A DNA stretch of 62,496 bases from Myxococcota bacterium (GCA_039187775.1 JBCCZL010000001.1:1-62496); one strand, 5' to 3'. Shown: positions 1 through 62,496, counted from the first letter of the stretch. Notes: generated by a model not told the origin, from the sequence alone. Translations and numbers: made by a program.

Positions 1-567
1 GCCGTCGCTGGTCACTTCGAAGCCGCGTTCGTCGACGGTGCGGAGGACTCGCTCCATGTCGGTGCCCGGATGGACGCAGACCCACCGATGCTGGGCAATG
101 TCGTAAAAGAAGAGGTCGTCGTTGTAGAACTCTCGACCCATGCGCTCGGTGGTCGCGCCATGCACGCCTTCGCCGTAGATGAAGGCGCCGTGAAGCTCCG
201 GCGCCGCGACCATCTCGTTGGAGTAGGCCCGCCCGGGGGCGACGCCCCACTCCGGATCGGGCTCGGGGCGACCCAGGTTGAGAAACTCGCCCGGGGGAAG
301 ATCGCGAATCATCTGCACGGTGGGGCCGTCGGCGGCGGGCAGTCCACGGAGGGGGCCGTCGACGATCGCCTCGGGGGGCGCGGCGTCAGGGACCGAAGCA
401 TCTGAGATCGCCGCGTCCGAGCTTGGTGTTTCACGATCGGCAAGCGGCGCGTCCGGGGTAGGCCGTGCGTCGGCGGCTTCGGTGCCATCCGCGGTCCCGG
501 TGCAGCTCCAAAGCCCCCCCACGCTTGCGCACAGCGCCGCGCAGATCATCCGATGCCTCGTTTCCAT
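1..567 (-). CDS. putative secreted lipoprotein, C-terminal part cut by the window edge
   Basis: Absent from the ORF track because no stop lies inside the window. Manual reverse-complement translation from ATG 567..565 is open for all 189 codons down to base 1 (METRHRMICAALCASVGGLWSCTGTADG...YSNEMVAAPELHGAFIYGEGVHG...). GGAGGAG lies immediately upstream, and LWSC is lipobox-like. Confidence 0.55.
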   Translation of the reverse strand, partial: METRHRMICAALCASVGGLWSCTGTADGTEAADARPTPDAPLADRETPSSDAAISDASVPDAAPPEAIVDGPLRGLPAADGPTVQMIRDLPPGEFLNLGRPEPDPEWGVAPGRAYSNEMVAAPELHGAFIYGEGVHGATTERMGREFYNDDLFFYDIAQHRWVCVHPGTDMERVLRTVDERGFEVTSDG

Positions 568-690
568 CGCTCCTCCAAACGCTCGCGGCGACGGCCGCGG
601 CGGTCTCATCAAGCCACGTCCGGCGTTACAAGATTCGCGCGCAGTAGTGGCACGCCGAATCGGTAATTCGGTTTCGCATACGGTCAACGC

Positions 691-1704
691 ATGCAACGCA
701 AGCGCGCCCCCGAACTGCTCACCGGTTGTTTCCTGTGGGCGGCTCTTTTGTTGTTCGGCTGTGTCGGAACGTCGAAGGAGCCGGGCTCCCCGCCCTCGAA
801 TGAGCCGCCCCCGAACGGCCTCGACCCGGACACGCCACCGCAGGATCTGACGGCCTGCGAGGAGGAATCGTGGCCGGTCTTTGTCGCAATGAGCCGCGAC
901 TGTGGAGGGTGCCACGGGGAGAACACGGCGGTGCCGTTTGCGGTGGATGTCGCGTCCTTCGAGGCGCTCATCGCGAACGATTCTCGTTTCTTCGTGCCCG
1001 GCGAGCCCGACGCGAGCGGTCTCATCGCATTGCTCGAGGGAACCGCGGAGGGGGTGTACCGGCAGATGCCGCCGGGCCAACTCAACTATCAAGAGCTCGA
1101 GGGGATGGGACAAACCACGACGTCGATGGCGACGATCCGTTCGTGGATCACGAGCCACACGCCGTGCGAAGGAACGGGTTCGGCGGCTCCTCCACACGCC
1201 CGACGGGTCGCGACGCACGCGCTCATCGCCAGCATTGCGGTCCACCTTGGGTTCGAAGCGGAAGCGATCGCGGACGATCGGGATTGGGGAGTGCACGAAC
1301 CGCTCGATTCCCCGGGTCGCGGCGACGCGGTGGCCCGGTGGCGTGCGCTCGGTGGCGCGCACCACCTCGAGGGAATCGGCGAGTCGATCGAACCCGGGTC
1401 GGAGTTCATGCAGAACTATGTCCCGCTATCCCAAGCGTGGTGCCGCCGTGCAGTCTCCGCGCGATCGTCCGCGCTCTTCGGGGGACGCGATCCGCGCGAG
1501 CTCGGCTCGGCCGACGACCCGGCGGTTCGCGACTTGATTCGCGATTGGTATCTGCACTTCCTCGGGGTTCAGGCCACCGAGGCGGACGTCGACCGGACGA
1601 TCGCCGGCGTCTTTTCCCCCTACGAGGCCCGGGAGGATCGCGAGATCGCGTGGACCGCGGTCTGTTCGGCCTTTCTTCGCCACCCCCTTTATCTCACCTA
1701 CTGA
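691..1704 (+). CDS. lipoprotein with a single CxxCH haem-binding motif (Planctomycete-type cytochrome-like domain)
   Basis: Signal peptide plus lipobox (LLLFGC). CGGCH motif in the context CGGCHGENTAVPF...IALLEG. Sits 9 nt upstream of the DUF1501-like gene. Confidence 0.7.
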   Translation: MQRKRAPELLTGCFLWAALLLFGCVGTSKEPGSPPSNEPPPNGLDPDTPPQDLTACEEESWPVFVAMSRDCGGCHGENTAVPFAVDVASFEALIANDSRFFVPGEPDASGLIALLEGTAEGVYRQMPPGQLNYQELEGMGQTTTSMATIRSWITSHTPCEGTGSAAPPHARRVATHALIASIAVHLGFEAEAIADDRDWGVHEPLDSPGRGDAVARWRALGGAHHLEGIGESIEPGSEFMQNYVPLSQAWCRRAVSARSSALFGGRDPRELGSADDPAVRDLIRDWYLHFLGVQATEADVDRTIAGVFSPYEAREDREIAWTAVCSAFLRHPLYLTY

Positions 1705-1713
1705 CGGAGCGAC

Positions 1714-3312
1714 GTGATGAACCGCAAATGTACGAGACGCCAAGTCTTGCGCGCCGGCCTCGGTGCCAGCCAGGTCGCGCTTCTGGGTGCGGCCGGCGGC
1801 CTGCAGATGATGCGCCCCTCGCGGGCACGGGCCGCGCTCGGCGCCGGACCGAAACGCTTGCTCACGATCCACGTCCGCGGCGGATGGAGCAGCGAGATGT
1901 TCTTCTGTCCGCTGAGCCGAGACGATGTGAGGACTCGGTTTCCCGAGCCCGATACGTTCGATACCGAGCCCTCATTCTTCGAACCCGAGGTGTTGCAGAA
2001 CCTCGACGGCACGGGCGATGCCGAGGATCCGATGGACCCCACGCTGTCGCGGATACGCGTGCCGTGGATGTGGGATGAGGCAGCCCACGCTGCGGGCGAC
2101 CCGGGCGGGTCGGGATTCACTCCGCACGGATACGCGTGGCGGCATCACGCGCTCTACGAGAACGCGAGCGTGCTGCACGGGATCGACATGGGGACGGCGG
2201 CGCACAAGAGCGGTCGGATCTGTGCCTATTCCGGCAAGGCCGGACCGATCTTTACCGATCCGGCGATTCACGCGTTCGTGGCGGACGCTCTCCTCGACGC
2301 GTTTCCCCATCGCCCGCTCGGAGTGGTGAAGGTGGGCGCAGGGATGACGCCAAACCCGTTGGGGATCGCGACGGGTCGCCCGGTCGCGATGACGTCGCTT
2401 GGCTCGGTTCAGAACACGCTTTCCGAACGCGACAACGACGCGTGGGCGGGCCTTCGGGATCGCGCGCCTCGCCCGCACTCGGCGTTCGACGGCACGGCCG
2501 CGGGGGAGCTCCATGCCAACGACCTCGAGGCGTTTCTTCTTTCAGAGACGCAACGGCTGAACGGCCGCAGCAACCCCTCCACCACTCAGTTTTTCGAATC
2601 GCTCTACGGCACCACCGCGGGGATCTCCCGCACGCTTGCCCTCGATGTGGTCTCCCAGCTGGAGCAGACGACCGGCTTTCGTCCCGACGCTCCGATACCG
2701 CACTGGATTCCGAGCGCGACGGGGCCACTCGGGACACGCGTGGCGAGGACGCGGGAGATCGATAACGCGGGACTGCAGTGGCAGGACGAGTTCGACCTGG
2801 CTCTCCGGCTGATGAAGCGCGATGTCTGCAGCGCGATCAGTCTCGAGGTCCTTGGAGTCAATCGCTTCGTCTTCGACACCCACACCTCGGGGCCGCGACG
2901 ACAGTTCCTTCACGTTCGGCTGTTGCTCGACGTGCTGGGTCGGTTTCTCCACGAGATGAAGGTCAGCCCGGGGCCCGAGGGTGGTTCGCTCCTCGATGAA
3001 ACCCTCGTCTTGATCTTCAGCGAGTTCGGACGGACCTGGCCGCCCGCAAGCGATCACTGGCCGTTTCAGACGCTCGTGATGGCCGGGGGAAACGTGGTGC
3101 CGAACCGCATGATCGGAAACTACGAGTTTCCCACCATGGGTCGACGTCGGAGCGGGCTCGGCGCCCCGGTCCCAATGACCTTGGAAGACGGCTCCCGCGA
3201 GGCGCGGACGCCTCGGATGCGCGATGTGCACTACACCGCGCTTCACGCGATGGGTCTCGGCGAGACCTTTCTTCCGGGCGGGCCCGGGGTGATCGATGGA
3301 GTGTTGCCATGA
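1714..3312 (+). CDS. DUF1501-family protein with a Tat-type signal
   Basis: N-terminus RRQVLRAGLGASQVALLGAAGG is twin-arginine-like. LIFSEFGRTWPPASDHWP matches the SEFGRT...DHW signature I associate with DUF1501. The start could be GTG 1714 or ATG 1717. Confidence 0.8.
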   Translation: MMNRKCTRRQVLRAGLGASQVALLGAAGGLQMMRPSRARAALGAGPKRLLTIHVRGGWSSEMFFCPLSRDDVRTRFPEPDTFDTEPSFFEPEVLQNLDGTGDAEDPMDPTLSRIRVPWMWDEAAHAAGDPGGSGFTPHGYAWRHHALYENASVLHGIDMGTAAHKSGRICAYSGKAGPIFTDPAIHAFVADALLDAFPHRPLGVVKVGAGMTPNPLGIATGRPVAMTSLGSVQNTLSERDNDAWAGLRDRAPRPHSAFDGTAAGELHANDLEAFLLSETQRLNGRSNPSTTQFFESLYGTTAGISRTLALDVVSQLEQTTGFRPDAPIPHWIPSATGPLGTRVARTREIDNAGLQWQDEFDLALRLMKRDVCSAISLEVLGVNRFVFDTHTSGPRRQFLHVRLLLDVLGRFLHEMKVSPGPEGGSLLDETLVLIFSEFGRTWPPASDHWPFQTLVMAGGNVVPNRMIGNYEFPTMGRRRSGLGAPVPMTLEDGSREARTPRMRDVHYTALHAMGLGETFLPGGPGVIDGVLP

Positions 3313-5027
3313 CCCACCGTTTTTTGTGCCAGGCTTCGTGTGTTCTCCTGCTCGCCGCGGTGAGCGCGTCCCCGGAGCTCTGCACTCCGTCGGCCGCCAT
3401 CGCGCAATCCGACACGCCATCCCAAACCCCGTCGGAAACCCCATCCGAAACCCTTAGCGCGACCCGGCTTCTCCGACGGCTACAGCTGACGCTGACCGGA
3501 CGGGCCCCGACGCGGGCGGAGTACGAGTCGATCGTCGGACTGCCGGAGCAAGCGCAGTACGACGCGGTGTGGCAGCAAGCCGACGAGTGGATGGCGTCCT
3601 CGGAGTTTGAAGGCGAGGTGCATCGCTGGGCCCGGGAGTATCTCAACCTCGGGTCGTATCCGCGCGGCAACGGATGCTGCGGCGTCTACTACATTGGGCA
3701 CGCGTCGACGATTCGCCGGTGCGCCGACGGAACCCGACATGCGGGCGCGCTGACGCTGAGCGGTGAAACGAGTCTGTGCGACGATGGCGGCGCAAGCGCG
3801 AGCAATGTGGAGCCGTGGTGGGAGCCGGGGGGACGGGAACGCGTGCTCGGCACCGCGGGCAACCAAGCGCGCACGAACGCGGCGGGCGAGGACTGCGGCA
3901 TCCTGCGCGAAGAAAACGGCCAGAACAACGAGCCCACCCACGCAGGATGCGGCTGTGGACCGAATCTCATTTACTGCGCGCGAGGCGGCCACGGCCAAAA
4001 CCCGAGCAATCAGTTCAATGGGATTGCGGAGGTGAGCCAGTACGACCCTCGGGCGATCCGCCGGTCCGCGTTCGAAGAACCGGCGCGGCTTCTGGCGCAC
4101 ATCGTGCTCAACGATCGCCCATTCAGCGATTTGGTCGCGGGCAACTACACGGTCGTGAACCGAGGGCTCCACTTCCAGTACGTGCGACACGCGCGTCAGG
4201 ACTCGGGCACGCGAAGTCTCGACGACACCGACTGGTGGCGTCGCTTCGATGACCCGACGTCGTGGCTGGAGACGCCGTTTTCGGAGCTCAACCCTCGCCT
4301 CCTCGACGCCCGAGACACACGGTTCGACCCCGCCACCGACGCGGGGGAGCCCGCGGGCATCCCGTCGGCCGGGGTGTTCTCGACCCTCGTGGGCAATTCC
4401 TATTACGACCGCGAGCGGGTGCGCGCCGCGCGGTGGCTCGAGACGTTCGCATGCCGTGACTTCTTCCCGCCGCCCGAAGGAATCGAGTTCAACGAATATG
4501 AACGGGACCCGGCTACCGAAGGGGAATGCCAACACTGCCATCAAGTGATCGATCCCGCGGCGATCTACTTCAAGCGCACCTTTCATTGGGGAGGCTTGGT
4601 CGCGGGAATCGGTTCGCACCGCATCGAAACGCTTCGAGAGAATCGATTTGAACGACTCTTTATTCGACGCGTCGAGCTCACGTTTGAACCCGACACGCTG
4701 CTCACGCCGGTCAGCGCAGAGGTCATCGCCCGCGACGAGAACGCTCGATTCGTGGATTTCCTCCCGGAGGGAACTCGGTTTCTCGGTGTCGCATCCGACG
4801 GCACGATCGGTCCGCTCGGCTTTGCCAAACACCTCGTGCAGGGAGGAGAGTTCGACCGATGTGCGGTGCGTCGCATCCACGAACGGTTCGGCGGCTGGAA
4901 CCCCACGCCCGGGGCCGAGGAGGGCTACATCCGGGAGCTCGTCGAGCACTTCACGAGTCACGACCGGAGCGTCCGGTCGCTCATCGCGCACATCCTTCGC
5001 ACCGACGGAGCGGGCCGTGGTCTCTGA
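3309..5027 (+). CDS. DUF1549/DUF1588-like protein with a CxxCH motif
   Basis: ATGA start/stop overlap with the DUF1501 gene (3309-3312). N-terminal signal peptide. LLRRLQLTLTGRAPTRAEYESIV resembles the DUF1549 opening motif. CQHCHQVIDP resembles the DUF1588-type CxxCH..DP motif. Confidence 0.75.
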   Translation: MTHRFLCQASCVLLLAAVSASPELCTPSAAIAQSDTPSQTPSETPSETLSATRLLRRLQLTLTGRAPTRAEYESIVGLPEQAQYDAVWQQADEWMASSEFEGEVHRWAREYLNLGSYPRGNGCCGVYYIGHASTIRRCADGTRHAGALTLSGETSLCDDGGASASNVEPWWEPGGRERVLGTAGNQARTNAAGEDCGILREENGQNNEPTHAGCGCGPNLIYCARGGHGQNPSNQFNGIAEVSQYDPRAIRRSAFEEPARLLAHIVLNDRPFSDLVAGNYTVVNRGLHFQYVRHARQDSGTRSLDDTDWWRRFDDPTSWLETPFSELNPRLLDARDTRFDPATDAGEPAGIPSAGVFSTLVGNSYYDRERVRAARWLETFACRDFFPPPEGIEFNEYERDPATEGECQHCHQVIDPAAIYFKRTFHWGGLVAGIGSHRIETLRENRFERLFIRRVELTFEPDTLLTPVSAEVIARDENARFVDFLPEGTRFLGVASDGTIGPLGFAKHLVQGGEFDRCAVRRIHERFGGWNPTPGAEEGYIRELVEHFTSHDRSVRSLIAHILRTDGAGRGL

Positions 5028-6261
5028 ACATCGAAGTTCGGTATGGACCCTCGCGCTCCTCGCCGGCGTCTGGGTCGGCTGTACCGAGAAGATGCCCGCG
5101 GCAGAGAGCGGCGTGCCCGAAGCAGGCGCTGAAGTCGACGGCGAAGTCGACGGAGGAGTGCCCGCTCCGGATGCCACGGTCCAGCCGGACGCGCTTGATT
5201 CCCGACCTTCGCCTTCGCCCGCGTACGACCGATACCTTCCGCAGCTCACCGCCGACGAGTGTGCCTTTGATGAGCCGTTTGAAAGCGCACTCGCAGAATC
5301 GGAGTTCCGTCGACGCGATGTGTGCGACGCGGGGTGTGAGTTCTCGAGCCTTGCCGACGCGATCGCGGCCGCGGAGCCCTACGACGACATTCGGCTCGCT
5401 CCTGGACTGCACTCCGCGTGCATCGACACCTCGGTGAGCCCGCTGATCATTCAGGGCGACGGAGATCTCGCGGTCATCGAGTCGAGCTGCGCCGATCCCG
5501 ACGCCGAGGTGCTGACATTTGGCTCGGAGTTTCTGGTGCTTCGGAATCTGCACCTTCGCGGAGACATCGAGGCGGTGGCACCTCTCGGCACCGGAGTGCG
5601 GCTCGGGTCGCGCCTGGTGGAGGCGCGGCTTCATCGAGTCTGGATCGAGGGATTTGGAACCGCGATCTCCGGCACTTCAAACGGACGACTTTGGTTGGAC
5701 CAGGTCAAAGTTCAGTACAGCGGGCGCTTCAACTACCGAACGACCCACCAAGCGAGTGTGCTCAATGTGTCGCCGCGCGACGGGTTGTGGATCTCGCGGA
5801 GTGTGTTTTCCCACTTTCGCGAGCGGGCGTGGTTGATGTCGAACCGCGAGACGCGTCGTGTGGAGTTCGTCTGCAATGTGATCGCCAAGGTTCTTCCCGA
5901 CAGCGGGAGCGATCATTCGTTTCACATCTTCCGGCATCCGGGGCCGTTTCGCTTCTATCGGAACTTCATCAACGAATCGCAGGGACGGCTCGTCATCTAC
6001 ATGTATCGACCAGGGCCGGGTTCGTCGTTGGACTTTGTCGACAATCAAATTCTCTTCGACCAGGAGCGCTCGACCGTGGCCAACGTTGGAGGGGAGATCC
6101 CGATTCGGTTCATTGGCAACCAGGTGATCGGAGAGGCCGAAGCTCTCGGTGGGGGCAATATTGTGGAGTCGAGCAACAACACCGTGTTCGAAACGCGCGC
6201 CGCGGCGGGAATCGGCCCGTTTCCCGCGCTCCCCGAAAGCTGGCCGATTGAGCGTTTATAA
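5017..6261 (+). CDS. right-handed parallel beta-helix repeat lipoprotein
   Basis: I trimmed track ORF 4648..6261 to the in-frame GTG at 5017 (VVSEHRSSVWTLALLAGVWVGC, lipobox). Upstream codons overlap the preceding gene. CEFSSLADAIAAAEPYDDIRLAPGLH and repetitive G/N-rich turns are typical of pectate-lyase-fold proteins. Confidence 0.65.
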   Translation: MVSEHRSSVWTLALLAGVWVGCTEKMPAAESGVPEAGAEVDGEVDGGVPAPDATVQPDALDSRPSPSPAYDRYLPQLTADECAFDEPFESALAESEFRRRDVCDAGCEFSSLADAIAAAEPYDDIRLAPGLHSACIDTSVSPLIIQGDGDLAVIESSCADPDAEVLTFGSEFLVLRNLHLRGDIEAVAPLGTGVRLGSRLVEARLHRVWIEGFGTAISGTSNGRLWLDQVKVQYSGRFNYRTTHQASVLNVSPRDGLWISRSVFSHFRERAWLMSNRETRRVEFVCNVIAKVLPDSGSDHSFHIFRHPGPFRFYRNFINESQGRLVIYMYRPGPGSSLDFVDNQILFDQERSTVANVGGEIPIRFIGNQVIGEAEALGGGNIVESSNNTVFETRAAAGIGPFPALPESWPIERL

Positions 6262-6337
6262 CGAGGGTGCGGCGCCGCACGCAGCCGCGGGGGTTCGACG
6301 AGCATCGCTTGGCTCGATCGCGTCGCCAGCGGTTGAT

Positions 6338-7672
6338 ATGGTGGAGCAAGTGGCGAGCGACTCTACCCCGCGCCCGAGTCTCATCTATCGGTCGATCCTG
6401 CCTTTGGCGGCCGGAGGCATGGGATCGGTAGAGGTCGCAGTGCGCACCAACGGGTCGTTCGAGCGCATGTACGCGGTCAAGCGCCTACACAACCATCTCG
6501 CGGACGATCCCGACTTCGTGGAGATGTTCTACGACGAGGCCCGCCTCGCCGGTCTCGTACGCCACGCCAACGTGGTGAGCGTCCTCGACGTGGGCCACGA
6601 CGAACGCGGCCCGTTCATGGCGATGGAGTACATCGAAGGGGTGTCGCTCCGCGAGCTGCTCGCGAAGGCGGCCACGGTCGACGAAGTGATGCCGGTGCAA
6701 CTCGCGGTGCGAATCATCCGCCAGTGTGCGGCGGGACTCTTTGCGGCGCACGAGACGACCACTTCCGGCGGCAAACGCGTCGAACTGATCCATCGAGACG
6801 TCTCGCCCCACAATATCTTGCTCGGGTTCGATGGCCTGGTCCGCATCACCGATTTTGGCATCGCCAAGGCGCTGGGACGATCGACCTTTACGAACGAAGG
6901 CGTGCTCAAGGGCAAGTTTGGCTACATGTCCCCCGAGCAGCTGCGCTTCGAGGCGATCGATCAGCGCTCGGATTTGTTCGCCCTCGGCGTCGTGTTTTTC
7001 GAAACCCTCACCGCGCGGCGCCTCTATCCGACGGGCCGCGACTCCGTACAGCACATCTTGAACGACCCCCCGCCCGACCTCGGCGATGAGCGAGATGACA
7101 TTCCCGACTCGCTGGTAGAGCTCTGCATCGAGCTGCTCGCCAAGGACCCGGACCAGCGACCCGCCGACGCAGGCGAGGTGGTGGCTCGCCTCGATGAGAT
7201 TCTCGAAGACCTGATCGTTCGCGAAGGCTCCCAAGACTTGGCGAGTTACCTCCGCGCGGTCTTTCCGAACCGTCAGCGAGACCACTCCCAAGTGCTCAGT
7301 GACGCACTGTCCGTCGCCACCGAGGGAGCGACCTCCGAGCTCCGAGTTGCTCACCCCCCGTCGGCTCGCCCGTGGCAGCTCCTCGCGATCGTCGCGATGA
7401 TGACAGCGGCGGCGCTCTTGGCGTGGAACCTGTCGAGCCCCGAACCCACTCCGGCGAGCTCTCCGGACAGCAAGCGACTTGCCGTGACCCCGGCCCCCGC
7501 CGAGGAACCCGGCTCCGCGCCCGAGGCGTCGAATCCGGGCGACGATCCATCCGTGGAGACGCGTCGCGCCCCGCGCAGATCCCCGACGCCGATGGCGCAG
7601 CGCGCCCCCTCGAGTCGGATGCGCACCCTTTGGGAACGCGACGGAACCCCTCGAGATCTGGGTATGCGCTGA
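6338..7672 (+). CDS. Ser/Thr protein kinase with a C-terminal transmembrane segment
   Basis: Kinase motifs present: GGMGSVEVAV, AVKRL, HRDVSPHNILL, DFGIAK and SPEQ. Start moved to ATG 6338 (MVEQVASD). Hydrophobic WQLLAIVAMMTAAALLAWNL lies near the C-terminus. Confidence 0.9.
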   Translation: MVEQVASDSTPRPSLIYRSILPLAAGGMGSVEVAVRTNGSFERMYAVKRLHNHLADDPDFVEMFYDEARLAGLVRHANVVSVLDVGHDERGPFMAMEYIEGVSLRELLAKAATVDEVMPVQLAVRIIRQCAAGLFAAHETTTSGGKRVELIHRDVSPHNILLGFDGLVRITDFGIAKALGRSTFTNEGVLKGKFGYMSPEQLRFEAIDQRSDLFALGVVFFETLTARRLYPTGRDSVQHILNDPPPDLGDERDDIPDSLVELCIELLAKDPDQRPADAGEVVARLDEILEDLIVREGSQDLASYLRAVFPNRQRDHSQVLSDALSVATEGATSELRVAHPPSARPWQLLAIVAMMTAAALLAWNLSSPEPTPASSPDSKRLAVTPAPAEEPGSAPEASNPGDDPSVETRRAPRRSPTPMAQRAPSSRMRTLWERDGTPRDLGMR

Positions 7673-7742
7673 ACTCGTAATGCGCCCGTGAGGTATTCTC
7701 TTCGGGCGGAGGTCAGCGATTCGTCGAGTCATCACGCTAGCA

Positions 7743-8642
7743 TTGGTGGGGCTGGGGTTCTGGGGGCCGAGCCCCACCCTCGCCCAGCCCGACGACGGGG
7801 ATGCGCTCTTCGAAGAAGCCATGCGCCTCTACGAGCAGGGGGATTTTCGGGAGGCGACAGCTCGGTTCGAAGACCTGGTCCGGGTCGACCCGTTTCCCGC
7901 CGCCTGTTTTAACCTCAACTCCTCGCGAGCGGGCCTCGGGGAGTACGTCCAGGCGCGAAACGGCTTCGATCAAATGCTCGACGGAGCCTGTGGGTCGCTC
8001 ACGGAATCCCAGCGCGCCGACATTCAGGCCGAACGGGCCGCTGTGGAAGCGCGAATTTCGAGAGTCGAGCTTCAAGTCGCGGGGGTCGACGCCGCCGATG
8101 TGTCGATCGATGGCCAGCCACGCATCCGCGTGCGCCGCGGGGAGCCCCTCGCCGTGGAGCTCAATTCGGGCCCGCACGTGGTCGAAGCCACCGCGCCCCG
8201 GCACGGGCCGATCGAGCATGCGATCGAGCTCGACTCGGGAGAAGCGCGGGTCCTTTCGCTGGAGCTTCGACCCGATCGGGAACCCGGCGTCCTCACGCTG
8301 GTCTGTGACGACGAGTTGGCGGAGCTGGAGCTCGTGGGGATCGCCACCGGCATCGGAAGGATCGTGGAGACCGTTCCGCCCGGTCGATACGAAGGCATCG
8401 CGCGCGCGAGTGGGGACACGACCTCGTCGGAGGTGGAAGTCCCGCCGGGCGAGGAAGTGACGTTGCGGCTTCCCGCCCCGGGTGAGAGCTTGTTTCAGAG
8501 CCCGTGGTTTTGGGTAGTGGGCGGAAGCATCCTCGTGCTCTTGGCCGGAGCCGCGATCGCGATCGGAGTCGCCGCGACCACGGATCGACAGCCCGAGAGC
8601 AGCCCCATCTGGGGCCTCCCATCTCCGCTGGGGACGCCATGA
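7743..8642 (+). CDS. TPR-like / PEGA-like membrane-anchored protein
   Basis: LFEEAMRLYEQGDFREATARFEDLV is TPR-like. Beta-rich repeats resemble PEGA domains. C-terminal TM segment WFWVVGGSILVLLAGAAIAIGVAA. Only a TTG/GTG start is available after the in-frame stop at 7689, so the start is uncertain. Confidence 0.65.
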   Translation: MVGLGFWGPSPTLAQPDDGDALFEEAMRLYEQGDFREATARFEDLVRVDPFPAACFNLNSSRAGLGEYVQARNGFDQMLDGACGSLTESQRADIQAERAAVEARISRVELQVAGVDAADVSIDGQPRIRVRRGEPLAVELNSGPHVVEATAPRHGPIEHAIELDSGEARVLSLELRPDREPGVLTLVCDDELAELELVGIATGIGRIVETVPPGRYEGIARASGDTTSSEVEVPPGEEVTLRLPAPGESLFQSPWFWVVGGSILVLLAGAAIAIGVAATTDRQPESSPIWGLPSPLGTP

Positions 8643-10972
8643 GGTGGCTTTTCGCGTTGCTGCTGATCGCCGAGATGCTTGGCTGTCGCACCCCCACCCA
8701 GGTGTTCGTTCATGTCGCGGTGGAACCGGAGAGCCTCGAGGCGTCTCGCGAGCTCTGCATCCGGAGCGGGCCGGTCAACGGAGCGTGGACGAATTCTTCG
8801 TGCGTCGAGATCGCGCAGATCCCCGGCTCGAATGAGCCCGGCGAGTTTTCGACCCGGGTGCCGCTCTATGCGGGTTCGACGGATCGGGACCGAAGCTTTC
8901 GGTTTCAGGCGGAGCTCCAGAACGCCGCGGGGCAGGTGCGCAACGAGCGGTCGATCCTTGCGCGCTTTGTGCCCAGCGAGCAGTACGACGTGCTGGTGGG
9001 ATTGCGCGATGTGTGCCTCGATGTCGTGTGCAGCGACGTCGATCAGACGTGCGTGGACGGCGAGTGCGTCGATGTCAGTTTCGTGGGCGCTCCCGTCTCG
9101 TTTCTCTCCGACGCTCAGGAGGGCCTGGAAACGTCTCTCTTTCGGTGGGAGCACCCCCGTCCTGCGCCATGGGGGTACCAGGGTATGTGCATCACCTCGC
9201 AAGACGGCGAACCGACGCTGTCGTACCGCGTGGGGATCCACTCCCAAGTGTGGCGCAGCGATGCGGAGTGGATGAGCCCAGAGTTTGATTTCGGCGGGGG
9301 AAACATCACCGACATCGAATGTTGGAGCGACGGTCGCGCGGCGCTGGTTCTGGATCGTGGGTCGGTCGCCGAGTTCGATCCAAGCGCGGAGACCTGGGTG
9401 GAAGCGACCGATGTCGGTCCATGGACCCGCGAGCTTTGGGGAAGCTCGGGCGACGACATTTGGGTGGTCGGTGAGAACGGCGGATCCCAGGCGCTGGTGC
9501 ATCGGAAGACCATGGGGATGTGGCAGCCCGTCACCGTGCCCCCCGCGCAGGCCGACGCGAGCGCCACCGCGGTCTGGGGACGCGGTCCCGATGAAGTCTA
9601 TATCGGGTTTGGAGATGGCTCGGTTCTTCGGTTCGATGGGGCGACGTTTGAGTCGATCGGCCCGAGCTGCAGCGCATCGAGCTGTGCGGTGACGTCGATC
9701 TCCGGCAACGCGGATGTGGTGGTGGTCTCCCGCGACGATGCGTTGTTCGAGCTCGCCTCGGGAGGCTCGTTCGTGGCGGTTCCGGATGTCGCCTCGCCGT
9801 CGACGGTCGCGCTCGCCCCCGAGGGCTCCGGCGTGTCGGCCACGGGATTCAGCCGCGCCGCCTTTCGAGACCCGAACGGGAGGTGGGTCACCGAAGTGGA
9901 GCGACCTCCGTTCGACGGTGCGCTTCCCACCGACGCCGAAGTCCGGGGAGACCGCGCGCTCGTCACGGTACCGTTCGGGTTCTTCGAGTGGGATGGTTCC
10001 GGATGGGGCTCGAGAGCGGTGCGCGTGGTCAGCTCCGATCTCAACGCGGCAAGCTGGCACCCCACCGACCCCAATGGAGCGGTCGCGGTTGGAGCCAACG
10101 CCACCGTACTGATGCGGACCGGGCAGACGAGCTGGCACCGACGGCCGGTGTTGGGCCCCGACGGGTCGCTCGGCGCCACGCTTCACGACGTCGCCTATCT
10201 CTCGAGCGGCACCGTCGTTGCGGTCGGAGATGGCGGTTTGATCCTCGAGTCCGGTGAGGACGGCCAGTTCCGGGCGGTGTCCACGGGAACGGAGTCCCAC
10301 TTGCGGTCGCTGGTGGGCGGCGAAGGTGCGGTTGGCGGCGAAGATGCGGTTGGCGGTGAAGGTGCGGTCGCGGTGGGCGACGACGGCGTCGCGCTCGTTC
10401 GAACCGAGGACGGTTGGCGCATGGCGGACGCGCTCGACCCCATGGTGAACCTCACCTCCGTGGTGCGCGTCGGGGGGACGGTGCTGATCGGCGATGACCG
10501 CGGCTGCGTCCGAGTGCTCGACGATCGGGGCCGCGCCCCCATGTGTCCGGTTGCGGGTCCGGACGCAACCCGAGTCGAGCGGTTGCGGGCCGACGGTGAG
10601 AGCACGGAATCATTCCTCGTCTCCACCACGACCACGCGCCCCCGGCCCGACGGATCCGAGATCATCGAACCCAACCTCTTTCGGGTGCGGCTTGCCGAGC
10701 CCGCCACATTCGAGCCGATCGTATTTGGGAACACCGCGAATGTGCGGCCGATTCGAGACATGTGGGTCGATGACGGCAGCGACTCGGCCACCCTCACCCT
10801 GGTCACCCGCCTAGGGCAGCGCTCGACGCTGTTCATCGAAACGAACCCCGGCGAATTCGCGAGCTGGGGACCCGTCACCCAGTTCCACTACCTGCGCGGA
10901 CTGGCCGTTTCTCCCACCGGCCGGGTGCTCGGCGTCGGTTCGCGGGGAGCGATCCTTGGGTTCGAGCTCTAG
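8639..10972 (+). CDS. lipoprotein, probable beta-propeller
   Basis: ATG 8639 overlaps the upstream stop (ATGA). MRWLFALLLIAEMLGC has a signal plus lipobox. Recurrent W..G..GD.VW.VG..G blades. Confidence 0.7.
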   Translation: MRWLFALLLIAEMLGCRTPTQVFVHVAVEPESLEASRELCIRSGPVNGAWTNSSCVEIAQIPGSNEPGEFSTRVPLYAGSTDRDRSFRFQAELQNAAGQVRNERSILARFVPSEQYDVLVGLRDVCLDVVCSDVDQTCVDGECVDVSFVGAPVSFLSDAQEGLETSLFRWEHPRPAPWGYQGMCITSQDGEPTLSYRVGIHSQVWRSDAEWMSPEFDFGGGNITDIECWSDGRAALVLDRGSVAEFDPSAETWVEATDVGPWTRELWGSSGDDIWVVGENGGSQALVHRKTMGMWQPVTVPPAQADASATAVWGRGPDEVYIGFGDGSVLRFDGATFESIGPSCSASSCAVTSISGNADVVVVSRDDALFELASGGSFVAVPDVASPSTVALAPEGSGVSATGFSRAAFRDPNGRWVTEVERPPFDGALPTDAEVRGDRALVTVPFGFFEWDGSGWGSRAVRVVSSDLNAASWHPTDPNGAVAVGANATVLMRTGQTSWHRRPVLGPDGSLGATLHDVAYLSSGTVVAVGDGGLILESGEDGQFRAVSTGTESHLRSLVGGEGAVGGEDAVGGEGAVAVGDDGVALVRTEDGWRMADALDPMVNLTSVVRVGGTVLIGDDRGCVRVLDDRGRAPMCPVAGPDATRVERLRADGESTESFLVSTTTTRPRPDGSEIIEPNLFRVRLAEPATFEPIVFGNTANVRPIRDMWVDDGSDSATLTLVTRLGQRSTLFIETNPGEFASWGPVTQFHYLRGLAVSPTGRVLGVGSRGAILGFEL

Positions 10973-12522
10973 TGAGCGTTCAAACCGAGCCCGCGAGTGA
11001 CGCGGTTGCCGATCTCGAACCGCTCGTACGGGCGCTGTGGACGGGCAACCACCATGTGCTGAATGCCGCGACGAAGGTCCCGGGGGATTTGGGCGTCGTC
11101 GCGTCGTGCGGAGCGGCGCTTCAAGGCGACCCCGCGGGCGCCCCGGGCATCGAGGCGCTGTCTCGGATGCACGAGCCCGCGGCGGTGCTCGTCGCCGCCG
11201 ATCTCATGGCGAGACGTCACCTCTGGACCTTGGATCTCGAACTCGCCCAACGCGTGATGGACGTTGGCCGACCGCACGACAACGCAGACATCGCGGCGAG
11301 CTTTCGCGTCAGCTTTCGTGTCACCGAAGCCTGGATCGCGTGCTTTTCGGGCGAGTACGGAGCGGCGATGGCCCGTGCGGACGCCTCGTTTCGCGAGGCA
11401 TCGGAGCATCGCGCCGCGCATTCCGTCGTCGAGTCGACGGCGGTGCGTGCCCTCGCCGCCCTCGGCCTTCATGCACATGAGGAAGCGCTCGGCCTCGCGA
11501 GGCGGGCTTCGCGCATGGCGCAGACGGAGGCGCTGCCGTTGTGCAGCTACCTTGCCAATGTGGTGCTTGCGCGGGCGAGGCGCCTTCTCGGAGGCCCGTT
11601 TCTCGCGACGCGGATCCTGTCCGCGCTGCGCGAACAAGTCCCCGCGACCCTCCGGCCCTGGGTCGATTGGGAACTCACGCTTTCGCACGGTTCCGCGGTC
11701 GGGGCCATGGGGAGAGCCGCGAGCCTTCATCGGGCCCTCGAAGCGGCGACGATTCCCGAGCCGCCATTAGAGAGCCAGGAGCAAGAAACCCCCGCGCCGA
11801 TCGCGCAGGACCTCGAGCGCGTGCGGGCGATCTTGGATGTGTACGCCCCGCGTGCCGACGACGCGATCGGCGCGTTTCTCGAAGGCCGAGTGGACACTCC
11901 TCCGTTTGGGCTCGAAGGCCTTTGCTCTCGCTATCCCGCGGACATCGCGCGTGCCTATGTGTTGATCGCCCCCGAGCGTCGAGCCACCCGGGTGCTCGCG
12001 GTGTCCGCGTCCGCGCACTCGGGCCCGGGGGTGACGCGAATGGAGCGACCCACCCGAAAGGGGCGGCGAACCGATCATGCGATCGCCGTGCTCGCCCTGG
12101 CCGAGGGGGCGAGCTTGGAGCTCCTGTCGCTCTTTCGGCAGTGCTACGAGTTCCCATACGTCGCCGCCCGCCACGCCAATATGCTCCGAGTCCTGCTGCA
12201 TCGGATGCGGGACCGAGTGCGAGACGTCGCCGAGATTCGCCGAGACAACGATCGCCTGACGCTCGTTCCGGCTGCGAGCTTTCTTCTTCCCGACCCCCGC
12301 TGTACGCAGGCGGTCGGCGATCGCGCGCTTCAGCTGATGGCGCGCGAGCGCGGCCTCTCCGCGCGGCGCATCGCCACCGAACTCGGCGTCCCACTGCGAA
12401 GCGCCCAGACGATGCTGGAGGGACTGGTCGACGGGGGCGCATGCGCGCGAGAGCGCCGCGGCAATCGAATCGAATACATCGTGGAGGACACGACCTTCCA
12501 CGAACCCACGGGTTGGCAATAG
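10972..12522 (+). CDS. hypothetical protein with a C-terminal winged-helix-like DNA-binding region
   Basis: GTG start shares one base with the upstream TAG (10970-10974). C-terminus LSARRIATELGVPLRSAQTMLEGLVDGG...RGNRIEYIV looks like a MarR/wHTH fold. Confidence 0.6.
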   Translation: MSVQTEPASDAVADLEPLVRALWTGNHHVLNAATKVPGDLGVVASCGAALQGDPAGAPGIEALSRMHEPAAVLVAADLMARRHLWTLDLELAQRVMDVGRPHDNADIAASFRVSFRVTEAWIACFSGEYGAAMARADASFREASEHRAAHSVVESTAVRALAALGLHAHEEALGLARRASRMAQTEALPLCSYLANVVLARARRLLGGPFLATRILSALREQVPATLRPWVDWELTLSHGSAVGAMGRAASLHRALEAATIPEPPLESQEQETPAPIAQDLERVRAILDVYAPRADDAIGAFLEGRVDTPPFGLEGLCSRYPADIARAYVLIAPERRATRVLAVSASAHSGPGVTRMERPTRKGRRTDHAIAVLALAEGASLELLSLFRQCYEFPYVAARHANMLRVLLHRMRDRVRDVAEIRRDNDRLTLVPAASFLLPDPRCTQAVGDRALQLMARERGLSARRIATELGVPLRSAQTMLEGLVDGGACARERRGNRIEYIVEDTTFHEPTGWQ

Positions 12523-12576
12523 CCCGCATCGGTCACCCCCACGACCGACAACGACGAAACGGTGTTCGCGGCCGCC

Positions 12577-13902
12577 CTACGCCGGCTCATGGAAGGGGCC
12601 CTCGATTTCGTAGGTGATCCCGTTGCCGTCGATCCCGCGTTGAGAGCTAAAATACAGTCGCGTGCCGCTGGGGTCGAACGCGGGCCCGGTGATCTCTGAG
12701 CGGTCCTGGCCAACGATCTGCATGAGAGGTTTGAGCTCCCCGCTCGGCAGAATGGCAACGATCTGCATGGACCCGCCGTCTTCCGCGACGAGCACATCGC
12801 CGCAGCAGGACACCGTGACGTTGTCGACGCCCGTCAACGGGGGGTTGGCGATCGCTTCACCATCGTACAGAACCGCGATCTGCGATGTCGCAACTTCATA
12901 GGCCCACACCCGGGTGTCGCCCTTGGTGGTGAAGTAGACCATCCCGTCGTGGTACCAAATGCCTTCGCCGCCATTGAACTCGGTGCTCTCGGGAACTTGC
13001 TGCCGAGTGGGCACCGGCCCGGCGAGGTTGGGATCGGGCACCTCGAACCAGGTGACGGCACCCATCATGTCGACGGAGGCAATCTCGAGCGTGCCCTCGC
13101 TGAGATTTGGTCGACCCAGCGGCGTTCGACCGTTGGGAATGAACCGGTAGAAGCCTCCTCGACGTTCGTCTTCGGTCAGATAAACGACGCCCTGGTCAGG
13201 ATCGACGGCCGCGGCTTCGTGCTTGAAGAAGCCGAGAGCCGGACGGAGGATCGCTTCGTGCTCTCCCCACGGGTCGCACTCGAATACCCGACCCCCTTCG
13301 ATCTCCTCGCAGGACAGCCACGAGTGCCACGGAGTGGGCCCGCCGGCGCAGTTGACCTGAGTGTCACGAAGCATGGAGTAGGCGGACGTCAAGGTACCGG
13401 CCGAATCGAAGCGCAACGCTCCAACCCCGCCGATAAACGGAACTTCCGAGTTTGAAACGTAGATCCAGCCGTCATCCTCGGTGGCGAAGGTGGCTCCGCC
13501 GTCCGGGGCCAGATGCCATTCGTGCATGGTTCCCGGCACCCGTTGCTGGCTCGTGGCGAGGACGCGGGATGTGAAGCCGGTGGCCAGACGAACGCCGTTG
13601 GGGTCGGGAGGGGTGAGAGGCCCCATCTCCGCGATCAGCGAGCGAAGGGCGGGCCGCGCGGGCACCGTGCGCTCGGGCAACTCGGTGAGCGCGGCTGCCG
13701 CGTCCGCGTCCATTCCACTGGCGTCCAAGGTCGCATCGGCGTTTGCGTCGGTCGCCGGGGAGGCGTCCGGGGCCGTAGAGCCATCATCTCCGCAGCCGAA
13801 CAGCCGGGGTCCTACAAGCGCGCTGGCGAGTCCAGCGAGCCCCCGCCGCAATACCTGCCGTCGTGGCAGCAGCAATCCCTTGTGGGTGACAACCTTCGCC
13901 AT
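12577..13902 (-). CDS. PhoX/DUF839-family secreted protein (Tat signal)
   Basis: RRQVLRRGLAGLASALV twin-arginine leader. VNCAGGPTPWHSWLSCEE matches the NCAGG.TPWGTWLTCEE signature of DUF839/PhoX. Confidence 0.8.
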   Translation of the reverse strand: MAKVVTHKGLLLPRRQVLRRGLAGLASALVGPRLFGCGDDGSTAPDASPATDANADATLDASGMDADAAAALTELPERTVPARPALRSLIAEMGPLTPPDPNGVRLATGFTSRVLATSQQRVPGTMHEWHLAPDGGATFATEDDGWIYVSNSEVPFIGGVGALRFDSAGTLTSAYSMLRDTQVNCAGGPTPWHSWLSCEEIEGGRVFECDPWGEHEAILRPALGFFKHEAAAVDPDQGVVYLTEDERRGGFYRFIPNGRTPLGRPNLSEGTLEIASVDMMGAVTWFEVPDPNLAGPVPTRQQVPESTEFNGGEGIWYHDGMVYFTTKGDTRVWAYEVATSQIAVLYDGEAIANPPLTGVDNVTVSCCGDVLVAEDGGSMQIVAILPSGELKPLMQIVGQDRSEITGPAFDPSGTRLYFSSQRGIDGNGITYEIEGPFHEPA

Positions 13903-13979
13903 TGGAAGAGGTTGGAGGATTGTGAAGTGACATACAAGTCCATCACCGCTGCGTTAATGATCGGAAGCGGGTTCCGGGC

Positions 13980-14351
13980 TTGTCGAGTGGATCCGACCAT
14001 CGCTTGAGAGGTCTGGTGAGCTGGTGTGCGGCCTCCGGGTTGGCAGGGTGTGGCTTTCACCGCAACATGCATCGTTTCGACGACATCGAGCTTGAGGAGC
14101 GGGACGCCTGCGAGGTGACGCTGGTGGCGTCGCCTCCGCTCGAAGCCGAGTTTCGGATGGTGCACGACGATCGTCTCGAGCTTCGAGTGGCGGCGACCGA
14201 CGAGCTCGTCGCCTACGGGTTCCCAACCGAACGGCTGGCCCGATGTGACGGCTCGCCGGCTGAACTTCGAATCCTGCGCAGGGGCTACACCAGGCCACGA
14301 CGTCGCAACAGCGCATCGGTCGTGGGCAGTCGTCCCCGGAATGCGACGTAG
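13980..14351 (+). CDS. possible small lipoprotein
   Basis: TTG start and a lipobox-like SGLAGC. The 3' 67 nt overlap the convergent dcp-like gene, so the true end and the reality of the gene are uncertain. Confidence 0.3.
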   Translation: MSSGSDHRLRGLVSWCAASGLAGCGFHRNMHRFDDIELEERDACEVTLVASPPLEAEFRMVHDDRLELRVAATDELVAYGFPTERLARCDGSPAELRILRRGYTRPRRRNSASVVGSRPRNAT

Positions 14352-16300
14352 CTGTCTTCCGGCGGGCGTTTGCCGCCTGCGCTGTAGATGAAGTCGTGGA
14401 GCTTTGCCTTGACGACGGAGTCAAACAGATCGCCCGCTTCACGAAACGCCTCGAACGCGTCGGCATCGAGAACGTTCGCCCACAGGTAGCTGTAGTACTG
14501 CCCGGCGTAGTCGGCGCCGGCAAACAGATGCTGAAAATGTGGCACCCGGTGTCGCATCTCGATCTCTCGGGGCATTTCAAGCCGACCAAGTGTGGCCTTT
14601 TCGAGGTCGGCCACCTCGCCTTGTCGGGCGTCATGGATCTCGAGATCCACGGCGGCAGATGCCACGTATTCGACGGTTTGAAATCCCTGATCCAAGTTCC
14701 GGGCGGTGATGATGTCTTCCCGCAATCGCTCCGGCATGGCTTCTCCCGTTTGATAGTGGCGGGCGAACTCATCGAGGATTTCGGGTTGCTCGAGCCAGTG
14801 CTCGAACAGCTGTGACGGGAGCTCGACGAAATCCTGGGCCACGCGAGTGCAGCCGATCGAGGGGAACCGAACGTCACTCAGCAAACCGTGGAGCGCGTGC
14901 CCGAGCTCGTGAAAGAGGGTTCGTGCATCGTCCATCGACAAGAGTGCCGGCTCGACCTCGTCTCCGGCCCGCTTTGGCGGGTTGAAGTTCAACACATTGA
15001 CCACCACCGGTCGAACATCGCCGTCGAGCTTGTGCTGGACGCGATATTCGCTCATCCACGCTCCGCTGCGCTTGGATGGCCGGGCAAAGTAGTCGCCGTA
15101 GAACACGCCAACCACGTCGTCTCCCCGCCGCACCTCGTATGGGGCGACGTCGGGATGATAGGCGGGGAGCTCGGGCGTCGGTTCGAAGCGCACGCCGAAC
15201 AATCGCTCAGCACACGCGAACGCGGCGGCGCGCACCGACTCGAGCGAAAGATAGGCGCGAGCGTCCGCGACATCGAGCCCTTGCGCTACCCGATGCCGGG
15301 CGGCGTAGAACCGCCAGTCCCAAGGCTCGAAGACTTCGATCCCGTCTTCGGCCGCGAGGCGGGCCAGCGCGTCGCGTTCGGCTTCGGCTCGCTTTCGCGC
15401 GGGATGCCACACCTCGTCAAAAAGCTGTCGAACCGAATCGGGGGTCTTGGCCATGCCCGGCGCGAGGGCATATTCCGCGTAGCTCTCGTAGTTAAAGAGC
15501 CCGGCAAGTTCCCTCCGAACGGCGACGATCTCGTTCAGGATCGGGCGGTTGTCTCGTGAGGGCGTTTCGCCTCGTCGCGACCAGGCTTCGTATACGGTCT
15601 GGCGGAGGTCTCGTCGTTCCGAGGACTCGAGAAAGGGCATCACCATCGAGCGAGATAGCGTCAGCACCGGGTGCTCGCTTCCTCGTTCGTCGCCGGCCGC
15701 CCGGCACGCGGCCACCAGGCTGTCCGGAAGTCCCGCCCGCATCGAAGGCTCGGTGAGCGGCAACGCCCAGTCGGCCTCGTCGGCCAAAAGATGTTCGCCG
15801 AAGGTCGAGTAGAGCGAGGCAAGCCGCTCCTGAATGGCGCCGACGCGTTCACGTTTTGCTTCGTCGAGCGCGGCTCCCGCGCGCTCCATGCGCTGCAAAA
15901 GGAGCTTGGTGACACGTTGTTCCTCGCCGTGGAGAGAGTCGATGTCGATCTTAGAGACGCGCTCGTAGAGAGGAGCCGACGACTGCAGGCGATGGTGATG
16001 CAGAGCAAGCACCGGCGCGATACGAGTGCGAACCGCCTGAAGCGCAGGTGTCGTGTTCGCCGACTCCAGGTTCCAGAACACCCCTTCGACGCGCGCGAGC
16101 AGGGAACCGCTGCGCTCGATCGCTTCCACTGTGTTCTCGAATGTCGGAGGGGAGGAATCGCTCAAGATGACAGCGATTTCATTTCGATGCGTGCGAAGGG
16201 CTTCCTCAAAAGCCGGCTCGAAATGAGTGACTTCAATTTGCGCGAAGGGTGGCAGGGCGTGCGGCCCAGTCCACGGAGCGGTCAGCGGGTTTTCAGCCAT
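14285..16300 (-). CDS. dcp: M3-family zinc metallopeptidase (peptidyl-dipeptidase Dcp / oligopeptidase A type)
   Basis: HELGHALH zinc motif. N-terminus MAENPLTAPWTGPHALPPFAQI is typical of Dcp-like proteins. Start trimmed from 16477 to ATG 16300. Confidence 0.85.
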   Translation of the reverse strand: MAENPLTAPWTGPHALPPFAQIEVTHFEPAFEEALRTHRNEIAVILSDSSPPTFENTVEAIERSGSLLARVEGVFWNLESANTTPALQAVRTRIAPVLALHHHRLQSSAPLYERVSKIDIDSLHGEEQRVTKLLLQRMERAGAALDEAKRERVGAIQERLASLYSTFGEHLLADEADWALPLTEPSMRAGLPDSLVAACRAAGDERGSEHPVLTLSRSMVMPFLESSERRDLRQTVYEAWSRRGETPSRDNRPILNEIVAVRRELAGLFNYESYAEYALAPGMAKTPDSVRQLFDEVWHPARKRAEAERDALARLAAEDGIEVFEPWDWRFYAARHRVAQGLDVADARAYLSLESVRAAAFACAERLFGVRFEPTPELPAYHPDVAPYEVRRGDDVVGVFYGDYFARPSKRSGAWMSEYRVQHKLDGDVRPVVVNVLNFNPPKRAGDEVEPALLSMDDARTLFHELGHALHGLLSDVRFPSIGCTRVAQDFVELPSQLFEHWLEQPEILDEFARHYQTGEAMPERLREDIITARNLDQGFQTVEYVASAAVDLEIHDARQGEVADLEKATLGRLEMPREIEMRHRVPHFQHLFAGADYAGQYYSYLWANVLDADAFEAFREAGDLFDSVVKAKLHDFIYSAGGKRPPEDSYVAFRGRLPTTDALLRRRGLV

Positions 16301-16554
16301 CGGAAGGAAATCTAGGGCGCTCGTGGCCCAAGCAAAAGCACTACGCTTTGAACTTCCGGCGCGAGCACGCAGCGCGCGGAGATCCGGCGCCGGGGAAAGA
16401 GTCAGTACCAGGTTGATGCCCGACGGCTCCATGGATACAGGCCACCGCTTGTCTCGAGCAGCCGTCACGACTCGCAATCGCTAAGATTTTACCCGAAGAC
16501 CGCCGACCGACGCCTCAACCTGCTACTGATCTTCCTTAACCTTCCCCCGCCGCT

Positions 16555-18021
16555 CTACGGAACCCACGTGACGTCGATCTGAAAGCTCGTTGACGTCACG
16601 CCCAGGACGGCGATGTGCGCTTCGGCGCCGCCGGCGGGCACGGTCAAGCGGCAAGTTTCGGAAGAGCCTGAGGTGCTCGGGCGGCAATCGAAGGCGGTCG
16701 AAGTTGGCGCCGCACCAAATCGAACGAAGAGGTCGGCATTGCCGCTGCCGCTCATCACCACCTCGAAGGTGGTCCCTCCCGCGGCAAGGATTGGTTGGTA
16801 GCGACTCGCCGCTCCCGCGGCGAGGGTCCCTGACGCACTGCCCGTTCGGGGTGGGGTCGCCGGAGGTGCGGCACTTGTCGTCGTCGTCAACGAGAACGTC
16901 GATGCCGCAAACGCGTGGACGAGCACGTAGACGTTGCGGGCACCGGTGGGAGTCAGGGTGCAGCTCTCGTTGGCGGTAGACGTCCACGAGCGGCAATCGA
17001 AGGACGAGGTCGTGGGAGGAGCATCGAACCCAAGGTAGAGATCGGGATCCCCGGTGCCGGTGAGCGTCGCCTGGAACGTTGCGCCCGCCGGGACCGCAAA
17101 TGGGCCAACGACTTGTTCGGCGCCTGCGGCGAGCGATCCGCTGGTCGCCCCGGCAGGCGGCGGCGTGGTCGGCGGCGTGGCGGTGGGCGCTCCGAGCGTG
17201 AGGCCCGTTCGATCCTCGATGAACGAAGTGAAGCTTGCAACGCGCGCATACATGCCCGGGAATCGCGGTGAGCCGCATCCCGCTCCCCAGCTGACGACGC
17301 CCGCGAGCCAGGGCTCCCCGCCCGGACCGTTGACCACGAGGGGTCCGCCACTGTCGCCCTGACACGAGTCGCGGCCGCCGACTCCGAGCACTCCGGCCGC
17401 GAGCTGATCCGAAGTGAGCCGACCGTAGGCCCGCTCGGCATCGGTCAGCGAGACGATGGGGACGTCGACCGCTTGAAGCTGTCGAGGGCTGCTCCCGCCG
17501 GCGCTGAGTGTGCCCCAGCCCGTCACCGTGGCGGTGACCCCCGGGTCGGTGAAGCCTGCCGACTCTTCGGCCGGGGTGATCGGTGAGATGGCGCGGGTGC
17601 GCACCCCATCCAACGCGATCGCAGGAGACACCTGGAGGAGCGCGAAGTCGGCACCGGTCTCCGGCGTACGGAAACCAGCGGCGATCGCCCCGCCCACGAT
17701 GGAGACCTCCTGACCGACCGAAGTCCGGGTGCTCGTTCCTGCGACGATGGTGACGCCGCTGACCCCGGTATCGACGCAGTGCGCCGCGGTCACCACCCAG
17801 TCCGGACTGAGGATCGAGCCGCCGCAGAAGTGAGAGCCAAACCGTCGCAGCGAGACCTGCCAAGGAGCCGATTCGATCGACACCGGCCCGCCACCCACGA
17901 TGGGCAGGCCCTTGCCCTCGACCTCGACATCCATCTCGGTCACTTCGGCTACACACCCCGTGTTTAGGGACAGCACCAACCCGAAGCATCCCAGTACAAA
18001 TCCGACCCGCGTTGCACTCAT
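16555..18021 (-). CDS. secreted trypsin-like (S1) serine protease with two C-terminal PPC-like domains
   Basis: IVGG maturation site. Triad contexts TAAHC, DFALL and GDSGGP. Two repeats of about 100 aa ending in DLYL/DLFV..F...C resemble pre-peptidase C-terminal domains. Confidence 0.9.
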   Translation of the reverse strand: MSATRVGFVLGCFGLVLSLNTGCVAEVTEMDVEVEGKGLPIVGGGPVSIESAPWQVSLRRFGSHFCGGSILSPDWVVTAAHCVDTGVSGVTIVAGTSTRTSVGQEVSIVGGAIAAGFRTPETGADFALLQVSPAIALDGVRTRAISPITPAEESAGFTDPGVTATVTGWGTLSAGGSSPRQLQAVDVPIVSLTDAERAYGRLTSDQLAAGVLGVGGRDSCQGDSGGPLVVNGPGGEPWLAGVVSWGAGCGSPRFPGMYARVASFTSFIEDRTGLTLGAPTATPPTTPPPAGATSGSLAAGAEQVVGPFAVPAGATFQATLTGTGDPDLYLGFDAPPTTSSFDCRSWTSTANESCTLTPTGARNVYVLVHAFAASTFSLTTTTSAAPPATPPRTGSASGTLAAGAASRYQPILAAGGTTFEVVMSGSGNADLFVRFGAAPTSTAFDCRPSTSGSSETCRLTVPAGGAEAHIAVLGVTSTSFQIDVTWVP

Positions 18022-18107
18022 CGTTCACGCTCCTCGCAAAGACGAGAGCGAACATAGGGACTGGTGAGGGTCCTCTCAAACCGGTGGGGTCAGGAGACCC
18101 AAGCGGC

Positions 18108-18122
18108 TATATCACTGATATA
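18108..18122. promoter_or_regulatory. 15-bp palindrome TATATCA-C-TGATATA in the AT-rich leader of the protease gene
   Basis: Perfect 7-bp arms read directly from the sequence. Located about 90 nt upstream of the start at 18021 in a locally AT-rich patch. Confidence 0.25.
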
Positions 18123-18289
18123 TTGGTGTTTTTGATGGCTGTGCAAGTTTGGGTCATCGCCCTTCAGCTTTAACGGACAGGGTTCATTTCCGTGACACTA
18201 GAACGATCTTGTCTGGTGGTGCCTGAAGGCCCCGATGGTGGAAGGTCGCGGCTCCCCGCGGGGAACACACTTCGCGAAATGCCTTGAGG

Positions 18290-19468
18290 TCACTTCGCGA
18301 ACCGAGTCGCGGCACGCGCCGGGCCGAACATGATGTGGTCCCCGGCGCGGGTTCCCCAATCGAAAAGCCGTTCGCCGAGCTGAAGCTGGTTCGGTTCCCA
18401 CGCGGCGAGGGCTCGATCGATATCCGTGTGTTCCGCAAGAGAATCGGCGAGAGCGAGCGCGTCTTCTGCCGCTTTGGCGGTGCTCGCGGCGGTGTGGGGC
18501 CGCACCACGAACGCGGCGTCGCCGATCAGTACGGCCCGATCCTGGACCATGCGAGGGAGCCGGAAGTCTCGGATCGCCTGAGCGAACGGTGCTTCGGTGG
18601 CGTGGACGATCGCTTCGAAGGCGGGAGGCAGGCGCTCGGTGGCTTCGCGGTACACGTGCCGTCGCCAGGCGTCATCGAGCTGCCCCTCGGAAATCGAAAA
18701 GCCCCGTGAACGTCCGTGTGGGTCGGTCATGACCGCGGTCAGCATGTCGGGGTCTGCCGGTCGATACCACACCCAGTTGTAGATGCGCCGGCCCTCCTGG
18801 GTGTCGTGGCCGGGACCAGGAATCAGGTAGCCGAGCATGTGGGACTCAGGGCCTGACGCGAACGCAAAGTCACCATGAAGTGCCTCGCGGGCGAGCTCCG
18901 GCATCGACGCTTCGTCGACGAGCCCTCGCCACGCGAGATATCCGGCGTAGCTCGGCTCGACTCCGGGAAACAGAAGTCTCCGGAGCGTCGAGTCGTGGCC
19001 GTCGGCACCGATCACCAGGTCCCCACTCGTGCGGCTGCCGTCGGCAAAGGTCACCGAAGCACGCGTGCCGTCTTGCTCCATCGCCACGACTTCGTACCCA
19101 CGATGGTAGTGAGCGTCGGGAAAGCGTGCTTTTGCCGCCCCGTAGATCAGACTCCACGAGGTCTGGATCTGGGGGGCCAGCGTCTTCTGGATCCCGTCGC
19201 CTCGCGGCGAGAGGATCGCGCGGAAGCGGGACCGCACACCAAGGTCCGAGGTCGATGCGTCGATCCGTTCGAGCAGCCGAACCACCGAAGGCTGGAGCAC
19301 GATGCCACCGCCGCGACTCTCGAGGTCGCGGTTGGATCGTTCGTAGATATCGACATCCCAACCGATCGTGCGGAGGGTGGTGCCGGCAAACAGGCCGGCC
19401 AGCGAACCGCCGATCACCACGGCTCGCGGAGATCCTTGAGTAGACATGTTCAGGGCCCCTTCAGTCAT
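18290..19468 (-). CDS. FAD-dependent monooxygenase
   Basis: RAVVIGGSLAGLFAG dinucleotide-binding motif and a later GDAAF motif. ATGA overlap with the upstream DsbA-like gene (19465-19468). Confidence 0.85.
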   Translation of the reverse strand: MTEGALNMSTQGSPRAVVIGGSLAGLFAGTTLRTIGWDVDIYERSNRDLESRGGGIVLQPSVVRLLERIDASTSDLGVRSRFRAILSPRGDGIQKTLAPQIQTSWSLIYGAAKARFPDAHYHRGYEVVAMEQDGTRASVTFADGSRTSGDLVIGADGHDSTLRRLLFPGVEPSYAGYLAWRGLVDEASMPELAREALHGDFAFASGPESHMLGYLIPGPGHDTQEGRRIYNWVWYRPADPDMLTAVMTDPHGRSRGFSISEGQLDDAWRRHVYREATERLPPAFEAIVHATEAPFAQAIRDFRLPRMVQDRAVLIGDAAFVVRPHTAASTAKAAEDALALADSLAEHTDIDRALAAWEPNQLQLGERLFDWGTRAGDHIMFGPARAATRFAK

Positions 19469-20181
19469 CGTGGACGGGAGTTCTCTGGTGCCGATGCGCT
19501 GGAGTTTGCGGGCGACTCTTCGGCGGCGCTGACTGACGACCCCGGAGCGTCGCTTCGCGCTTCAGCGGCCCGAGTGATGGCGTCAGCTAGGGTCGACGGC
19601 GGCTGCGCTCCTTGAAGATGAATCCCGTCGATGTCGAAGTGGGGCACTCCATGAACGCCCTGGGCGATCGCCGCTTGCTCTTCACGAACGATCGCGTCGA
19701 TGCTCTCCTCTCCTGAAAGCACAACGCGGGCGTCGTCGACCCCGGATCGCTCGGCAAGATCGACGAGCACATCGAGATCGCCGATGTCCCGACCCTTTTG
19801 AAAGTACGCATCGAACACGGCGTGCACGACCTCGGTTGCTCGGTCCTGATGACCGGCGAGGTGAACGAGGCGGTGTGCCGCTCGGGTGTTCGGAGTGCGG
19901 CGCATTCGAGCGTAGTCGAAGCGGAGCCCCACCGCGGCGGCGGCCGCTTCGGTGTGCGCATCGAGCGTCTTCGATCGCGCCCACGTGCCGAACTTTGCGG
20001 TTCGGTAGCGACGGCGATCCATGCCCTCGGGCGGCATGTCGGGGTTCAGCTCAAACGGACGCCAGTGGAGCTCCATATCGATCCCAGTGGGGAGGAGCTT
20101 TCGGGCGTGGTCGAGGTGACGTTCGCCAATGAAACACCACGGACAAATGAAATCGGATGTGAGTCGAATGGGTATGCGCAT
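19465..20181 (-). CDS. DsbA-family oxidoreductase (FrnE / 2-hydroxychromene-2-carboxylate isomerase-like)
   Basis: CPWC active-site motif near the N-terminus. Start placed at ATG 20181, which is preceded by GGAGG plus 5 nt. The track start at 20193 is a GTG inside that SD. Confidence 0.85.
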   Translation of the reverse strand: MRIPIRLTSDFICPWCFIGERHLDHARKLLPTGIDMELHWRPFELNPDMPPEGMDRRRYRTAKFGTWARSKTLDAHTEAAAAAVGLRFDYARMRRTPNTRAAHRLVHLAGHQDRATEVVHAVFDAYFQKGRDIGDLDVLVDLAERSGVDDARVVLSGEESIDAIVREEQAAIAQGVHGVPHFDIDGIHLQGAQPPSTLADAITRAAEARSDAPGSSVSAAEESPANSSASAPENSRPR

Positions 20182-20250
20182 GACTGCCTCCACTCATCAC
20201 CTTGGTTTCTCCAATATCTGGAGCCAATTGTGTAAAAAATGAGATCAGTA

Positions 20251-20265
20251 TTGCGTATAGTGCAA
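20251..20265. promoter_or_regulatory. candidate LysR box (TTGC-N7-GCAA, containing T-N11-A)
   Basis: TTGCGTATAGTGCAA dyad in the divergent intergenic region, 3 nt before the LysR ATG. Confidence 0.3.
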
Positions 20266-20267
20266 AA

Positions 20268-21206
20268 ATGGATCAGTTCGCCGCCCTTCGAGCGTTCGTT
20301 TTGGTGGTTCAGGACATGAGCTTCACCAATGCTGCCCGGCGGGCGAGCGTGGCTCCTTCCTCGCTAACCCGTCAGGTCAACGCGCTCGAACGAGACCTCG
20401 GCGTGGCGCTTCTTCATCGCTCGACGCGGCGGCTCGATCTGACCGAGGCGGGCGCCCGCTATTTCGATAGCGCGACGCGCATCCTCGAGGAGCTCGAGGA
20501 GGCCAATCGCGAAGTCTCGGAGACCAGCCCGAAGGGAACCCTCCGGGTGAGTCTTCCCGTATCGTTCGGCCGACTCCACGTTGCGCCGTTCATTGCGGGT
20601 TTTCTTGAGGCGTGTCCAGGGATTCAACTCGACCTGAGGCTTACCGATCGGAGAGTGGACCTGATCGACGACGGGATCGACGTGGCCATTCGGATCGGCA
20701 TCGCCGGCGAAGCAAATCTCCTGGCACGCCGACTTGCGCCTCACCGGCGGATCGTTTGTGCGAGCCCCGCGTATCTTGCGACGCACGGCACGCCCGAGCG
20801 GCCGAAGGATCTCGAGGAGCACAACTGCCTCACGTTCATGCAGGACGCGTTGGGCCAACGGTGGCGTTTTCGCGACCCGCGAACGGAACAAGGCGTTCGT
20901 GTCCGAGGCAGCGTTCAGGCGAACCACTCGGAGGTCCTTCGCGAAGTAGCGCTCCACGGAGTTGGAGTGGCGCTCCTCCCGACGTGGCTGGTTGGTGAGG
21001 ACCTTCGAAGCGGTCGCCTCGAGGCGCTTTTCGAGGGTTGGGACGCCGACCCAGGAACTCCCGACGGCGCGATTCACGCCGTCTATCTACCGAATCGCCG
21101 CGGTTCGCGAAGGGTCGGCGCATTCGTGTCCTATCTTCAAACGCGCTTCGGCAAGCCGCCGTACTGGGACGAGACACGCGGAAGTCGCGCGAGACACACG
21201 GAATAG
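20268..21206 (+). CDS. LysR-family transcriptional regulator
   Basis: MDQFAALRAFVLVVQDMSFTNAARRASVAPSSLTRQVNALERDLGVALLHR is a canonical LysR HTH. Divergent from the DsbA/monooxygenase pair. Confidence 0.9.
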   Translation: MDQFAALRAFVLVVQDMSFTNAARRASVAPSSLTRQVNALERDLGVALLHRSTRRLDLTEAGARYFDSATRILEELEEANREVSETSPKGTLRVSLPVSFGRLHVAPFIAGFLEACPGIQLDLRLTDRRVDLIDDGIDVAIRIGIAGEANLLARRLAPHRRIVCASPAYLATHGTPERPKDLEEHNCLTFMQDALGQRWRFRDPRTEQGVRVRGSVQANHSEVLREVALHGVGVALLPTWLVGEDLRSGRLEALFEGWDADPGTPDGAIHAVYLPNRRGSRRVGAFVSYLQTRFGKPPYWDETRGSRARHTE

Positions 21207-21260
21207 GCCCCCGCAGTTGGAGCTCTCGACCGATGTCCCTACGCCGCAGGCTCGGTCGAA

Positions 21261-22586
21261 TCAGATCCCTAGGGTCACCTCGTTGTATTCGATGTTGCCC
21301 TCGTCGTCCGGGTGCTCACCGACATCGTAGGTGTAGCCAAGTCGGCGGCGGTTTCCTCGTTCGTAGACGTTCGCATAGACCCACCACGCGATGTTCGAAC
21401 CGGAATCCCAGACCCTAGTGGCATCGGCCCACTGGCCACCGTTCGGTCGGGAGCTGCGAAAGATGTCCCCGGAGTCGTCGTCGACCCAGACCACATGGGC
21501 CGTCGTCCCGTCGACCGCAAAGTGCGCCACCGTGCCGTCGTTCTGGGCGACCGAGGGGTCTTCGAGCACCGGACCGCTGGTCACGAGCACCGGAGCCGCC
21601 GCTGCGCCATCGGACAAAGTAACCGACCAGAGTGCCCCGTCGGTGTCCGTAAATCCTACCACCAGGGTCTCGACGCCGGCCGCGTCGTAGTAGATCGCAT
21701 TCGTGTGGGGGATCCGTTCGTCGCTCAGGCCGTCCACGTCCAAGCGGGTGGCGTTGGACAGGTTTCCTGAGGCGTCGAGGGTACGTACGTAGAGCTCCGC
21801 ATTCTCGTAGTCTGTGTAGAAGACGTACGTCGTGTCGTTCGCACCCACAACGCCACGCGGCCCCGTCCATGAGCCGCTGGCGTCTCCAATGGGGCTTGGT
21901 TCGCTCCAAGATCCCGAGGCGGAGCGGCGCCGGTACTCGATCGACTGCCGACCCGAACGAACTGTGCCGCTATAGAAGAGCCAGATCTGACCATCGCTGG
22001 TATGCGCAAGCGAGGAGAACTGCACGACACCGCCGCTATTGCCGAGGTCCTCCACGACACGCTCGTCGATCACCCACTCGTCCGGGCGATCTGGTGCGTC
22101 ACTCGTGTTGAAGGCGGCGAACCAGACGCGGTCGCTAGCCGCCACCGAATAGTAGATTCTCGTTCCGACCTGGAGCTGCCAGCACCCCTCGAGGTCGCGG
22201 GCGCTCGGGCGGTTGTCCTCATCGGCTTCGCTCCCCGTTTCGCCTCCGTTGGTCGACCGCATCATGCGGGGGTTGTTGCCGTCGTCTTGAACCGACTCGG
22301 TGACTCGATAGAGATTGCCATTGCCGTCGATCACTGGGGGGTGGTTCGAAAGGGACTCTGGCTCGACTCCATCGATCGACCCCGGCAGATTCACCATGAT
22401 GTCGGGCCCCACGTCACGGGTGGCGTCGGAGCTCGAGCTGTCCTCGAGTGGCCCATCGGGCGTGATCGTGCTGTCCAAGCTCCCTCGACCGTCGGCGCGG
22501 TCGGCGCTGGAGTCGGCGGGGGAGCTGGGGTCGTCGTCGCCGCATCCGAAGAAAGCGAGCGAGACCAGGAGAGCAAACCTACGCAT
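21261..22586 (-). CDS. lipoprotein, possibly sialidase/BNR-like beta-propeller
   Basis: MRRFALLVSLAFFGC has a signal plus lipobox. Repetitive beta-rich blades with degenerate Asp-box-like TSDGQIW. Confidence 0.65.
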   Translation of the reverse strand: MRRFALLVSLAFFGCGDDDPSSPADSSADRADGRGSLDSTITPDGPLEDSSSSDATRDVGPDIMVNLPGSIDGVEPESLSNHPPVIDGNGNLYRVTESVQDDGNNPRMMRSTNGGETGSEADEDNRPSARDLEGCWQLQVGTRIYYSVAASDRVWFAAFNTSDAPDRPDEWVIDERVVEDLGNSGGVVQFSSLAHTSDGQIWLFYSGTVRSGRQSIEYRRRSASGSWSEPSPIGDASGSWTGPRGVVGANDTTYVFYTDYENAELYVRTLDASGNLSNATRLDVDGLSDERIPHTNAIYYDAAGVETLVVGFTDTDGALWSVTLSDGAAAAPVLVTSGPVLEDPSVAQNDGTVAHFAVDGTTAHVVWVDDDSGDIFRSSRPNGGQWADATRVWDSGSNIAWWVYANVYERGNRRRLGYTYDVGEHPDDEGNIEYNEVTLGI

Positions 22587-22706
22587 GCGAATAGTCTACG
22601 ACGACTCTTGGTCGATCGACAGCTCGCTGGTGCACCCACTCGGTAGCCGTGGGTCCAACGATTGGTCGCGTTGCTGCCGAGCACTCGTCGTTCTGGGATC
22701 GGGACG

Positions 22707-23669
22707 ATGCTATGGTCCTATATGCCAGAAGAGTTGAGCGCGGCCCGACTCACCGCACTTCGCGTAAAGGGCCATCTGCGCTGCGCTACAGTGGCGCCCG
22801 GCGGTCGCGTGTTGGTCGGCGGATCCATTCGCGATCGCGGCGTTCTGTACGAGGTGCACGGTGACGCCGTACGGGCACTCGACGTCGACGCCGGTCCCAT
22901 CTACGACATGGCCTGGGCCGGCGAGGCATTGCTCCTCTGTGACGGCACCTCGGAGCTGATACGACTCCATGGTGACGAAGTAGAGCGTTGTCCCTCCGGT
23001 TTGCGGCGAGCGTTCGCGGTGGGTGTTGGCGCGGGTGGCTTGTGGACCGTCGGCGAAAACGATGAGATTCACGAGAGTGTCCATGTTGCCTTCGCGCCAA
23101 ACGTCAGAGAACGTCCGGGGTTGGTCGCTTTGCCGGAACCTTGGGAGGATTTTGTCTGGCCGCTCCGCCTGACGAGTCACGGTGCTCTTCTGCACACGAT
23201 CACGGAGCGTGGACGCACCCAGCTTTGGCTAGGCGTTGCAGGTGAGTTGACGCAGACTGGTCTCAAGTCCGGCGACTTCCGCGTCCATGGTGGCTGTGAG
23301 ACCCCGTCCGGAGCGCTCCTCGTTTCGGACAACGTGTTGCGCGTCCACCGCTCCGTGGATGGCGGCGCAACATTTCGCAAACACCGGATCGCCAAAGACA
23401 CCTGGTTTGAGTTTAATGGGCTCTGCTGCGTCTCGCCCTTGGGGGGAAAGGACGTCGTCGCCGCAGGTCAGAAGGGATTGATCGCGCTCTCACGGAACGA
23501 CGGCCGTACGTTCTCGCTTGTGGACCATCCGTATGGATCCATCGCGTTCAGCGATGCGGTCGCGTGCCAAGGCGGCGTTTACGTTGTCGGCAGCTTCGCC
23601 CGTTATCCATTGCCAGTGCGCGGGAGCACGCGGGTCGAGAAGGGCATCATTCTTCGTTTCCTTTCGTAG
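22707..23669 (+). CDS. BNR/Asp-box repeat protein (Ycf48-like propeller)
   Basis: Asp-box motifs SVDGGATF and SRNDGRTF. The start is ambiguous (TTG 22662, ATG 22707 or ATG 22722). Confidence 0.6.
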   Translation: MLWSYMPEELSAARLTALRVKGHLRCATVAPGGRVLVGGSIRDRGVLYEVHGDAVRALDVDAGPIYDMAWAGEALLLCDGTSELIRLHGDEVERCPSGLRRAFAVGVGAGGLWTVGENDEIHESVHVAFAPNVRERPGLVALPEPWEDFVWPLRLTSHGALLHTITERGRTQLWLGVAGELTQTGLKSGDFRVHGGCETPSGALLVSDNVLRVHRSVDGGATFRKHRIAKDTWFEFNGLCCVSPLGGKDVVAAGQKGLIALSRNDGRTFSLVDHPYGSIAFSDAVACQGGVYVVGSFARYPLPVRGSTRVEKGIILRFLS

Positions 23670-23820
23670 TCGAACGTCATCCCTCCGGTCGCCGTTCACA
23701 CGCGGCTGCAAACCGGGCGTACAAACCGCGACAGCAGCACCAAGAGCGGGAGGCATCGCTTCTCTAACACCAACGCGGTTCTGATATCCGCGGTTTGGCA
23801 AGCCGATGTTCGGAGGTGCT

Positions 23821-24510
23821 CTAGGCTTGCCAGCGGCTCTCGAAGAGCGCGTGGGTGGGTCCCGCTTCAAGAAGGGTGACCACCGGATCCCGACCTCCGG
23901 TGAGGCGGATCATTGCTTCGCTCAGCGCCAGATTCGAAAGGAGCTTCCGGCGGCTTCGAAGATGCGGCGGAAACGCGAACCGACTCACTGCGCGATCGGG
24001 CGTCAGTTCCTCCGCGGTGATCGTGGTTCCCCGATGAAAGATGCGTGAGGTGCGAGCGGACATCGCAAAGAATGTTCGAGGACTCGAGAACCGAAAGAGC
24101 GCCCGATAGAGACTGCTCTCGGCCATGCGCATGGTCCGTCGATAACACCAGCGATGGGTCGCTTCTTCGCTCGGATAGAACAGGTCGCACGCCAGATGAA
24201 AGAACGCATCGGCAAGCACCGCGGAAGTCCACACTCCACCGGGAGGTGGCGAACGGACAAACTCAGCCATCGAATCGGGCAAGTCGTCACGAAGTTCGAA
24301 GCCGTGCCCGTCGGTGAAGGTGTGCGCGATCGAGGCTTTGGTTTGGCACTCTGGATAGCTCGCGAGGCCGTCGGGCAAGCCCGCCAAGTAGGCGCTCAAA
24401 AGCGGAAAGTCGGAGTCACCCATCAGCCCCCCTAGGGTCGCGTGGGCGTCGGCAAACGCCAACATCCGAGCGGCGTCTGTCAGCCCATGGCGCGGCTCCC
24501 GTCCAGCCAT
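23821..24510 (-). CDS. hypothetical protein (possibly the myxobacterial DUF2378-type paralogous family)
   Basis: Clean 229-codon ORF with native-looking composition. The family guess is from memory only. Confidence 0.5.
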   Translation of the reverse strand: MAGREPRHGLTDAARMLAFADAHATLGGLMGDSDFPLLSAYLAGLPDGLASYPECQTKASIAHTFTDGHGFELRDDLPDSMAEFVRSPPPGGVWTSAVLADAFFHLACDLFYPSEEATHRWCYRRTMRMAESSLYRALFRFSSPRTFFAMSARTSRIFHRGTTITAEELTPDRAVSRFAFPPHLRSRRKLLSNLALSEAMIRLTGGRDPVVTLLEAGPTHALFESRWQA

Positions 24511-24547
24511 GAGGGAGCGATGAGCGGTTTTCTCGAAATGGATCTTG

Positions 24548-24589
24548 CTGAGTTATCTTAGATAACTATAGTGATCTAAGATAACTCAG
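24548..24589. promoter_or_regulatory. perfect 16-bp inverted repeat operator (CTGAGTTATCTTAGAT-N10-ATCTAAGATAACTCAG)
   Basis: Read directly. AT-rich island in a GC-rich genome. The right arm abuts the AGGAGGA SD of the SnoaL-like gene, and a TetR gene lies in the same operon. Confidence 0.6.
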
Positions 24590-24598
24590 GAGGAACAC

Positions 24599-25012
24599 AT
24601 GACGATCGCCCTTGCTCATCGCTTTGCCCGCGCGTTGGAAAGTCACGATGTCGAAACGCTGCGAGACTGGATCGCGGTGGACTACATCCAACACAACCCC
24701 TACGTGCCCCAAGGGCTCGAAGGGGTGCGAAGCTTCTTCGACGCCTGGAACGCAGCGTTTACAGACACATCGGTCACCGTGGAGGATGCGATTTCTAGCG
24801 GGGACCGCCTGATCGGGCGGTTTGCGTATCGCGGTCGCCACACCGGCGAGTTCATGGGGATTCCCGCCACGGGAAAGGAGGTGCACATGACGAGCATCGA
24901 TATCTGGCGGGTCGTCGACGGCAAGCTCGTGGAACACTGGGACGAGATCAACTCCGCGGAGTTCTTTGCTCAGCTTGGAGGCATGCCTTCGTTACCGAGC
25001 GTCGAGAGTTGA
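24599..25012 (+). CDS. SnoaL-like / ester cyclase (NTF2 fold) protein
   Basis: YIQHNP...G.EG...FF..W..AF.D..V.VED....GD.....F...G.H.G.F.G.P.TGK.V......I.R...GK.VEHW pattern. Strong SD. Confidence 0.85.
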   Translation: MTIALAHRFARALESHDVETLRDWIAVDYIQHNPYVPQGLEGVRSFFDAWNAAFTDTSVTVEDAISSGDRLIGRFAYRGRHTGEFMGIPATGKEVHMTSIDIWRVVDGKLVEHWDEINSAEFFAQLGGMPSLPSVES

Positions 25013-25016
25013 CGGC

Positions 25017-25595
25017 GTGACGACGGGGGCGGATCGACGCACGCGCCGCCGCCAGCAGCTTTTCGAAGAGTTGCTTTCGGCGACGCGCACAGTGGCTCGG
25101 TCAGAAGGGTGGCACGCCGTGACCATCCGGAAGATCTCCGCTGAGCTCGGCATGACCTCCGCGGCGATCTACCGCTACGTCGATTCGAAAGGTGAGCTGA
25201 TGGAAGAGCTGATCCGGCGTGGGTTCGCTCAGCTTGCGAACGTCATGAGGTCGAGCGCCACCGACGCGAGAGAGCCTCTGCGTGCTGCGGTCCAAGCGTA
25301 TCTCGGTTTCGCGCGGGCTGAACCCGACCTGTACAGGGCGATGTACGGGCTCGATGGTGCGCGCTTTGTCGAGGGGACTGCCGAGGAAGGAAGCGAGATC
25401 GGGCGAATCATCGCCGAAGCCATGGTCCATGAAGGTTGGCTGGAGGCTCCTGACCCTCTCCACCCAGAGATTCTGAGGCTCTGGGCGACCGTCCATGGAC
25501 TCGTTGCTCTGCGAGCCTCGGGTCGCTTGCCTGAAGATCCGGTCGGACTCGCTGACCAGGCCGTCGATCGACTCGGTGCAGAGCTCGGCGATTAA
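25017..25595 (+). CDS. TetR-family transcriptional regulator
   Basis: GWHAVTIRKISAELGMTSAAIYRYV HTH. Start trimmed to GTG 25017, just after the SnoaL stop. Confidence 0.85.
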   Translation: MTTGADRRTRRRQQLFEELLSATRTVARSEGWHAVTIRKISAELGMTSAAIYRYVDSKGELMEELIRRGFAQLANVMRSSATDAREPLRAAVQAYLGFARAEPDLYRAMYGLDGARFVEGTAEEGSEIGRIIAEAMVHEGWLEAPDPLHPEILRLWATVHGLVALRASGRLPEDPVGLADQAVDRLGAELGD

Positions 25596-25713
25596 CCCAC
25601 GCTCGGGCGATGATTGGGCAACCGTCTCGAGGGCTTCGGCCTTCCATCGACCAACCGAACAAACCCGTCGCGTTTGCGGAGACCTTTTGACGACCCCGCG
25701 CGTCTTTCGGCGC

Positions 25714-26094
25714 ATGGACAACCGTCTACCGCGGTGCACGCGGTGTGGTACGCACCGAACGTGGATCGATTCCCGACTCCGAAGGTGTCCCGGCTGCGCG
25801 CATTCCTCAACGGGTCGGAGTGCTTTGATCGGAGTGGCGCTGAGTGCATTCGGGGGCTGTACTTCGCCTGAGCCACCATCGCCCGAACCTGTCGAAATGG
25901 TGGTGCTTCCTGCACCGGCGCCGGAACCGGAGCTCCCCGATGAACCCGACGTCGACCCGCCCGAGCCGCTTATCGAGGAGGAAGAGCCGGCTGCCGAGGC
26001 GGCCCAGCCGGTGAAGCCTCGGCCTCGGCGAGCGGCCCGAATGCGTCGTGACCATGACTTTCGAGATGTCCCGCTCTACGGCCATCCATTTTGA
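25714..26094 (+). CDS. small zinc-ribbon membrane/lipoprotein with a Pro/Glu-rich tail
   Basis: CTRC...CPGC pair followed by ALIGVALSAFGGC, then a PEPP/EEE low-complexity tail. Trimmed from track ORF 25495..26094. Confidence 0.35.
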   Translation: MDNRLPRCTRCGTHRTWIDSRLRRCPGCAHSSTGRSALIGVALSAFGGCTSPEPPSPEPVEMVVLPAPAPEPELPDEPDVDPPEPLIEEEEPAAEAAQPVKPRPRRAARMRRDHDFRDVPLYGHPF

Positions 26095-26184
26095 TGTAAC
26101 CGAGGCGCTTCAGCCGCTGTCCCGAAAGCCATCGGCGAGTATCGGTTCAGCACATTTCGGTTGAAGAGCGGTGCGCGGCGTCAA

Positions 26185-28302
26185 TCAACCGCGGGTTCCG
26201 GGAATTGCGGTCGCTTCCGCGCGCTGACGCACCTCCTCCACCAGGGCGGTCAGCGTCTGCGCGAAGTACGCTGCGATCTCGGGAGGGACTCCCGTGTTTC
26301 GTGCGGTGGGGATGCTTTCGAGGAACCTGACGAACGAGCCCCACGTAGGGTTGAGGCCCCTGGTGTGGCCGTCGTTCGCATTCATTTCGGCGGCGATCTC
26401 TCCCTCCTCAAGCAGCTTGTGCTGGAGGTGAACGAGCATGCTGATGAGGTTCGCTCGGACTCGGTAGACGTGGGATTTGTCCTCGCGGTCGGGGTTATTC
26501 ACGCTCCGAAGGTGGGTTGCGAGGTGGATGTGTTGCCCATTGAGAAACGGGTGAATGTGGCGATTGCCGCTGGCGCTGTAGTCGAGTCCGTCGAGGTATT
26601 CTCGGTGGTGCGCCTGTTTTACGAGTCGCATGACATTCAGGAACGGCCCGTGCACATCGTCTTGCACGAACTTCTTCGAGTTCCAGTAGTGAATCTGATT
26701 TCGAATGTGCCGCTCGGCGGATTGAAACGTGGGGTCGTAGACCTGCGCTAGCGTCATCCAGGAGTGGTTCACCTCGTGGGCGAGGTTGTGAAGCGTATAG
26801 TCGGTGGGAAACCGATCGGTCGTTTGCTCTCGAAACTCTTCCGGGAACGTCTCGACGACCGCATGGAATCGTGATTCTCCGTACTGCTTACAGATGTCCT
26901 CGATGGAGAATCGGCTGAACTCGAAGTAAGGATTCACCCGCGCGCCAAAGTAGTGCGGTTCCGACGAGGCCCAGGTGCCCGGGTTCAAAAGCTCCTGCCG
27001 GAAGATGTGCTGGGTGACGAGCACGCTCTCGAAGCGGGGCTCGCTAATGTTGGGAATGAACTCGAGCCGCGTGCGTCCGGGAGTGCACCCGCCGACCCCG
27101 TCGATGGGGCTGAGGTCCTCCGCGGCAGGGTTGGGGTAGCTCAGGAGCTCTTTGCCTCCCGCGAGCATGGCGAGGAACGTCTCGTTGGTCGGCGAGTCGA
27201 CGTATGCGTCCTGAAGCGCATACCAGGCGTCCTCGTCGCTGGCGATCGCCCCAACGACCGGCATATAGTCGTTCCAGCTCACGTGAGCTTCGCCGTTGAA
27301 GCCATCCTCGGTCCAGCGAGGGAGCTCGATCGCGGTTCGAAAGGTCCGAACGTTGATGTTCGCGAGCTCTTCGAACGCGGCCTCGGCCTTTTCGCGACTG
27401 TCGATCCAGTCGTTGGCGATCATCAACCCCTCCGCCTGCATGTATTCGAAGAAGGCGAGATCTTGGGCATCTGGGCTCTGCCCCTCCGCGATCGGCGTGC
27501 CTCCTGGTTGAAGCGGACGCCACAGTGGGCTGCACGGCTTTGCGATATTGAAGTGGCGCCGCTGCGCATGGACGTAGGCGACGATGTCTCGCGCCACCTC
27601 GGCATCGACATGAAGCCCCGCGCGCCGGAGAATCGCCGCATCGTCGTAGCCGATCACCGCAAGGTCCACCGCGTCCGGCGCGTGGCAGCTTGCGCACGCC
27701 ATCCCGTGGTGGTCAGGAGTTCGCCAGGCGACGAGACCATCGCGGCGTGCGGTCTCATAGCGCTCCTCGCTCCAGAGGTAAGGAGAGAAGCCGTCGCCCT
27801 GCCGCTCCGCCATCGCGGCGTCCATTTGCGCGGCGAGCTGGCCGAGCGTCGCAAAGTCCGACCGAAGCGCGTCATCGTCGATGAACTCGGGCGCGTAACT
27901 CGGCATTCCCTGGCGCCCGGCGCGCACCGCCGAGATGAACTCTTCGACCGAAAGGTCCCCTGGAATCGCGGGGTAAAGCGGATGCCGCCCCTGCCCTCGC
28001 TCGCCGTGGCACCCAGCGCAGCTGTTCTGAAACGAAGCCGAAAGCGTCCCGCTCGGTTCCGGAGCAGCGGTCGTGGGCACCGATTCACGCAGGCTAAACG
28101 CCGGGAGGTCCACGGTGGGACAGTCCAAGATCCCTTCCACCGCGGTGGGCGGCGCCTGGGCTTCCTCGGGGTCTAGCCCATCCATCGGACGCATGGAGCC
28201 TGGAGAAGTGGGTGGGGAGCCCATGTCACCCGACAGCACATCGCCATTGCAGCCGGCCAATGCCAAGGTGGCGACCACCCATCCCAGTTGCTTCCCGGTC
28301 AT
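26185..28302 (-). CDS. lipoprotein with two CxxCH c-type haem motifs and a large uncharacterised C-terminal domain
   Basis: MTGKQLGWVVATLALAGC lipobox. CAGCHGERGQG and CASCHAPDAVD motifs. Confidence 0.8.
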   Translation of the reverse strand: MTGKQLGWVVATLALAGCNGDVLSGDMGSPPTSPGSMRPMDGLDPEEAQAPPTAVEGILDCPTVDLPAFSLRESVPTTAAPEPSGTLSASFQNSCAGCHGERGQGRHPLYPAIPGDLSVEEFISAVRAGRQGMPSYAPEFIDDDALRSDFATLGQLAAQMDAAMAERQGDGFSPYLWSEERYETARRDGLVAWRTPDHHGMACASCHAPDAVDLAVIGYDDAAILRRAGLHVDAEVARDIVAYVHAQRRHFNIAKPCSPLWRPLQPGGTPIAEGQSPDAQDLAFFEYMQAEGLMIANDWIDSREKAEAAFEELANINVRTFRTAIELPRWTEDGFNGEAHVSWNDYMPVVGAIASDEDAWYALQDAYVDSPTNETFLAMLAGGKELLSYPNPAAEDLSPIDGVGGCTPGRTRLEFIPNISEPRFESVLVTQHIFRQELLNPGTWASSEPHYFGARVNPYFEFSRFSIEDICKQYGESRFHAVVETFPEEFREQTTDRFPTDYTLHNLAHEVNHSWMTLAQVYDPTFQSAERHIRNQIHYWNSKKFVQDDVHGPFLNVMRLVKQAHHREYLDGLDYSASGNRHIHPFLNGQHIHLATHLRSVNNPDREDKSHVYRVRANLISMLVHLQHKLLEEGEIAAEMNANDGHTRGLNPTWGSFVRFLESIPTARNTGVPPEIAAYFAQTLTALVEEVRQRAEATAIPGTRG

Positions 28303-28559
28303 TCAGGCTTCCTCCGTGCGATGTGGCATCCGCTAAGCCGCCGTCGCGCTGGTCCACTCCCCGTACGTCGGAGGCCCACCGGAAACCGGTCAAAGAAAAA
28401 CTATCGATTCCCCACGCCGATGGTGCGTTTGCCGTCCGAGCTTACACAAACCAGATTCGCGCTCAGCTCAGACGCCACGCCGCCAGTGGATCCTACTAAG
28501 GAGAAGGAGCGGTGTAAGGGACCCCTTCCCATCGAGATTCGTCCCAGCGCTCGAGCACG

Positions 28560-28967
28560 ATGTCCCGGAGCGTCGAATCGGCACGTCGACAGTGTACGTG
28601 CGAAAGAGGTTCGGTGGAGCACTTCCCACCTGAGAACTTCATCGACCTCCCGCGAGACGACGGGAGCTTGGTCGACGCATGCGTTTGCGCCCGTCGCTGT
28701 AGTCGCGCGCGCTCGTGCAATGCCGAACCCGCGACTGGGTTCCCCACGGTTTGCGCCTGGTTTCCAGAGCGCCGGGGTGAGGATGGAGAGCTTCTCCTCC
28801 CGTTGGCAGGCGCCTGTCTCATCGAGTGCAGTGTTGACCGGGATTGCCCCGAGGATTGGATCTGCATTCCGACGGAGGAGTTTGTAGGGTTTCGGCTGCT
28901 TCAGACGCCGCCGGGTCGCATTCCGGTCGAGTTTCCTCAGGCCTGTGTTTATACCGGACCTCTTTGA
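28560..28967 (+). CDS. cysteine-rich ORF without a signal peptide; possibly a gene remnant
   Basis: The C-terminal half (GACLIECSVDRDCPEDWICIP) looks protein-like. An in-frame stop at 28515 excludes an upstream signal peptide. Lies in a lower-GC spacer with competing ORFs on both strands. Confidence 0.2.
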   Translation: MSRSVESARRQCTCERGSVEHFPPENFIDLPRDDGSLVDACVCARRCSRARSCNAEPATGFPTVCAWFPERRGEDGELLLPLAGACLIECSVDRDCPEDWICIPTEEFVGFRLLQTPPGRIPVEFPQACVYTGPL

Positions 28968-29040
28968 GAAGAGGGCGAAGTGAGCCTTGGGCCGGGTCGA
29001 ACTTTGCGGCTCCCGGCCGGTCGTTTCACTGCGATGTGAG

Positions 29041-29085
29041 CCATCCTCCTTCGCGCGCTCCGGTATCAGAGTAGTGATGCCTGGC
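29041..29085. repeat. 45-nt dispersed repeat, copy 1 (CCATCCTCCTTCGCGCGCTCCGGTATCAGAGTAGTGATGCCTGGC)
   Basis: Matches 33863-33907 with one mismatch (position 10, T versus C), in the same orientation. Confidence 0.9.
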
Positions 29086-29482
29086 ACCGGGCCCAGGTTC
29101 CCTGGAGACGGCATGGGTTGGCCGGCGATACTGCGGAAGCGTCGCTCCGCGTCATTCGACGCTCAGGACGACTGTTTCGTGCGCGAGTTTTGGTGACGGA
29201 CGGAGCTTGACCTGGTTGCTGGGTTCGCAACGAGGGCCGAAGTTCGGGACTCGCTAGGCCGCGAGCAGGTCGAGTACCGGGGGACTTTGTCGACCATCTT
29301 GCGTGGGTGAGCGCAACGACCAGGCGCTTTGTCGTGGCGTCGAGGTTTGCCTTTCTTACCGGTTCCCCGACGCTTCCTCGCTTTTCTTACCGCGTTTCTT
29401 GTTGGAGTACGGTGTCAGAAAGAAGCGTTCCTGATGGCACCGAACAGTTACGAACACGAGCTTATGGCTGGCCCAGCGAATC

Positions 29483-29720
29483 GGATACATGCCCCCTTAT
29501 CGGCACGGCGTTCCGCCAGTTGCGTGAGATGAAACCCTCATTGGTCCGAGACTTGAGCAGGCGCGAGGCTGGCGGATACATGCCTCCTTATCGGCACGGC
29601 ATTGCGCCAGTCGCGTGACTGAAACCCTCATTGGTCTGAGACGTGAGCAGCCGGAGGCGGAGAGTCGCGTGACTGAAACCCTCATTGGTCTGAGACGTGA
29701 GCAGCCGGAGGCGGAGGTGG
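29483..29720. repeat. tandem repeat block: 91-nt unit twice, then an extra copy of about 53 nt carrying CCCTCATTGGTCYGAGACKTGAGCAG
   Basis: Units begin GGATACATGCC at 29483 and 29574. GTCGCGTGACTGAAACCCTCATTGGTCTGAGACGTGAGCAGCCGGAGGCGGAG occurs twice back to back. The core recurs at 33917-33987. Confidence 0.85.
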
Positions 29721-30089
29721 ACGAATGCCCTAGGCTCTCCAGCTGTCGTTTCAGGTCATCACGATTCCCGACTCGGACCGATCTTCGCGACGGCCAGTGC
29801 CAAGAGGTCGGCAAAGCAACCTGCCAGTCGACGCACCGACACGACATCGGCGACCAGCCTGAACCATTCGCCAGCACGAATGCCCAAGAAACGTACACGT
29901 CGTTGAGAAACGTCGATGGCGAGCCAGAAGTCGCCTTCGCTTCCCCGGCACGTGCTCTTCGCGAACACGGAAAGCGGCAACAAGCTCGAAGGGTCTTGCT
30001 CCTACGTACGAAGCGAACGGGGGCAAAACCGGCAGTTCCCATGACCAGCGAGGTCTGAGCTATGCTTGAAGAATCGCCGTGAAGAAACG

Positions 30090-31568
30090 CTACGGAAAAG
30101 AGCGTCGACGACAAGCGAGCACGAGGGCAACAAGCCACCACAACGATGCCCCAGACGATGCGACAGAACAGCCGCCGCCTCCACCACTTCCTGCGTCGCT
30201 TCCGCCCCCGTCGACGGGGCGCGTTCCAACATCCCGGTCGCCTGCGTCGGTTCCCTCCGCATCCGAAGCTCCCGCGTCGGACGCGCCGGCATCCACGCGT
30301 CCGGCATCCACACCTGCGCCCGGCCGCGAGGGCATCCTCATTCCGACATGCGTCGTCGTTGTGTCGCAGGGACCGTCGCCATCAAATTCGACGGCACCAA
30401 GGTCCGGCATCGCGTCGTCCCGAAGGTTCCCGCAGTAGTCGTCCCGTACGTCACTGCTCGCAGCGCCCAGGTTCACCAACGCGGCGCCTTCGACGAGGCT
30501 GAAGTCGAGGTTCGCCGGGTCGGCAAACCAGGAATCCCAGGCGTCGACCATCTCGAGGTTGTTGGCACGGATGCTCGTCGCGCCGTCGCGGTCGCGGATG
30601 CGTCCGGCGAGGATGTTCCCCTCCACGCGGATGTTGCTCGTCGGCAGAAATCGAACGTCGATCCCCGTCGAGTTGTAGATGGTGTTGTGCAGAATCGCGC
30701 AGGCCGCGCACTCGTTGATGAACACCCCGACATCGGCAGGGCAGTTCGCGATGATGTTGTTTCGCATGATGCCGCCCTGATGCTCGACGGTGCAGTCCGA
30801 GTCCTCGCAGATCGGGTCTGGGTTCGAACCTCCGCCGCCGAAGGAAAGCCCAAGCCGGATCTGCCCGGTGTGGAGCCGCTCGCAGGACACGAGGTTTCGC
30901 TCGATCACTCCGTCGCGGCTGTTGCCCTTGAGGAAAGCCGCATAGCTGATGTTGTTCCCCATGCCCTTCGCGAAATCGTGAATGTAGTTGGCGCGAATGA
31001 CCCAGCGGCGCCCGCCGACGACGTCGATCGGCGTCACCGGGTTGGACGTCATGCGAACGGCCTCGCTGTAGAACTCGTTGCCCTCGACGAGGACGTCGTC
31101 GGGAAAGACACTCTCATCGTCGACGACCGAGCGGTTGGCCTTGATGTGGGCGTTAAAGTTCAGCGCGACGTTGCCCTGCACGACGGTAAAGTCCGCGGCG
31201 CCCACGATGTGCCACGCATGCTCACAGCGCGAGTCGTTGCCGCAGGCCCCTTCGACGGCGAGGTCTTCAAAGCGCCAGTAGGGATGGCTGACGAAAAAGC
31301 CCTCCACGATCCCGGTTGCGTCCGAGAACACGACCGTCGCACCCTCGCCGCGGACGGTCACCGGCATCGCTTCGCTACCGGCCACGGTGGTGTTCAGTCG
31401 ATGGGTCATCAGGTAGCGCCCGCCGCCAAGCACGATCTCGTCCCCGGGCATTGCGTCTTCATACGCCGCGGTGAGCTCCGCTGCATTCGACACGGTGACG
31501 GTTCGCTGCGCGGACACGGAGGTCGTGAGCGTGCTCGCAGCGACAAGTGCAAAAAGAAAAGGGCGCAT
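30090..31568 (-). CDS. secreted right-handed beta-helix protein (polysaccharide-lyase-like) with a MYXO-CTERM-type tail
   Basis: Signal peptide MRPFLFALVAASTLTTSVSA. Beta-helix N-cap pattern SNAAELTAAYEDAMPGDEIVLGGG. C-terminus GGGGGCSVASSGASLWWLVALVLACRRRSFP then stop. Confidence 0.85.
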   Translation of the reverse strand: MRPFLFALVAASTLTTSVSAQRTVTVSNAAELTAAYEDAMPGDEIVLGGGRYLMTHRLNTTVAGSEAMPVTVRGEGATVVFSDATGIVEGFFVSHPYWRFEDLAVEGACGNDSRCEHAWHIVGAADFTVVQGNVALNFNAHIKANRSVVDDESVFPDDVLVEGNEFYSEAVRMTSNPVTPIDVVGGRRWVIRANYIHDFAKGMGNNISYAAFLKGNSRDGVIERNLVSCERLHTGQIRLGLSFGGGGSNPDPICEDSDCTVEHQGGIMRNNIIANCPADVGVFINECAACAILHNTIYNSTGIDVRFLPTSNIRVEGNILAGRIRDRDGATSIRANNLEMVDAWDSWFADPANLDFSLVEGAALVNLGAASSDVRDDYCGNLRDDAMPDLGAVEFDGDGPCDTTTTHVGMRMPSRPGAGVDAGRVDAGASDAGASDAEGTDAGDRDVGTRPVDGGGSDAGSGGGGGCSVASSGASLWWLVALVLACRRRSFP

Positions 31569-31671
31569 ACGAAAACGCTACCGATCTACGATGGATACGA
31601 CAACCGAGGTTGACAGCACAGGTCCACGGGTGCGCCTCGCCCGCTTAATGGTGATTCAGCGACCCGGCGGG

Positions 31672-31998
31672 TCAATGGGCGAGCAACGGCTGCTCGACGG
31701 CCAGCGCGTCCTCGTCGTCGCCGTCGTCGAGCTCGAGGGCTCGCAGCACCTTTTGGCCGCCCAGCTCCGTCGCCTCGGGATTCTGTGTCGCGGTCTTTAG
31801 GTGTCTCGGACCGCGACGGTCCTGAGCAAAATTGAAAGGTGAGCCGAGTAACGGCGCTGACCGAAACCGCCGCATCTCAAGCCATTCGCCGAAGCGCTGT
31901 TCCTGCTCATGCCTCGGATTCTCCAACGAAACGCCTTCTCTACCCTGCTCAAAAGGCGAGAGTGAGCCGCGACCAGTCCGATGGCTACGTTCGATCAA
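31672..31998 (-). CDS. possible small acidic protein
   Basis: Only the 3' third has native GC3 style (ELGGQKVLRALELDDGDDEDALAVEQPLLAH). The 5' part is lower in GC and Arg/Glu-rich. Confidence 0.2.
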   Translation of the reverse strand: MIERSHRTGRGSLSPFEQGREGVSLENPRHEQEQRFGEWLEMRRFRSAPLLGSPFNFAQDRRGPRHLKTATQNPEATELGGQKVLRALELDDGDDEDALAVEQPLLAH

Positions 31999-32059
31999 CT
32001 GGTGAACGACGGGAGAGCAGGTGAACGAGATGCACGCCTGCGGCCCGGAGCTTTACGAA

Positions 32060-32079
32060 CGGGAGATACGGGTCTCCCG
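32060..32079 (-). terminator. candidate hairpin downstream of the esterase gene
   Basis: CGGGAGA-TACGGG-TCTCCCG, a 7-bp stem about 70 nt past the stop at 32149. No clear U-tract follows. Confidence 0.2.
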
Positions 32080-32148
32080 GCTCCAGACTGCCTCCGCGGA
32101 GGTTCCAAGCGATTGCGCCCGTCCGGGCGATTGACACGCCCGTGACGG

Positions 32149-33771
32149 CTATTGGACCGAGTCCCAGAAGTCGCACTGGGTTGCGCGGAATCCAGTCGAC
32201 GACGCCCACGGGATGGCGACGACCGCGACCTCGTCTGCCGCCGACGAATAGGCGGGCCAGTCGTCTTGGCCGCTGGCGTTTGGGTCGCCGATGTGTGCAA
32301 ATCGCACGAAGCTGCTGAGCATCTTGTCGCTGAGCATTACTTCCTCCGGGGACCATTGGATCCCGGTGGCATTGCCAAACACCAGCGGTATATCGAAACC
32401 GTGGGCTGCGGCTGCACCGGTTAGGCGTGAGTCGCTGTACCGATGGCCGAGCACGTAGCGATAAACTGGCTGCACCGATTCGGCAGCGCGGGCTAGGCGC
32501 CGCACGGAGCAATGATGGACGGCATCGCCCTGCGCGGCGATGATCGCCAGGCGAGTGGAGCCGCCGTAGTCCGACGCGGGGTAGGCCGCCACCACGCGGT
32601 CGGCGAGAGCATCTCCGAACAGGCTCGCCATCCAAGCCCGTGACTCCGCCTCGGTCACCCCTGCGGGAACCGGCAGAAGCCGCGAGTACTCCTCGGCCGT
32701 CGTTCCAATCATCAACGGCACCGCGTTTTGGGCGCCTCGCGCATAGATGTCTCGGGGCGGCTCTGGAAGAAACCAACCGTCGACCTCCACATAGAAGTCG
32801 ACTCGTTCGGGGTGCAGCGGGGCACCGCTTTGGGGTCCGCGGGCCAGCCACTCCATGGGAGCAGAGCGAAGGCAGTCGACCGGATCGGGCGCGATGTCGC
32901 AGTCGATCGATGCGAGGACCGCGTCAGTCACCCGCGCCGAAACTGCCGCGTCGTTTGAATGGCAACCGCCTGGACTCATGAAGACGGCGCGATGAAACAA
33001 CCCTGCCGTCTGGGGAGATGCGACGAGGGCGCAGCTGTTGTCGCCGCCCGCCGATTGACCGAAGATCGTCACATTGTTGGGGTCGCCGCCAAACGCCGCG
33101 ATGTTCGACTGAACCCACTCGAGCGCGGCGCGAAGATCCATGAGGCCCCAGTTGCCCGTCGCGCCCAGCGGATTGTCGTCGGCGAAATCGGGATGGGACA
33201 GGAACCCCAGGGCACCGAGGCGATACTGCACCGATACGAAGACCACATCGCCCTGCGTCGCCAGGTTTTGGCCATCGTAGATCTCCCCTTCGAACCAGCC
33301 GGCCTGGCCTGTGCTGCCGAGCCGGTTGTCGCCGCCGTGGATCCAGACCATCACCGGACGCGGTGAAGCCTCCGCCGCAGGCTCCCAAACGTTGAGGTGC
33401 AGACAGTCCTCTTCGCCCAGCACTTCCTGCGAACTCATGTCTGGCCACTGTGCGCAAGGTGGACCAAAGGCGGTTGCCTCGCGCGTGCCCTCCCACGCGG
33501 CGGGCGGTTGTGGAGGGCGAAACCGGAGCTGTCCGACCGGGGGAGCCGCAAACGGAATCCCTCGAAACACATAGGCCCCGCCTTCGCGCTGCCCGCGTAT
33601 GACCCCGGTTTCCAGTCGGCGCTCGTCCTCGGCAAGCGGCTGGGCGTCGACGACAACATCGTTCGCGGTGTCCTGGCCGCCGTCCGATGCTGCCGCGTCT
33701 GTGGAAGGGTCGTCCGCACCACAACCCGGCCCGAAAACCGCCAGCGCGAAGAAGAGGATACGCCCCATCAT
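32149..33771 (-). CDS. type-B carboxylesterase/lipase-family lipoprotein
   Basis: MMGRILFFALAVFGPGC lipobox. VMVWIHGGD oxyanion motif. GNWGLMDLRAALEWVQSNIAAFGGDPNNVTIFGQSAGG nucleophile elbow. Confidence 0.9.
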   Translation of the reverse strand: MMGRILFFALAVFGPGCGADDPSTDAAASDGGQDTANDVVVDAQPLAEDERRLETGVIRGQREGGAYVFRGIPFAAPPVGQLRFRPPQPPAAWEGTREATAFGPPCAQWPDMSSQEVLGEEDCLHLNVWEPAAEASPRPVMVWIHGGDNRLGSTGQAGWFEGEIYDGQNLATQGDVVFVSVQYRLGALGFLSHPDFADDNPLGATGNWGLMDLRAALEWVQSNIAAFGGDPNNVTIFGQSAGGDNSCALVASPQTAGLFHRAVFMSPGGCHSNDAAVSARVTDAVLASIDCDIAPDPVDCLRSAPMEWLARGPQSGAPLHPERVDFYVEVDGWFLPEPPRDIYARGAQNAVPLMIGTTAEEYSRLLPVPAGVTEAESRAWMASLFGDALADRVVAAYPASDYGGSTRLAIIAAQGDAVHHCSVRRLARAAESVQPVYRYVLGHRYSDSRLTGAAAAHGFDIPLVFGNATGIQWSPEEVMLSDKMLSSFVRFAHIGDPNASGQDDWPAYSSAADEVAVVAIPWASSTGFRATQCDFWDSVQ

Positions 33772-33800
33772 CTGACATTAGCAGCCCAAAGGAGCGCCAT
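33768..33800 (-). promoter_or_regulatory. candidate 10-codon leader uORF (MALLWAANVR) coupled to the esterase start
   Basis: ATG 33800..33798 is preceded by GGAGG plus 6 nt. Its TGA (33770..33768) overlaps both esterase ATG codons (AGATGATGG). The esterase start has no SD of its own. Confidence 0.3.
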
Positions 33801-33881
33801 GCCAATCCTCCCTCACGCGTTCCATCCTCCCTCACGGGCTCCATCATCCTCCCTCGCGCGCTCCATCCTCCCTCGCGCGCT
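33801..33881. repeat. four tandem 19-22-nt repeats (CCATCCTCCCTCRCGNGCT)
   Basis: Units at 33801-21, 33822-40, 33841-62 and 33863-81. On the esterase coding strand each reads ...GAGGGAGGAT(G/T)G. Confidence 0.85.
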
Positions 33882-33907
33882 CCGGTATCAGAGTAGTGAT
33901 GCCTGGC
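33863..33907. repeat. 45-nt dispersed repeat, copy 2
   Basis: Matches 29041-29085 at 44 of 45 positions. Its left part is the last unit of the tandem array. Confidence 0.9.
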
Positions 33908-33916
33908 CATGGGCTG

Positions 33917-33987
33917 CCCTCATTGGTCTGAGACTTGAGCAGCCGGAGGCTGAGACTGGAGACTTGAGCAGCCGGAGGCTGAGACTG
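33917..33987. repeat. CCCTCATTGGTCTGAGAC core followed by a 29-nt unit (GAGACTTGAGCAGCCGGAGGCTGAGACTG) twice
   Basis: Read directly. Same core as the three copies at 29534-29716. Confidence 0.85.
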
Positions 33988-34189
33988 GTGCTCGCCACGA
34001 TCAGAGCGCCTTTTCATTAATTCTGGTACCAGCAGTTGGATATCGCCGGCTGCTCCGCACGGCGGTAGTCTGGCACCCGTTCACTCGCAGCTGCACGGCT
34101 TTGAGGAGCCATATGGAGCCATCGCGGAAACGTAGGCTGACTGAGCTCGCGGCACTCTAGGTGGTCCTGCGCCGAGCATGGCGAGTAGT

Positions 34190-34201
34190 TGACCTAGGTC
34201 A
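34190..34201. promoter_or_regulatory. 12-bp perfect palindrome TGACCTAGGTCA upstream of a TetR gene
   Basis: Read directly. Lies about 80 nt upstream of GTG 34281. Confidence 0.3.
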
Positions 34202-34280
34202 GCGCGTCCTCCGAGACGCGCGGGAACGGCTGCTCTCGTCTCGGAGCCGTGCTACGTTGGGCGCCCGATCGGAGAGACGC

Positions 34281-34892
34281 GTGGGCGACGAAGAAACCCA
34301 TCCGACCGACAAGATTCTTACCGCGATTCGGACGATCGTGACGGAGTCGGGGCCGGATGCTGTCACCTACCGCGCCATCGCACAGCTCACTGGGCTAAGC
34401 GTCGGGACGGTCGGGTACTACTTCGGCTCCCGGGGCGACCTGCTCGAGGCGGCTTTGGAGCCTCATCACTCCCGGGTCGCCGACATCGTATCGCCTCTAC
34501 TCGGCACGGCAGACTTCACAGCCGAGCGGGCGGCGCGCGTCGTCGAGGACCTCACCCGCTACGCCTTCGACCATCGGCCCGACATTCGGCTCCGTATGGT
34601 TGCTTGGATCATCGACTGGCAGCTGCCTCCCTCCAGAATGCACCTGGTCACGACTCTGCTGCGTCGTGCTGTGAGGCTCCGGTGGAACGCCTCGTGGACC
34701 GAAACGGAGCGCCGAGTGATCGTGCAGGCCGTGGTCTATGCCGCGCAGCGGTTTGCGGCAATGCGCGACGATGAGCTCGTTGCGCTTCTCGACGCCGAAT
34801 CCGCAGCAGACGCGAGGGACGCCGTCGTCCACTGCCTCGGTAGGCTCTGTACTGTCCTCGTGGGGGGAAAGCTACCAGAGCCCCAGCCTTAG
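34281..34892 (+). CDS. TetR-family transcriptional regulator
   Basis: VTYRAIAQLTGLSVGTVGYYFGSRGDLL HTH. Start trimmed to GTG 34281, preceded by GGAGAG plus 4 nt. The 40 upstream codons are Arg-rich and unconvincing. Confidence 0.8.
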   Translation: MGDEETHPTDKILTAIRTIVTESGPDAVTYRAIAQLTGLSVGTVGYYFGSRGDLLEAALEPHHSRVADIVSPLLGTADFTAERAARVVEDLTRYAFDHRPDIRLRMVAWIIDWQLPPSRMHLVTTLLRRAVRLRWNASWTETERRVIVQAVVYAAQRFAAMRDDELVALLDAESAADARDAVVHCLGRLCTVLVGGKLPEPQP

Positions 34893-35012
34893 GCCTGCGT
34901 CGGACCGCCTCCTCGGGAAGGCCCGATGCCGTGCAGCTGCCGCATTGTGTCCGGCCGCTTGGTTCGAGGCGCCGCCGAACTGCGTCAACCATGGTCGCAT
35001 CATCGGAGAGCG

Positions 35013-35741
35013 TCACGGGTCCATGGTTTCGCAACGCACGAGTCGGCGGCCGCGACGGACCTCCTGGGAGCGCAGCGCGTCCGTGTATCCGCCGCCGTCG
35101 TAGTCCTCGCGAACGTTTATCCAATAGAACCCGCAGCTCCCGTCGGGAGCGACGCCCCCGACCGCGACCCAGCGGGTTCGACCCACGGGCACGCCACTCA
35201 CGCGATGGTGGACGATGTGCCAGTTGGGTGTACGGATGCGGGCCTCCCTCAGTGTGTCCTCCCAGCCAAAACGTTCCGCGAGGGTCTTCGCGTATTCGAG
35301 GACGCGCCGCTCCAGCTCAGGGTCCTCCACCTCGCGCGCGGGCGCGTCTTCGATGACACGCGCCTGGAGCGTGGTGTTGAGGGCCTGGCAGCGCTCGATC
35401 ATCTGCTCGATCGAGAGGGTACCGACGCTGGTCGTCAGTAGCGGTTCGGCACGATCGTAGAGGGGGTCCCCCCCATCGTTGCTCATTTGACCAAGTCGAT
35501 TCGCCGAGGTTTCGCAGCTCTGAGCGGCCTGCGTGCCGTCGTATGCGCGCTCGGCCGAGAGCGCATCCTGAGACGCAAGTGACTGCGCACTCTCGAAACT
35601 CTGGATGGCCTCGCGTCCGAAGCGCGTTTCTTCTGCGGGGGATGCCGTCTCGCCGACGACTGACGAAAGCAGTCCGCAGCCGGTGGCGCTAAGGAGGCAG
35701 GCAAGTGTGATTGACTGTGCAACAGAACGGTGGTGGATCAT
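35013..35741 (-). CDS. hypothetical lipoprotein
   Basis: MIHHRSVAQSITLACLLSATGC has a signal plus lipobox. GGAGA sits 8 nt upstream of the ATG. Confidence 0.65.
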   Translation of the reverse strand: MIHHRSVAQSITLACLLSATGCGLLSSVVGETASPAEETRFGREAIQSFESAQSLASQDALSAERAYDGTQAAQSCETSANRLGQMSNDGGDPLYDRAEPLLTTSVGTLSIEQMIERCQALNTTLQARVIEDAPAREVEDPELERRVLEYAKTLAERFGWEDTLREARIRTPNWHIVHHRVSGVPVGRTRWVAVGGVAPDGSCGFYWINVREDYDGGGYTDALRSQEVRRGRRLVRCETMDP

Positions 35742-35998
35742 CTGATATCTCCAATGCTGAGTCGGAGATACCTACGTGCCGGTGGCGACAGATCCGCCTG
35801 GCATTGTGCCGCCGGCGTCGAACGGCGTTCGAACGTTGGTGAGTCACAAAGAAGTACGAGGACATAGTCTCGTGCGCAGCCTAGCCGTCCAGCGACTCCT
35901 CGCCGAGGCGCGCAAACCAAGAGAGCGGCTGGACTCGTTCGGGTGGGCAGGGAGCTGCTCAGGGCGGACGGAGGCGCGACGTCCGATGCCTCGGCCTC

Positions 35999-36262
35999 GT
36001 GGAAGAAGACGTCGGCCGAGAGCTTGTGCTCAGCCGGGCTCGGCACCTAGTCGTCTTGATGCGTCGGCCAGAAGGGCAGTCGCAGTTCAACACCACGTTG
36101 GAGTCGCAGCACGTCGATGACGACGCGATCCGCGAGCTGGTCTCGTGGGCGTCCGACAATCTAGGTGCGGACCTCTCCGTCGTGTCGATGAGACGCTCGT
36201 TCCACCGCGTGGTCGAAGTCGCGCCAAGCCGCTACCGCCGTGGGTTTACGGCCACCGGGTGA
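35999..36262 (+). pseudogene. possible truncated AraC/GlxA-type HTH fragment
   Basis: VDDDAIRELVSWASDNLGADLSVVS-MRRSFHRVVEVAPSRYRR resembles the start of an AraC HTH with about 8 residues deleted. No ligand domain and no second helix-turn-helix. Confidence 0.25.
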
Positions 36263-36296
36263 TCCGGGGGAAGCCTCATCACCGCGCTTCGTATAC

Positions 36297-37436
36297 ATGG
36301 GAGTGCGATTCCTGTTCGTAGGTGCCCTTACGTCCGCTGCGCTGGTCGTCGTGGGATGTGACAAAGACCTGCCCGTCGAAGCGACGTGTACGCGCATCGA
36401 CGCCGCTGGTGCGGTGGTCCATGTGACTTCCGAGCCGGGAGCCACGATCACTATTGACCGTGCCACGGCGACAGCAACCGAGGATGGCACGGCGGAGCTC
36501 GTGGTCGCCTTGGACGAGTTCAGCTACCAAGACATGCGCAGCGCTACTATCGAGGCCTCCGCAGAGGGTCTGTTGGGCGCCCGGTACGGGCAGGTCCAGC
36601 TTCAACTCCCGATGACACCGAATGAGGCGAAGGACATCCCTGCCGTGGGCGAGGCCCTCTTCCTACGACTGTCCGGAGGAGCGCCCGCTGAGGGGAGGCT
36701 CGGCCCGATACTGCATGGCGTGATTGCCTCGGAGCGCGTGCGCGCCGGCGACGGGACTGTGAGGATCGGTGGCTCCGATACGTTCGTCTTCTCAGTCCGG
36801 TCTCGCCCCAACGCCAGCGTTGAGGTAGACGGCCACACAGTCGAGACGGACTCCGGCGGCACGGGTCGGGTGGAGATACCGTCCATTGAGCTACTACGCC
36901 GACTGCCAAGCGCCGCCCTTACGTCAAACGAACCGACGGTCACACTTCTGGTCAGTGCAGAGCTCGACGAAGAGCGGTTCGATGAGGCTGTCGCGTTCCA
37001 GCTCTTCGGGGTCAACCGTGCGCTCGACGTCTTAGCGTCAGACGGCTCGCTCGTGCGGGGGCCAGGACGAAGTCCGGCATTGTCGCTGCTGTATGTGGGC
37101 GAGGACGGTCCTTGGTGGCTCGGACAACCGGGTCGTCTCGGTGACGCTGACATCGTCGCAGTCGGTCACCCCCAACCTGGCCGCGCCGGCCCGCCGTGCA
37201 CCGGCTATGGCGCGTCGGTCGTTCATGGAGGCAGCGATGTCATCGAGCGCGCATTTGTCGACGTCGAGATCTCAGTCGTCGCCGCGAACGGCACGGATCT
37301 GCGGCACCTGATCGTCCAAGGTGGCGGCGATGGGTGTCCGCGCAGCGTCAGGAGTCGGAGCACCATCCTGGATGGCCCCGGGCGGCCGCGGATTCTGTCC
37401 GCGTTGCGGCCACTTCTGTCCGACGCGCCGGACTGA
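36297..37436 (+). CDS. hypothetical lipoprotein
   Basis: MGVRFLFVGALTSAALVVVGC lipobox. Trimmed from the track start at 36240. Confidence 0.65.
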   Translation: MGVRFLFVGALTSAALVVVGCDKDLPVEATCTRIDAAGAVVHVTSEPGATITIDRATATATEDGTAELVVALDEFSYQDMRSATIEASAEGLLGARYGQVQLQLPMTPNEAKDIPAVGEALFLRLSGGAPAEGRLGPILHGVIASERVRAGDGTVRIGGSDTFVFSVRSRPNASVEVDGHTVETDSGGTGRVEIPSIELLRRLPSAALTSNEPTVTLLVSAELDEERFDEAVAFQLFGVNRALDVLASDGSLVRGPGRSPALSLLYVGEDGPWWLGQPGRLGDADIVAVGHPQPGRAGPPCTGYGASVVHGGSDVIERAFVDVEISVVAANGTDLRHLIVQGGGDGCPRSVRSRSTILDGPGRPRILSALRPLLSDAPD

Positions 37437-37854
37437 CGTCATCGTCGTCGTGCACTCGCGCCGCTGCCGATGGCGACGCGCGTCCATCCCCGTGCCGAGC
37501 CTCCAACTCCAGCCCCGCAGCGTATTCACGTTCACTCCGTTCTCCGGCCCGAACTCCGGCGCCGTCGCTCTCCTTCTAGCGCACCCGCTTCGCCCACACC
37601 GTGCAGCTGCTCTCGCGCCATGCCGCTGCTCCGTCTCGCGAAGCATTCGTCTCGCGTCGGGCGCTGGTCGTCTGCGACGGGGTTCGTCGAACGCTTTTCT
37701 CGTGACCGCCGCGTCCACCAACGGCGAAGTGCTCCGACGACGGCAGAGTTGGAGGATCGTGCAAGCAGTCCGGAGAGTTGGGATATCGCTGCTGCTCGCC
37801 AACCTCGATGCTGGCTGAGCGAGTCGACTCGGTCGCTCGGTGAAAGGATCAGCA

Positions 37855-38565
37855 ATGGACAAGGTCGTCTTGGTCACAGGAGCAAGCAGTGGGATCGGAG
37901 AGGGGATAGCGCGCGAGCTTGCGAGGACTCGTGCGAAGGTGATGCTCGGGGCACGGCGGGAAGACCGACTGGGGCGCCTTGCATCCGAGCTGGGGAACAA
38001 CGTGACTTGGCGGCGGCTCGACGTGACTCAGCGAGAGAGCGTTGATGCCTTCGTCGAAGCCGCCCGACAGAACTATGGAAGAGTCGATGCGATCGTGAAC
38101 AACGCCGGCGTGATGCCGCTGTCGCTAATGAGCTCCATCAAGGTGGACGAATGGGAGCGAATGGTCGATGTGAACATCAAAGGAGTGCTCTACGGGGTCG
38201 CTGCCGTTCTTCCCGACATGCTTCGGCGCGGCTCTGGCCATATCGTCAACATCGCATCCATCGGCGCCTTGTCGGTCGCTCCTACCGCCACGGTCTACTG
38301 CGCGACGAAGTACGCTGTCCGAGCTATCTCGGACGGTCTGCGTCAGGAGAACCCAAGGCTTCGCGTTACCTGCGTACACCCTGGGGTCGTCGAGAGCGAA
38401 CTTGCATCGACGATCACCGATCCAGTGGCGGCTGAAGCAATGAAGACGTATCGGTCGATTGCGCTCAAGCCGGATGCGATCGGTAGGGCCGTCCGCTACG
38501 CACTGGAGCAGCCGTTGGACGTGGACGTGAACGAAATCGTCATCCGGCCTACCGCTGCCCCATGA
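37855..38565 (+). CDS. short-chain dehydrogenase/reductase (SDR)
   Basis: TGASSGIG, NNAG and YCATK motifs. Start at ATG 37855 (MDKVVLVTG). Confidence 0.9.
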   Translation: MDKVVLVTGASSGIGEGIARELARTRAKVMLGARREDRLGRLASELGNNVTWRRLDVTQRESVDAFVEAARQNYGRVDAIVNNAGVMPLSLMSSIKVDEWERMVDVNIKGVLYGVAAVLPDMLRRGSGHIVNIASIGALSVAPTATVYCATKYAVRAISDGLRQENPRLRVTCVHPGVVESELASTITDPVAAEAMKTYRSIALKPDAIGRAVRYALEQPLDVDVNEIVIRPTAAP

Positions 38566-39524
38566 GTTCGTTCCGCTCAGACGCCGCGGAACTCGTGGGG
38601 GTTGTGGCCCGTCACACAAACCTCGGCGATGGGCGGCACTCCACCGCTGTCGAGGGATTGGTGCTCCATCGTTCGTCCGTGACGACGACACCCACGCCGG
38701 CGGTCTACCCTCCATCCCTTTGTGTGATCGCCAGCGGGGCGAAGGACGTCTTGGTCGGCGACGCGATCTTGTCCTACGACACCGCGAGCTACCTCGTCTC
38801 GTCCGTCAACGTGCCGGCACGTGGCGCCGTCACCCTCGCCAGTCCGGGCGCACCGTACCTGTGTGTTCAAGTGGAGCTCGACATGGGCTTGGTTGCGACA
38901 ACGATGATTGAACTCGGGTTAGGCCCGACCGATGAGCCAGCTGCGGCGCTCCGAACGTACGAGACGTGCGAACAGCTCCTAGACGTAGTCGTGCGCTTGG
39001 TTCGCCTACTGGATTCCCAGCAGGATGCGTGGTTTCTTGCCTCGCTCTACCGACGCGAGCTGGTGTACCGGCTGCTTACGGGCGCCGCGTCTTCGACGCT
39101 ATGTGGCTTCGCCGCGCCGCGTGGCCAGACTGTCGGTCTGCTCAATGCTCTGAGATGGCTCCGAACCAACTTCACGGAACCGGTCAGCGTAGAAAGTCTC
39201 GCTGAACGTGCGGGCATGAGCCCGTCCTCGTTCTTCGCCCACTTCAAGCGCATGACGCACACGACACCGATCCAATACCGTACTCAGCTTCGCCTCATCG
39301 AGGCTCGACGGCTGATGGTCGCGCATGGACTCGATGCGGCAGAGGCTGGTTTCCGGGTCGGGTATGGGAGCCCCTCCCAGTTCAGCCGCCTCTATCAACG
39401 GCAGTTCGACGCGGCGCCGGCCGCGGATGCAGCCCGGATTCGGGCCGGGCAAGTCCAGCCAGCCGCCAAGTTCCCTACACCGACCACCGGCGAGCGCAGC
39501 GACGAGCAGGGGCGTGTCCACTGA
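38562..39524 (+). CDS. AraC-family transcriptional regulator (with an AraC N-terminal-type sensor domain)
   Basis: ATGA overlap with the SDR stop. C-terminal VSVESLAERAGMSPSSFFAHFKRMTHTTPIQYRTQLRLIEARRLM. Confidence 0.9.
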   Translation: MSSFRSDAAELVGVVARHTNLGDGRHSTAVEGLVLHRSSVTTTPTPAVYPPSLCVIASGAKDVLVGDAILSYDTASYLVSSVNVPARGAVTLASPGAPYLCVQVELDMGLVATTMIELGLGPTDEPAAALRTYETCEQLLDVVVRLVRLLDSQQDAWFLASLYRRELVYRLLTGAASSTLCGFAAPRGQTVGLLNALRWLRTNFTEPVSVESLAERAGMSPSSFFAHFKRMTHTTPIQYRTQLRLIEARRLMVAHGLDAAEAGFRVGYGSPSQFSRLYQRQFDAAPAADAARIRAGQVQPAAKFPTPTTGERSDEQGRVH

Positions 39525-39601
39525 CGATGCACGGCTGTATCCTGACTCGGCGCGAACACGGCCGCCGTCGCATCCGCACAGCCGGCCGCCCTCCTTCGTG
39601 A

Positions 39602-40123
39602 ATGGCCCCTCCCCGGAGCCGTTCCTTGGTACCATTCGCTCCGGACGGATATCCGATGGCCCCTCCGCACGAGTGCCAGCCGACGAAGATCTTATCCGGA
39701 CGTGTGGTGTTCGCCGTCACCGCTGACGTAGGCATCACCATACTCGACGTCCAACAATGGACACTCGAGACCGCAGAAGCGCTCTTTCGAGAGTCCGCGA
39801 CGCTCGCGCGCCCCCCGCGGCACTCGCTCGTTTCTTTCCTCGGAGCCGAACCGACCGCGATGGTTCGAAAGCGTCTCGTCGAGCTTCAAGAAGACGTCAT
39901 CGAGGCGTTTCCGAGGTTGCGGTCTGGTCGAACGGTCGTCCTCACCAACTCTGCGATTACACGCGGCGCCGTTACGGCGTGGAGGTGGATATCGAACTCC
40001 AACACGGTGGCCTACGCGCAGGAGCGCGTCGAGGACGCCGCTGCATGGATCGTGGACGATAGCTCGGACGCCGCGAGTGTAGTGGGTACGTACCGGGCTG
40101 CTGTGGCGCTCTCCAGGCGGTAG
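39602..40123 (+). CDS. hypothetical protein
   Basis: 173-codon ORF with acceptable composition from about MAPPHEC onward. No motif recognised. Confidence 0.35.
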   Translation: MAPPRSRSLVPFAPDGYPMAPPHECQPTKILSGRVVFAVTADVGITILDVQQWTLETAEALFRESATLARPPRHSLVSFLGAEPTAMVRKRLVELQEDVIEAFPRLRSGRTVVLTNSAITRGAVTAWRWISNSNTVAYAQERVEDAAAWIVDDSSDAASVVGTYRAAVALSRR

Positions 40124-40377
40124 TGGTGCGGCGCGGCTCGCTCCGCAGCGCCCTCGGCTACGGCGTCCGGCTGGCTGACGCGCTCCTCGCCTTCCTCGAC
40201 GACGGCGGGTTGCGCCTCGACAACAACGTCTCGGAGGCAGAGCAACGTCGAGCGGCAGTACGTCCGTGGTTTCTTTCGTCTGGTTCGCTCCTGGAGACTC
40301 GACCACTACCATTCCGGAGCGCTCAAGACGCCGCCGGTCTAGCGATCGCCAGAACTGGCCGTTCTCGTCACATGTGA
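40123..40377 (+). mobile_element. relic of an IS66-family transposase C-terminus (pseudogene)
   Basis: LADALLAFLDDGGLRLDNNVSE...WFLSSGS parallels the conserved IS66 block L..YLDDGRLEIDNN.aER.lR..a.GRKNWLFaGS, but is degenerate after DNNVSE. No catalytic DDE region or inverted repeats are present. Confidence 0.5.
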
Positions 40378-40837
40378 AGCCGAGCGCCGGACAGTCAGTA
40401 CCCCATGGAATTCGCTGCCGACGCAGCCTTCGTCGATTCCGTCCGTACAGCTCTGTCCGCCCTCGGGGCGCTCGTTGGCGCATGCACCCCTAACGCTGCA
40501 GCCCGCGAAGCTGACCAGGACCAAGATAAGCTCCTAGTGTCGGACGCCAACGCCACACTCGCCCTAACTATGTACCGCAGCATCGCGCTCGCGGGTCGCG
40601 CAACCGGCCGGAGCGGCTAGGACTTCCAAACGGGGTTCGGAAGGTAGGAGGCGGGTGTGGAGAACCCTCGCGGGCGGTGCGGCGCACCGGTTGTGACCGG
40701 GGAGAGCCTGGCCGAGAGGGGTGCGAGTGCGGACTGCGAGGCCGGACGTCCGTGCTGGAGAGACGCTTTTCGTTGTGTTGCATCTCGCCCGAAGACCGGT
40801 CGACTGGCGACTCAGCCGACCGCAAACGATCGAAGGG

Positions 40838-43800
40838 CTACTCGTAGTAGCAGCAGCGGAAGCCGACATTGGGGAACGAGAAGCTGTTGTCGGCCACGGT
40901 GAAATCGAAGGCGCAGGTGCGCCCGGCTTCGATGTTGGTGAACCCGCCGCCGCGAATCTCGTGGCGGCCGGCCCCCGCGAGGGTATCGGTCCATTCACGA
41001 ACGTTGCCACTCATGTCGTAGATCGATCCGGTGGTCCACACCTGGCGACACATCGGGAAGCTTGGCGAGCCGGTGGGAAAGAGGCAGTCCTGGTCGCCGC
41101 TGGCCGCGGAGCAGTCAAACTCGTCGCCGTTGCAGGTGGTGACCTGGCTGGTGTTGCACATGTTCTGATAACCCCACATGCACATGTCGGCGGTGTTGCC
41201 GCAGGCCCGCGTCCACTCGGCGGAGTCGCAGAGCCGCCACTCGGCGCTCCCTCCGCTGCACGTGCCTGAACTATTCAGGGCACAGCACGCGTTATTGGCT
41301 TCGTTCCAAGTGACGTCGGTCCAGGGCAGTCGGTTGGCGTTCGAGCACGCCAGCGTATTGGCCAGGCCTTGCTCGCTCGCGGTGGCGTCGGGGCGCGAGG
41401 CCTCGTAGGCCATCACTCGGACGAAGCCTCCACTCGGCCGCGGAATGCGAACCGCGTTGATGTCACCCGTCACGATGTCGCCGACGCCGTTATCCACGAC
41501 GCCGTCACAGTCGTTGTCGAGATTGTCGCAGAGCTCCCCAGAAGGCATGCCCGCGGGCGCGGCGTTGCAGACGATCGAAAGCGGGTCCCCAGGGTTGCAG
41601 ATGAACAGGCCCACCGTCTGGCAGAGGCCGAGGCCATTGGTGCAGGTGCTTCCGAGCTGCGGAAAGAACGGCTCGTCGGTCTGCCCGTCGCAGTCGTTGT
41701 CGAGCGTGTCGCAGCGCGTCTCGGAGACCTCAAAGGTCGCCGGGTAGTTGCACTGCCAACCGGCGGCGCCGCCGCACACCGGAGAGGTCCCCATGCAAAC
41801 CCCGTTCGGATTGCAGAAGTTGGTCGGCGGGGTGAGCCCCTCGTCGACGATCATGTCGCAGTCGTCGTCAATGCCGTTGCATGCCTCGGCGCCGTTGATG
41901 CTGCACGCGTACTCGCAGCCGTCGGTCGGGGTCATCGAGGCGTCGCCGTTGATGTCCCAAAACCCGGTGAGGCACGCGACGAAGTTGCACGAGCCGCCGC
42001 TACAGTTGGCCGCCGCGTTGGGAATGGAACAGGGCGTCCCGCACCCGCCGCAGTTATTGAGGTCGGTCAGGAGGTTGAAGTCCTCGTCGGTCATGCCATC
42101 GCAGTCGTTGTCGATGGTGTCGCAGCTTTCGAGGCTTCCCGTGGTCTCGCCCTGACACTGAAGCACTCCGGCGGTGCACGTTTGCGTTCCCGCCATGCAC
42201 GCCCCCACCGCGGAGCCGCAGGATGCGCCGCCCCCCGGGTTGCCTTCGTCCACGGTGGCATCGCAGTCGTCGTCGACGCCGTTGCAGGTTTCGGCGCCGC
42301 CCATGAACGCACCGCTGCAGCGCAGCACGCCGCCGCTGCAGATCCGGGTGCCGGGCGTGCACGCGCCTTCGTCGGTGCCGCAGCTCGTCCCGATCGCCGG
42401 ATCGGTCTCGTCGGTCATGCCGTCGCAGTCGTTGTCGGCCCCGTCGCAGGTCTCATCGGTTGCGCCGACCGCGCCCTCGCACACCAGAACGCCGCCCCGA
42501 CATCGGTTCGTGCCCGGCGAGCACGCGCCGACCGCCGCGGGTCCGCACGAGCCACCGCCGCCCGGGTCCCCTTCGTCGATCATCCCGTCGCAGTCGTTGT
42601 TGAGGCCATCGCACACCTCGGGCTGCGCCACTACTTCGCCCACGCAGTCGAGGGCGCCATTGACGCAGGTTTGCCGCCCCTGTTCGCAGGTGCCGACGCT
42701 GCTTCCGCAGAGCGCCCCGCCGTCGGGGTTGCCTTCATCGGTCATCCCGTCGCAGTCGTTATCGACATTGTCGCAAGACTCGGTGACTGGCGCGGTTTCG
42801 CCACTGCATACGAGCGTGCCGTTCATGCAGAGCTCAGTGCCGCGAACGCACGCCCCGACATTCGAGCCGCAGTTTCCGCCGCCCTCGGGGTTTCCTTCGT
42901 CCACTGTCCCGTCGCAGTCGTCGTCGAGCCCATTGCACGCCTCGACCGCCGGGCTCGCCGGGGTGCAGGCGTATTCGCAGCCGTTCCCCGAGTTGCCGTC
43001 GATGTCGAAGAAGTTGGGATCGCAGCTATCGATCTCACACGTCATCATGCTGCAGCTGCTCGTCGCTCGCGCGAAGCGGCAGAGCCGACCGCACGCCCCG
43101 CAGTTCGTGGGATCGGTGTCGAAGGCGACGTCTTCGTCCACCAGGCCGTCGCAGTCGTTGTCCCGGAGGTCGCAGACCGTGTCGTCGGCTTCCGTGCCGG
43201 AGCAGCGGTACTCGCAGCCGTCGCTGATATCGTTGTTGAGGTCGTACCAGGAGACGTCGCAGGCGCCGAGCTCACAGTTCCCGGCGACGCACTCCCCGAA
43301 GGCATGAATCGGCGCGCAGCGGAGGCCGCAGCCGCCGCAGTTGTCGACGTCGGTCATCGTGTCGACGCCCTCATCGACGACACCGTCGCAGTCGTCGTCG
43401 AACATGTTGCAGAGCTCGGGCGCTCCGGGCATGCACCCGTCGGGAAGCTCGGCGTCGGCGTCCACCTCTGCGTCGAGCGTGGCATCGGGTCGACTGATCC
43501 CCCCGTCTCCGCCGTCGCTGCCTCCGTCCGCGGTGCTCTTGATGCAGTCGATGCAGTACGGATCGACATCGCAGCCGGCAGCGCCGACCAGAAGCACGAG
43601 CCCTCCGAACAAGAGCGCCTTTTTGAGAAGCGCCGAAGCTCGCCGGCGCGGCACGAAATAGAGGAACAGCATCGCGGCCATCAGCCACCAGGTCGGCCCC
43701 TGCGGTTCATCGTTCCCCGGCGAACCGTCCGCGGTGGAGCAGGTGCAGCCGCCACCGCCCGTCGCAAGGACACGGGTGCCTTCGGCCTCTTCCATGCCCG

Positions 43801-46800
43801 CATCGCCGCCGTCCATTCCCGCATCGCCCGGGGCGACCGTTTCGTTCGTGCACTCTCCGTTTCGGCAGATCTCCCCTTCGGGGCAGCGGAGCGTGTTGCA
43901 GGGATCCGACTCGCACTCGCCGGTCATCAGGTCGCAGACCGTGCGGTCGGGACAGGTCACGTCGGCGCAGGCGCTCGAGCAGCTTCCATCCGCCGGATTG
44001 CACACTTCGCCGACCATGCAACCGGTGTTGGCGCAGAGATCCGTGACGCAGCTCCCGCTCTGGCAGCGTTGCCCAGGACCGCAGCTCACGCCCGCGCAGC
44101 TCTCTTCGCACGCGCCATCTCGGCACGCCTGGCTGTCCATGCAGGTCACCGCCGCGCAGGCATCCTCCACGCACTCGCCGGTGTTCCCGTCGCACACGAG
44201 GCCCGCCGGACATCCGAGGCCTCGGCAGCTGTCTTCGACGCAGCGGCCGGCGGGGTCGAGGGGGTTGCAGACCGTGCCGTCGGTGCAGACGACCCCATCG
44301 CAGGAGAAGGTGCACTCGTTGTTCTTGCACACGCAGTTGGTGACGTCGGTGGCGTCGGGTCCGCAGAGCGTTTCCCCGTCGCGCTCCACCGTCTCCATGC
44401 CGCAGCTCTCGGCGCTGCACTGCTCGGCGACGCAGAAGCATTCGCCGTTGGTTTCAAACGGCGTCTTGCCGCTCGGACAGCTCACTCCGAACTCGCTCCG
44501 GCGGCAGGGGAGCGCGCACTGGCAGTCGACGCAGGTTGCGCCTTCGGGACAGAGGGTGCCGGTCATCGGCGTTTCGTCAGTCGTGCCGTCGCAGTCGTTG
44601 TCCTGGCAGTCGCAGGCCTCGCGCATCGGGGGAACTTCGCCGATGCAGACTTCGCGGCCGTCGACGCACTGCTGGGTCCCCGGCATGCAGAGCCCTTCCG
44701 AGGAGCCGCAGGCCACTCCGGCAGGAAGCCCTTCGTCGACCATCGCGTCGCAGTCGTTGTCGAGCGCATCGCAGACTTCGGCCACCGGCCCGATCTGGCC
44801 CTCGCACTGAAGCATGCCGTCGCGGCAGATGTTCACCCCAGGCGAGCATTCTCCCACATCGCTCCCGCACGGGGCGCCGACCGGCAGGCCTTCATCGGCG
44901 ACGCCGTTGCAGTTGTTGTCGAGCCCGTCGCAGATCTCTGGGGTCGGTCCGACCGCCCCCATGCATTCGAGCATGCCCGTCGCAGCGTTGCAGAACGTGG
45001 TACCCGGTCGGCACTCCCCGGTGTCGTCGCCGCAGGCGGCGCCGCCTTCCGGGTTGCCCTCGTCGATCATCCCGTTGCAGTTGTTGTCGATGCCGTCGCA
45101 GATCTCGGGACTCGGGCCGGTCTCGCCGATGCACTGAAGCATGCCCATCACGCACGCCAGGGCGCCGAACTCGCAGGCCCCCACATCACTCATCCCACAC
45201 GCGCCGCCGCCGCCGGGGTTGCCCTCGTCGACCAGGCCGTCGCAGTCGTTGTCGAGGAGGTCGCACACTTCGGCGCCCGGCCCCACGCCGCCCGCGCAGG
45301 TGAGCATGCCGCCGACGCACTGCGAGGTGCCGAGTTCGCACACGCCCGTGGCGGTACCGCAGGGGTTTCCTCCGCCGGGGTTGCCGTTGTCGTTGGTGCC
45401 GTCGCAGTCGTTGTCGAGGCCGTCGCAGACCTCCGCGGTGGGTCCGCGATCCCCAACGCAGGTGGGGGTCCCGCCGACGCAAACCAGGGTGCCGAGGCTA
45501 CATTCGCCGGTCGACGAGGCGCCGCAGGCCCCAAGCGGAGGAATACCGTCGTCGACGACGCCGTTGCAGTCGTCGTCGAGGCCGTTGCAGAGCTCCATCC
45601 CCGGGCTCACTCCCCCGGTGCAGGCGAGCATGCCTCCCACGCAGGCCCGGGTGCCCGGCGTGCACACGCCGATGTTGCTTCCGCACATCGCGCCGCCGCC
45701 CGGATTGCCGTTGTCCACGGTGCCGTTGCAGTCGTTGTCGATGCCGTCGCAGATCTCCGCGCTCGGCTCGATGTTGCCGACGCAGGCGCCAAACGTCCCG
45801 CCGGTGCAGAGCTGCGAGCCAAACTGGCACTTGCCGACGTCCGAGGTGCCGCACTGGCGGGTGAAGCCATCGATCACCCCGTCGCAGTCATTGTCGAGCC
45901 CGTCACAGATCTCCGCGTTCGGACCGACCGCACTGCAGCCGACCCACGCTCCTGCGCTGCAGCTTTCGGTGCCCGCGGTGCACTCGCCGATGTTTGTGCC
46001 GCAGGCGCGGGTGAGGGCCTCGTCGGTCAGCCCGTCGCAGTCGTCGTCGACGTTGTTGCAGGTCTCGGCGGTGCCGGGGCAGCCGCTGCAGCCCTCGTCG
46101 ATGACCCCATCGCAGTCGTCGTCGAGGAGGTTTCCGCAGACTTCCGTCGGGACTGGGCCGCAGGTTCCACAGGCGTTGAGCACGCCTTCGTCGATGCGAC
46201 CGTCGCAGTTGTCGTCGACGCCGTCACAGTTGGTTTCTCCCGGGTCCACGCACAGCGTCGGCGTGAGCTGTCCCGCGGGCACGTTGCAAAAGAGCGGGAA
46301 TCCTTCGTCGGTGAGGCCGTCGCAGTCTTCATCGGTCCCGTCGCAGGTTTCGCTGATGAACGAGTCGGCGACGATCGCCGAAAGTCCCGCACTGAGCGTC
46401 GTGGGGTCGTTGGCGAAGAACGCTTCGCCCCCGGCCAGCCCGGGGGTGGCATCGGTTCCCCCCGCGGCCGCGATCGCGTTGAGCTGCGTCGCCGCGCCGC
46501 CAGTGATCGCGAGTCCCACGACGTAGGTTCGAATGCCGCTGGTGTTCAGGGCCGTGGCGGCGGCCACGGGATCGTTCGGCGCGCATCCGGTGCTCTGTGC
46601 GCCGTCGGTGATCAGAATGATCGAGTACGGGCGGTTGCAGCTCGCGAAGAGCGGGTCGCTGCCCTGCGCGGTGGTCATGTAGGTGCCGACGCTGTTGAGC
46701 GTTCCAGCGAGCGGCGTTGGGCCTTCGGGGCGGAGCTCGCAGTCGCCCGCTCCGGCGTGGCTGCACCAGTTGCCCGCAGTGGTTGCCGTGAGGAGCGGAT

Positions 46801-47515
46801 TGGACTCGCGGTTATCGATCCACTTGAGGAGCGCGTCGGTGTTCTGGCTTGTCGTAAAGGGCGCGATGCCCTCGAAGCCGACGAGCACATCACCGCCGCC
46901 AGTCGCGGTGCTACCGCAGCTTCCGCGGTAGTTTCCACACACCTGCGGAGAACTCGCCGCATTAAAGAGAAACAGGTTGTTGCTTCCAGAAGGACGGCAG
47001 GCCGCGGGGAAGGTGGACTGCCAATCGATGGGGCAGTTCACCCCCGGATTGACCGCCGCTCCAGTGTTGCACTGCGGGTTGCCGTAGGATGTAACAAAGG
47101 GGCCGCCGAAGTTGCACTCGTAGTTGTTGATGTTGGTCTGGAGCCCCGCCGTGCAGGTCGTGTTCGTTCCCTGGCTCTGACGGAACCGAGCCATCGCGAG
47201 GTCGATGTCGCCGCCGTAGGCGTAGATGAGATTTCGAATCGCCTCTTTCGCGACGAAGATTCGACTGTCGTTCGGAAGTCCATCGCAGTCGCTGTCGATC
47301 CCTGCGGTGCAGTTGGCGCCGCAGTACACGCCGCCGGACACCGTGCACCCCGTGGTGATCCCGTCCCCAAAGGTTGGCGTTCCGTTCAGGTCGAATGCCA
47401 TCGACCCCGACGTATCCACCGCGAGCATGATGCGCGGCGGCAGCTGGGCCGATGCCGGGTTTCCCCCGAACAGGAGCGACAACAACAAGACCCCAATTCC
47501 GAACGGTAGTCGCAT
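40838..47515 (-). CDS. giant vWA / CDGxDNDCDG cysteine-repeat / FGE-sulfatase (SUMF1-type) domain surface protein
   Basis: Start set at ATG 47515 (MRLPFGIGVLLLSLLFGGNPASA signal). MIDAS DTSGSM. About 24 CDGxDNDCDGxxDE repeats. C-terminal YDMSGNVREWT...RGGGF...GFRCCYYE. See the findings for the internal sorting-tag/signal junction. Confidence 0.9.
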   Translation of the reverse strand: MRLPFGIGVLLLSLLFGGNPASAQLPPRIMLAVDTSGSMAFDLNGTPTFGDGITTGCTVSGGVYCGANCTAGIDSDCDGLPNDSRIFVAKEAIRNLIYAYGGDIDLAMARFRQSQGTNTTCTAGLQTNINNYECNFGGPFVTSYGNPQCNTGAAVNPGVNCPIDWQSTFPAACRPSGSNNLFLFNAASSPQVCGNYRGSCGSTATGGGDVLVGFEGIAPFTTSQNTDALLKWIDNRESNPLLTATTAGNWCSHAGAGDCELRPEGPTPLAGTLNSVGTYMTTAQGSDPLFASCNRPYSIILITDGAQSTGCAPNDPVAAATALNTSGIRTYVVGLAITGGAATQLNAIAAAGGTDATPGLAGGEAFFANDPTTLSAGLSAIVADSFISETCDGTDEDCDGLTDEGFPLFCNVPAGQLTPTLCVDPGETNCDGVDDNCDGRIDEGVLNACGTCGPVPTEVCGNLLDDDCDGVIDEGCSGCPGTAETCNNVDDDCDGLTDEALTRACGTNIGECTAGTESCSAGAWVGCSAVGPNAEICDGLDNDCDGVIDGFTRQCGTSDVGKCQFGSQLCTGGTFGACVGNIEPSAEICDGIDNDCNGTVDNGNPGGGAMCGSNIGVCTPGTRACVGGMLACTGGVSPGMELCNGLDDDCNGVVDDGIPPLGACGASSTGECSLGTLVCVGGTPTCVGDRGPTAEVCDGLDNDCDGTNDNGNPGGGNPCGTATGVCELGTSQCVGGMLTCAGGVGPGAEVCDLLDNDCDGLVDEGNPGGGGACGMSDVGACEFGALACVMGMLQCIGETGPSPEICDGIDNNCNGMIDEGNPEGGAACGDDTGECRPGTTFCNAATGMLECMGAVGPTPEICDGLDNNCNGVADEGLPVGAPCGSDVGECSPGVNICRDGMLQCEGQIGPVAEVCDALDNDCDAMVDEGLPAGVACGSSEGLCMPGTQQCVDGREVCIGEVPPMREACDCQDNDCDGTTDETPMTGTLCPEGATCVDCQCALPCRRSEFGVSCPSGKTPFETNGECFCVAEQCSAESCGMETVERDGETLCGPDATDVTNCVCKNNECTFSCDGVVCTDGTVCNPLDPAGRCVEDSCRGLGCPAGLVCDGNTGECVEDACAAVTCMDSQACRDGACEESCAGVSCGPGQRCQSGSCVTDLCANTGCMVGEVCNPADGSCSSACADVTCPDRTVCDLMTGECESDPCNTLRCPEGEICRNGECTNETVAPGDAGMDGGDAGMEEAEGTRVLATGGGGCTCSTADGSPGNDEPQGPTWWLMAAMLFLYFVPRRRASALLKKALLFGGLVLLVGAAGCDVDPYCIDCIKSTADGGSDGGDGGISRPDATLDAEVDADAELPDGCMPGAPELCNMFDDDCDGVVDEGVDTMTDVDNCGGCGLRCAPIHAFGECVAGNCELGACDVSWYDLNNDISDGCEYRCSGTEADDTVCDLRDNDCDGLVDEDVAFDTDPTNCGACGRLCRFARATSSCSMMTCEIDSCDPNFFDIDGNSGNGCEYACTPASPAVEACNGLDDDCDGTVDEGNPEGGGNCGSNVGACVRGTELCMNGTLVCSGETAPVTESCDNVDNDCDGMTDEGNPDGGALCGSSVGTCEQGRQTCVNGALDCVGEVVAQPEVCDGLNNDCDGMIDEGDPGGGGSCGPAAVGACSPGTNRCRGGVLVCEGAVGATDETCDGADNDCDGMTDETDPAIGTSCGTDEGACTPGTRICSGGVLRCSGAFMGGAETCNGVDDDCDATVDEGNPGGGASCGSAVGACMAGTQTCTAGVLQCQGETTGSLESCDTIDNDCDGMTDEDFNLLTDLNNCGGCGTPCSIPNAAANCSGGSCNFVACLTGFWDINGDASMTPTDGCEYACSINGAEACNGIDDDCDMIVDEGLTPPTNFCNPNGVCMGTSPVCGGAAGWQCNYPATFEVSETRCDTLDNDCDGQTDEPFFPQLGSTCTNGLGLCQTVGLFICNPGDPLSIVCNAAPAGMPSGELCDNLDNDCDGVVDNGVGDIVTGDINAVRIPRPSGGFVRVMAYEASRPDATASEQGLANTLACSNANRLPWTDVTWNEANNACCALNSSGTCSGGSAEWRLCDSAEWTRACGNTADMCMWGYQNMCNTSQVTTCNGDEFDCSAASGDQDCLFPTGSPSFPMCRQVWTTGSIYDMSGNVREWTDTLAGAGRHEIRGGGFTNIEAGRTCAFDFTVADNSFSFPNVGFRCCYYE

Positions 47516-47603
47516 GACAAAACCCTCAGTTCCCGACAAGAAATGGGACCATGTAACCAAGCAAACGTCAACAATAACGGAAAACTACGTTGTTTGTGGA
47601 TAT

Positions 47604-47629
47604 CTGAGCCGCTGCATTTCTTGGCTCAG
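47604..47629. promoter_or_regulatory. hairpin/dyad CTGAGCC-N12-GGCTCAG in the AT-rich divergent intergenic region
   Basis: Read directly. Lies between the divergent starts at 47515 and 47661. Confidence 0.2.
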
Positions 47630-47660
47630 GGTCGAGGATCAGAGACAATTCCCCTGAACG

Positions 47661-50600
47661 GTGCGCGTGGCGAAAACTTCTGGGGGTCAGGTCAGCAATC
47701 TACTGCGCGAGCAGCGTCCGACCCTCTTGATGGTGGGGACGGGCGAGCCTCTCGACGCCGCGATCCGGAAAGCGCTCGATGCGAAGGGGCTCTTCGTCGA
47801 GAGCTGCGCGTCGCTCGCAGTGCAGCGGGCGGTGCGGGTCGCCGCGCCGGACCTCGTGCTTCTCGTGGGCGACGCGGCGCGCGATCAGGGGCGACGCGTC
47901 TTGCGCCTTCTTGCGAATCATCCGGCGACGTCGGTGATTCCGGTGGTGGTCCTCAGCGACGAACCCTCGCTTGATGACAAGCTCATCGCGTTTCGTCATG
48001 GCGCGGTCGGCGTGGTTCCGCGTTCGGCAAGCGCCGACGAGATCGCCGGTCGGATCGCCAAGCTCGCGATCGAACTCCCGGATCGGAAAGGCGGCGCCGC
48101 GGGCGAGCTTGGCGAAGCGAGCTTCGAGGAGCTCATGAGCCTCGTGCGTCAGGAGCTTCACAGCGGCATCCTTTCGGTGCACTCGCCGGGCATGGAAACC
48201 GATGGTGTACGCGTGGTTCTCGGCGCGGGTCGTCCGGTGGCGGCTGCACTCAAGGAGTTTGTCGACCGCCTCAAGCCGCACGTGTCCGAGTCGGAGTCGC
48301 TCCGCTACTCGTTTCACGAAGCGCCGGGAGGACGGCTGCAGTTCCTCGACCTTGAGACCAAAAGTGGCGACCTTTCGGTGCTCGATGGCCGGCGGGTGCT
48401 CGTGGTCGACCACGACCCAGGGCGGGCGGACGCGCTGACGCAAGAGCTCCGAGATCGCGGGGCCACCGTCGTGGTCACCGATCCGGCGGGAGAAAGTCTC
48501 GCCCGGGCCCAGGGACTCGATCCTGAGATCATCGTGTTCGATGCGGCTACGCTGGACGGTCCGGACTTCGAACTCGTGCGGCGGATTCGCCGTGACCTTC
48601 GACTTCGCTGGGCGAGCTTGCTGCTCGTCAACTGGTCCGAGATCTGGCCGGACCGGAGCCATGCGATCGACATGGAGAAGTTTGCCCACCGGGTCGCGCC
48701 GCTGGTCGAGCAGGTGACCGAGCTTCGCGATCTCGCCGAGCGGCGCGATCAGTTCGATACCCGTCTCGAGATCACCGGTCCGGGGCGTTTGCTTCGCACC
48801 CTCATTGGCGTGAACCGCACGCTTCACGCCACGATTAGCCACAGCCGGATCATGGTCGAGGTGGACATCGCCGAGGGCCTCATCGTGGGCGCGGTCGCGC
48901 ATCTGCCGGACAACCGAAACCTCGAGGGCCTCGAGGCGCTCGCCGCGCTGATGGCGATCGGTTCGGGTCGGGTCCGAGTCGAACAGCGCCCCCGGCCGAA
49001 CGTCGCGAACATCATGGCGCCGGTCGATGACACCCTGGCGCAGGCGGCCGAACTTCCACTTCCGATCAAGCCGTCGGTCTACCCCGGAGCAAATCGCGAG
49101 TCTGATCCCCCCACCGGGCTCACGACGAAGATTCCGACCGCTGGGGTGCCTGACCTCGGGGTGGCGGGCCCGCTGACCCCGCTGCCCGAGAGCGCGCTGA
49201 CCTGGGACGATCCTGCGGAGGAAGAGCGGCATCCAGACCTTGTCGAAACCAACCCGGCGGCCGAGGCGTACCAACCCGACCTCAGCACCCCGCCCCACGT
49301 CGAGACCGACGAGCCGACGAGTAGCGATCTGCTCGGCAAGACCGGTCGACTCGCCGAGGCGACGGCGCCGGGTGGGGATCTCGCCGAGGCGGCGGGCAAG
49401 CGTGCGGCGGAGCTCGATGCGCTTGGCGAAGTGAGCGAGCCTCCGATGGAGATCCGCGACTCGATGCTCGAGGAGCCGGACGAAGACGATATCGAGACCT
49501 TGCCGCCGACGGCCGGCCAGCCGGTGGCGGTGGAACTGCCTCCCGATCCGAAGCCTCCGATTGGAGTGATCCCGGACCTTCCGATCTCGGACTTCCCCGT
49601 CCGGGTGGAGCCTTCCGCTGTCAAGCCCGAAGGCCTTGGCGCCAGGCAAGAGTCGATTCCCGACAAGACCGAGCCGATGTCGCTGGAACCCGGATGGCCG
49701 GTGAGTACGCCGCCTCCGCCGCCGACCTCTCGCGGCCCTCTTTATGCCGTGCTCGGGGTCTTGGTGGTGCTTTCGGTGGGCACGGCGACCTTCTTTGTGA
49801 TGCGGAGCCTCGGCGGTACCGATCCCGTCACAACCCACACCGGCGCCGAACCGGAAAACGGATCGGGTGAGTCGGAAGGTTCCGAACCGGAGAACTCGGA
49901 AAACGGCACTCCCGCGAACCGCGCCTCAGAACCCAGCACATCGGAGACCGGCACGTCGGAGACCGGTACCACAGAAACCGGTACCACAGCATCCGGTACC
50001 GCAGAAACCGCCAGCGACTCGGAACACGGCGCCCCGGAGGAGGTCGAGACTGGGGACCGGGAAACCACCGAGGGGTCCGACGCAGAGGACAGCGATCCCG
50101 AACACCGCGATCCCGAACACCGCGATCCCGAACACCGCGATCCCGAAGACCGCGACCCCGAAGCGGCCGGTACGGAGGAAGATCCGGACGAGGCTTCGGA
50201 GGCGGCGGAGACGACCGAGACCGAAGTCGCGACGATCGATCCCAATCGATCCGCGTCGTCGTTGATTCGCGAGGCGGAGCGCATGGTGCGCGACGGTCGA
50301 ACCTTGGAGGCCGCACCCCTCTTCGAGCGGGCTCTCGAGCTTGCGCCGAATGATAACCACGTGCTTGCGGGCATGGCCGAAGTGCACCTTGCGCGAGGCG
50401 AGGCGGCGGAGGCGGTGGAATATGCCCAGCGCGCGGTCGCGCTTCGGTCCCGAAGGGCGAGCTACCGTGTCATTCTGGCCGAAGCGCTTCTCGGAAGTGG
50501 CAATCGACAGGAGGCTCGCGGACACCTCCAGCGGGCGATTCAGCTCGACCCGGGCAACGCTCGGGCAAGTCGGCTCCGAGCGCGCATCGAAGCCGAATAG
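47661..50600 (+). CDS. REC-like x2 / DUF4388 / TM / acidic low-complexity / TPR protein
   Basis: First REC-like domain lacks the acidic pair (LLMVGTGE) but keeps PDLVLLVGD. Second has VLVVDHD and PEIIVFD. GRLLRTLIGVNRTLHATISH...EGLEALAALMAIGSGRVRVE fits DUF4388. TM segment LYAVLGVLVVLSVGTATFFVM. C-terminal TPRs. GTG start, so the start is uncertain. Confidence 0.85.
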   Translation: MRVAKTSGGQVSNLLREQRPTLLMVGTGEPLDAAIRKALDAKGLFVESCASLAVQRAVRVAAPDLVLLVGDAARDQGRRVLRLLANHPATSVIPVVVLSDEPSLDDKLIAFRHGAVGVVPRSASADEIAGRIAKLAIELPDRKGGAAGELGEASFEELMSLVRQELHSGILSVHSPGMETDGVRVVLGAGRPVAAALKEFVDRLKPHVSESESLRYSFHEAPGGRLQFLDLETKSGDLSVLDGRRVLVVDHDPGRADALTQELRDRGATVVVTDPAGESLARAQGLDPEIIVFDAATLDGPDFELVRRIRRDLRLRWASLLLVNWSEIWPDRSHAIDMEKFAHRVAPLVEQVTELRDLAERRDQFDTRLEITGPGRLLRTLIGVNRTLHATISHSRIMVEVDIAEGLIVGAVAHLPDNRNLEGLEALAALMAIGSGRVRVEQRPRPNVANIMAPVDDTLAQAAELPLPIKPSVYPGANRESDPPTGLTTKIPTAGVPDLGVAGPLTPLPESALTWDDPAEEERHPDLVETNPAAEAYQPDLSTPPHVETDEPTSSDLLGKTGRLAEATAPGGDLAEAAGKRAAELDALGEVSEPPMEIRDSMLEEPDEDDIETLPPTAGQPVAVELPPDPKPPIGVIPDLPISDFPVRVEPSAVKPEGLGARQESIPDKTEPMSLEPGWPVSTPPPPPTSRGPLYAVLGVLVVLSVGTATFFVMRSLGGTDPVTTHTGAEPENGSGESEGSEPENSENGTPANRASEPSTSETGTSETGTTETGTTASGTAETASDSEHGAPEEVETGDRETTEGSDAEDSDPEHRDPEHRDPEHRDPEDRDPEAAGTEEDPDEASEAAETTETEVATIDPNRSASSLIREAERMVRDGRTLEAAPLFERALELAPNDNHVLAGMAEVHLARGEAAEAVEYAQRAVALRSRRASYRVILAEALLGSGNRQEARGHLQRAIQLDPGNARASRLRARIEAE
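50094..50168 (+). repeat. 15-nt in-frame tandem repeat (GATCCCGAACACCGC), about five copies
   Basis: Three perfect copies at 50094-50138 and two diverged copies after them. Encodes DPEHR DPEHR DPEHR DPEDR DPEAA. Confidence 0.9.
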
Positions 50601-50752
50601 ACCCGGCCGACTTTTTTTGCGACCGGTCGTGCGATGGGGTGTCGTTCCAACGAGTCAAGCCTCCACTCGACTCACCAGCCTTCGGGTTGGTCAACTCGAG
50701 GCGCGGGTTTCGCGGCCATCCAGCATCCCGCGGGGCCCGCGCCTCGAACCGC

Positions 50753-53700
50753 TTACAGTCGAAGATCGATCTCAGCGGTCTGCCGGTAGGTGTTGAGCTC
50801 GTTCTCGGCCTCGAGGGTCTCGAAGCGGCGTCGGACGATCTCGAAACAGATCCGATACGCTCCAGGGCCAAGCGGCGCTCGGGGGAACACCAGCAGCTTG
50901 GTCGCGTCGCGGTTTTGAACGACGAGCGTCGCGACATCTTCGTAGACTCGGGTGCGAAACGTCGGAACGAACCGACGGTTCGGAAGAAGCGCGATCTCTG
51001 ACAGGCCGAGCTCGCGCACCACTCGCGCGACCTCGGGACGAAGCTCCCGGGTGGTGAGGTGGCCCTCGCCCGTGAATGAAAGAGTCTCCACCGCGGACCC
51101 TTCGAGCGTCGGTGCGGTCTCTATGCGCTCGGGAGCCGACCTTCGGGAAGTCAGTCGGAGTCTCGGAGCCTCCGGTCGCGCGTCCAGCCTCGCGTTGGTC
51201 AGCGTGGTCGGGGTGGGAATGGGACGTAGGTCGACCGGTCGAAGCGGTTCGCGGCGCGTCTCGGGGATGAGATCTCCGAGCGCCGGGTTGACGCGGGGCC
51301 GGAGAAGCTCCGGGCGAAGTCGCCCGAGGAGGTCCCGCACATCGCGGCCGACCCGCCGCCGAAGCTGCTTGAGCTCGAGGCCGACCTCCGACACGACATC
51401 GAGAGGCTCGGGGCTCTCGACCAGAAACGCCCCGACGGTGTCTCCACCGATCGCGGTGATGGTGACTCGCTCCGGGATGTCCTCGGTAAATACCACCAGC
51501 TCCGAAATGAGCTGGTCGAAGAGTTCTTCTCGCTCGGCGTCGGAGGCCTCCGGCTCCATCGCCGCCACGATGGCACCGAGATGGGTGCGGAGCGCCCTCT
51601 GGATCTCCTCGGCAGATCCTGGTTGCAGAAGAAGGCCGTCGAAGGAGTCGATGTGCTCTTCGAAGCTTCGGTAGCGGCTCGCGGTGAACGAATGGCTCGT
51701 CATATCGACGCCCGACACAAAGAGCGTGGTGATCGACGCGTTGGGGCTTGCAACGATGCTCGGAGGGCCCGAGTACCGCCGCTCCCGCGGCACGTCGAGG
51801 GATTGTCCACTGGCGCGAAACCGAACGATGTCGGCGTATATCACCGCTTCGATGAGCGCCGCGTCACCGACGTCGACCGATCGACCGCCCACCTCCAGCC
51901 GCCCGTCCCGAAGCCGTGCTTCGACTGCTCCGCCAAAGAGCTGGACACCAAAGTCTCCGGTTCCGCCGATCGAGATGCGCATGAGGTCCCATTCGGGGTC
52001 GCCGAACCCGAGCTCGCCGCCGGCGGGTGCCCGAAGCGCGCCGTCGGCCCATTCCCAGGCGCCCTCCCGCCGAAATGTGAGGAGGTCGGTTTCGGAGAAG
52101 CGCTTTCGGTGAATCCACGGTGCGCCCTCGGGCCGAACGCACGCCGTGTAGGTCGCGTTCGGTTCCCAGAGGCCCTCGTCCGGCTCCGAGACGACGGCGG
52201 CCTGCTCGACCCGAGTCGGATCGTCGATCCCGCACCGGTTGTCGCCCGCCTCGACCAATCGGCCGAATCGCTGCTTCGCTTCGTCCTCGGTCGACGCAAC
52301 GATCACTTGGAGGACGGAGCGCGCGAGGAACGCCGCGGCCCCAAGGAACGCGCCCCCTCGAGACAACCAGTCTTCGGAAGTCGCCGAGGAGCGACTCAGG
52401 AGCTCGTCGGCATTTCGGCCGGAGTTCGCACGCACGATCAAGGACACGGGAAAGGTCTGCCGATGTTCGTCGCTCGCGGTTCCTGGAGCGAAGAGCTTCA
52501 GGTCCTCGCTGAAGAGCGTCAGCACCGGTTCTTCGCGATAGAGCCGCCCTCGATGACCGCCGTAGGCTCGAACGACGTACGGGGCAAGCTCCTGCCCAAC
52601 ACTCTCGGTGAGATTCGTGCCAGGGAACCCCGACGTCTCGAAGGAGATGGATTCGGTGACCTCCGCGGCTTCCCAGTCGGTGGTCGAATGCTTCACCGAA
52701 ATGTGGGTCGTGATCTCGACGGTGTACTCGTGTTGCGGAAGAAAGAAGGTTCTTGCCGGCCGTTCCCGGTCCTCGTGGTTGCAGGCGTCGACCGCATTTC
52801 GATAGGCCAGATACTCGGTGACGGTCACTCCGACCAAGCCGGCGATCTCGATCCAGTTGGTCGGGATCAGGCGGTTGCCCACGACGATTCCGCCGTCCTG
52901 CTCGTTGGGTCGGGTCATCACCCGGACGGTGCGGAGGGGGCCGGTGACGAGGACGCTATGCCAAGTGCCGTTCGCGGGGAACGTCTGACGGTATACTTCG
53001 GCTCCCGCTCGGTCTTCTGCGACTACGTCGATGCCCGGTTCGCCGCTCAGACTGCTCACCCAGATTCGGAGGTACTGAATGTCCTCGTGGGCGACAAACT
53101 GCCAGCTTTGACCCGCGTCGAGGGACAGGACCCGACCGCTTCCCACGCTCGAGGTGGCTTCCGGCGGCTTGATGAAGCCCCGACGAAACCACACATTGGC
53201 GCGGACGTCGCTTACCGAATGAACGGGCAAGCGAGTCGGCCCGAGCGGTTCGCTTCGATAGTAGTGTTCAAAGAGCGTGAGCGTCGGATCGCAGCAGGGC
53301 CAGTTGGGGTTCTCGCGAAGTATCGAGTCGTCGGCCTCCGGTGAGTCGAAGGAAACGCCAAACGGCGTATTGCCATTGAGGAAGAGCTGCGACGCGACCG
53401 TTTGATCCTCGGACCGAATCTCAGAATTCCACGCCCAGCGAAAGATCGTGGGGGATTCGCTGCTGACGATCGCGCCCGACTCGTCCAACGTAAAGCGAGG
53501 GGTTCGCTCCTCGACGACCGTCCATTCGGCGTCGCTAAACCGAGGCCGCCGCTTGACGACCAGCTTCTGGAGCTCGTACCGGGTAAGGAGTTCGACGTCG
53601 TCGTCGCCGCTTGCCCGGATTCCGAAGTCTCCAGTGGGACTCAGGTCCAGTAGATCGTTGACCGGCTGGGCGAACTCGATGGTGATAGTGGCCGCTGGCG

Positions 53701-56665
53701 AGACGAGGTTCCGTTCGCCCGACCTTCGGAGCTCGGGTGCCCGGAAGTCGATCACCGACCCCAGCACGGTTTCGTCGGTTGCGCCGGGTGGAAACGCCTG
53801 CTCGAGCCGGAGCGGCGCCGTGCCGCCGGTCGCCTCGGAGAGCGCATTCGCATCGCGAAGGGCGCCAACGATCGCGGCGCGGGTTTCGGGCTCGACCGAA
53901 CCGAAGAGGAACTCGCAGGTAAAGGACAGGTCGGGAAGGAACCACGGCGTTTCGATGCGAAAGAGAATCGAAAACACGGTGTAGTTCGGAACGTGCGCAA
54001 TGTGCTCGATGTCGGCGGCGAGCTTGAGGCCAAACTGAAAGATCTTCAGAACGCTCAGCCGAATTCCCATCTCCCACGTCGCTCGAAGCGCGAAGTCTCC
54101 CGAGCCGGTGAGGAGCCAGATCGCGAGGAAGGAAAGGCCGCTGTAGCCGCTCGCGGAGAAGATGACGAAGTCGACGCCGATTTCGCCGCGAGCCGCGAAT
54201 CCGAATCCGCCGCGAACGTTCTCCACCCACTCGATGCAGAGTCCGATAAAGAACTCGAGCTTTCCGATGTTCTCGGGCAGCGCGATCTTGATCGTAAGAT
54301 TCGCCCAGCTTTTCTCGTCGTTGAGCCGCCCGAGAGCGAAGGTTCCCGGTCGGTTGCCGATCAGGAGGTTCGCTTTGATCTTGAACGCGTCCTTCAGGAT
54401 GTCCGGGGGGTTGTCGAGGAAGTGCTTCAGCGACAGATCGACGCCGATGCCGAGTGCCCACCGGTCGTTGGCGGCGTCGTATTCGAACACTGCGTACCCG
54501 ATCGGGTCCTTCGAGCTCAGGACGAAGAGTTCGATCGCGATCATGAACCCACGCTCGGACGGACTGTGAATGATCATACCGAACGCGCTCAGCCGGAAGA
54601 CATCGCCCATTCCTGCGAAGCCAATCGATAGCCCGACGCCAACCGCCCAGGCATCGTTCTCGGGCTGCCATACCGTCATTCTTCGATCGGGAGGAACGAG
54701 CAGCGGGTCCGCTCCTTTGGACCAGTTGTAGTAGCGAAGCTCGGGCGCGTCCTCGTCGAAAGAATCGAGCTTCGGCAACATATTCGAAGCGAACAGGATG
54801 CGAAAGCCGAAGCACTCGATCACGCCAAAGGGAATGCGACCTTCGAACGCGATCTGCAGCATCCAGTAGTCGAAGGCTTCCGCATCGTTGTCTGGCATCG
54901 GAGTGATGTTCCCGACGATGATGTCGAAGCCGAACTTGTACTTAGCGGCTTCGAGGTCGAGCTTGAGCGTCCCCGAAAGGCCGAACTCCTCTTTGAATAC
55001 GCGCTCGGTTTCGAGCGCGGCATTGGTGTAGTAGCCGAGGAACTCGAACAGAACCGCGCTGTTTCCGATCTTGCCGCCAAACCCGTCCATCTTGAGGTCG
55101 GCGGCGCTCGGGTTGCCCGCGACTTTGCCGCGGATCCGTTTGAACCACACCGAGGTCTCGAAGCCGTCGACTTCGATGCCGACCCCGCCGCTGATCGAGA
55201 AGTAGGCGGCCTCGTCCTCGTAGAGTACGCCGGTTTCGTAGAGCACGAGCTCGAGCGGCCCGAGCGTGAGCTGAGCGCCCTCAGGAAGCGAAAACGTCTC
55301 AAGGGAGAACGTCCCGAGCTTCCAGCCGAGGTCCGTGACCGCGATCGAAAAATCATCGTCTCCCAGAACCGTGAGCTGAAGTCCGGAGTTGCCGTTGGAG
55401 CTGTCCGCGTCGGATCCGCCGAGGGGTTCTTCGCTTACGCCGCCTCCAAGGAGCAGATCGACCGTGAAGAGGAACGAGTTTCCAAAATCTTCGCCGCGGA
55501 GCAGTCGGCCGATCGAGACACCGAACTTTGCCGCGATGATATCGATGCGAAGGATGCCAAAGAGATCCATGGCGAGGACCGCGACTTCGTCCCGACCCAT
55601 GGTGGGCGAACGACGGATGGCGGCGCTCACGGTCCACTCGTCTTCGAGTGCGATCAGCGCAGCGCCCCGGTCCTCGTTCACATCGAACACGATGCCCATC
55701 TCGAAGTTGATGCCCTCGGCGACGTCGGCCGGCGGTGGCAACGTCTCGAACCAGAACTTGCTCACCACGAGGCGAAGGTGCTCGGCGAGCTCGATGGAGA
55801 TCGGCGAGCCTCGCAGGTCGAAATAGTCAGTAAGGCGCGCGGTATTTTCGATCGAACGCCGAAGGCCCATCGTTCCATGGACGGGAAGCGGCAGGATCTG
55901 CACTGCGGGAATTACGACATCGTTGAACGCCCACTCGTATTCTCGAAACCCGTCCTCTCCGAGCTCCCGCGCAATCTGAACGATCGGATTGTCATCGTCG
56001 CCCCAATCGATGTCGAAGGTCCGAATCCCTACCGCTCCGGTGTTGGGGCTTGCCAGTGGGCTCTCGATGGGCCGGACGATCCAGTCGATGGTTTCGTGAA
56101 GGTTCGGCTGGTGAGGGAAAAAGCGAATGTCGAAGATGCCGCGGCAGGAGACTCCCATAAACTTCGCCGGCGCGACGCTCAGCGGGGTAATGGGCTCCAG
56201 CCGAAAGTCGCCGGCGGTCGAGTAACGGAGCCGCACCTCGGTGGTGAACACGGTGTCTCCGCTTCGAAACTCGACGATCTTGTCGGAGGTCTTGGATGCT
56301 CCATGGGGCCCGATGAAGTCGTGGGGAGTGACGATTTCTAGGGTGACGTTTTCGAGGATGACTTCGGTGGAGGTGCCACCGATTCGCACGACGAAGTCGA
56401 CCCCATCTTCGCGCTTCGCGCGAAACTCGAACGATGGGAACGCTTCGAGGCGGACGTCCAGCGGCGGTAGCTCCCGGAGAAACTCGAACTTCCCGGAGAT
56501 CACGGTCTCGTCGCCGAGCCGAGACGTGGAGAGGTTTTTGACCTCGACCTCTCGGGCGATCTCGGAGAGCCAGAGGTTGAGCGAGCCTCCCACCGGGCCG
56601 ATCTCGGAGGTGGGCCACGCGGCGGCCAACGGAGCAAGCGGGAAGACGTCGAAGAAGCGGATCAT
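50753..56665 (-). CDS. 1970-aa hypothetical protein (beta-rich, no recognised motif)
   Basis: ATGA overlap with the PLD-like gene (56662-56665). Native GC3 style throughout. The antisense ORFs are shadows. Confidence 0.85.
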   Translation of the reverse strand: MIRFFDVFPLAPLAAAWPTSEIGPVGGSLNLWLSEIAREVEVKNLSTSRLGDETVISGKFEFLRELPPLDVRLEAFPSFEFRAKREDGVDFVVRIGGTSTEVILENVTLEIVTPHDFIGPHGASKTSDKIVEFRSGDTVFTTEVRLRYSTAGDFRLEPITPLSVAPAKFMGVSCRGIFDIRFFPHQPNLHETIDWIVRPIESPLASPNTGAVGIRTFDIDWGDDDNPIVQIARELGEDGFREYEWAFNDVVIPAVQILPLPVHGTMGLRRSIENTARLTDYFDLRGSPISIELAEHLRLVVSKFWFETLPPPADVAEGINFEMGIVFDVNEDRGAALIALEDEWTVSAAIRRSPTMGRDEVAVLAMDLFGILRIDIIAAKFGVSIGRLLRGEDFGNSFLFTVDLLLGGGVSEEPLGGSDADSSNGNSGLQLTVLGDDDFSIAVTDLGWKLGTFSLETFSLPEGAQLTLGPLELVLYETGVLYEDEAAYFSISGGVGIEVDGFETSVWFKRIRGKVAGNPSAADLKMDGFGGKIGNSAVLFEFLGYYTNAALETERVFKEEFGLSGTLKLDLEAAKYKFGFDIIVGNITPMPDNDAEAFDYWMLQIAFEGRIPFGVIECFGFRILFASNMLPKLDSFDEDAPELRYYNWSKGADPLLVPPDRRMTVWQPENDAWAVGVGLSIGFAGMGDVFRLSAFGMIIHSPSERGFMIAIELFVLSSKDPIGYAVFEYDAANDRWALGIGVDLSLKHFLDNPPDILKDAFKIKANLLIGNRPGTFALGRLNDEKSWANLTIKIALPENIGKLEFFIGLCIEWVENVRGGFGFAARGEIGVDFVIFSASGYSGLSFLAIWLLTGSGDFALRATWEMGIRLSVLKIFQFGLKLAADIEHIAHVPNYTVFSILFRIETPWFLPDLSFTCEFLFGSVEPETRAAIVGALRDANALSEATGGTAPLRLEQAFPPGATDETVLGSVIDFRAPELRRSGERNLVSPAATITIEFAQPVNDLLDLSPTGDFGIRASGDDDVELLTRYELQKLVVKRRPRFSDAEWTVVEERTPRFTLDESGAIVSSESPTIFRWAWNSEIRSEDQTVASQLFLNGNTPFGVSFDSPEADDSILRENPNWPCCDPTLTLFEHYYRSEPLGPTRLPVHSVSDVRANVWFRRGFIKPPEATSSVGSGRVLSLDAGQSWQFVAHEDIQYLRIWVSSLSGEPGIDVVAEDRAGAEVYRQTFPANGTWHSVLVTGPLRTVRVMTRPNEQDGGIVVGNRLIPTNWIEIAGLVGVTVTEYLAYRNAVDACNHEDRERPARTFFLPQHEYTVEITTHISVKHSTTDWEAAEVTESISFETSGFPGTNLTESVGQELAPYVVRAYGGHRGRLYREEPVLTLFSEDLKLFAPGTASDEHRQTFPVSLIVRANSGRNADELLSRSSATSEDWLSRGGAFLGAAAFLARSVLQVIVASTEDEAKQRFGRLVEAGDNRCGIDDPTRVEQAAVVSEPDEGLWEPNATYTACVRPEGAPWIHRKRFSETDLLTFRREGAWEWADGALRAPAGGELGFGDPEWDLMRISIGGTGDFGVQLFGGAVEARLRDGRLEVGGRSVDVGDAALIEAVIYADIVRFRASGQSLDVPRERRYSGPPSIVASPNASITTLFVSGVDMTSHSFTASRYRSFEEHIDSFDGLLLQPGSAEEIQRALRTHLGAIVAAMEPEASDAEREELFDQLISELVVFTEDIPERVTITAIGGDTVGAFLVESPEPLDVVSEVGLELKQLRRRVGRDVRDLLGRLRPELLRPRVNPALGDLIPETRREPLRPVDLRPIPTPTTLTNARLDARPEAPRLRLTSRRSAPERIETAPTLEGSAVETLSFTGEGHLTTRELRPEVARVVRELGLSEIALLPNRRFVPTFRTRVYEDVATLVVQNRDATKLLVFPRAPLGPGAYRICFEIVRRRFETLEAENELNTYRQTAEIDLRL

Positions 56666-59409
56666 GACCCCTCCGCGTAGCTCGAGGGGTCACTGATGAT
56701 GTCGAACACGGCATCCTCCTCGGCCGCGAGGATCATTGCGGCCACGAGGCTGAGGGCCGCGGTCCCGAGGCCGAGGCCTTCGACATCGAGAAACGGACCG
56801 CTCGTGCCGCCGCCGCTGAAGAGCTCCGGATAGGTTGCTTCGGTGGCGAAATCGATAAAGCGGTTTCCCTTCTTTCGCGACCGCTCGAACCATGGGATGG
56901 CGTGAAGCGGATCGCGAAACAGGACGCGGCCGACCGCTTCTGGGATGTGGAGCGCCTCCGACCAGAGGCGCGTTCGGAGGTCCCGGATCCAGTTGTTCGG
57001 CGTAAAGCGAAGCCGATCGGGCATCGCGAAGATGTTGCACTCGCCGTCGGAGAAGTAGCCGCGGCGACTTGCGGCGGCCGAGCCAATGCTGGCGAACACA
57101 TCGTCGACGATCATCACGCTGGAGTGCACATGGATGCCCTTGAAGTCGACCACCGTTGCCGCCGCCCCCGTTTTGTGCTTGTCCGGCTCGCTGCCTTCGT
57201 CGGGTCCGAAGAACTGGGTCGCGGCGCCGCGTCGGATCTGAAGCCGGACCACCGCGTCCTCGGTGGTGTCGGTCTTGTTCACCACCTGGATGATCTCCTT
57301 ATCGACCACCATCCAAAACGGCGGCGAGGGGACTCGAGCGGCGGGTTTGACCTCGACGGTTTCCGATACCGACGGTCGTTCTTCCAGGGGCTCGTTGAGG
57401 TAAAGACGGCCATTGTCGGCTTTGCGGACGGTTCGAATCGCGCTGTAACCGCGGCGCATCACGCCGACCCGGGCGGTGGGGATTCTCCCCGCGAATGCGC
57501 TTCTTGGTCCGAAGCCAAAGGGCTGGTCCGGGGTGGCGGGAACCATGATGAACACTTCGACGCCTCGATCCACCGCGGCGACTATCTCGTCCACATACTC
57601 AGATGGCGGCGTTAGGTGTTGATCCTCGACGTAGATGAACTGCCGTGCGTTGCGGATTGCGCTCAGGGTGGTTTCGTAGATCGTTGTCTCGCCGGTCGGC
57701 GCGAACGTGAAAGGCGCGGTGGACCCGTCGGGGTTGGGGGCGAAGTAGGTGCGGGCGATCTGCACCACGTCGTTGCCAGCGCTCGGCAGATCCTCGTAGG
57801 GCGGAGTCGAGATCGCCAGGGGCTCGGTACTGGCCCGAGTCCAGCGTTCCGCAAAGGTGAGGGCCAAGTCGCGGACCGCGGGGCCGTCTACTCGCGCGTG
57901 CACATCTTTGAAAGGGGCGGAGATCTTGTGTTCGAAGTCGTCGAGGCGATCGGGATTGAGGTCGACGCCTCCCGCGTAGGCGTGAACCCCGTCGTCGTTC
58001 CGGATGACGGCGATCTTCTGATGGAAGACGTTGAAGCGGTCCATCAGGGTGAGCACGGTGTTGACCACGGACTCCGACGGGAGGCTGGTGACCTTGAGCG
58101 GGTTGTCATCCGACGACGCGGGGTAGGGATCGAAGAGGGCGATCGAATCCGGAGCCCGGGTGAGCGCGTCGACCGCGGCTCGGTTGGGTTCACCCAGGGT
58201 TTCGACCAGTTCCTCGAGGTGGCCTGCCGCGATCACCCCGCCCACGATCAGCAGGAAGAGGTTCATCAGCGTGGTCGTGTCGAGGAGCTCCTCGTCCACG
58301 AGAAGATCGATCGTGATGGCGCCCGCGAGGAGCACGACCAGCAGCACCATCAGCGCGTCACCGAGGTCGGACACCGCCCCCGACCGAAGCTGAAAGAAGT
58401 CGAGGGCGAGGAATCGGGCGCTCCCGCCCGCATCGATCAGTGCATTTACCGAATCACGGGTGGTGGCGGGAATCCCCGGCAGTTCGGTGAGGACGTCGTC
58501 CGGGGAGATGAAATACCCGGTCAGGTGAAAGCCCGGCTCCGGACGGGTCCCAATCCGTGAGAGCTCGCGAAACATCTCGTCAAAGACCTCGGCGTTCAGG
58601 AACGGCACTACGGTGTTTCCGAGCGTCCAGCGCGAGAGTGCGGTCGTCTGCTGAGGTGAAAACCAGCTCTCCAGGTCGGTAAACGAAATGGTCCGAATAC
58701 CTGGGACGATTTCGATTTCGTCCATCGCGGATACCCCGTCGTCGCGGGTGAAAAGGCGGTCCGCGAATGAGAGACGCCGGCCGTTCAGGTCGGCGCGAGA
58801 GGTGGTTGCGGACACCAGGTTGCCCGCATCGTCGGTGCTGAGGCGCGATGACACTCCGTCCCGAACAAAGGTGAACGTACCGCGCCGAGGGCGGCCGAGC
58901 GCATCGCGAAGGATCAGGGCATCGTCGCCGAGCGCCCGTCGAGCCGCGTCGAGAAGGATGCTCAACTCGCGTGACCCGCGGACCGAGCCCACCGCGTCGC
59001 TGAGCCACTGGAGGGAATCGAGGATGTCCTCTGCGCCATTGTCTGGCGTGAGAATGGCGAAGACGAAGTGTGGACTCGCGGCGGAGATTTCGCTCGTCCA
59101 GGTGATCGAGCCTTTGTCGACGGTCGTCGCGGTATCGGGGAGCGCGACGTAGATCGTCGGCCACACCCGAAGCGCGCTAAGGACCGCGGGAAACTCGAGC
59201 GGAAGGGCTTCGAACTCCAGCACTCGAACGTCGTCGCTCGTCTTGCGGTTCACCCAGCCGGTGCACGGAGAGAGGAGCCGAATGGGAACGCTTCCCTCGA
59301 TGCGAAGCGCCGAAACGTGCATTCCCCCGTAGCGAAGCCCGGACGGAATCGAAAGCACGTCCCGGGTAATCGTCGTCCCGGTGAAGTTCGGGAACGGCGT
59401 CGTAAACAT
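56662..59409 (-). CDS. phospholipase D superfamily (HKD) domain protein, 915 aa
   Basis: Start set at ATG 59409 (MFTTPFPNFTG), overlapping the upstream TGA (TGATG). FHQKIAVIRNDDGVHAYAGGVDL and IHVHSSVMIVDDVFASIGSAAASRRG motifs. The first 158 codons of the track ORF overlap the upstream gene and are Arg/Gly-rich. Confidence 0.85.
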   Translation of the reverse strand: MFTTPFPNFTGTTITRDVLSIPSGLRYGGMHVSALRIEGSVPIRLLSPCTGWVNRKTSDDVRVLEFEALPLEFPAVLSALRVWPTIYVALPDTATTVDKGSITWTSEISAASPHFVFAILTPDNGAEDILDSLQWLSDAVGSVRGSRELSILLDAARRALGDDALILRDALGRPRRGTFTFVRDGVSSRLSTDDAGNLVSATTSRADLNGRRLSFADRLFTRDDGVSAMDEIEIVPGIRTISFTDLESWFSPQQTTALSRWTLGNTVVPFLNAEVFDEMFRELSRIGTRPEPGFHLTGYFISPDDVLTELPGIPATTRDSVNALIDAGGSARFLALDFFQLRSGAVSDLGDALMVLLVVLLAGAITIDLLVDEELLDTTTLMNLFLLIVGGVIAAGHLEELVETLGEPNRAAVDALTRAPDSIALFDPYPASSDDNPLKVTSLPSESVVNTVLTLMDRFNVFHQKIAVIRNDDGVHAYAGGVDLNPDRLDDFEHKISAPFKDVHARVDGPAVRDLALTFAERWTRASTEPLAISTPPYEDLPSAGNDVVQIARTYFAPNPDGSTAPFTFAPTGETTIYETTLSAIRNARQFIYVEDQHLTPPSEYVDEIVAAVDRGVEVFIMVPATPDQPFGFGPRSAFAGRIPTARVGVMRRGYSAIRTVRKADNGRLYLNEPLEERPSVSETVEVKPAARVPSPPFWMVVDKEIIQVVNKTDTTEDAVVRLQIRRGAATQFFGPDEGSEPDKHKTGAAATVVDFKGIHVHSSVMIVDDVFASIGSAAASRRGYFSDGECNIFAMPDRLRFTPNNWIRDLRTRLWSEALHIPEAVGRVLFRDPLHAIPWFERSRKKGNRFIDFATEATYPELFSGGGTSGPFLDVEGLGLGTAALSLVAAMILAAEEDAVFDIISDPSSYAEGS

Positions 59410-62400
59410 CAGGCCCCTCCCGATGCAGGAAGTCGACGGGGGCCGATCAGTGTCGAGGTGGTCCCATTTCGGAAGCTGGCGACCCACACCTGCACCTCGG
59501 CGTCGCTTCGACGGGTGACCGGCACATCCCACACCAGCTGGTCGACTCCGCGGTCCTCGTTGCGCCGGGTCGAGGCTCCGTCTGGCGAAAGAGTAACGGG
59601 CACGATGAGATCGCCGTCGTCGGTCCGGACGCGGTGGGTGCGTGAGGGATCGAGGTCCGCCCGGTTCTTCACCGTCAATAGCCGCGCGCCGACCTCCGGC
59701 GGAGTCGCGCCCGTGACCTCGGTCGCAAACAGGAGGATGGTTGGGGCCTGAGGATTTGCCCCCAGGAGATCGACGGTCACTTGGACGTTCACCTCTGCAT
59801 CGGACAACGCTTCGAGCGGCGAAAGCTCGGGAACGAGCGGGCGGGATCGATCGGGGACCACCACCGCCACCGGAGCGAGCCAAGCGTTTACGGAAGTGCG
59901 GCCTTTCGCGTCGGACGCTTGAACGCGATAGAACCAGCGGCCCGGGACGTTGGGGAGCGAGTCGATGTGGGGGCGGAGCGGACCCTGATACACCGTGGTC
60001 CAGAGCGAAGTCAGCTCGTATCGGTTAGCGATCGTGGCTAGCCACAGATCCTCGATTCGCCCGCGTCGGATCTGATCGAGGAGGTCCGGAGTGGCGTCGT
60101 CGATCCTGACGCCGCTTTCGTCCGTGTCGGTGTCCACCCAGGCCTCCACGTCGACCCGCCGAACCCGCCGTGCGATCGCGTCGCCGCTCACGCGCTGAAT
60201 GCGAACATCGCCGGCAACCCAGCCGGGCGGGCCCCAGTCTTCCGCACGAAACTCGAACCGAAGGTCGTTTCCGCGGAGGAGGCGAAGCTCTCGCCGGTCG
60301 ACCTCCAAGAGCTCGGTACTCGGCACCTCCGGACGGCCAAAGTACTCCGCGAGGATCGGCGCGGACGCGGCGTAGCTCTCATTGCCCCACCGCCCCGCGA
60401 GCGGTCCTGAAGAGATGGTGTCCGTGACGTAGCGTTGATCGTCGGCCGCGGTCACTCCGAGATAGCCGCGAATACTCGGGCCGTCGGCGTCGATCGTGAT
60501 GAGATCTCCGTCGAGCACGAGCGAGTAGCTTGTTCGCATCGGCCGTGGGTCGTCGATCGGTTGAATCGCAATGCGCCGGTCCCAGCTCGTCGGAGGACCT
60601 CCACCGTCACGGTCCGACCGGGAGAGACGAAAGCTTCCCGCCCGAGGCTGGGCGGTGTCGTCGGCGGTGCTCTCATCCACGCGAATCGCAATGCGTGAAC
60701 CGGCGCCGTGGCTCACGATCCGAAACGGGTGAGGCAGCCCGATGCTCTGCCCGACGAGCGCGTTTTCGGCGACCGACTCCTCGAGTTCCACGCTGATCTC
60801 GAAAAAGTCGCCGTCGCGGCGCGTCGATAGCACTCGTCCGCCGACCGAGTTGTAGTCGTTCGCCCGAAAGTAGATTCGAAACTCTCGAACGAACGGATCG
60901 CGATCGCGTTCGGTGGGCGGCTCTCCATCTTCGGCGGGCGCGGCCCATCCCCACTCGAGCACGATCGCCACATCCCGACGGTCGAGCGTCTTCGCGTCGC
61001 GAGGAAATTTGCGACGAAACGCCTCCTGGTCGAGGGGGTAACGTGGATCGTGGCGCTGAAGGACGCGGACCCGGACGCCGGCCCGGGGATCGGCACCGCG
61101 GTCGATGGGACCTCCGGGAATCGGAGGCGGCAGGTGCTTCTCAAGGCGCTGTGGCGAAGCATCCAGAGGAGCCGACCGGCGCCCGATCGGATCGACGGTG
61201 GTCACTCGGTACGTGAAAGACTCCCCGTACGGAGTGTTGGCCCGCTTGCCTTTGATGATCGACTGGAGGGTGTCATCGATCTCCACCCATCGGGAATGCG
61301 CGGCCGGTCGGTGTTCGGATGAGAACCGACGCTCGATGTCGATGCCCGGACCTTCGGACGGAGTGGGCAGATCGAGCTGTCGCGCACCCACGATGAGACC
61401 CGCGTCCGAGTCGTAGGGGCGGAATGCTCCGTCCGACCCGGCGCGTTCGAGAATGAAGTGCGCGCTGTCGAGCGGGGGCGCGTAGGGAAGGTCGACCGGC
61501 CACGGGGTGTCGGTAGGATCGATGGCAACGCGAAAGCCCGCCATGTGTTGTTCGCGCTGCGCGCTGACCGGGTTCTGGAGATTGCCAGCTTCGATTCGTT
61601 CGGCGGTGCGAGGTCCCGGAGAGTCATAAAAGACGACGTTCCGGAGGACCGCCTCGCGGGTCTCCACGTCGGTGGGACCGTGGACTCGCGGTTGTTCGAT
61701 CACCGCGGAGATAAACATCTCGCCGCGGATCCGAACGCTATCGAACAACGCCGGACTTGTGAGCTGAGTGCGCCCCGACGGGGAGAGCGTGACCGAGTGC
61801 ACGGTGCTTCCGCGATGGGAGAAGGCGACATCCACGCTGCCGAAGAGATCGACGGCCAGGAAACGAGTCGGCGCGGGCAGAATGAGAGTGAGGAGCCGTG
61901 GCCGGATCCCTTTGTGCAGGGTCTCGAACGCTTTACCGTTCGGAGGAGTTCGCGACACCACCATCGTTTGCCGGCCGGGAACCCAAAGCACCGCACCGGT
62001 TCGGAAGAGCCCGGGAAGGGACGTGCCGAGCGGCACCGCGGTGAACTCGTGACGCACGTCGTGAAGGTCGCGCGATAGGAACTCGCCGGTGATGCGGTAG
62101 TCGTAAGCTTCATTGAACGTAAGCTCGTCCGCCGGGTCGAAGTAGCCGAAGCCGAGGCCGCGTCGCCACTCGGGAAGCAGGCTGAGCGCCATCGCGTTGC
62201 CGAACACCTGCGTTTCGATTCCGAGGCTTGTTTGGCCATGGCGTTGGCAGATCGATCGGAGCGGAACATCGAGGGTTCGGGTGTCCGAAATCGCGCTAAA
62301 GAGTCGCTCGAACTCCCCGAACTCGACCCGCTCTCCATCGATCAAGCGGGAACCAATGAGATCCCGGGCGTCGGCTACAGTTCCGATCGAAGGATGAATG

Positions 62401-62496
62401 GGAGCGAACGGAAGCTGAATGTCCTTCGCGATTCGATGCTCTTCTTCCCATGGATCGGAGAGGATGTTGCGGCAGCACAGCTCGAGCATCTCGAGC
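59409..62496 (-). CDS. large hypothetical protein with FN3-like segments; N-terminus probably beyond the window
   Basis: Open from the window edge (in-frame ...LE before M at 62489). YRVTTVDPIGRRSAPL and WFYRVQASDAKGRTSV resemble FN3 G-strand endings. Confidence 0.8.
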   Translation of the reverse strand, partial: LEMLELCCRNILSDPWEEEHRIAKDIQLPFAPIHPSIGTVADARDLIGSRLIDGERVEFGEFERLFSAISDTRTLDVPLRSICQRHGQTSLGIETQVFGNAMALSLLPEWRRGLGFGYFDPADELTFNEAYDYRITGEFLSRDLHDVRHEFTAVPLGTSLPGLFRTGAVLWVPGRQTMVVSRTPPNGKAFETLHKGIRPRLLTLILPAPTRFLAVDLFGSVDVAFSHRGSTVHSVTLSPSGRTQLTSPALFDSVRIRGEMFISAVIEQPRVHGPTDVETREAVLRNVVFYDSPGPRTAERIEAGNLQNPVSAQREQHMAGFRVAIDPTDTPWPVDLPYAPPLDSAHFILERAGSDGAFRPYDSDAGLIVGARQLDLPTPSEGPGIDIERRFSSEHRPAAHSRWVEIDDTLQSIIKGKRANTPYGESFTYRVTTVDPIGRRSAPLDASPQRLEKHLPPPIPGGPIDRGADPRAGVRVRVLQRHDPRYPLDQEAFRRKFPRDAKTLDRRDVAIVLEWGWAAPAEDGEPPTERDRDPFVREFRIYFRANDYNSVGGRVLSTRRDGDFFEISVELEESVAENALVGQSIGLPHPFRIVSHGAGSRIAIRVDESTADDTAQPRAGSFRLSRSDRDGGGPPTSWDRRIAIQPIDDPRPMRTSYSLVLDGDLITIDADGPSIRGYLGVTAADDQRYVTDTISSGPLAGRWGNESYAASAPILAEYFGRPEVPSTELLEVDRRELRLLRGNDLRFEFRAEDWGPPGWVAGDVRIQRVSGDAIARRVRRVDVEAWVDTDTDESGVRIDDATPDLLDQIRRGRIEDLWLATIANRYELTSLWTTVYQGPLRPHIDSLPNVPGRWFYRVQASDAKGRTSVNAWLAPVAVVVPDRSRPLVPELSPLEALSDAEVNVQVTVDLLGANPQAPTILLFATEVTGATPPEVGARLLTVKNRADLDPSRTHRVRTDDGDLIVPVTLSPDGASTRRNEDRGVDQLVWDVPVTRRSDAEVQVWVASFRNGTTSTLIGPRRLPASGGA

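Follow-up and report, generated by a model that had tools for sequence, protein, structure and literature searches.

Several described systems each resemble a part of the locus considered here. ABC (Tc) toxins are encoded as cassettes of three giant proteins that lack signal peptides, and bring together beta-sandwich modules for receptor binding, a large shell or barrel of beta-sheet, and an enzyme that is the C-terminal domain of TcC. Phospholipase effectors occur in defence systems, and DISARM places a phospholipase D (PLD)-superfamily protein in a multigene cassette with very large partners. Many long antiparallel strands are found in LptD, SlpA, the FimD/PapC ushers and the beta-belt of ApoB100. 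The cardiolipin synthases ClsA/ClsB (TIGR04265) contain two HKD motifs and two hydrophobic helices, the latter being N-terminal. A two-HKD catalytic core is also present in the plant and human PLDs and in PldA/Tle5a (PDB 7v53), in which both His/Lys pairs are catalytic and the HKD1 lobe contains a helical insertion (PMC9550806).

The present locus occupies one end of a 62,496-nucleotide stretch of DNA from a Myxococcota bacterium (GCA_039187775.1, JBCCZL010000001.1:1-62496), the whole of which is referred to as the window. Three very large ORFs on the minus strand, genes A, B and C, fill positions 50753-62496:

59409-62496, minus strand: gene A, the 3' 1028 codons of a giant protein of an unnamed family, with an open frame to the window edge
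59407-59411, minus strand: overlap TGATG of the A stop and B start, with a GGAGGGG Shine-Dalgarno sequence at 59420-59414
56662-59409, minus strand: gene B, 915 aa from ATG, two-HKD phospholipase D superfamily, eukaryotic-type/cardiolipin-synthase-like
56662-56665, minus strand: overlap ATGA of the B stop and C start, with GGAGGGG at 56674-56668
56665-50753, minus strand: gene C, 1970 aa, ATG start
47661-50600, plus strand: convergent response-regulator/TPR gene, the neighbour beyond the C end

The A stop codon lies at 59411-59409, and its frame is open for 1028 codons from the edge (62495), with no stop before that edge. The initial annotation, made from the sequence alone, had described three coupled giant ORFs with no intergenic space. 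The ORF sizes (A truncated at the window edge, with at least 1028 aa; B, 915 aa; C, 1970 aa) agree with this description, and the junctions TGATG (59411-59407) and ATGA (56665-56662) are borne out in the DNA. Both internal ATGs, of B and of C, have a GGAGGGG ribosome-binding site ahead of them. The B frame extends upstream as a TTG-started ORF of 1073 aa, which is merely open frame, and the ATG at 59409 is taken as the start. C ends in a TAA stop, where the operon ends facing the convergent gene; a scan for terminators and promoters past the C end found none. The GC3 of the trio is 0.75-0.80, like that of the neighbouring genes, in keeping with the host-like codon style proposed earlier. The visible N-termini of B and C are indeed free of signal-peptide features, and they are conserved across their families. 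A motif scan of A, B and C likewise detected no Walker A and no RHS/YD repeats, as had been judged by eye.

Homologs of A are 1085-1692 aa long, and every one of them is unnamed. Since the shortest full-length homolog has 1085 aa and A is the first module gene in six loci, about 57 or more A codons and the promoter are missing from the window, and not extra genes. The operon is thus nearly complete inside the window. The initial annotation placed the 5' end of the operon outside it, which holds for the start and promoter of A but not for further genes, the missing part being small.

A pattern search of 185,579 species genomes found relatives of C in 70, representing at least eight phyla, and about 281 clusters were found among 1.84 billion representatives. 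Carriers of the C family include Streptomyces, Nonomuraea, Mycobacterium, Actinomadura, Nitrospira, Myxococcota and Roseobacters, and the same trio architecture is present in monoderm and diderm bacteria. Nearly all loci with sufficient sequence have A and B immediately upstream of C on the same strand. Overlaps of 1 or 4 nt predominate at both junctions: the A/B junction is of the TGATG type in 15 loci and a 4-nt overlap in 12, the B/C junction overlaps by 4 nt in 23 loci and by 1 nt in 11, and single-ORF fusions, one A-B and one B-C, are present in two loci. The trio arrangement is not due to chance, because dozens of unrelated genomes share these families, their orientation and the overlaps of 1 or 4 nt. 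The initial annotation had made its proposal depend on the three genes being neighbours elsewhere; they are neighbours across at least eight phyla, and A-B-C is a real, self-contained three-gene module. Clustering of the flanks of about 65 loci revealed no recurrent fourth gene, immunity gene, secretion system or defence island, and no family occurred more than twice in a Pfam census of 144 flanking ORFs. Metabolic and transport functions prevail among the 25 most frequent flank families listed. An integrase or transposase adjoins the trio in three loci, and the trio matched nothing in the phage, plasmid and IMG/VR collections.

As the initial annotation had it, B is the only one of the three proteins with a nameable domain. 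Pfam PLDc_2 matches B in two stretches with an E-value of 7.6e-8 and 32.7 bits, above the gathering cut-off of 27, which places B in the PLD superfamily. The best NCBIfam match is the cardiolipin synthase TIGR04265 (E 3.9e-16), with 59.1 bits against an equivalog cut-off of 290, and thus does not make B a cardiolipin synthase by that model. When the B family profile was compared with the PDB, only phospholipid PLDs were matched, namely plant PLDalpha1 (1e-24), Pseudomonas aeruginosa PldA (7v53, 3.6e-20) and human PLD1/2 (about 1e-17); Nuc, BfiI, Zucchini and TDP1 were absent from the matches at E <= 0.01. In PADLOC, B obtained marginal DrmC matches only (E 0.0018 and 0.011). The following elements of B were located:

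58216-58353, minus strand: hydrophobic helical hairpin, aa 353-398, two helices inserted in the first PLD lobe
57952-58023, minus strand: HKD motif 1, H463-Q-K465 ... GGVD, intact
57061-57126, minus strand: HKD motif 2, degenerate, HVHSS...GSAAASRR against the family consensus YVHxK...GSANxNRR
56722-56778, minus strand: third, weaker hydrophobic helix, aa 878-896, near the C-terminus

The two helices of the hairpin give Kyte-Doolittle 19-residue peaks of 2.81 and 1.9, and their hydrophobicity is kept in 94% and 84% of 63-64 homologs, whereas that of the third helix is at least 1.6 in 56% of homologs. The hairpin is predicted to be a membrane-inserting or membrane-binding element. Earlier, a lipid-targeting role and a nuclease-based defence role had been offered side by side. 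Since the only PDB matches to the B profile are phospholipid PLDs, and B keeps its hydrophobic hairpin across the family, the evidence favours the former option, in which B would act on lipid rather than nucleic acid; the latter loses ground, the DrmC matches being marginal. B has in common with PldA the two-HKD core and the position of its insertion inside the HKD1 lobe. It differs from PldA and the plant and human PLDs in having its own N-terminal domain of about 270 aa, a strongly hydrophobic hairpin and A and C as constant partners. No T6SS, VgrG or Tli5-type immunity gene was found near the trio (about 65 loci; 144 flanking ORFs), and the presence of the trio in Actinomycetota also counts against the T6SS Tle5/PldA class. 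Unlike in ClsA/ClsB, the two hydrophobic helices of B are internal, and B is twice the size, sporadic and operon-bound.

The copy of B in the window departs from its family at the second HKD motif. Among 66 B homologs, the histidine and lysine of HKD1 are kept in 64 and 65, respectively, and in HKD2 the lysine is kept in 64, N779 in 64 and N781 in 63. Both motifs are intact in 64-65 of these homologs, whereas the window copy, with H762 kept and the substitutions K764S, N779A and N781S, has an intact HKD1 only, and unlike PldA it lacks the HKD2 lysine. A frameshift or sequencing artefact was rejected as the origin of this odd motif, given that the DNA has several independent in-frame point substitutions. 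With the HKD2 lysine and two asparagines lost, the window copy may be catalytically impaired, weak or dead.

Neither A nor C gave a usable match in Pfam, NCBIfam, PADLOC, PHROGs or the PDB sequences, searched with single sequences and profiles. C was also considered at the level of predicted folds: it was modelled with AlphaFold2 in two parts, with homologs from an HMMER search in the alignment, and both parts were submitted to Foldseek. The models divide C as follows:

55382-56665, minus strand: aa 1-428, N-terminal region, mostly beta; W17 and P18 in the conserved N-terminus
53900-55381, minus strand: aa 429-922, barrel-like meander of about 28 long antiparallel beta strands, mostly of 8-18 residues
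51311-53875, minus strand: aa 931-1785, beta-sandwich/jelly-roll array plus an alpha/beta segment, CBM-like and ConA/lectin-like
51137-51310, minus strand: aa 1786-1843, linker, Pro/Arg-rich, poorly conserved, low confidence
50753-51133, minus strand: aa 1845-1970, C-terminal beta domain in the AlphaFold2 model, and TAA stop

The N-terminal model (mefbd63c13df2) has a mean pLDDT of 82.3, and the meander block, which is the most conserved portion of C (aa 429-922), has values of mostly 80-97 from aa 490 onward. The best Foldseek matches for aa 1-960 are LptD, SlpA, FimD/PapC and ApoB100, with TM 0.12-0.22 and E down to 6.8e-8. Amphipathicity is found in the strands of the meander but does not exceed that of ordinary beta-sandwich strands of the same protein, and this property is uninformative on a lipid-facing barrel. 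Unlike LptD-type barrels, C has no signal peptide and no OstA/LptD Pfam match, and its barrel-like part is embedded in a multidomain protein of 1970 aa; the N-terminus is not signal-like, and homologs exist in monoderm Actinomycetota. The model of the C-terminal half (mc7a333721c96; pLDDT 85.3, pTM 0.78) matches SGS1, the Cry1Ac protoxin, Vip3A and a GH32 beta-sandwich with global TM of at most 0.13, and at the domain level CBMs and lectinolysin with TMt of 0.36-0.65; the linker has pLDDT below 50 (model residues 856-913). In an alignment of eight C sequences, C1124, C1125, C1295, C1478 and H1312 are invariant, and in one of 51 sequences C1124 and C1478 remain invariant, C1125 and C1295 nearly so, and H1312 drops off the list. 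With global TM of at most 0.22, the fold matches of C weakly indicate a fold class only (long antiparallel meander, jelly-rolls), and not homology.

For A, marginal FN3-like matches in the PDB (titin, NCAM) had E-values of 0.13-0.9. An FN3 identity was rejected, the hhalign comparison with the 10th FN3 of fibronectin being negative (probability 1%), and so were domains common to A and C (hhalign probability 1%).

Comparison with known machines gave B and C no eCIS, baseplate, Tc toxin or defence-system match by sequence, nor C by predicted fold, and A none by sequence. The resemblance to Tc toxins is an analogy only: the trio is likewise a cassette of three giant signal-less proteins, whose predicted parts are of the same three kinds, but the enzyme is a separate PLD protein and not a TcC C-terminal domain. 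A, C and their homologs have no VRP1, SpvB or RHS Pfam match, A, B and C themselves show no YD pattern, and no Tc structure is among the top 50 fold matches for either half of C. As for eCIS and phage baseplates or tails, A and C have no PHROGs match, the PDB fold matches of C are not baseplate proteins, and its BFVD fold matches have TM of at most 0.13. In PADLOC-DB v2, A and C have no matches and B the weak DrmC ones, and the DrmA helicase, DrmB (DUF1998) and methylase of DISARM were not found with the trio. No account of the A-B-C trio was found in the literature. The system appears to be undescribed, and A and C appear to belong to no described family, which supports the candidate undescribed system around a PLD-like protein that was first suggested.

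From the established conserved trio, its tight coupling, the affinity of B to phospholipid PLDs, the conserved hairpin and the predicted folds of C, we infer complex formation, a lipid substrate, a cellular location and a biological role. The reading that we prefer, tentatively and with a little less than even confidence, is that the three products form a giant complex of fixed stoichiometry that acts on membrane phospholipid in an accessory, conflict-type role. Within this complex, catalysis would fall to B, as a phospholipase D or transphosphatidylase of the eukaryotic type that its two hydrophobic helices keep at or in the bilayer. C would provide a huge amphipathic beta-sheet, a barrel-like platform, with a string of lectin/CBM-like binding domains, and A would be the third giant subunit. 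The trio would serve as a toxin or defence effector that attacks membranes, and would not belong to the core machinery of envelope biogenesis; the patchy distribution, variable genomic context and lack of housekeeping linkage suggest an accessory conflict-type function. The loss of key HKD2 residues in the window copy of B counts against the preferred reading.

One sub-case of this preferred reading, which we consider somewhat unlikely, is a released multi-subunit exotoxin, similar to ABC (Tc) toxins in logic and unrelated to them. C would bind target glycans and insert its barrel-like domain, B would degrade target phospholipid and A would add binding or scaffold modules, the target being eukaryotic (fungi, protists, invertebrates) or another bacterium. 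It draws on the resemblance of the C-terminal half of C to the glycan-binding arrays of the Cry1Ac protoxin, Vip3A and SGS1, the barrel-like meander, the solved relatives of B (plant PLDalpha1, the T6SS toxin PldA and human PLD1/2), the Tc-like cassette of three giant signal-less proteins, and carriers that are soil or marine competitors or predators (Streptomyces, Actinomadura, Myxococcota, Roseobacters). However, the absence of secretion signals and of linked secretion, lysis and immunity genes is awkward for an exported toxin; Tc, RHS and other toxin Pfam domains are lacking, jelly-roll folds are ubiquitous (global TM at most 0.13), and the hairpin could equally anchor B in the membrane of the producer. 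Another reading is abortive-infection defence against phages or plasmids, in which A and C would sense infection and membrane-anchored B would destroy the cell's own phospholipid. Phospholipase effectors in defence systems provide a precedent, the cassette is compact, self-contained, sporadic and horizontally scattered, with an integrase or transposase adjoining it in the three loci mentioned above, and a hairpin without a signal peptide would put the catalytic domain of B at the cytoplasmic face. We nevertheless regard this as improbable: the empty PADLOC result for A and C, the marginal DrmC matches of B, the lack of a defence-island signal among the 144 flanking ORFs and the absence from phage, plasmid and IMG/VR collections are awkward for a defence system, NTPase, nuclease and other typical sensor or regulator domains are absent, and the cassette, at about 12 kb, would be very large for a system of this kind.

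Outside conflict, the complex might extract phospholipid, carry it or remodel it, for example by cardiolipin-type transphosphatidylation, in the service of the envelope, of vesicles or of lipid bodies. The sheet of C would then bind lipid as a belt or in a groove, in the manner of ApoB or LptD. Cardiolipin synthase as the best NCBIfam match of B, ApoB100 and LptD among the fold matches of C, and the ordinary metabolic genes that are often neighbours are consistent with this. The occurrence of the trio is very sparse (70 carriers in the pattern search of 185,579 species genomes), the architecture is the same in monoderms and diderms, B scores far under the cardiolipin synthase cut-off (59 against 290 bits), AsmA, TamB, LptD and MCE Pfam matches are absent, and the lectin-like array would have no obvious role, so that we hold this to be quite improbable. 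A nuclease-based defence, with B as a DrmC/Nuc-like PLD nuclease, is highly improbable. The weak PADLOC matches to DrmC are set against a profile that finds only phospholipid PLDs, and not Nuc, BfiI, Zucchini or TDP1, in the PDB at E <= 0.01; B is moreover a single chain with two HKD motifs and a conserved hydrophobic hairpin, and the DrmA, DrmB and methylase partners are absent.

In the most far-reaching form of the preferred conflict-type reading, which we put forward as a rather doubtful proposal, the trio would represent a new class of giant three-component membrane-attacking machine, unrelated in sequence or fold to Tc toxins or secretion-system effectors. C, made in the cytoplasm, would have a barrel of about 28 strands able to enter a bilayer, either that of the target or, when triggered, that of the producer; the lectin-like modules would guide it, B would be positioned there, and A would serve as a third structural or recognition subunit.

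The families of A and C, with proteins of 1100-2300 residues, are conserved in bacteria ranging from Streptomyces to Roseobacters, Nitrospira and Myxococcota; they have neither a name nor a domain annotation nor a solved relative, and both are locked genetically to a phospholipase D of the eukaryotic type. Whether the complex attacks membranes or instead carries or remodels lipid can be tested directly in carriers that are in culture, namely Streptomyces justiciae, S. hyaluromycini, Nonomuraea sp. NBC_01738, Nocardioides astragali, Ruegeria spp. and Roseivivax lentus. In the former case, it would represent a new architecture for bacterial toxins or immunity, from which new activities directed at lipids or forming pores might be drawn; in the latter, bacteria would have a lipid-handling machine of a new kind, common to monoderms and diderms.

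Three giant minus-strand genes, A, B and C, fill positions 50753-62496, as the initial annotation had accurately described, and ORF calling confirmed both the genes and their junctions:

open to the window edge with no upstream stop, minus strand: gene A, 1028 codons, stop at 59411-59409
59411-59407, minus strand: A/B junction TGATG, with the B ATG preceded by a GGAGGGG Shine-Dalgarno sequence
59409-56662, minus strand: gene B, 915 aa counted from its ATG, a phospholipase-D (PLD)-type protein
56665-56662, minus strand: B/C junction ATGA, with the C ATG preceded by a GGAGGGG Shine-Dalgarno sequence
56665-50753, minus strand: gene C, 1970 aa
47661-50600, plus strand: receiver, DUF4388 and TPR protein, 979 aa, convergent with gene C
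40838-47560, minus strand: 2240-aa ORF carrying an FGE-sulfatase domain at its C-terminus and eight putative Cu-binding motifs of MopE type (E 1.8e-83)
41369-47509, plus strand: 2046-aa ORF opposite the 2240-aa ORF, no Pfam match, probably a high-GC antisense artefact
38562-39524, plus strand: AraC-family regulator (AraC_N and HTH_18)

The operon ends at 50753, facing the response-regulator gene; a mix of receiver, DUF4388 and TPR domains is typical for Myxococcota, in keeping with a host from that phylum. Only ~57 or more A codons and the promoter are expected to lie beyond the window, since A leads the module in complete loci elsewhere and the shortest A homolog has 1085 aa. Walker A motifs and YD/RHS repeats are absent from all three proteins, in agreement with the initial annotation, and the host-like codon style also reported there is reflected in a GC3 of 0.75-0.80, on par with adjacent genes. 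The GC minimum of the window (0.602 versus ~0.65) falls at 54001-56000, within the 5′ part of gene C.

Homologs of the trio are rare yet widespread. Among 5.8 billion proteins, word-indexed searching turned up only three relatives of C, six of B and nine of A, each either without a name or labelled "hypothetical". A C(1-1000) profile run with HMMER over the full set of 1.84 billion cluster representatives gave 281 matches; the 150 listed are all full-length C-like proteins (about 1950-2300 aa) or shorter proteins and fragments, and none of these 150 leads to a different family. Scanning one genome per GTDB species yielded 70 loci with C relatives, in Actinomycetota (including Streptomyces, Nonomuraea, Actinomadura, Nocardioides and Mycobacterium), Alphaproteobacteria (including Ruegeria and Roseivivax), Gemmatimonadota, Acidobacteriota, Rokubacteria, Chloroflexia, Vulcanimicrobiota, Eisenbacteria and Myxococcales. 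With the window's own A, B and C as tblastn queries, same-strand A and B were found upstream of C in practically all loci with enough DNA, which settles in the affirmative the question of conserved synteny raised by the initial annotation. The usual order is A-B-C; B-A-C was observed in five loci (L056, L064, L070, L073 and L077), from Actinomycetota, Gammaproteobacteria, Alphaproteobacteria, Myxococcales and Eisenbacteria metagenome-assembled genomes (MAGs). Overlaps of 4 nt or 1 nt predominate at both junctions across loci. The trio is a real unit, conserved and translationally coupled. Single stop-free ORFs join A and B in an Actinomycetota MAG (L042 2706-9617, 2304 aa) and B and C in a Gemmatimonadales MAG (L052 6398-15772, 3125 aa); these are either natural fusions, which would support a physical complex, or errors in MAG assembly. 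Two C-like genes of one Actinomycetes MAG (L058 10001-13071 and L079 130-4498) match C residues 400-1765 only, with neither A nor B in 10 kb of DNA upstream of the former, and may be a variant of C that stands alone or is truncated.

B belongs to the PLD superfamily, exceeding the PLDc_2 Pfam threshold, and the solved structures nearest to it are those of eukaryotic-type PLDs, PldA among them. A family profile of 10 sequences matched plant PLDalpha1 (1e-24), P. aeruginosa PldA (7v53, 3.6e-20) and human PLD1/2 (about 1e-17) in the PDB. PldA and B have in common a two-HKD PLD core and a helical insertion in the lobe of the first catalytic motif, HKD1; both His/Lys pairs of PldA are catalytic (PMC9550806). 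Ahead of HKD1 but already inside the first PLD lobe, B carries a hydrophobic helix pair (aa 353-371 and 380-398), whose hydrophobicity is kept in 94% and 84% of homologs, respectively; a third, weaker hydrophobic helix lies close to the C-terminus. Of 66 homologs, 64-65 retain HKD1 and the second motif, HKD2, intact. The window protein is the exception in the family, with HKD2 reading HVHSS...GSAAASRR (K764S, N779A and N781S), and its nearest relative, L001, has H762N instead; in the window DNA the changes are in-frame point substitutions. Given these substitutions, this sub-lineage may have relaxed or lost catalysis, though B is still full-length. The degenerate HKD2 and the missing first ~57 or more A codons are the caveat on the window copy. 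Assignments of B as a cardiolipin synthase equivalog (top NCBIfam match, far under the model cut-off), a Tle5 effector (no linkage to a T6SS or an immunity gene) or part of DISARM (marginal PADLOC DrmC matches) were rejected.

Neither C nor A matched any sequence library searched. Two confident AlphaFold2 models of C were built on 51-sequence alignments. The first (aa 1-960; pLDDT 82.3, pTM 0.60) is nearly all beta, with an N-terminal region followed by about 28 long antiparallel strands (aa 429-922), a predicted barrel-like meander whose strand amphipathicity was not discriminating. Its top PDB Foldseek matches were LptD, SlpA, FimD/PapC ushers and ApoB100, the largest known lipid-facing beta structures, at TM of only 0.12-0.22; viral models offered no comparable match. 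The second (aa 931-1970; pLDDT 85.3, pTM 0.78) comprises a beta-sandwich/jelly-roll chain, an alpha/beta segment, a disordered linker rich in Pro and Arg, and a beta domain at the C-terminus. It resembles mosquito SGS1, Cry1Ac protoxin, Vip3A and the GH32 beta-sandwich, and its predicted lectin/CBM-like modules match CBM4, CBM11, a pectate-lyase CBM and the lectinolysin lectin domain (TMt 0.36-0.65); the matches of both models denote fold classes, not homology. C1124, C1125, C1295, C1478 and H1312 are invariant in an 8-sequence alignment, and across 51 sequences the cysteines remain invariant or almost invariant, which suggests a metal site or disulfides. The 2327-aa C homolog P0045 carries three C-terminal DUF7452 copies (E 7.3e-62, residues ~2196-2295 and upstream), absent from window C. 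For A, marginal FN3-type PDB matches and a recurring Y-R-V-x-x-x-D-x-x-G-x-x-S motif hint at FN3-like modules; an hhalign comparison with a canonical FN3 domain came out negative. C lies outside the LptD, Tc, eCIS and AsmA-type families because their defining domains were tested and found absent, and sequence-library tests for these families were negative for A. Literature searches revealed no description of the trio. The refuting conditions set in the initial annotation were tried and gave negative outcomes for C and, by sequence searches, for A. The finding itself is real, and the module appears to be undescribed, as the initial annotation had proposed.

Neither clustering of the flanking ORFs nor a Pfam census of the nearest 144 revealed a recurrent neighbour of any kind, and the module matched nothing in plasmid, phage or IMG/VR collections. 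In two farmland contigs (L003 473-1117 and L004 204-848) and a Nitrospira MAG (L006 1-540), the trio is immediately preceded by an rve_3 transposase or a phage-integrase fragment, which hints at mobility, though the pattern is not repeated across loci. On the contig of the distant C homolog P0004 (JGI 3300047160), a single instance of a Prok_Ub (PF14454) gene (67 aa, contig positions 8721-8924) was seen ~390 nt downstream of the homolog.

A, B and C would form one stoichiometric complex working on membrane phospholipid. The genes are sparse and jump between phyla, their context varies and an integrase or transposase occasionally sits next to them, all of which suggests that the role may be accessory and conflict-type rather than core biogenesis. 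Within this frame, a released toxin ranks highest, possible if rather unlikely: the Cry/Vip3/SGS1-like binding modules of C speak for it, but secretion signals and linked export genes are absent, and the lack of a conserved immunity gene would suggest a non-bacterial target. Next comes abortive-infection defence, an improbable role for a module found without defence-island context, PADLOC matches, or phage or plasmid carriage. Non-conflict lipid handling is more doubtful still. Nuclease-based defence comes last and is barely credible, phospholipid-cleaving PLDs being the only PDB matches of the B profile, with no PLD-type nuclease among them.

What the first reader, a model, noticed from the sequence alone, without database searches (positions are those of the whole stretch)
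56662..59409. PLD-superfamily protein with asymmetric HKD motifs and a central hydrophobic hairpin
- **Motif 1** (DNA about 57961-58026, residue about 463): FHQKIAVIRNDDGVHAYAGGVDLNPDR. It keeps His and Lys and the GG(V)DL block. The Asp expected four residues after Lys is Arg, followed by NDD.
- **Motif 2** (57061-57135, residue about 762): [26 protein letters not shown]. It aligns as H-x-S-x4-D...GS-A-A, meaning Lys to Ser and Asn to Ala.
- About 300 residues separate the two motifs.
- Upstream lie two hydrophobic stretches (ALMVLLVVLLAGAITIDLLV and LMNLFLLIVGGVIAAGHL, DNA about 58215-58365). Before them is an N-terminal region of about 350 aa with no motif I recognise.

One intact and one degenerate half-site in a pseudo-dimeric PLD fold suggests altered chemistry or a binding rather than a catalytic role.
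Basis: partly seen in the sequence, partly recalled or inferred. Interest (0 to 1): 0.65.

Follow-up and report, generated by a model that had tools for sequence, protein, structure and literature searches.

The report
Crippled phospholipase D in giant-gene cassette
This gene encodes a phospholipase-D-type enzyme with a built-in greasy hairpin that, in dozens of unrelated bacteria, always sits with two giant genes of unknown function; in this genome its second catalytic motif has lost key residues, so it probably no longer cuts lipids in the usual way.

Summary
Window 56662-59409 (-) encodes a 915-aa two-lobed PLD. Motif 1 (FHQK...GGVDL) is intact. Motif 2 reads H-S-S...GSAAAS instead of H-x-K...GSxN.

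Three corrections:
- The missing Asp in motif 1 is a family-wide trait (R or K in 78 of 94 relatives) and is known from other PLD-like proteins.
- The hydrophobic hairpin is an insertion of about 78 residues inside the N-terminal PLD lobe. It occurs in 56 of 60 cassette-linked relatives and in 0 of 23 stand-alone PLDs.
- The degenerate motif 2 is not a family feature. About 93% of roughly 100 relatives carry canonical VH(S/A/T)K...GSxNxNRRG.

The window protein alone combines K764S, N779A, N781S, Y598H and Y760H, which required at least 6 nucleotide changes in motif 2. Three of these map onto catalytic-pocket residues of P. aeruginosa PldA.

The larger finding is context. The PLD is the middle gene of a translationally coupled three-gene module: A (about 1,100 aa), the PLD, and C (about 2,000 aa). 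A and C match no Pfam, NCBIfam, PADLOC, PHROG or PDB entry. The module recurs in at least 55 genomes across many phyla, in varied surroundings, sometimes beside integrases.

Best reading: a membrane-anchored, eukaryote-type PLD subunit whose catalysis is disabled here while the fold is retained. The module's function is unknown.

The parts
56662..59409 (-). Gene B: 915-aa two-lobed PLD-superfamily protein, the subject of the finding
   Evidence: ORF and translation. Pfam PLDc_2 above cutoff. PDB profile hits to PLDalpha1, PldA and PLD1/2.
58645..59409 (-). N-terminal domain of B (residues 1-255), mixed beta/alpha, no known family
   Evidence: This is the only confidently modelled part of the AF2 model, with pLDDT 70-85 over residues 10-240. 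No significant Foldseek match. No Pfam hit.
58552..58623 (-). Start of the N-terminal PLD lobe (residues 263-286, LGNTVVPFLNAEVFDEMFRELSRI)
   Evidence: The N-lobe profile aligns this block to PldA (7v53) residues 46-99, which is the start of its HKD1 subdomain.
58216..58356 (-). Hydrophobic helical hairpin inserted in the N-lobe. Helix 1 is residues 352-371, the acidic loop DEELLDTTT is 372-380, and helix 2 is 381-398.
   Evidence: Hydropathy peaks of 2.8 and 1.9. About 78 extra residues relative to PldA between the lobe start and HKD1. Present in 56/60 cassette-linked PLDs and 0/23 stand-alone relatives. Helices are predicted in the low-confidence AF2 model.
57946..58026 (-). HKD motif 1 (residues 462-488): FHQKIAVIRNDDGVHAYAGGVDLNPDR. 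It contains His463, Lys465, Asp483 and Arg488.
   Evidence: Aligned to HKD1 of PLD2, PldA and PLDalpha1. H is conserved in 92/94, K in 93/94 and D483 in 95/95. Position 470 is R or K in 78/94.
57841..57918 (-). PLD hallmark block APFKDVHARVDGPAVRDLALTFAERW (residues 498-523). It includes Asp502, the counterpart of PldA Asp467.
   Evidence: This is the best-scoring aligned stretch to all solved eukaryote-type PLDs. Residue roles come from PMC9550806.
57604..57639 (-). Motif III, FIYVEDQHLTPP (residues 591-602), the counterpart of IYIENQFF. Tyr598 is replaced by His only in this protein.
   Evidence: Aligned to FIYIENQFF of PldA and FIYVENQYF of PLDalpha1. Y is found in 98/102 family members. 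Position 598 corresponds to pocket residue Phe629 of PldA.
57058..57135 (-). Degenerate HKD motif 2 (residues 759-784): [26 protein letters not shown]. His762 is kept. The changes are Lys764 to Ser, Asn779 to Ala, Asn781 to Ser and Tyr760 to His.
   Evidence: Alignment to HKD2 of solved PLDs. Family consensus is YVH(S/A/T)K..DD......GSxNxNRRG. Codon comparison. Independent contigs agree.
56680..56778 (-). C-terminal hydrophobic segment (residues 878-896) followed by the conserved terminal motif DAVFDIISDPSS (899-910)
   Evidence: Hydropathy 2.0. The segment and the F-D/N-x3-D-P-S/T-S/T motif recur across the family.
59409..62496 (-). Gene A (partial, at least 1,028 aa, cut by the window end): the giant upstream partner with no known domain
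   Evidence: 29% identity over about 1,060 aa to the 1,162-aa A of L001, starting at its residue 153. Found in 50 or more loci. No Pfam match in 24 homologues. Only a weak titin-type Ig/FN3 match, E = 0.009.
50753..56665 (-). Gene C (1,970 aa): the giant downstream partner with no known domain. Residues about 470-920 are predicted as a long antiparallel beta meander.
   Evidence: 59% identity to L004 C and 31% to L001 C, full length. No Pfam match in 23 homologues. No PDB match. AF2 model is low-confidence. Foldseek gives only low-TM hits to the ApoB100 beta-belt, LptD and TonB barrels.

Best explanation
**Shown.** Gene B is a member of a distinct, sparsely distributed bacterial family of eukaryote-type, two-lobed phospholipases D.
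- The family carries an inserted hydrophobic helical hairpin in the N-lobe.
- It is encoded between, and translationally coupled to, two giant proteins of unknown fold: A (about 1,100 aa) and C (about 2,000 aa).
- The three genes form a self-contained module that has spread horizontally.

**Inferred for the family.** The hairpin and the C-terminal hydrophobic segment hold the enzyme on the cytoplasmic face of the membrane. No signal peptide is evident in A, B or C by inspection of their N-termini. The composite His-Lys / His-Lys site hydrolyses or transphosphatidylates membrane phospholipid. A and C act as partners in one complex.

**Shown for this genome.** The HKD2 half of the site has been selectively dismantled by K764S, N779A and N781S, together with Y598H and Y760H. 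Almost every other family-conserved position is kept.

**Inferred for this genome.** This copy has lost normal PLD catalysis. It is retained as a non-catalytic subunit of the A-B-C module, either as a scaffold or as a lipid-binding part. In other words, it is a naturally disarmed pseudo-PLD rather than a specially designed asymmetric enzyme.
For: **PLD identity and subtype.**
- establish PLD homology.
- The hallmark blocks PFKDVH...ERW and FIYVEDQHL (counterpart of IYIENQFF) are present (motif definitions in PMC3056787).
- The cardiolipin-synthase model scores 59 bits against a cutoff of 290. DrmC reaches only E = 0.0018.

**Cassette.**
- A, B and C homologues lie together in about 55 loci from Alphaproteobacteria, Actinomycetota, Gemmatimonadota, Acidobacteriota, Bacteroidota, Nitrospira and others.
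- No fourth conserved gene appears among 60 loci.
- Gene junctions are mostly -4, -1 or up to +5 nt.
- Integrases or transposases are adjacent in L001, L005 and L087, and account for 6 of 96 flanking ORFs.

**Hairpin.** It is specific to the cassette-linked family, at 56/60 against 0/23, and is an insertion relative to PldA.

**Degeneracy is private to this lineage.**

**The loss is selective.**
- Of 106 columns that are at least 85% conserved, the window deviates at 14, and 8 of those are shared with its clade.
- Of the 6 window-unique deviations, 4 fall in the catalytic or hallmark set. The hypergeometric P is 0.011.
- Mapping to PldA: K764 corresponds to Lys857, N779 to Asn872 and Y598 to Phe629. 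All three are described as catalytic or pocket residues (PMC9550806).
- Several of the changes need two nucleotide substitutions each, so the fold stayed under constraint while the site changed.

**The rest of the module looks intact.** C is full length at 1,970 aa, and A is open as far as the window reaches.

**Convergence.** P0101, at 29% identity, lost the same positions (762, 764, 779, 781, 597, 598).
Against: - No activity data exist. His463, Lys465, Asp483, Arg488, Asp502, His762, Ser777 and Glu790 are all retained, so residual or altered activity cannot be excluded.
- The structural test failed. The AF2 model of the PLD core is unreliable (pLDDT below 50), so the geometry of the site and the exposure of the hairpin were not seen.
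- Membrane insertion of the hairpin is inferred from hydropathy only. Helix 2 is only moderately hydrophobic in many relatives. The flanks are acidic and do not follow a clear positive-inside pattern.
- The variant is a singleton from one marine metagenome at about 5x depth. No closer relative than 62% identity was found, so fixation in a lineage is not shown.
- In L087, the other degenerate copy sits beside a C gene split in two. That fits decay as well as it fits retention.
- Complex formation among A, B and C is inferred from synteny and gene overlap only.
Confidence: 0.5

Rival explanations
1. Recent inactivation without retained function. The cassette encodes a self-toxic lipid-degrading effector, for example of an abortive-infection or competition system. 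This copy of B is simply a knocked-out allele on its way to decay and serves no purpose.
For: - About 5% of family members carry independent catalytic-residue losses: P0002 H762N, P0101, P0086 H463N, L011 H463R.
- This is the pattern expected for toxic effectors.
- In L087 the degenerate B is accompanied by a split C and lies next to integrases.
- Phytophthora PLD-like genes of similar type could not be cloned intact in E. coli (PMC3056787), which hints at toxicity of this PLD type.
Against: - There are no frameshifts or stops in 915 + 1,970 + at least 1,028 codons.
- Apart from changes shared with its clade, the window protein deviates at only 2 non-active-site conserved positions (I594V, P714D), while the active site accumulated at least 6 nucleotide changes. 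Neutral decay should scatter changes.
Confidence: 0.22
2. Remodelled but active site. The enzyme still turns over a phosphodiester using His463, Lys465 and His762. The new His598, His760 and Ser764 change substrate preference or chemistry.
For: - Both catalytic histidines, the HKD1 Lys, Arg488, Asp502 and Glu790 are retained.
- Two of the five private substitutions create histidines at positions that are Tyr or Phe in at least 95% of relatives.
- One of them lies on the same strand face as His762, by i/i+2 geometry. This is an inference.
Against: - In solved PLDs the HKD2 Lys and Asn contact the phosphate (PMC9550806).
- K758R alone inactivates human PLD2. This is my own knowledge; the mutant is used in PMC2173982.
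- P0101 lost the same positions to Gly, Ser and Ala with no sign of rebuilding.
- No relative shares the new histidines.
Confidence: 0.13
3. The family is a nuclease-type PLD, like Nuc, BfiI or DISARM DrmC, that acts on DNA within a restriction-like defence module. It is not a lipid enzyme.
For: Weak PADLOC DrmC matches at E = 0.0018 and 0.011. The module is mobile and patchily distributed.
Against: - The best matches by 10 or more orders of magnitude are lipid PLDs: PLDalpha1, PldA and PLD1/2.
- The protein carries the lipid-PLD hallmark blocks and a hydrophobic hairpin.
- A and C contain no helicase, methylase or ATPase domains.
Confidence: 0.05
4. The family acts as a synthase or transphosphatidylase (cardiolipin-synthase-like) that makes a special lipid for a structure built by A and C. 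It is not a degradative effector.
For: - The NCBIfam cardiolipin synthase model gives the top NCBIfam hit, E = 3.9e-16.
- ClsA-type enzymes also combine hydrophobic helices with two HKD domains (my own knowledge).
- C is predicted, at low confidence, to contain a very long beta meander whose best Foldseek hit is the lipid-wrapping ApoB100 belt.
Against: - The score of 59 is far below the equivalog cutoff of 290, and only the central part aligns.
- The hallmark blocks are those of hydrolytic eukaryote-type PLDs.
- The C model is unreliable, with TM below 0.25.
Confidence: 0.1

Closest known systems
Pseudomonas aeruginosa PldA (Tle5a), PDB 7v53 (PMC9550806)
   Same: - It is a bacterial, eukaryote-like two-lobed PLD of about 1,000 aa.
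- HKD1, the PW(H/Q)DVH...RW block, FIYIENQFF and HKD2 all align.
- Nine active-site or pocket residues can be mapped one to one.
   Different: - PldA has no hydrophobic hairpin in the N-lobe. It has large peripheral helical insertions instead.
- It is a T6SS effector paired with an immunity protein, not flanked by A- or C-type giants.
- PldA has canonical Lys857 and Asn872, where the window protein has Ser and Ala.
Plant PLDalpha1 (6kz8) and human PLD1/PLD2 (6u8z, 6ohm)
   Same: Best sequence-profile matches, at 6e-17 to 5e-13. They show the same four conserved regions.
   Different: - They have C2 or PX/PH lipid-binding domains instead of an inserted hairpin.
- Both HKD motifs are canonical, including the Asp of HKD1.
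- They are eukaryotic signalling enzymes.
Phytophthora PLD-like and sPLD-like-B proteins (PMC3056787)
   Same: HKD1 lacks the Asp (HKR, HKA, HKT or HKL). They have IYIEDQYF rather than IYIENQFF and GSANWN after HKD2. The authors report that the nearest relatives are bacterial.
   Different: They are secreted or soluble, with no hairpin and no A/C partners. Their HKD2 is intact.
Pseudo-PLDs: vertebrate FAM83 (DUF1669) and PLD5 (PMC6008594)
   Same: The PLD fold is kept while catalytic HKD residues are lost, and the domain is reused as a binding or anchoring module.
   Different: Those are whole families fixed in the dead state. Here the family is canonical and only isolated lineages, including this one, are degenerate. 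They are not related by descent beyond the superfamily.
Bacterial cardiolipin synthase ClsA/ClsB (TIGR04265, NF008427)
   Same: Two HKD domains combined with hydrophobic helices. These give the top NCBIfam hit.
   Different: The score is far below the cutoff (59 against 290). In Cls the helices are N-terminal, not inserted in the lobe (my own knowledge). Cls lacks the PWHDVH and IYIENQFF blocks (my own knowledge).

Membership tests
PLD superfamily (Pfam clan, PLDc/PLDc_2) | Significant match to a PLD-domain profile above the curated threshold | tested here: met
   PLDc_2 scores 32.7 bits against a gathering score of 27, E = 7.6e-8, with two stretches. Family profile against PDB PLDs reaches 6e-17.
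PLD superfamily (catalytically competent HKD enzyme) | HKD1 with His and Lys, plus the Asn/Asp of the GG-x-(N/D) element | tested here: met
   His463, Lys465 and G480-G481-V-D483 align to PldA His167, Lys169 and Asp184. The x4-Asp is Arg470, as in 50/94 relatives, and Lys in a further 28.
PLD superfamily (catalytically competent HKD enzyme) | HKD2 with His, Lys and the Asn of G-S-x-N | tested here: not met
   His762 is present. Lys764 is Ser and Asn779 is Ala; Asn781 is also Ser. Family values are K 93/100 and N 93/97.
Eukaryote-type ('true') phospholipase D subfamily (conserved regions I-IV) | Presence of the P-x-H-D-V/I-H...F..RW block and the IYIENQ(F/Y)F block between the two HKD motifs | tested here: met
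   APFKDVHARVDGPAVRDLALTFAERW and FIYVEDQHL align to these blocks in 6kz8, 7v53 and 6ohm. The window has two deviations: H501K, which is clade-wide, and Y598H, which is unique.
Eukaryote-type phospholipase D subfamily | Phospholipid hydrolysis or transphosphatidylation activity | not testable with these tools
No member of this family has been characterised, as far as the literature searches showed.
Cardiolipin synthase (NCBIfam TIGR04265 equivalog) | Score at or above the curated equivalog cutoff over the full model | tested here: not met
   59.1 bits against a cutoff of 290. Only model positions 217-385 of 483 align.
Nuclease-type PLD of defence systems (DISARM DrmC) | Significant match to DrmC models, and association with DISARM partner genes | tested here: not met
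   E = 0.0018 and 0.011 only. The neighbours are A and C, which match no PADLOC model.
Any catalogued anti-phage defence system (PADLOC-DB v2) | Component proteins match system models | tested here: not met
   A and C have no hits at E <= 1. Flanking genes show only sporadic defence hits, 3 of 96 ORFs.
Integral or monotopic membrane protein | Hydrophobic helices long enough to enter the bilayer, shown by a topology predictor or by experiment | tested here: inconclusive
   Two segments of 20 and 18 residues have KD means of 2.8 and 1.9 and are conserved in 56/60 relatives. No dedicated topology predictor was available, and the AF2 model is unreliable in this region.
Pseudoenzyme (pseudo-PLD) | Loss of catalytic residues together with retention under purifying selection and loss of activity | tested here: inconclusive
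   Loss of residues is shown. Selective retention of the other conserved positions is shown: 100 of 106 once clade-wide changes are set aside, P = 0.011. Activity and lineage-level fixation are not testable, because no close relatives exist.

The most novel reading that the evidence does not exclude
The A-B-C module is an undescribed, horizontally mobile three-protein machine that acts on membrane lipid. One possibility is a new abortive-infection or conflict system in which two giant sensor or scaffold proteins control a hairpin-anchored phospholipase D. Another is a lipid-surface assembly built on a giant beta-sheet protein. On either reading, the copy in this window is a naturally disarmed variant that shows B also has a non-catalytic role.
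Probability: 0.3. Interest if true: 0.75.

Novelty: new variant of a known kind. Interest (0 to 1): 0.55.

Why it matters
**The PLD itself.** It belongs to a well-known superfamily, and its degenerate second motif is a lineage-specific quirk.

**The setting.**
- This is a hairpin-bearing PLD subfamily locked into a three-gene module with two giant proteins of about 1,100 and 2,000 aa. Those two proteins have no detectable relatives in Pfam, NCBIfam, PADLOC, PHROGs or the PDB.
- The module is present in at least 55 genomes from many phyla, including cultivable Ruegeria, Roseivivax lentus, Streptomyces hyaluromycini, Actinomadura, Nonomuraea and Nocardioides.
- That makes an uncharacterised, widely transferred system directly testable in laboratory strains.

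**Value of the natural variants.** The variants with dismantled active sites offer ready-made controls for separating catalytic from structural roles of the PLD subunit.

Tried and rejected
- **Structure prediction of B** with the 7-sequence alignment gave mean pLDDT 46.7, and the PLD core was below 50. Foldseek against PDB gave nothing significant.
- **Structure prediction of C** (residues 1-1190) with 4 sequences gave pLDDT 40. Foldseek hits to ApoB100, LptD and TonB barrels had TM below 0.25. I treat these as a lead only.
- **Word-indexed homologue searches** badly under-reported the family, returning 7 proteins. The exhaustive search and the genome scan showed about 100 clusters and 55 or more loci.
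- **Internal duplication** between the N- and C-lobes was not detectable by hhalign.
- **B's N- and C-terminal regions** show no relation to A or C.
- **Mobile-element databases.** C is absent from the plasmid and phage collections. B is absent from IMG/VR.
- **Fourth conserved gene.** None was found.
- **Defence-island test.** A survey of 96 flanking ORFs was inconclusive.
- **P0048** (2,288 aa) looked like an A-B fusion, but the linker is Arg/Gly/Pro-rich sequence typical of an out-of-frame read-through. I rejected it as Rosetta-stone evidence.
- **dN/dS** between the window and L004 was not attempted, because synonymous sites are saturated at 62% amino-acid identity.
- **Metagenome scan** found no closer relative that shares the degenerate motif.

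Full report
**1. The observation**

Window 56662-59409 (-) is an uninterrupted 915-codon ORF. The longer TTG-initiated version (1,073 aa) adds only Arg/Gly/Pro-rich sequence that looks out of frame.

The ATG at 59409 overlaps the stop of the upstream ORF (TGATG). The stop overlaps the ATG of the downstream ORF (ATGA). A GGAGG-like site lies 6-9 nt before each start.

PLD homology:
- Pfam PLDc_2 passes its gathering score, 32.7 against 27 bits.
- phmmer against PDB sequences finds plant PLDalpha1, human PLD2 and PLD1, and a 1,099-aa bacterial PLD.
- With a family profile these rise to 6e-17 down to 7e-13.

- FHQKIAVIRNDDGVHAYAGGVDL against [20 protein letters not shown] or HHQKSVVIDNRIGYVGGIDL.
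- [23 protein letters not shown] against [23 protein letters not shown].

The two hydrophobic stretches are at residues 352-371 and 381-398, with Kyte-Doolittle 19-residue means of 2.8 and 1.9.

**2. What the family looks like**

The word-indexed search returned only six relatives, but that search was too insensitive:
- An exhaustive HMM search found 515 proteins below 1e-30. Roughly 100 full-length 50%-identity clusters are aligned over the whole 915 residues.
- A scan of one genome per species found 326 relatives.

I aligned 106 representatives (A2) and about 85 genome-derived ORFs.

HKD1:
- His is present in 92/94 and Lys in 93/94.
- The Asp of GG-x-D is present in 95/95.
- The 'x4-Asp' position is Arg (50) or Lys (28), and Asp only once.

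The same trait (HKR, HKA or HKT, together with IYIEDQYF and GSANWN) has been described for Phytophthora PLD-like and sPLD-like-B proteins, whose nearest relatives the authors report as bacterial (PMC3056787).

HKD2 is canonical in the family: VH(S/A/T)K-x4-DD-x5-GSxNxNRRG, with His 96/100, Lys 93/100 and Asn779 93/97.

Members with intact-looking sequence but substituted catalytic residues:
- The window protein.
- P0002/L004, its closest relative at 62% identity: H762N, a single CAC-to-AAC change.
- P0101: H762G, K764S, N779S, N781S.
- P0086: H463N.
- L011: H463R.

**3. What is peculiar to the window protein**

Of 106 columns that are at least 85% conserved, the window protein deviates at 14. 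Eight of these are shared with P0002 and/or P0003 and are clade features. Six are unique: I594V, Y598H, P714D, K764S, N779A and N781S. Position 760 is Tyr or Phe in 89/94 and is uniquely His here.

The motif-2 changes need at least 6 nucleotide substitutions: AAA to AGC, AAC to GCC, GTA to GCA, and AAY to AGT. An independent assembly of the same marine metagenome run shows the same sequence at about 5x depth. These are evolved differences, not errors.

I mapped the residues through the HMMER alignments onto P. aeruginosa PldA (7v53), whose active site is described in PMC9550806.

| Window protein | PldA counterpart | State here |
|---|---|---|
| H463 | H167 | retained |
| K465 | K169 | retained |
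| D483 | D184 | retained |
| R488 | R189 | retained |
| D502 | D467 | retained |
| H762 | H855 | retained |
| S777 | S870 | retained |
| E790 | E885 | retained |
| S764 | catalytic Lys857 | changed |
| A779 | Asn872 | changed |
| H598 | pocket residue Phe629 | changed |

Four of the six unique deviations fall in a 20-position catalytic or hallmark set. The hypergeometric P is 0.011, with the caveat that the set was defined by me.

P0101, only about 29% identical, lost an overlapping set of positions: 762, 764, 779, 781, 597 and 598.

The pattern is a dismantled pocket with the fold conserved elsewhere. That fits a disabled or remodelled site in a protein still under constraint, not general decay.

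From my own knowledge, the HKD2 lysine is the residue mutated in the standard inactive PLD1-K898R and PLD2-K758R alleles. The latter is used in PMC2173982.

**4. The hairpin**

A profile of the region 255-565 aligns residues from about 262 onward (LGNTVVPFLNAEVFDEMFREL...GFHLTGYFI) to PldA residues 46-99. That is the start of its HKD1 subdomain (subdomain limits from PMC9550806).

From that point to the HKD1 His there are about 120 residues in PldA and about 198 here. The extra residues, about 78, contain the two hydrophobic helices. The hairpin is therefore an insertion inside the N-lobe, and the unassigned N-terminal domain is about 255 aa.

A hydrophobic segment (17-residue KD mean above 1.8) in the 110 residues before HKD1 is present in 56/60 cassette-linked PLDs and in 0/23 stand-alone PLD relatives recovered by the same scan.

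A third hydrophobic segment (878-896) and a terminal F-D/N-x3-D-P-S/T-S/T motif are also conserved.

Whether the helices cross or merely dip into the membrane could not be tested. No topology predictor was available, and the AF2 model is unreliable there.

**5. Genomic setting**

In every contig long enough to show it, B lies between two giant genes:
- Gene calls for P0006, P0002, P0003 and P0005 show 1,085-1,162 aa, then B, then 1,970-1,991 aa.
- phmmer of the window's neighbours against six-frame ORFs of all fetched loci finds A and C homologues in about 55 loci.
- The hosts include Ruegeria, Roseivivax lentus, Streptomyces hyaluromycini, Actinomadura, Nonomuraea and Nocardioides astragali. 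MAGs of Gemmatimonadota, Acidobacteriota, Bacteroidota, Nitrospira, Chloroflexota and others also carry it.
- The order is A-B-C except in L038 and L041, where it is B-A-C.
- The more distant PLDs (L063-L086) lack both partners.

Conservation of the partners:
- Window C is 59% identical to L004 C and 31% to L001 C over the full length.
- Window A is cut by the window end and aligns from residue 153 of L001 A.

Gene junctions overlap by 1 or 4 nt, or are separated by at most 5 nt, in most loci. The script that measured this picks the nearest start codon, which favours small gaps.

Clustering of 2,435 flanking ORFs from 60 loci found no fourth conserved gene.

In the window the module ends at C. 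The next gene converges from the + strand and encodes a response-regulator/DUF4388/TPR protein.

Surroundings vary. Integrases or transposases abut the module in L001/L002, L005 and L087. Among 96 flanking ORFs, Phage_integrase is the most frequent family (4), but defence-related hits are rare: AbiEii, DRT and PtuA-like, one each.

The module was not found in the plasmid, phage or IMG/VR collections.

**6. A and C**

Neither protein matches anything:
- No Pfam, NCBIfam, PADLOC or PHROG hit for the window copies.
- No Pfam hit at E <= 0.05 shared by more than one member among 23 C and 24 A homologues.
- No PDB sequence match with family profiles, apart from a weak titin Ig/FN3-type hit for the A N-terminus at E = 0.009.

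Neither has a strongly hydrophobic segment. By inspection of the N-termini, neither has a signal peptide.

The AF2 model of C 1-1190 is poor (pLDDT 40). It places about 24 long antiparallel strands between residues 470 and 920, at pLDDT 50-70. Foldseek returns the ApoB100 beta-belt, LptD and TonB-dependent barrels, with TM below 0.25. I treat this only as 'probably a very large beta sheet'.

**7. Interpretation**

Shown:
- B is a PLD of the eukaryote-like subtype.
- The hairpin is a synapomorphy of the cassette-linked family.
- The cassette is conserved, self-contained and phylogenetically scattered.
- The window copy has a uniquely altered HKD2 and pocket.

Inferred:
- Membrane anchoring through the hairpin.
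- Lipid as the substrate.
- A-B-C forming one complex.
- Loss of canonical catalysis in this copy, with retention for a non-catalytic role.

The main rival is recent knockout of a self-toxic effector. It is hard to separate from the preferred reading without close relatives or assays. I weigh it lower because substitutions are concentrated in the pocket while 4,000 or so codons of the module remain open. Altered-but-active chemistry cannot be excluded, because both histidines remain.

What the module does (defence, competition, lipid remodelling) is unknown. The evidence for a defence role is circumstantial only.

**8. Novelty**

The PLD fold and the pseudo-PLD concept are known (FAM83 and PLD5; PMC6008594). 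What appears undescribed is a hairpin-bearing PLD subfamily fixed in a module with two giant orphan proteins. Literature searches for PLD/HKD defence systems and related terms found nothing that matches. I rate it a new variant of a known kind, with a moderate chance that the module as a whole is a new kind of system.

Noticed in passing
window 40838-47560 (-): A 2,240-aa ORF has 8 or more MopE-type Cu-binding repeats (E = 1.8e-83) and a C-terminal FGE-sulfatase domain. A 2,046-aa antisense ORF (41369-47509 +) is probably an artefact of repeats in GC-rich DNA. Together with the DUF4388 response regulator next door, this suggests a Myxococcota-like host. That is an inference.
   Followed up: partly
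window 47661-50600 (+): A 979-aa response-regulator receiver, DUF4388 and C-terminal TPR protein converges on the end of gene C. It marks the downstream limit of the cassette.
   Followed up: partly
L087 4866-14044: This is the other cassette with a fully degenerate HKD2 (P0101: VVGSS...GSGSIS). Its C gene is split into overlapping 1,095-aa and 949-aa ORFs. A 538-aa ORF and two phage-integrase genes follow. The split could be a frameshift from decay or a long-read assembly error.
   Followed up: partly
L041 8945-21937; L038: In these two loci (an Actinomycetota MAG and an Alphaproteobacteria MAG) the gene order is B-A-C instead of A-B-C.
   Followed up: no
P0048 (2,288 aa, from the representative search): This is an apparent A-B fusion protein. 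The junction is Arg/Gly/Pro-rich sequence typical of out-of-frame translation in GC-rich DNA, so it is probably a frameshift or gene-calling artefact rather than a true fusion.
   Followed up: partly
window 50753-56665 (-), C residues 1124-1125, 1295, 1478: Gene C has an invariant Pro-Cys-Cys (P1123-C1124-C1125) and two further invariant cysteines across 23 homologues from many phyla. It also has many invariant Trp and Gly residues. These may form a metal or redox site, or be structural.
   Followed up: no
window 56680-56715 (-), B residues 899-910: The extreme C-terminus of B carries a motif conserved across the whole family: F-D/N-x-I/V-I/V-D-P-S/T-S/T. It follows an amphipathic or hydrophobic segment. 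It may be a docking or sorting signal.
   Followed up: no
L011 2950-5976: A Pseudomonadota MAG copy of B has Arg in place of the HKD1 histidine (FRQK), while A and C appear full length. This is another independent catalytic-residue loss.
   Followed up: no
window 32149-33771 (-); 38562-39524 (+): These are ordinary accessory genes elsewhere in the window: a type-B carboxylesterase (E = 1.9e-110) and an AraC-family regulator. There are no tRNA genes in the whole window.
   Followed up: no
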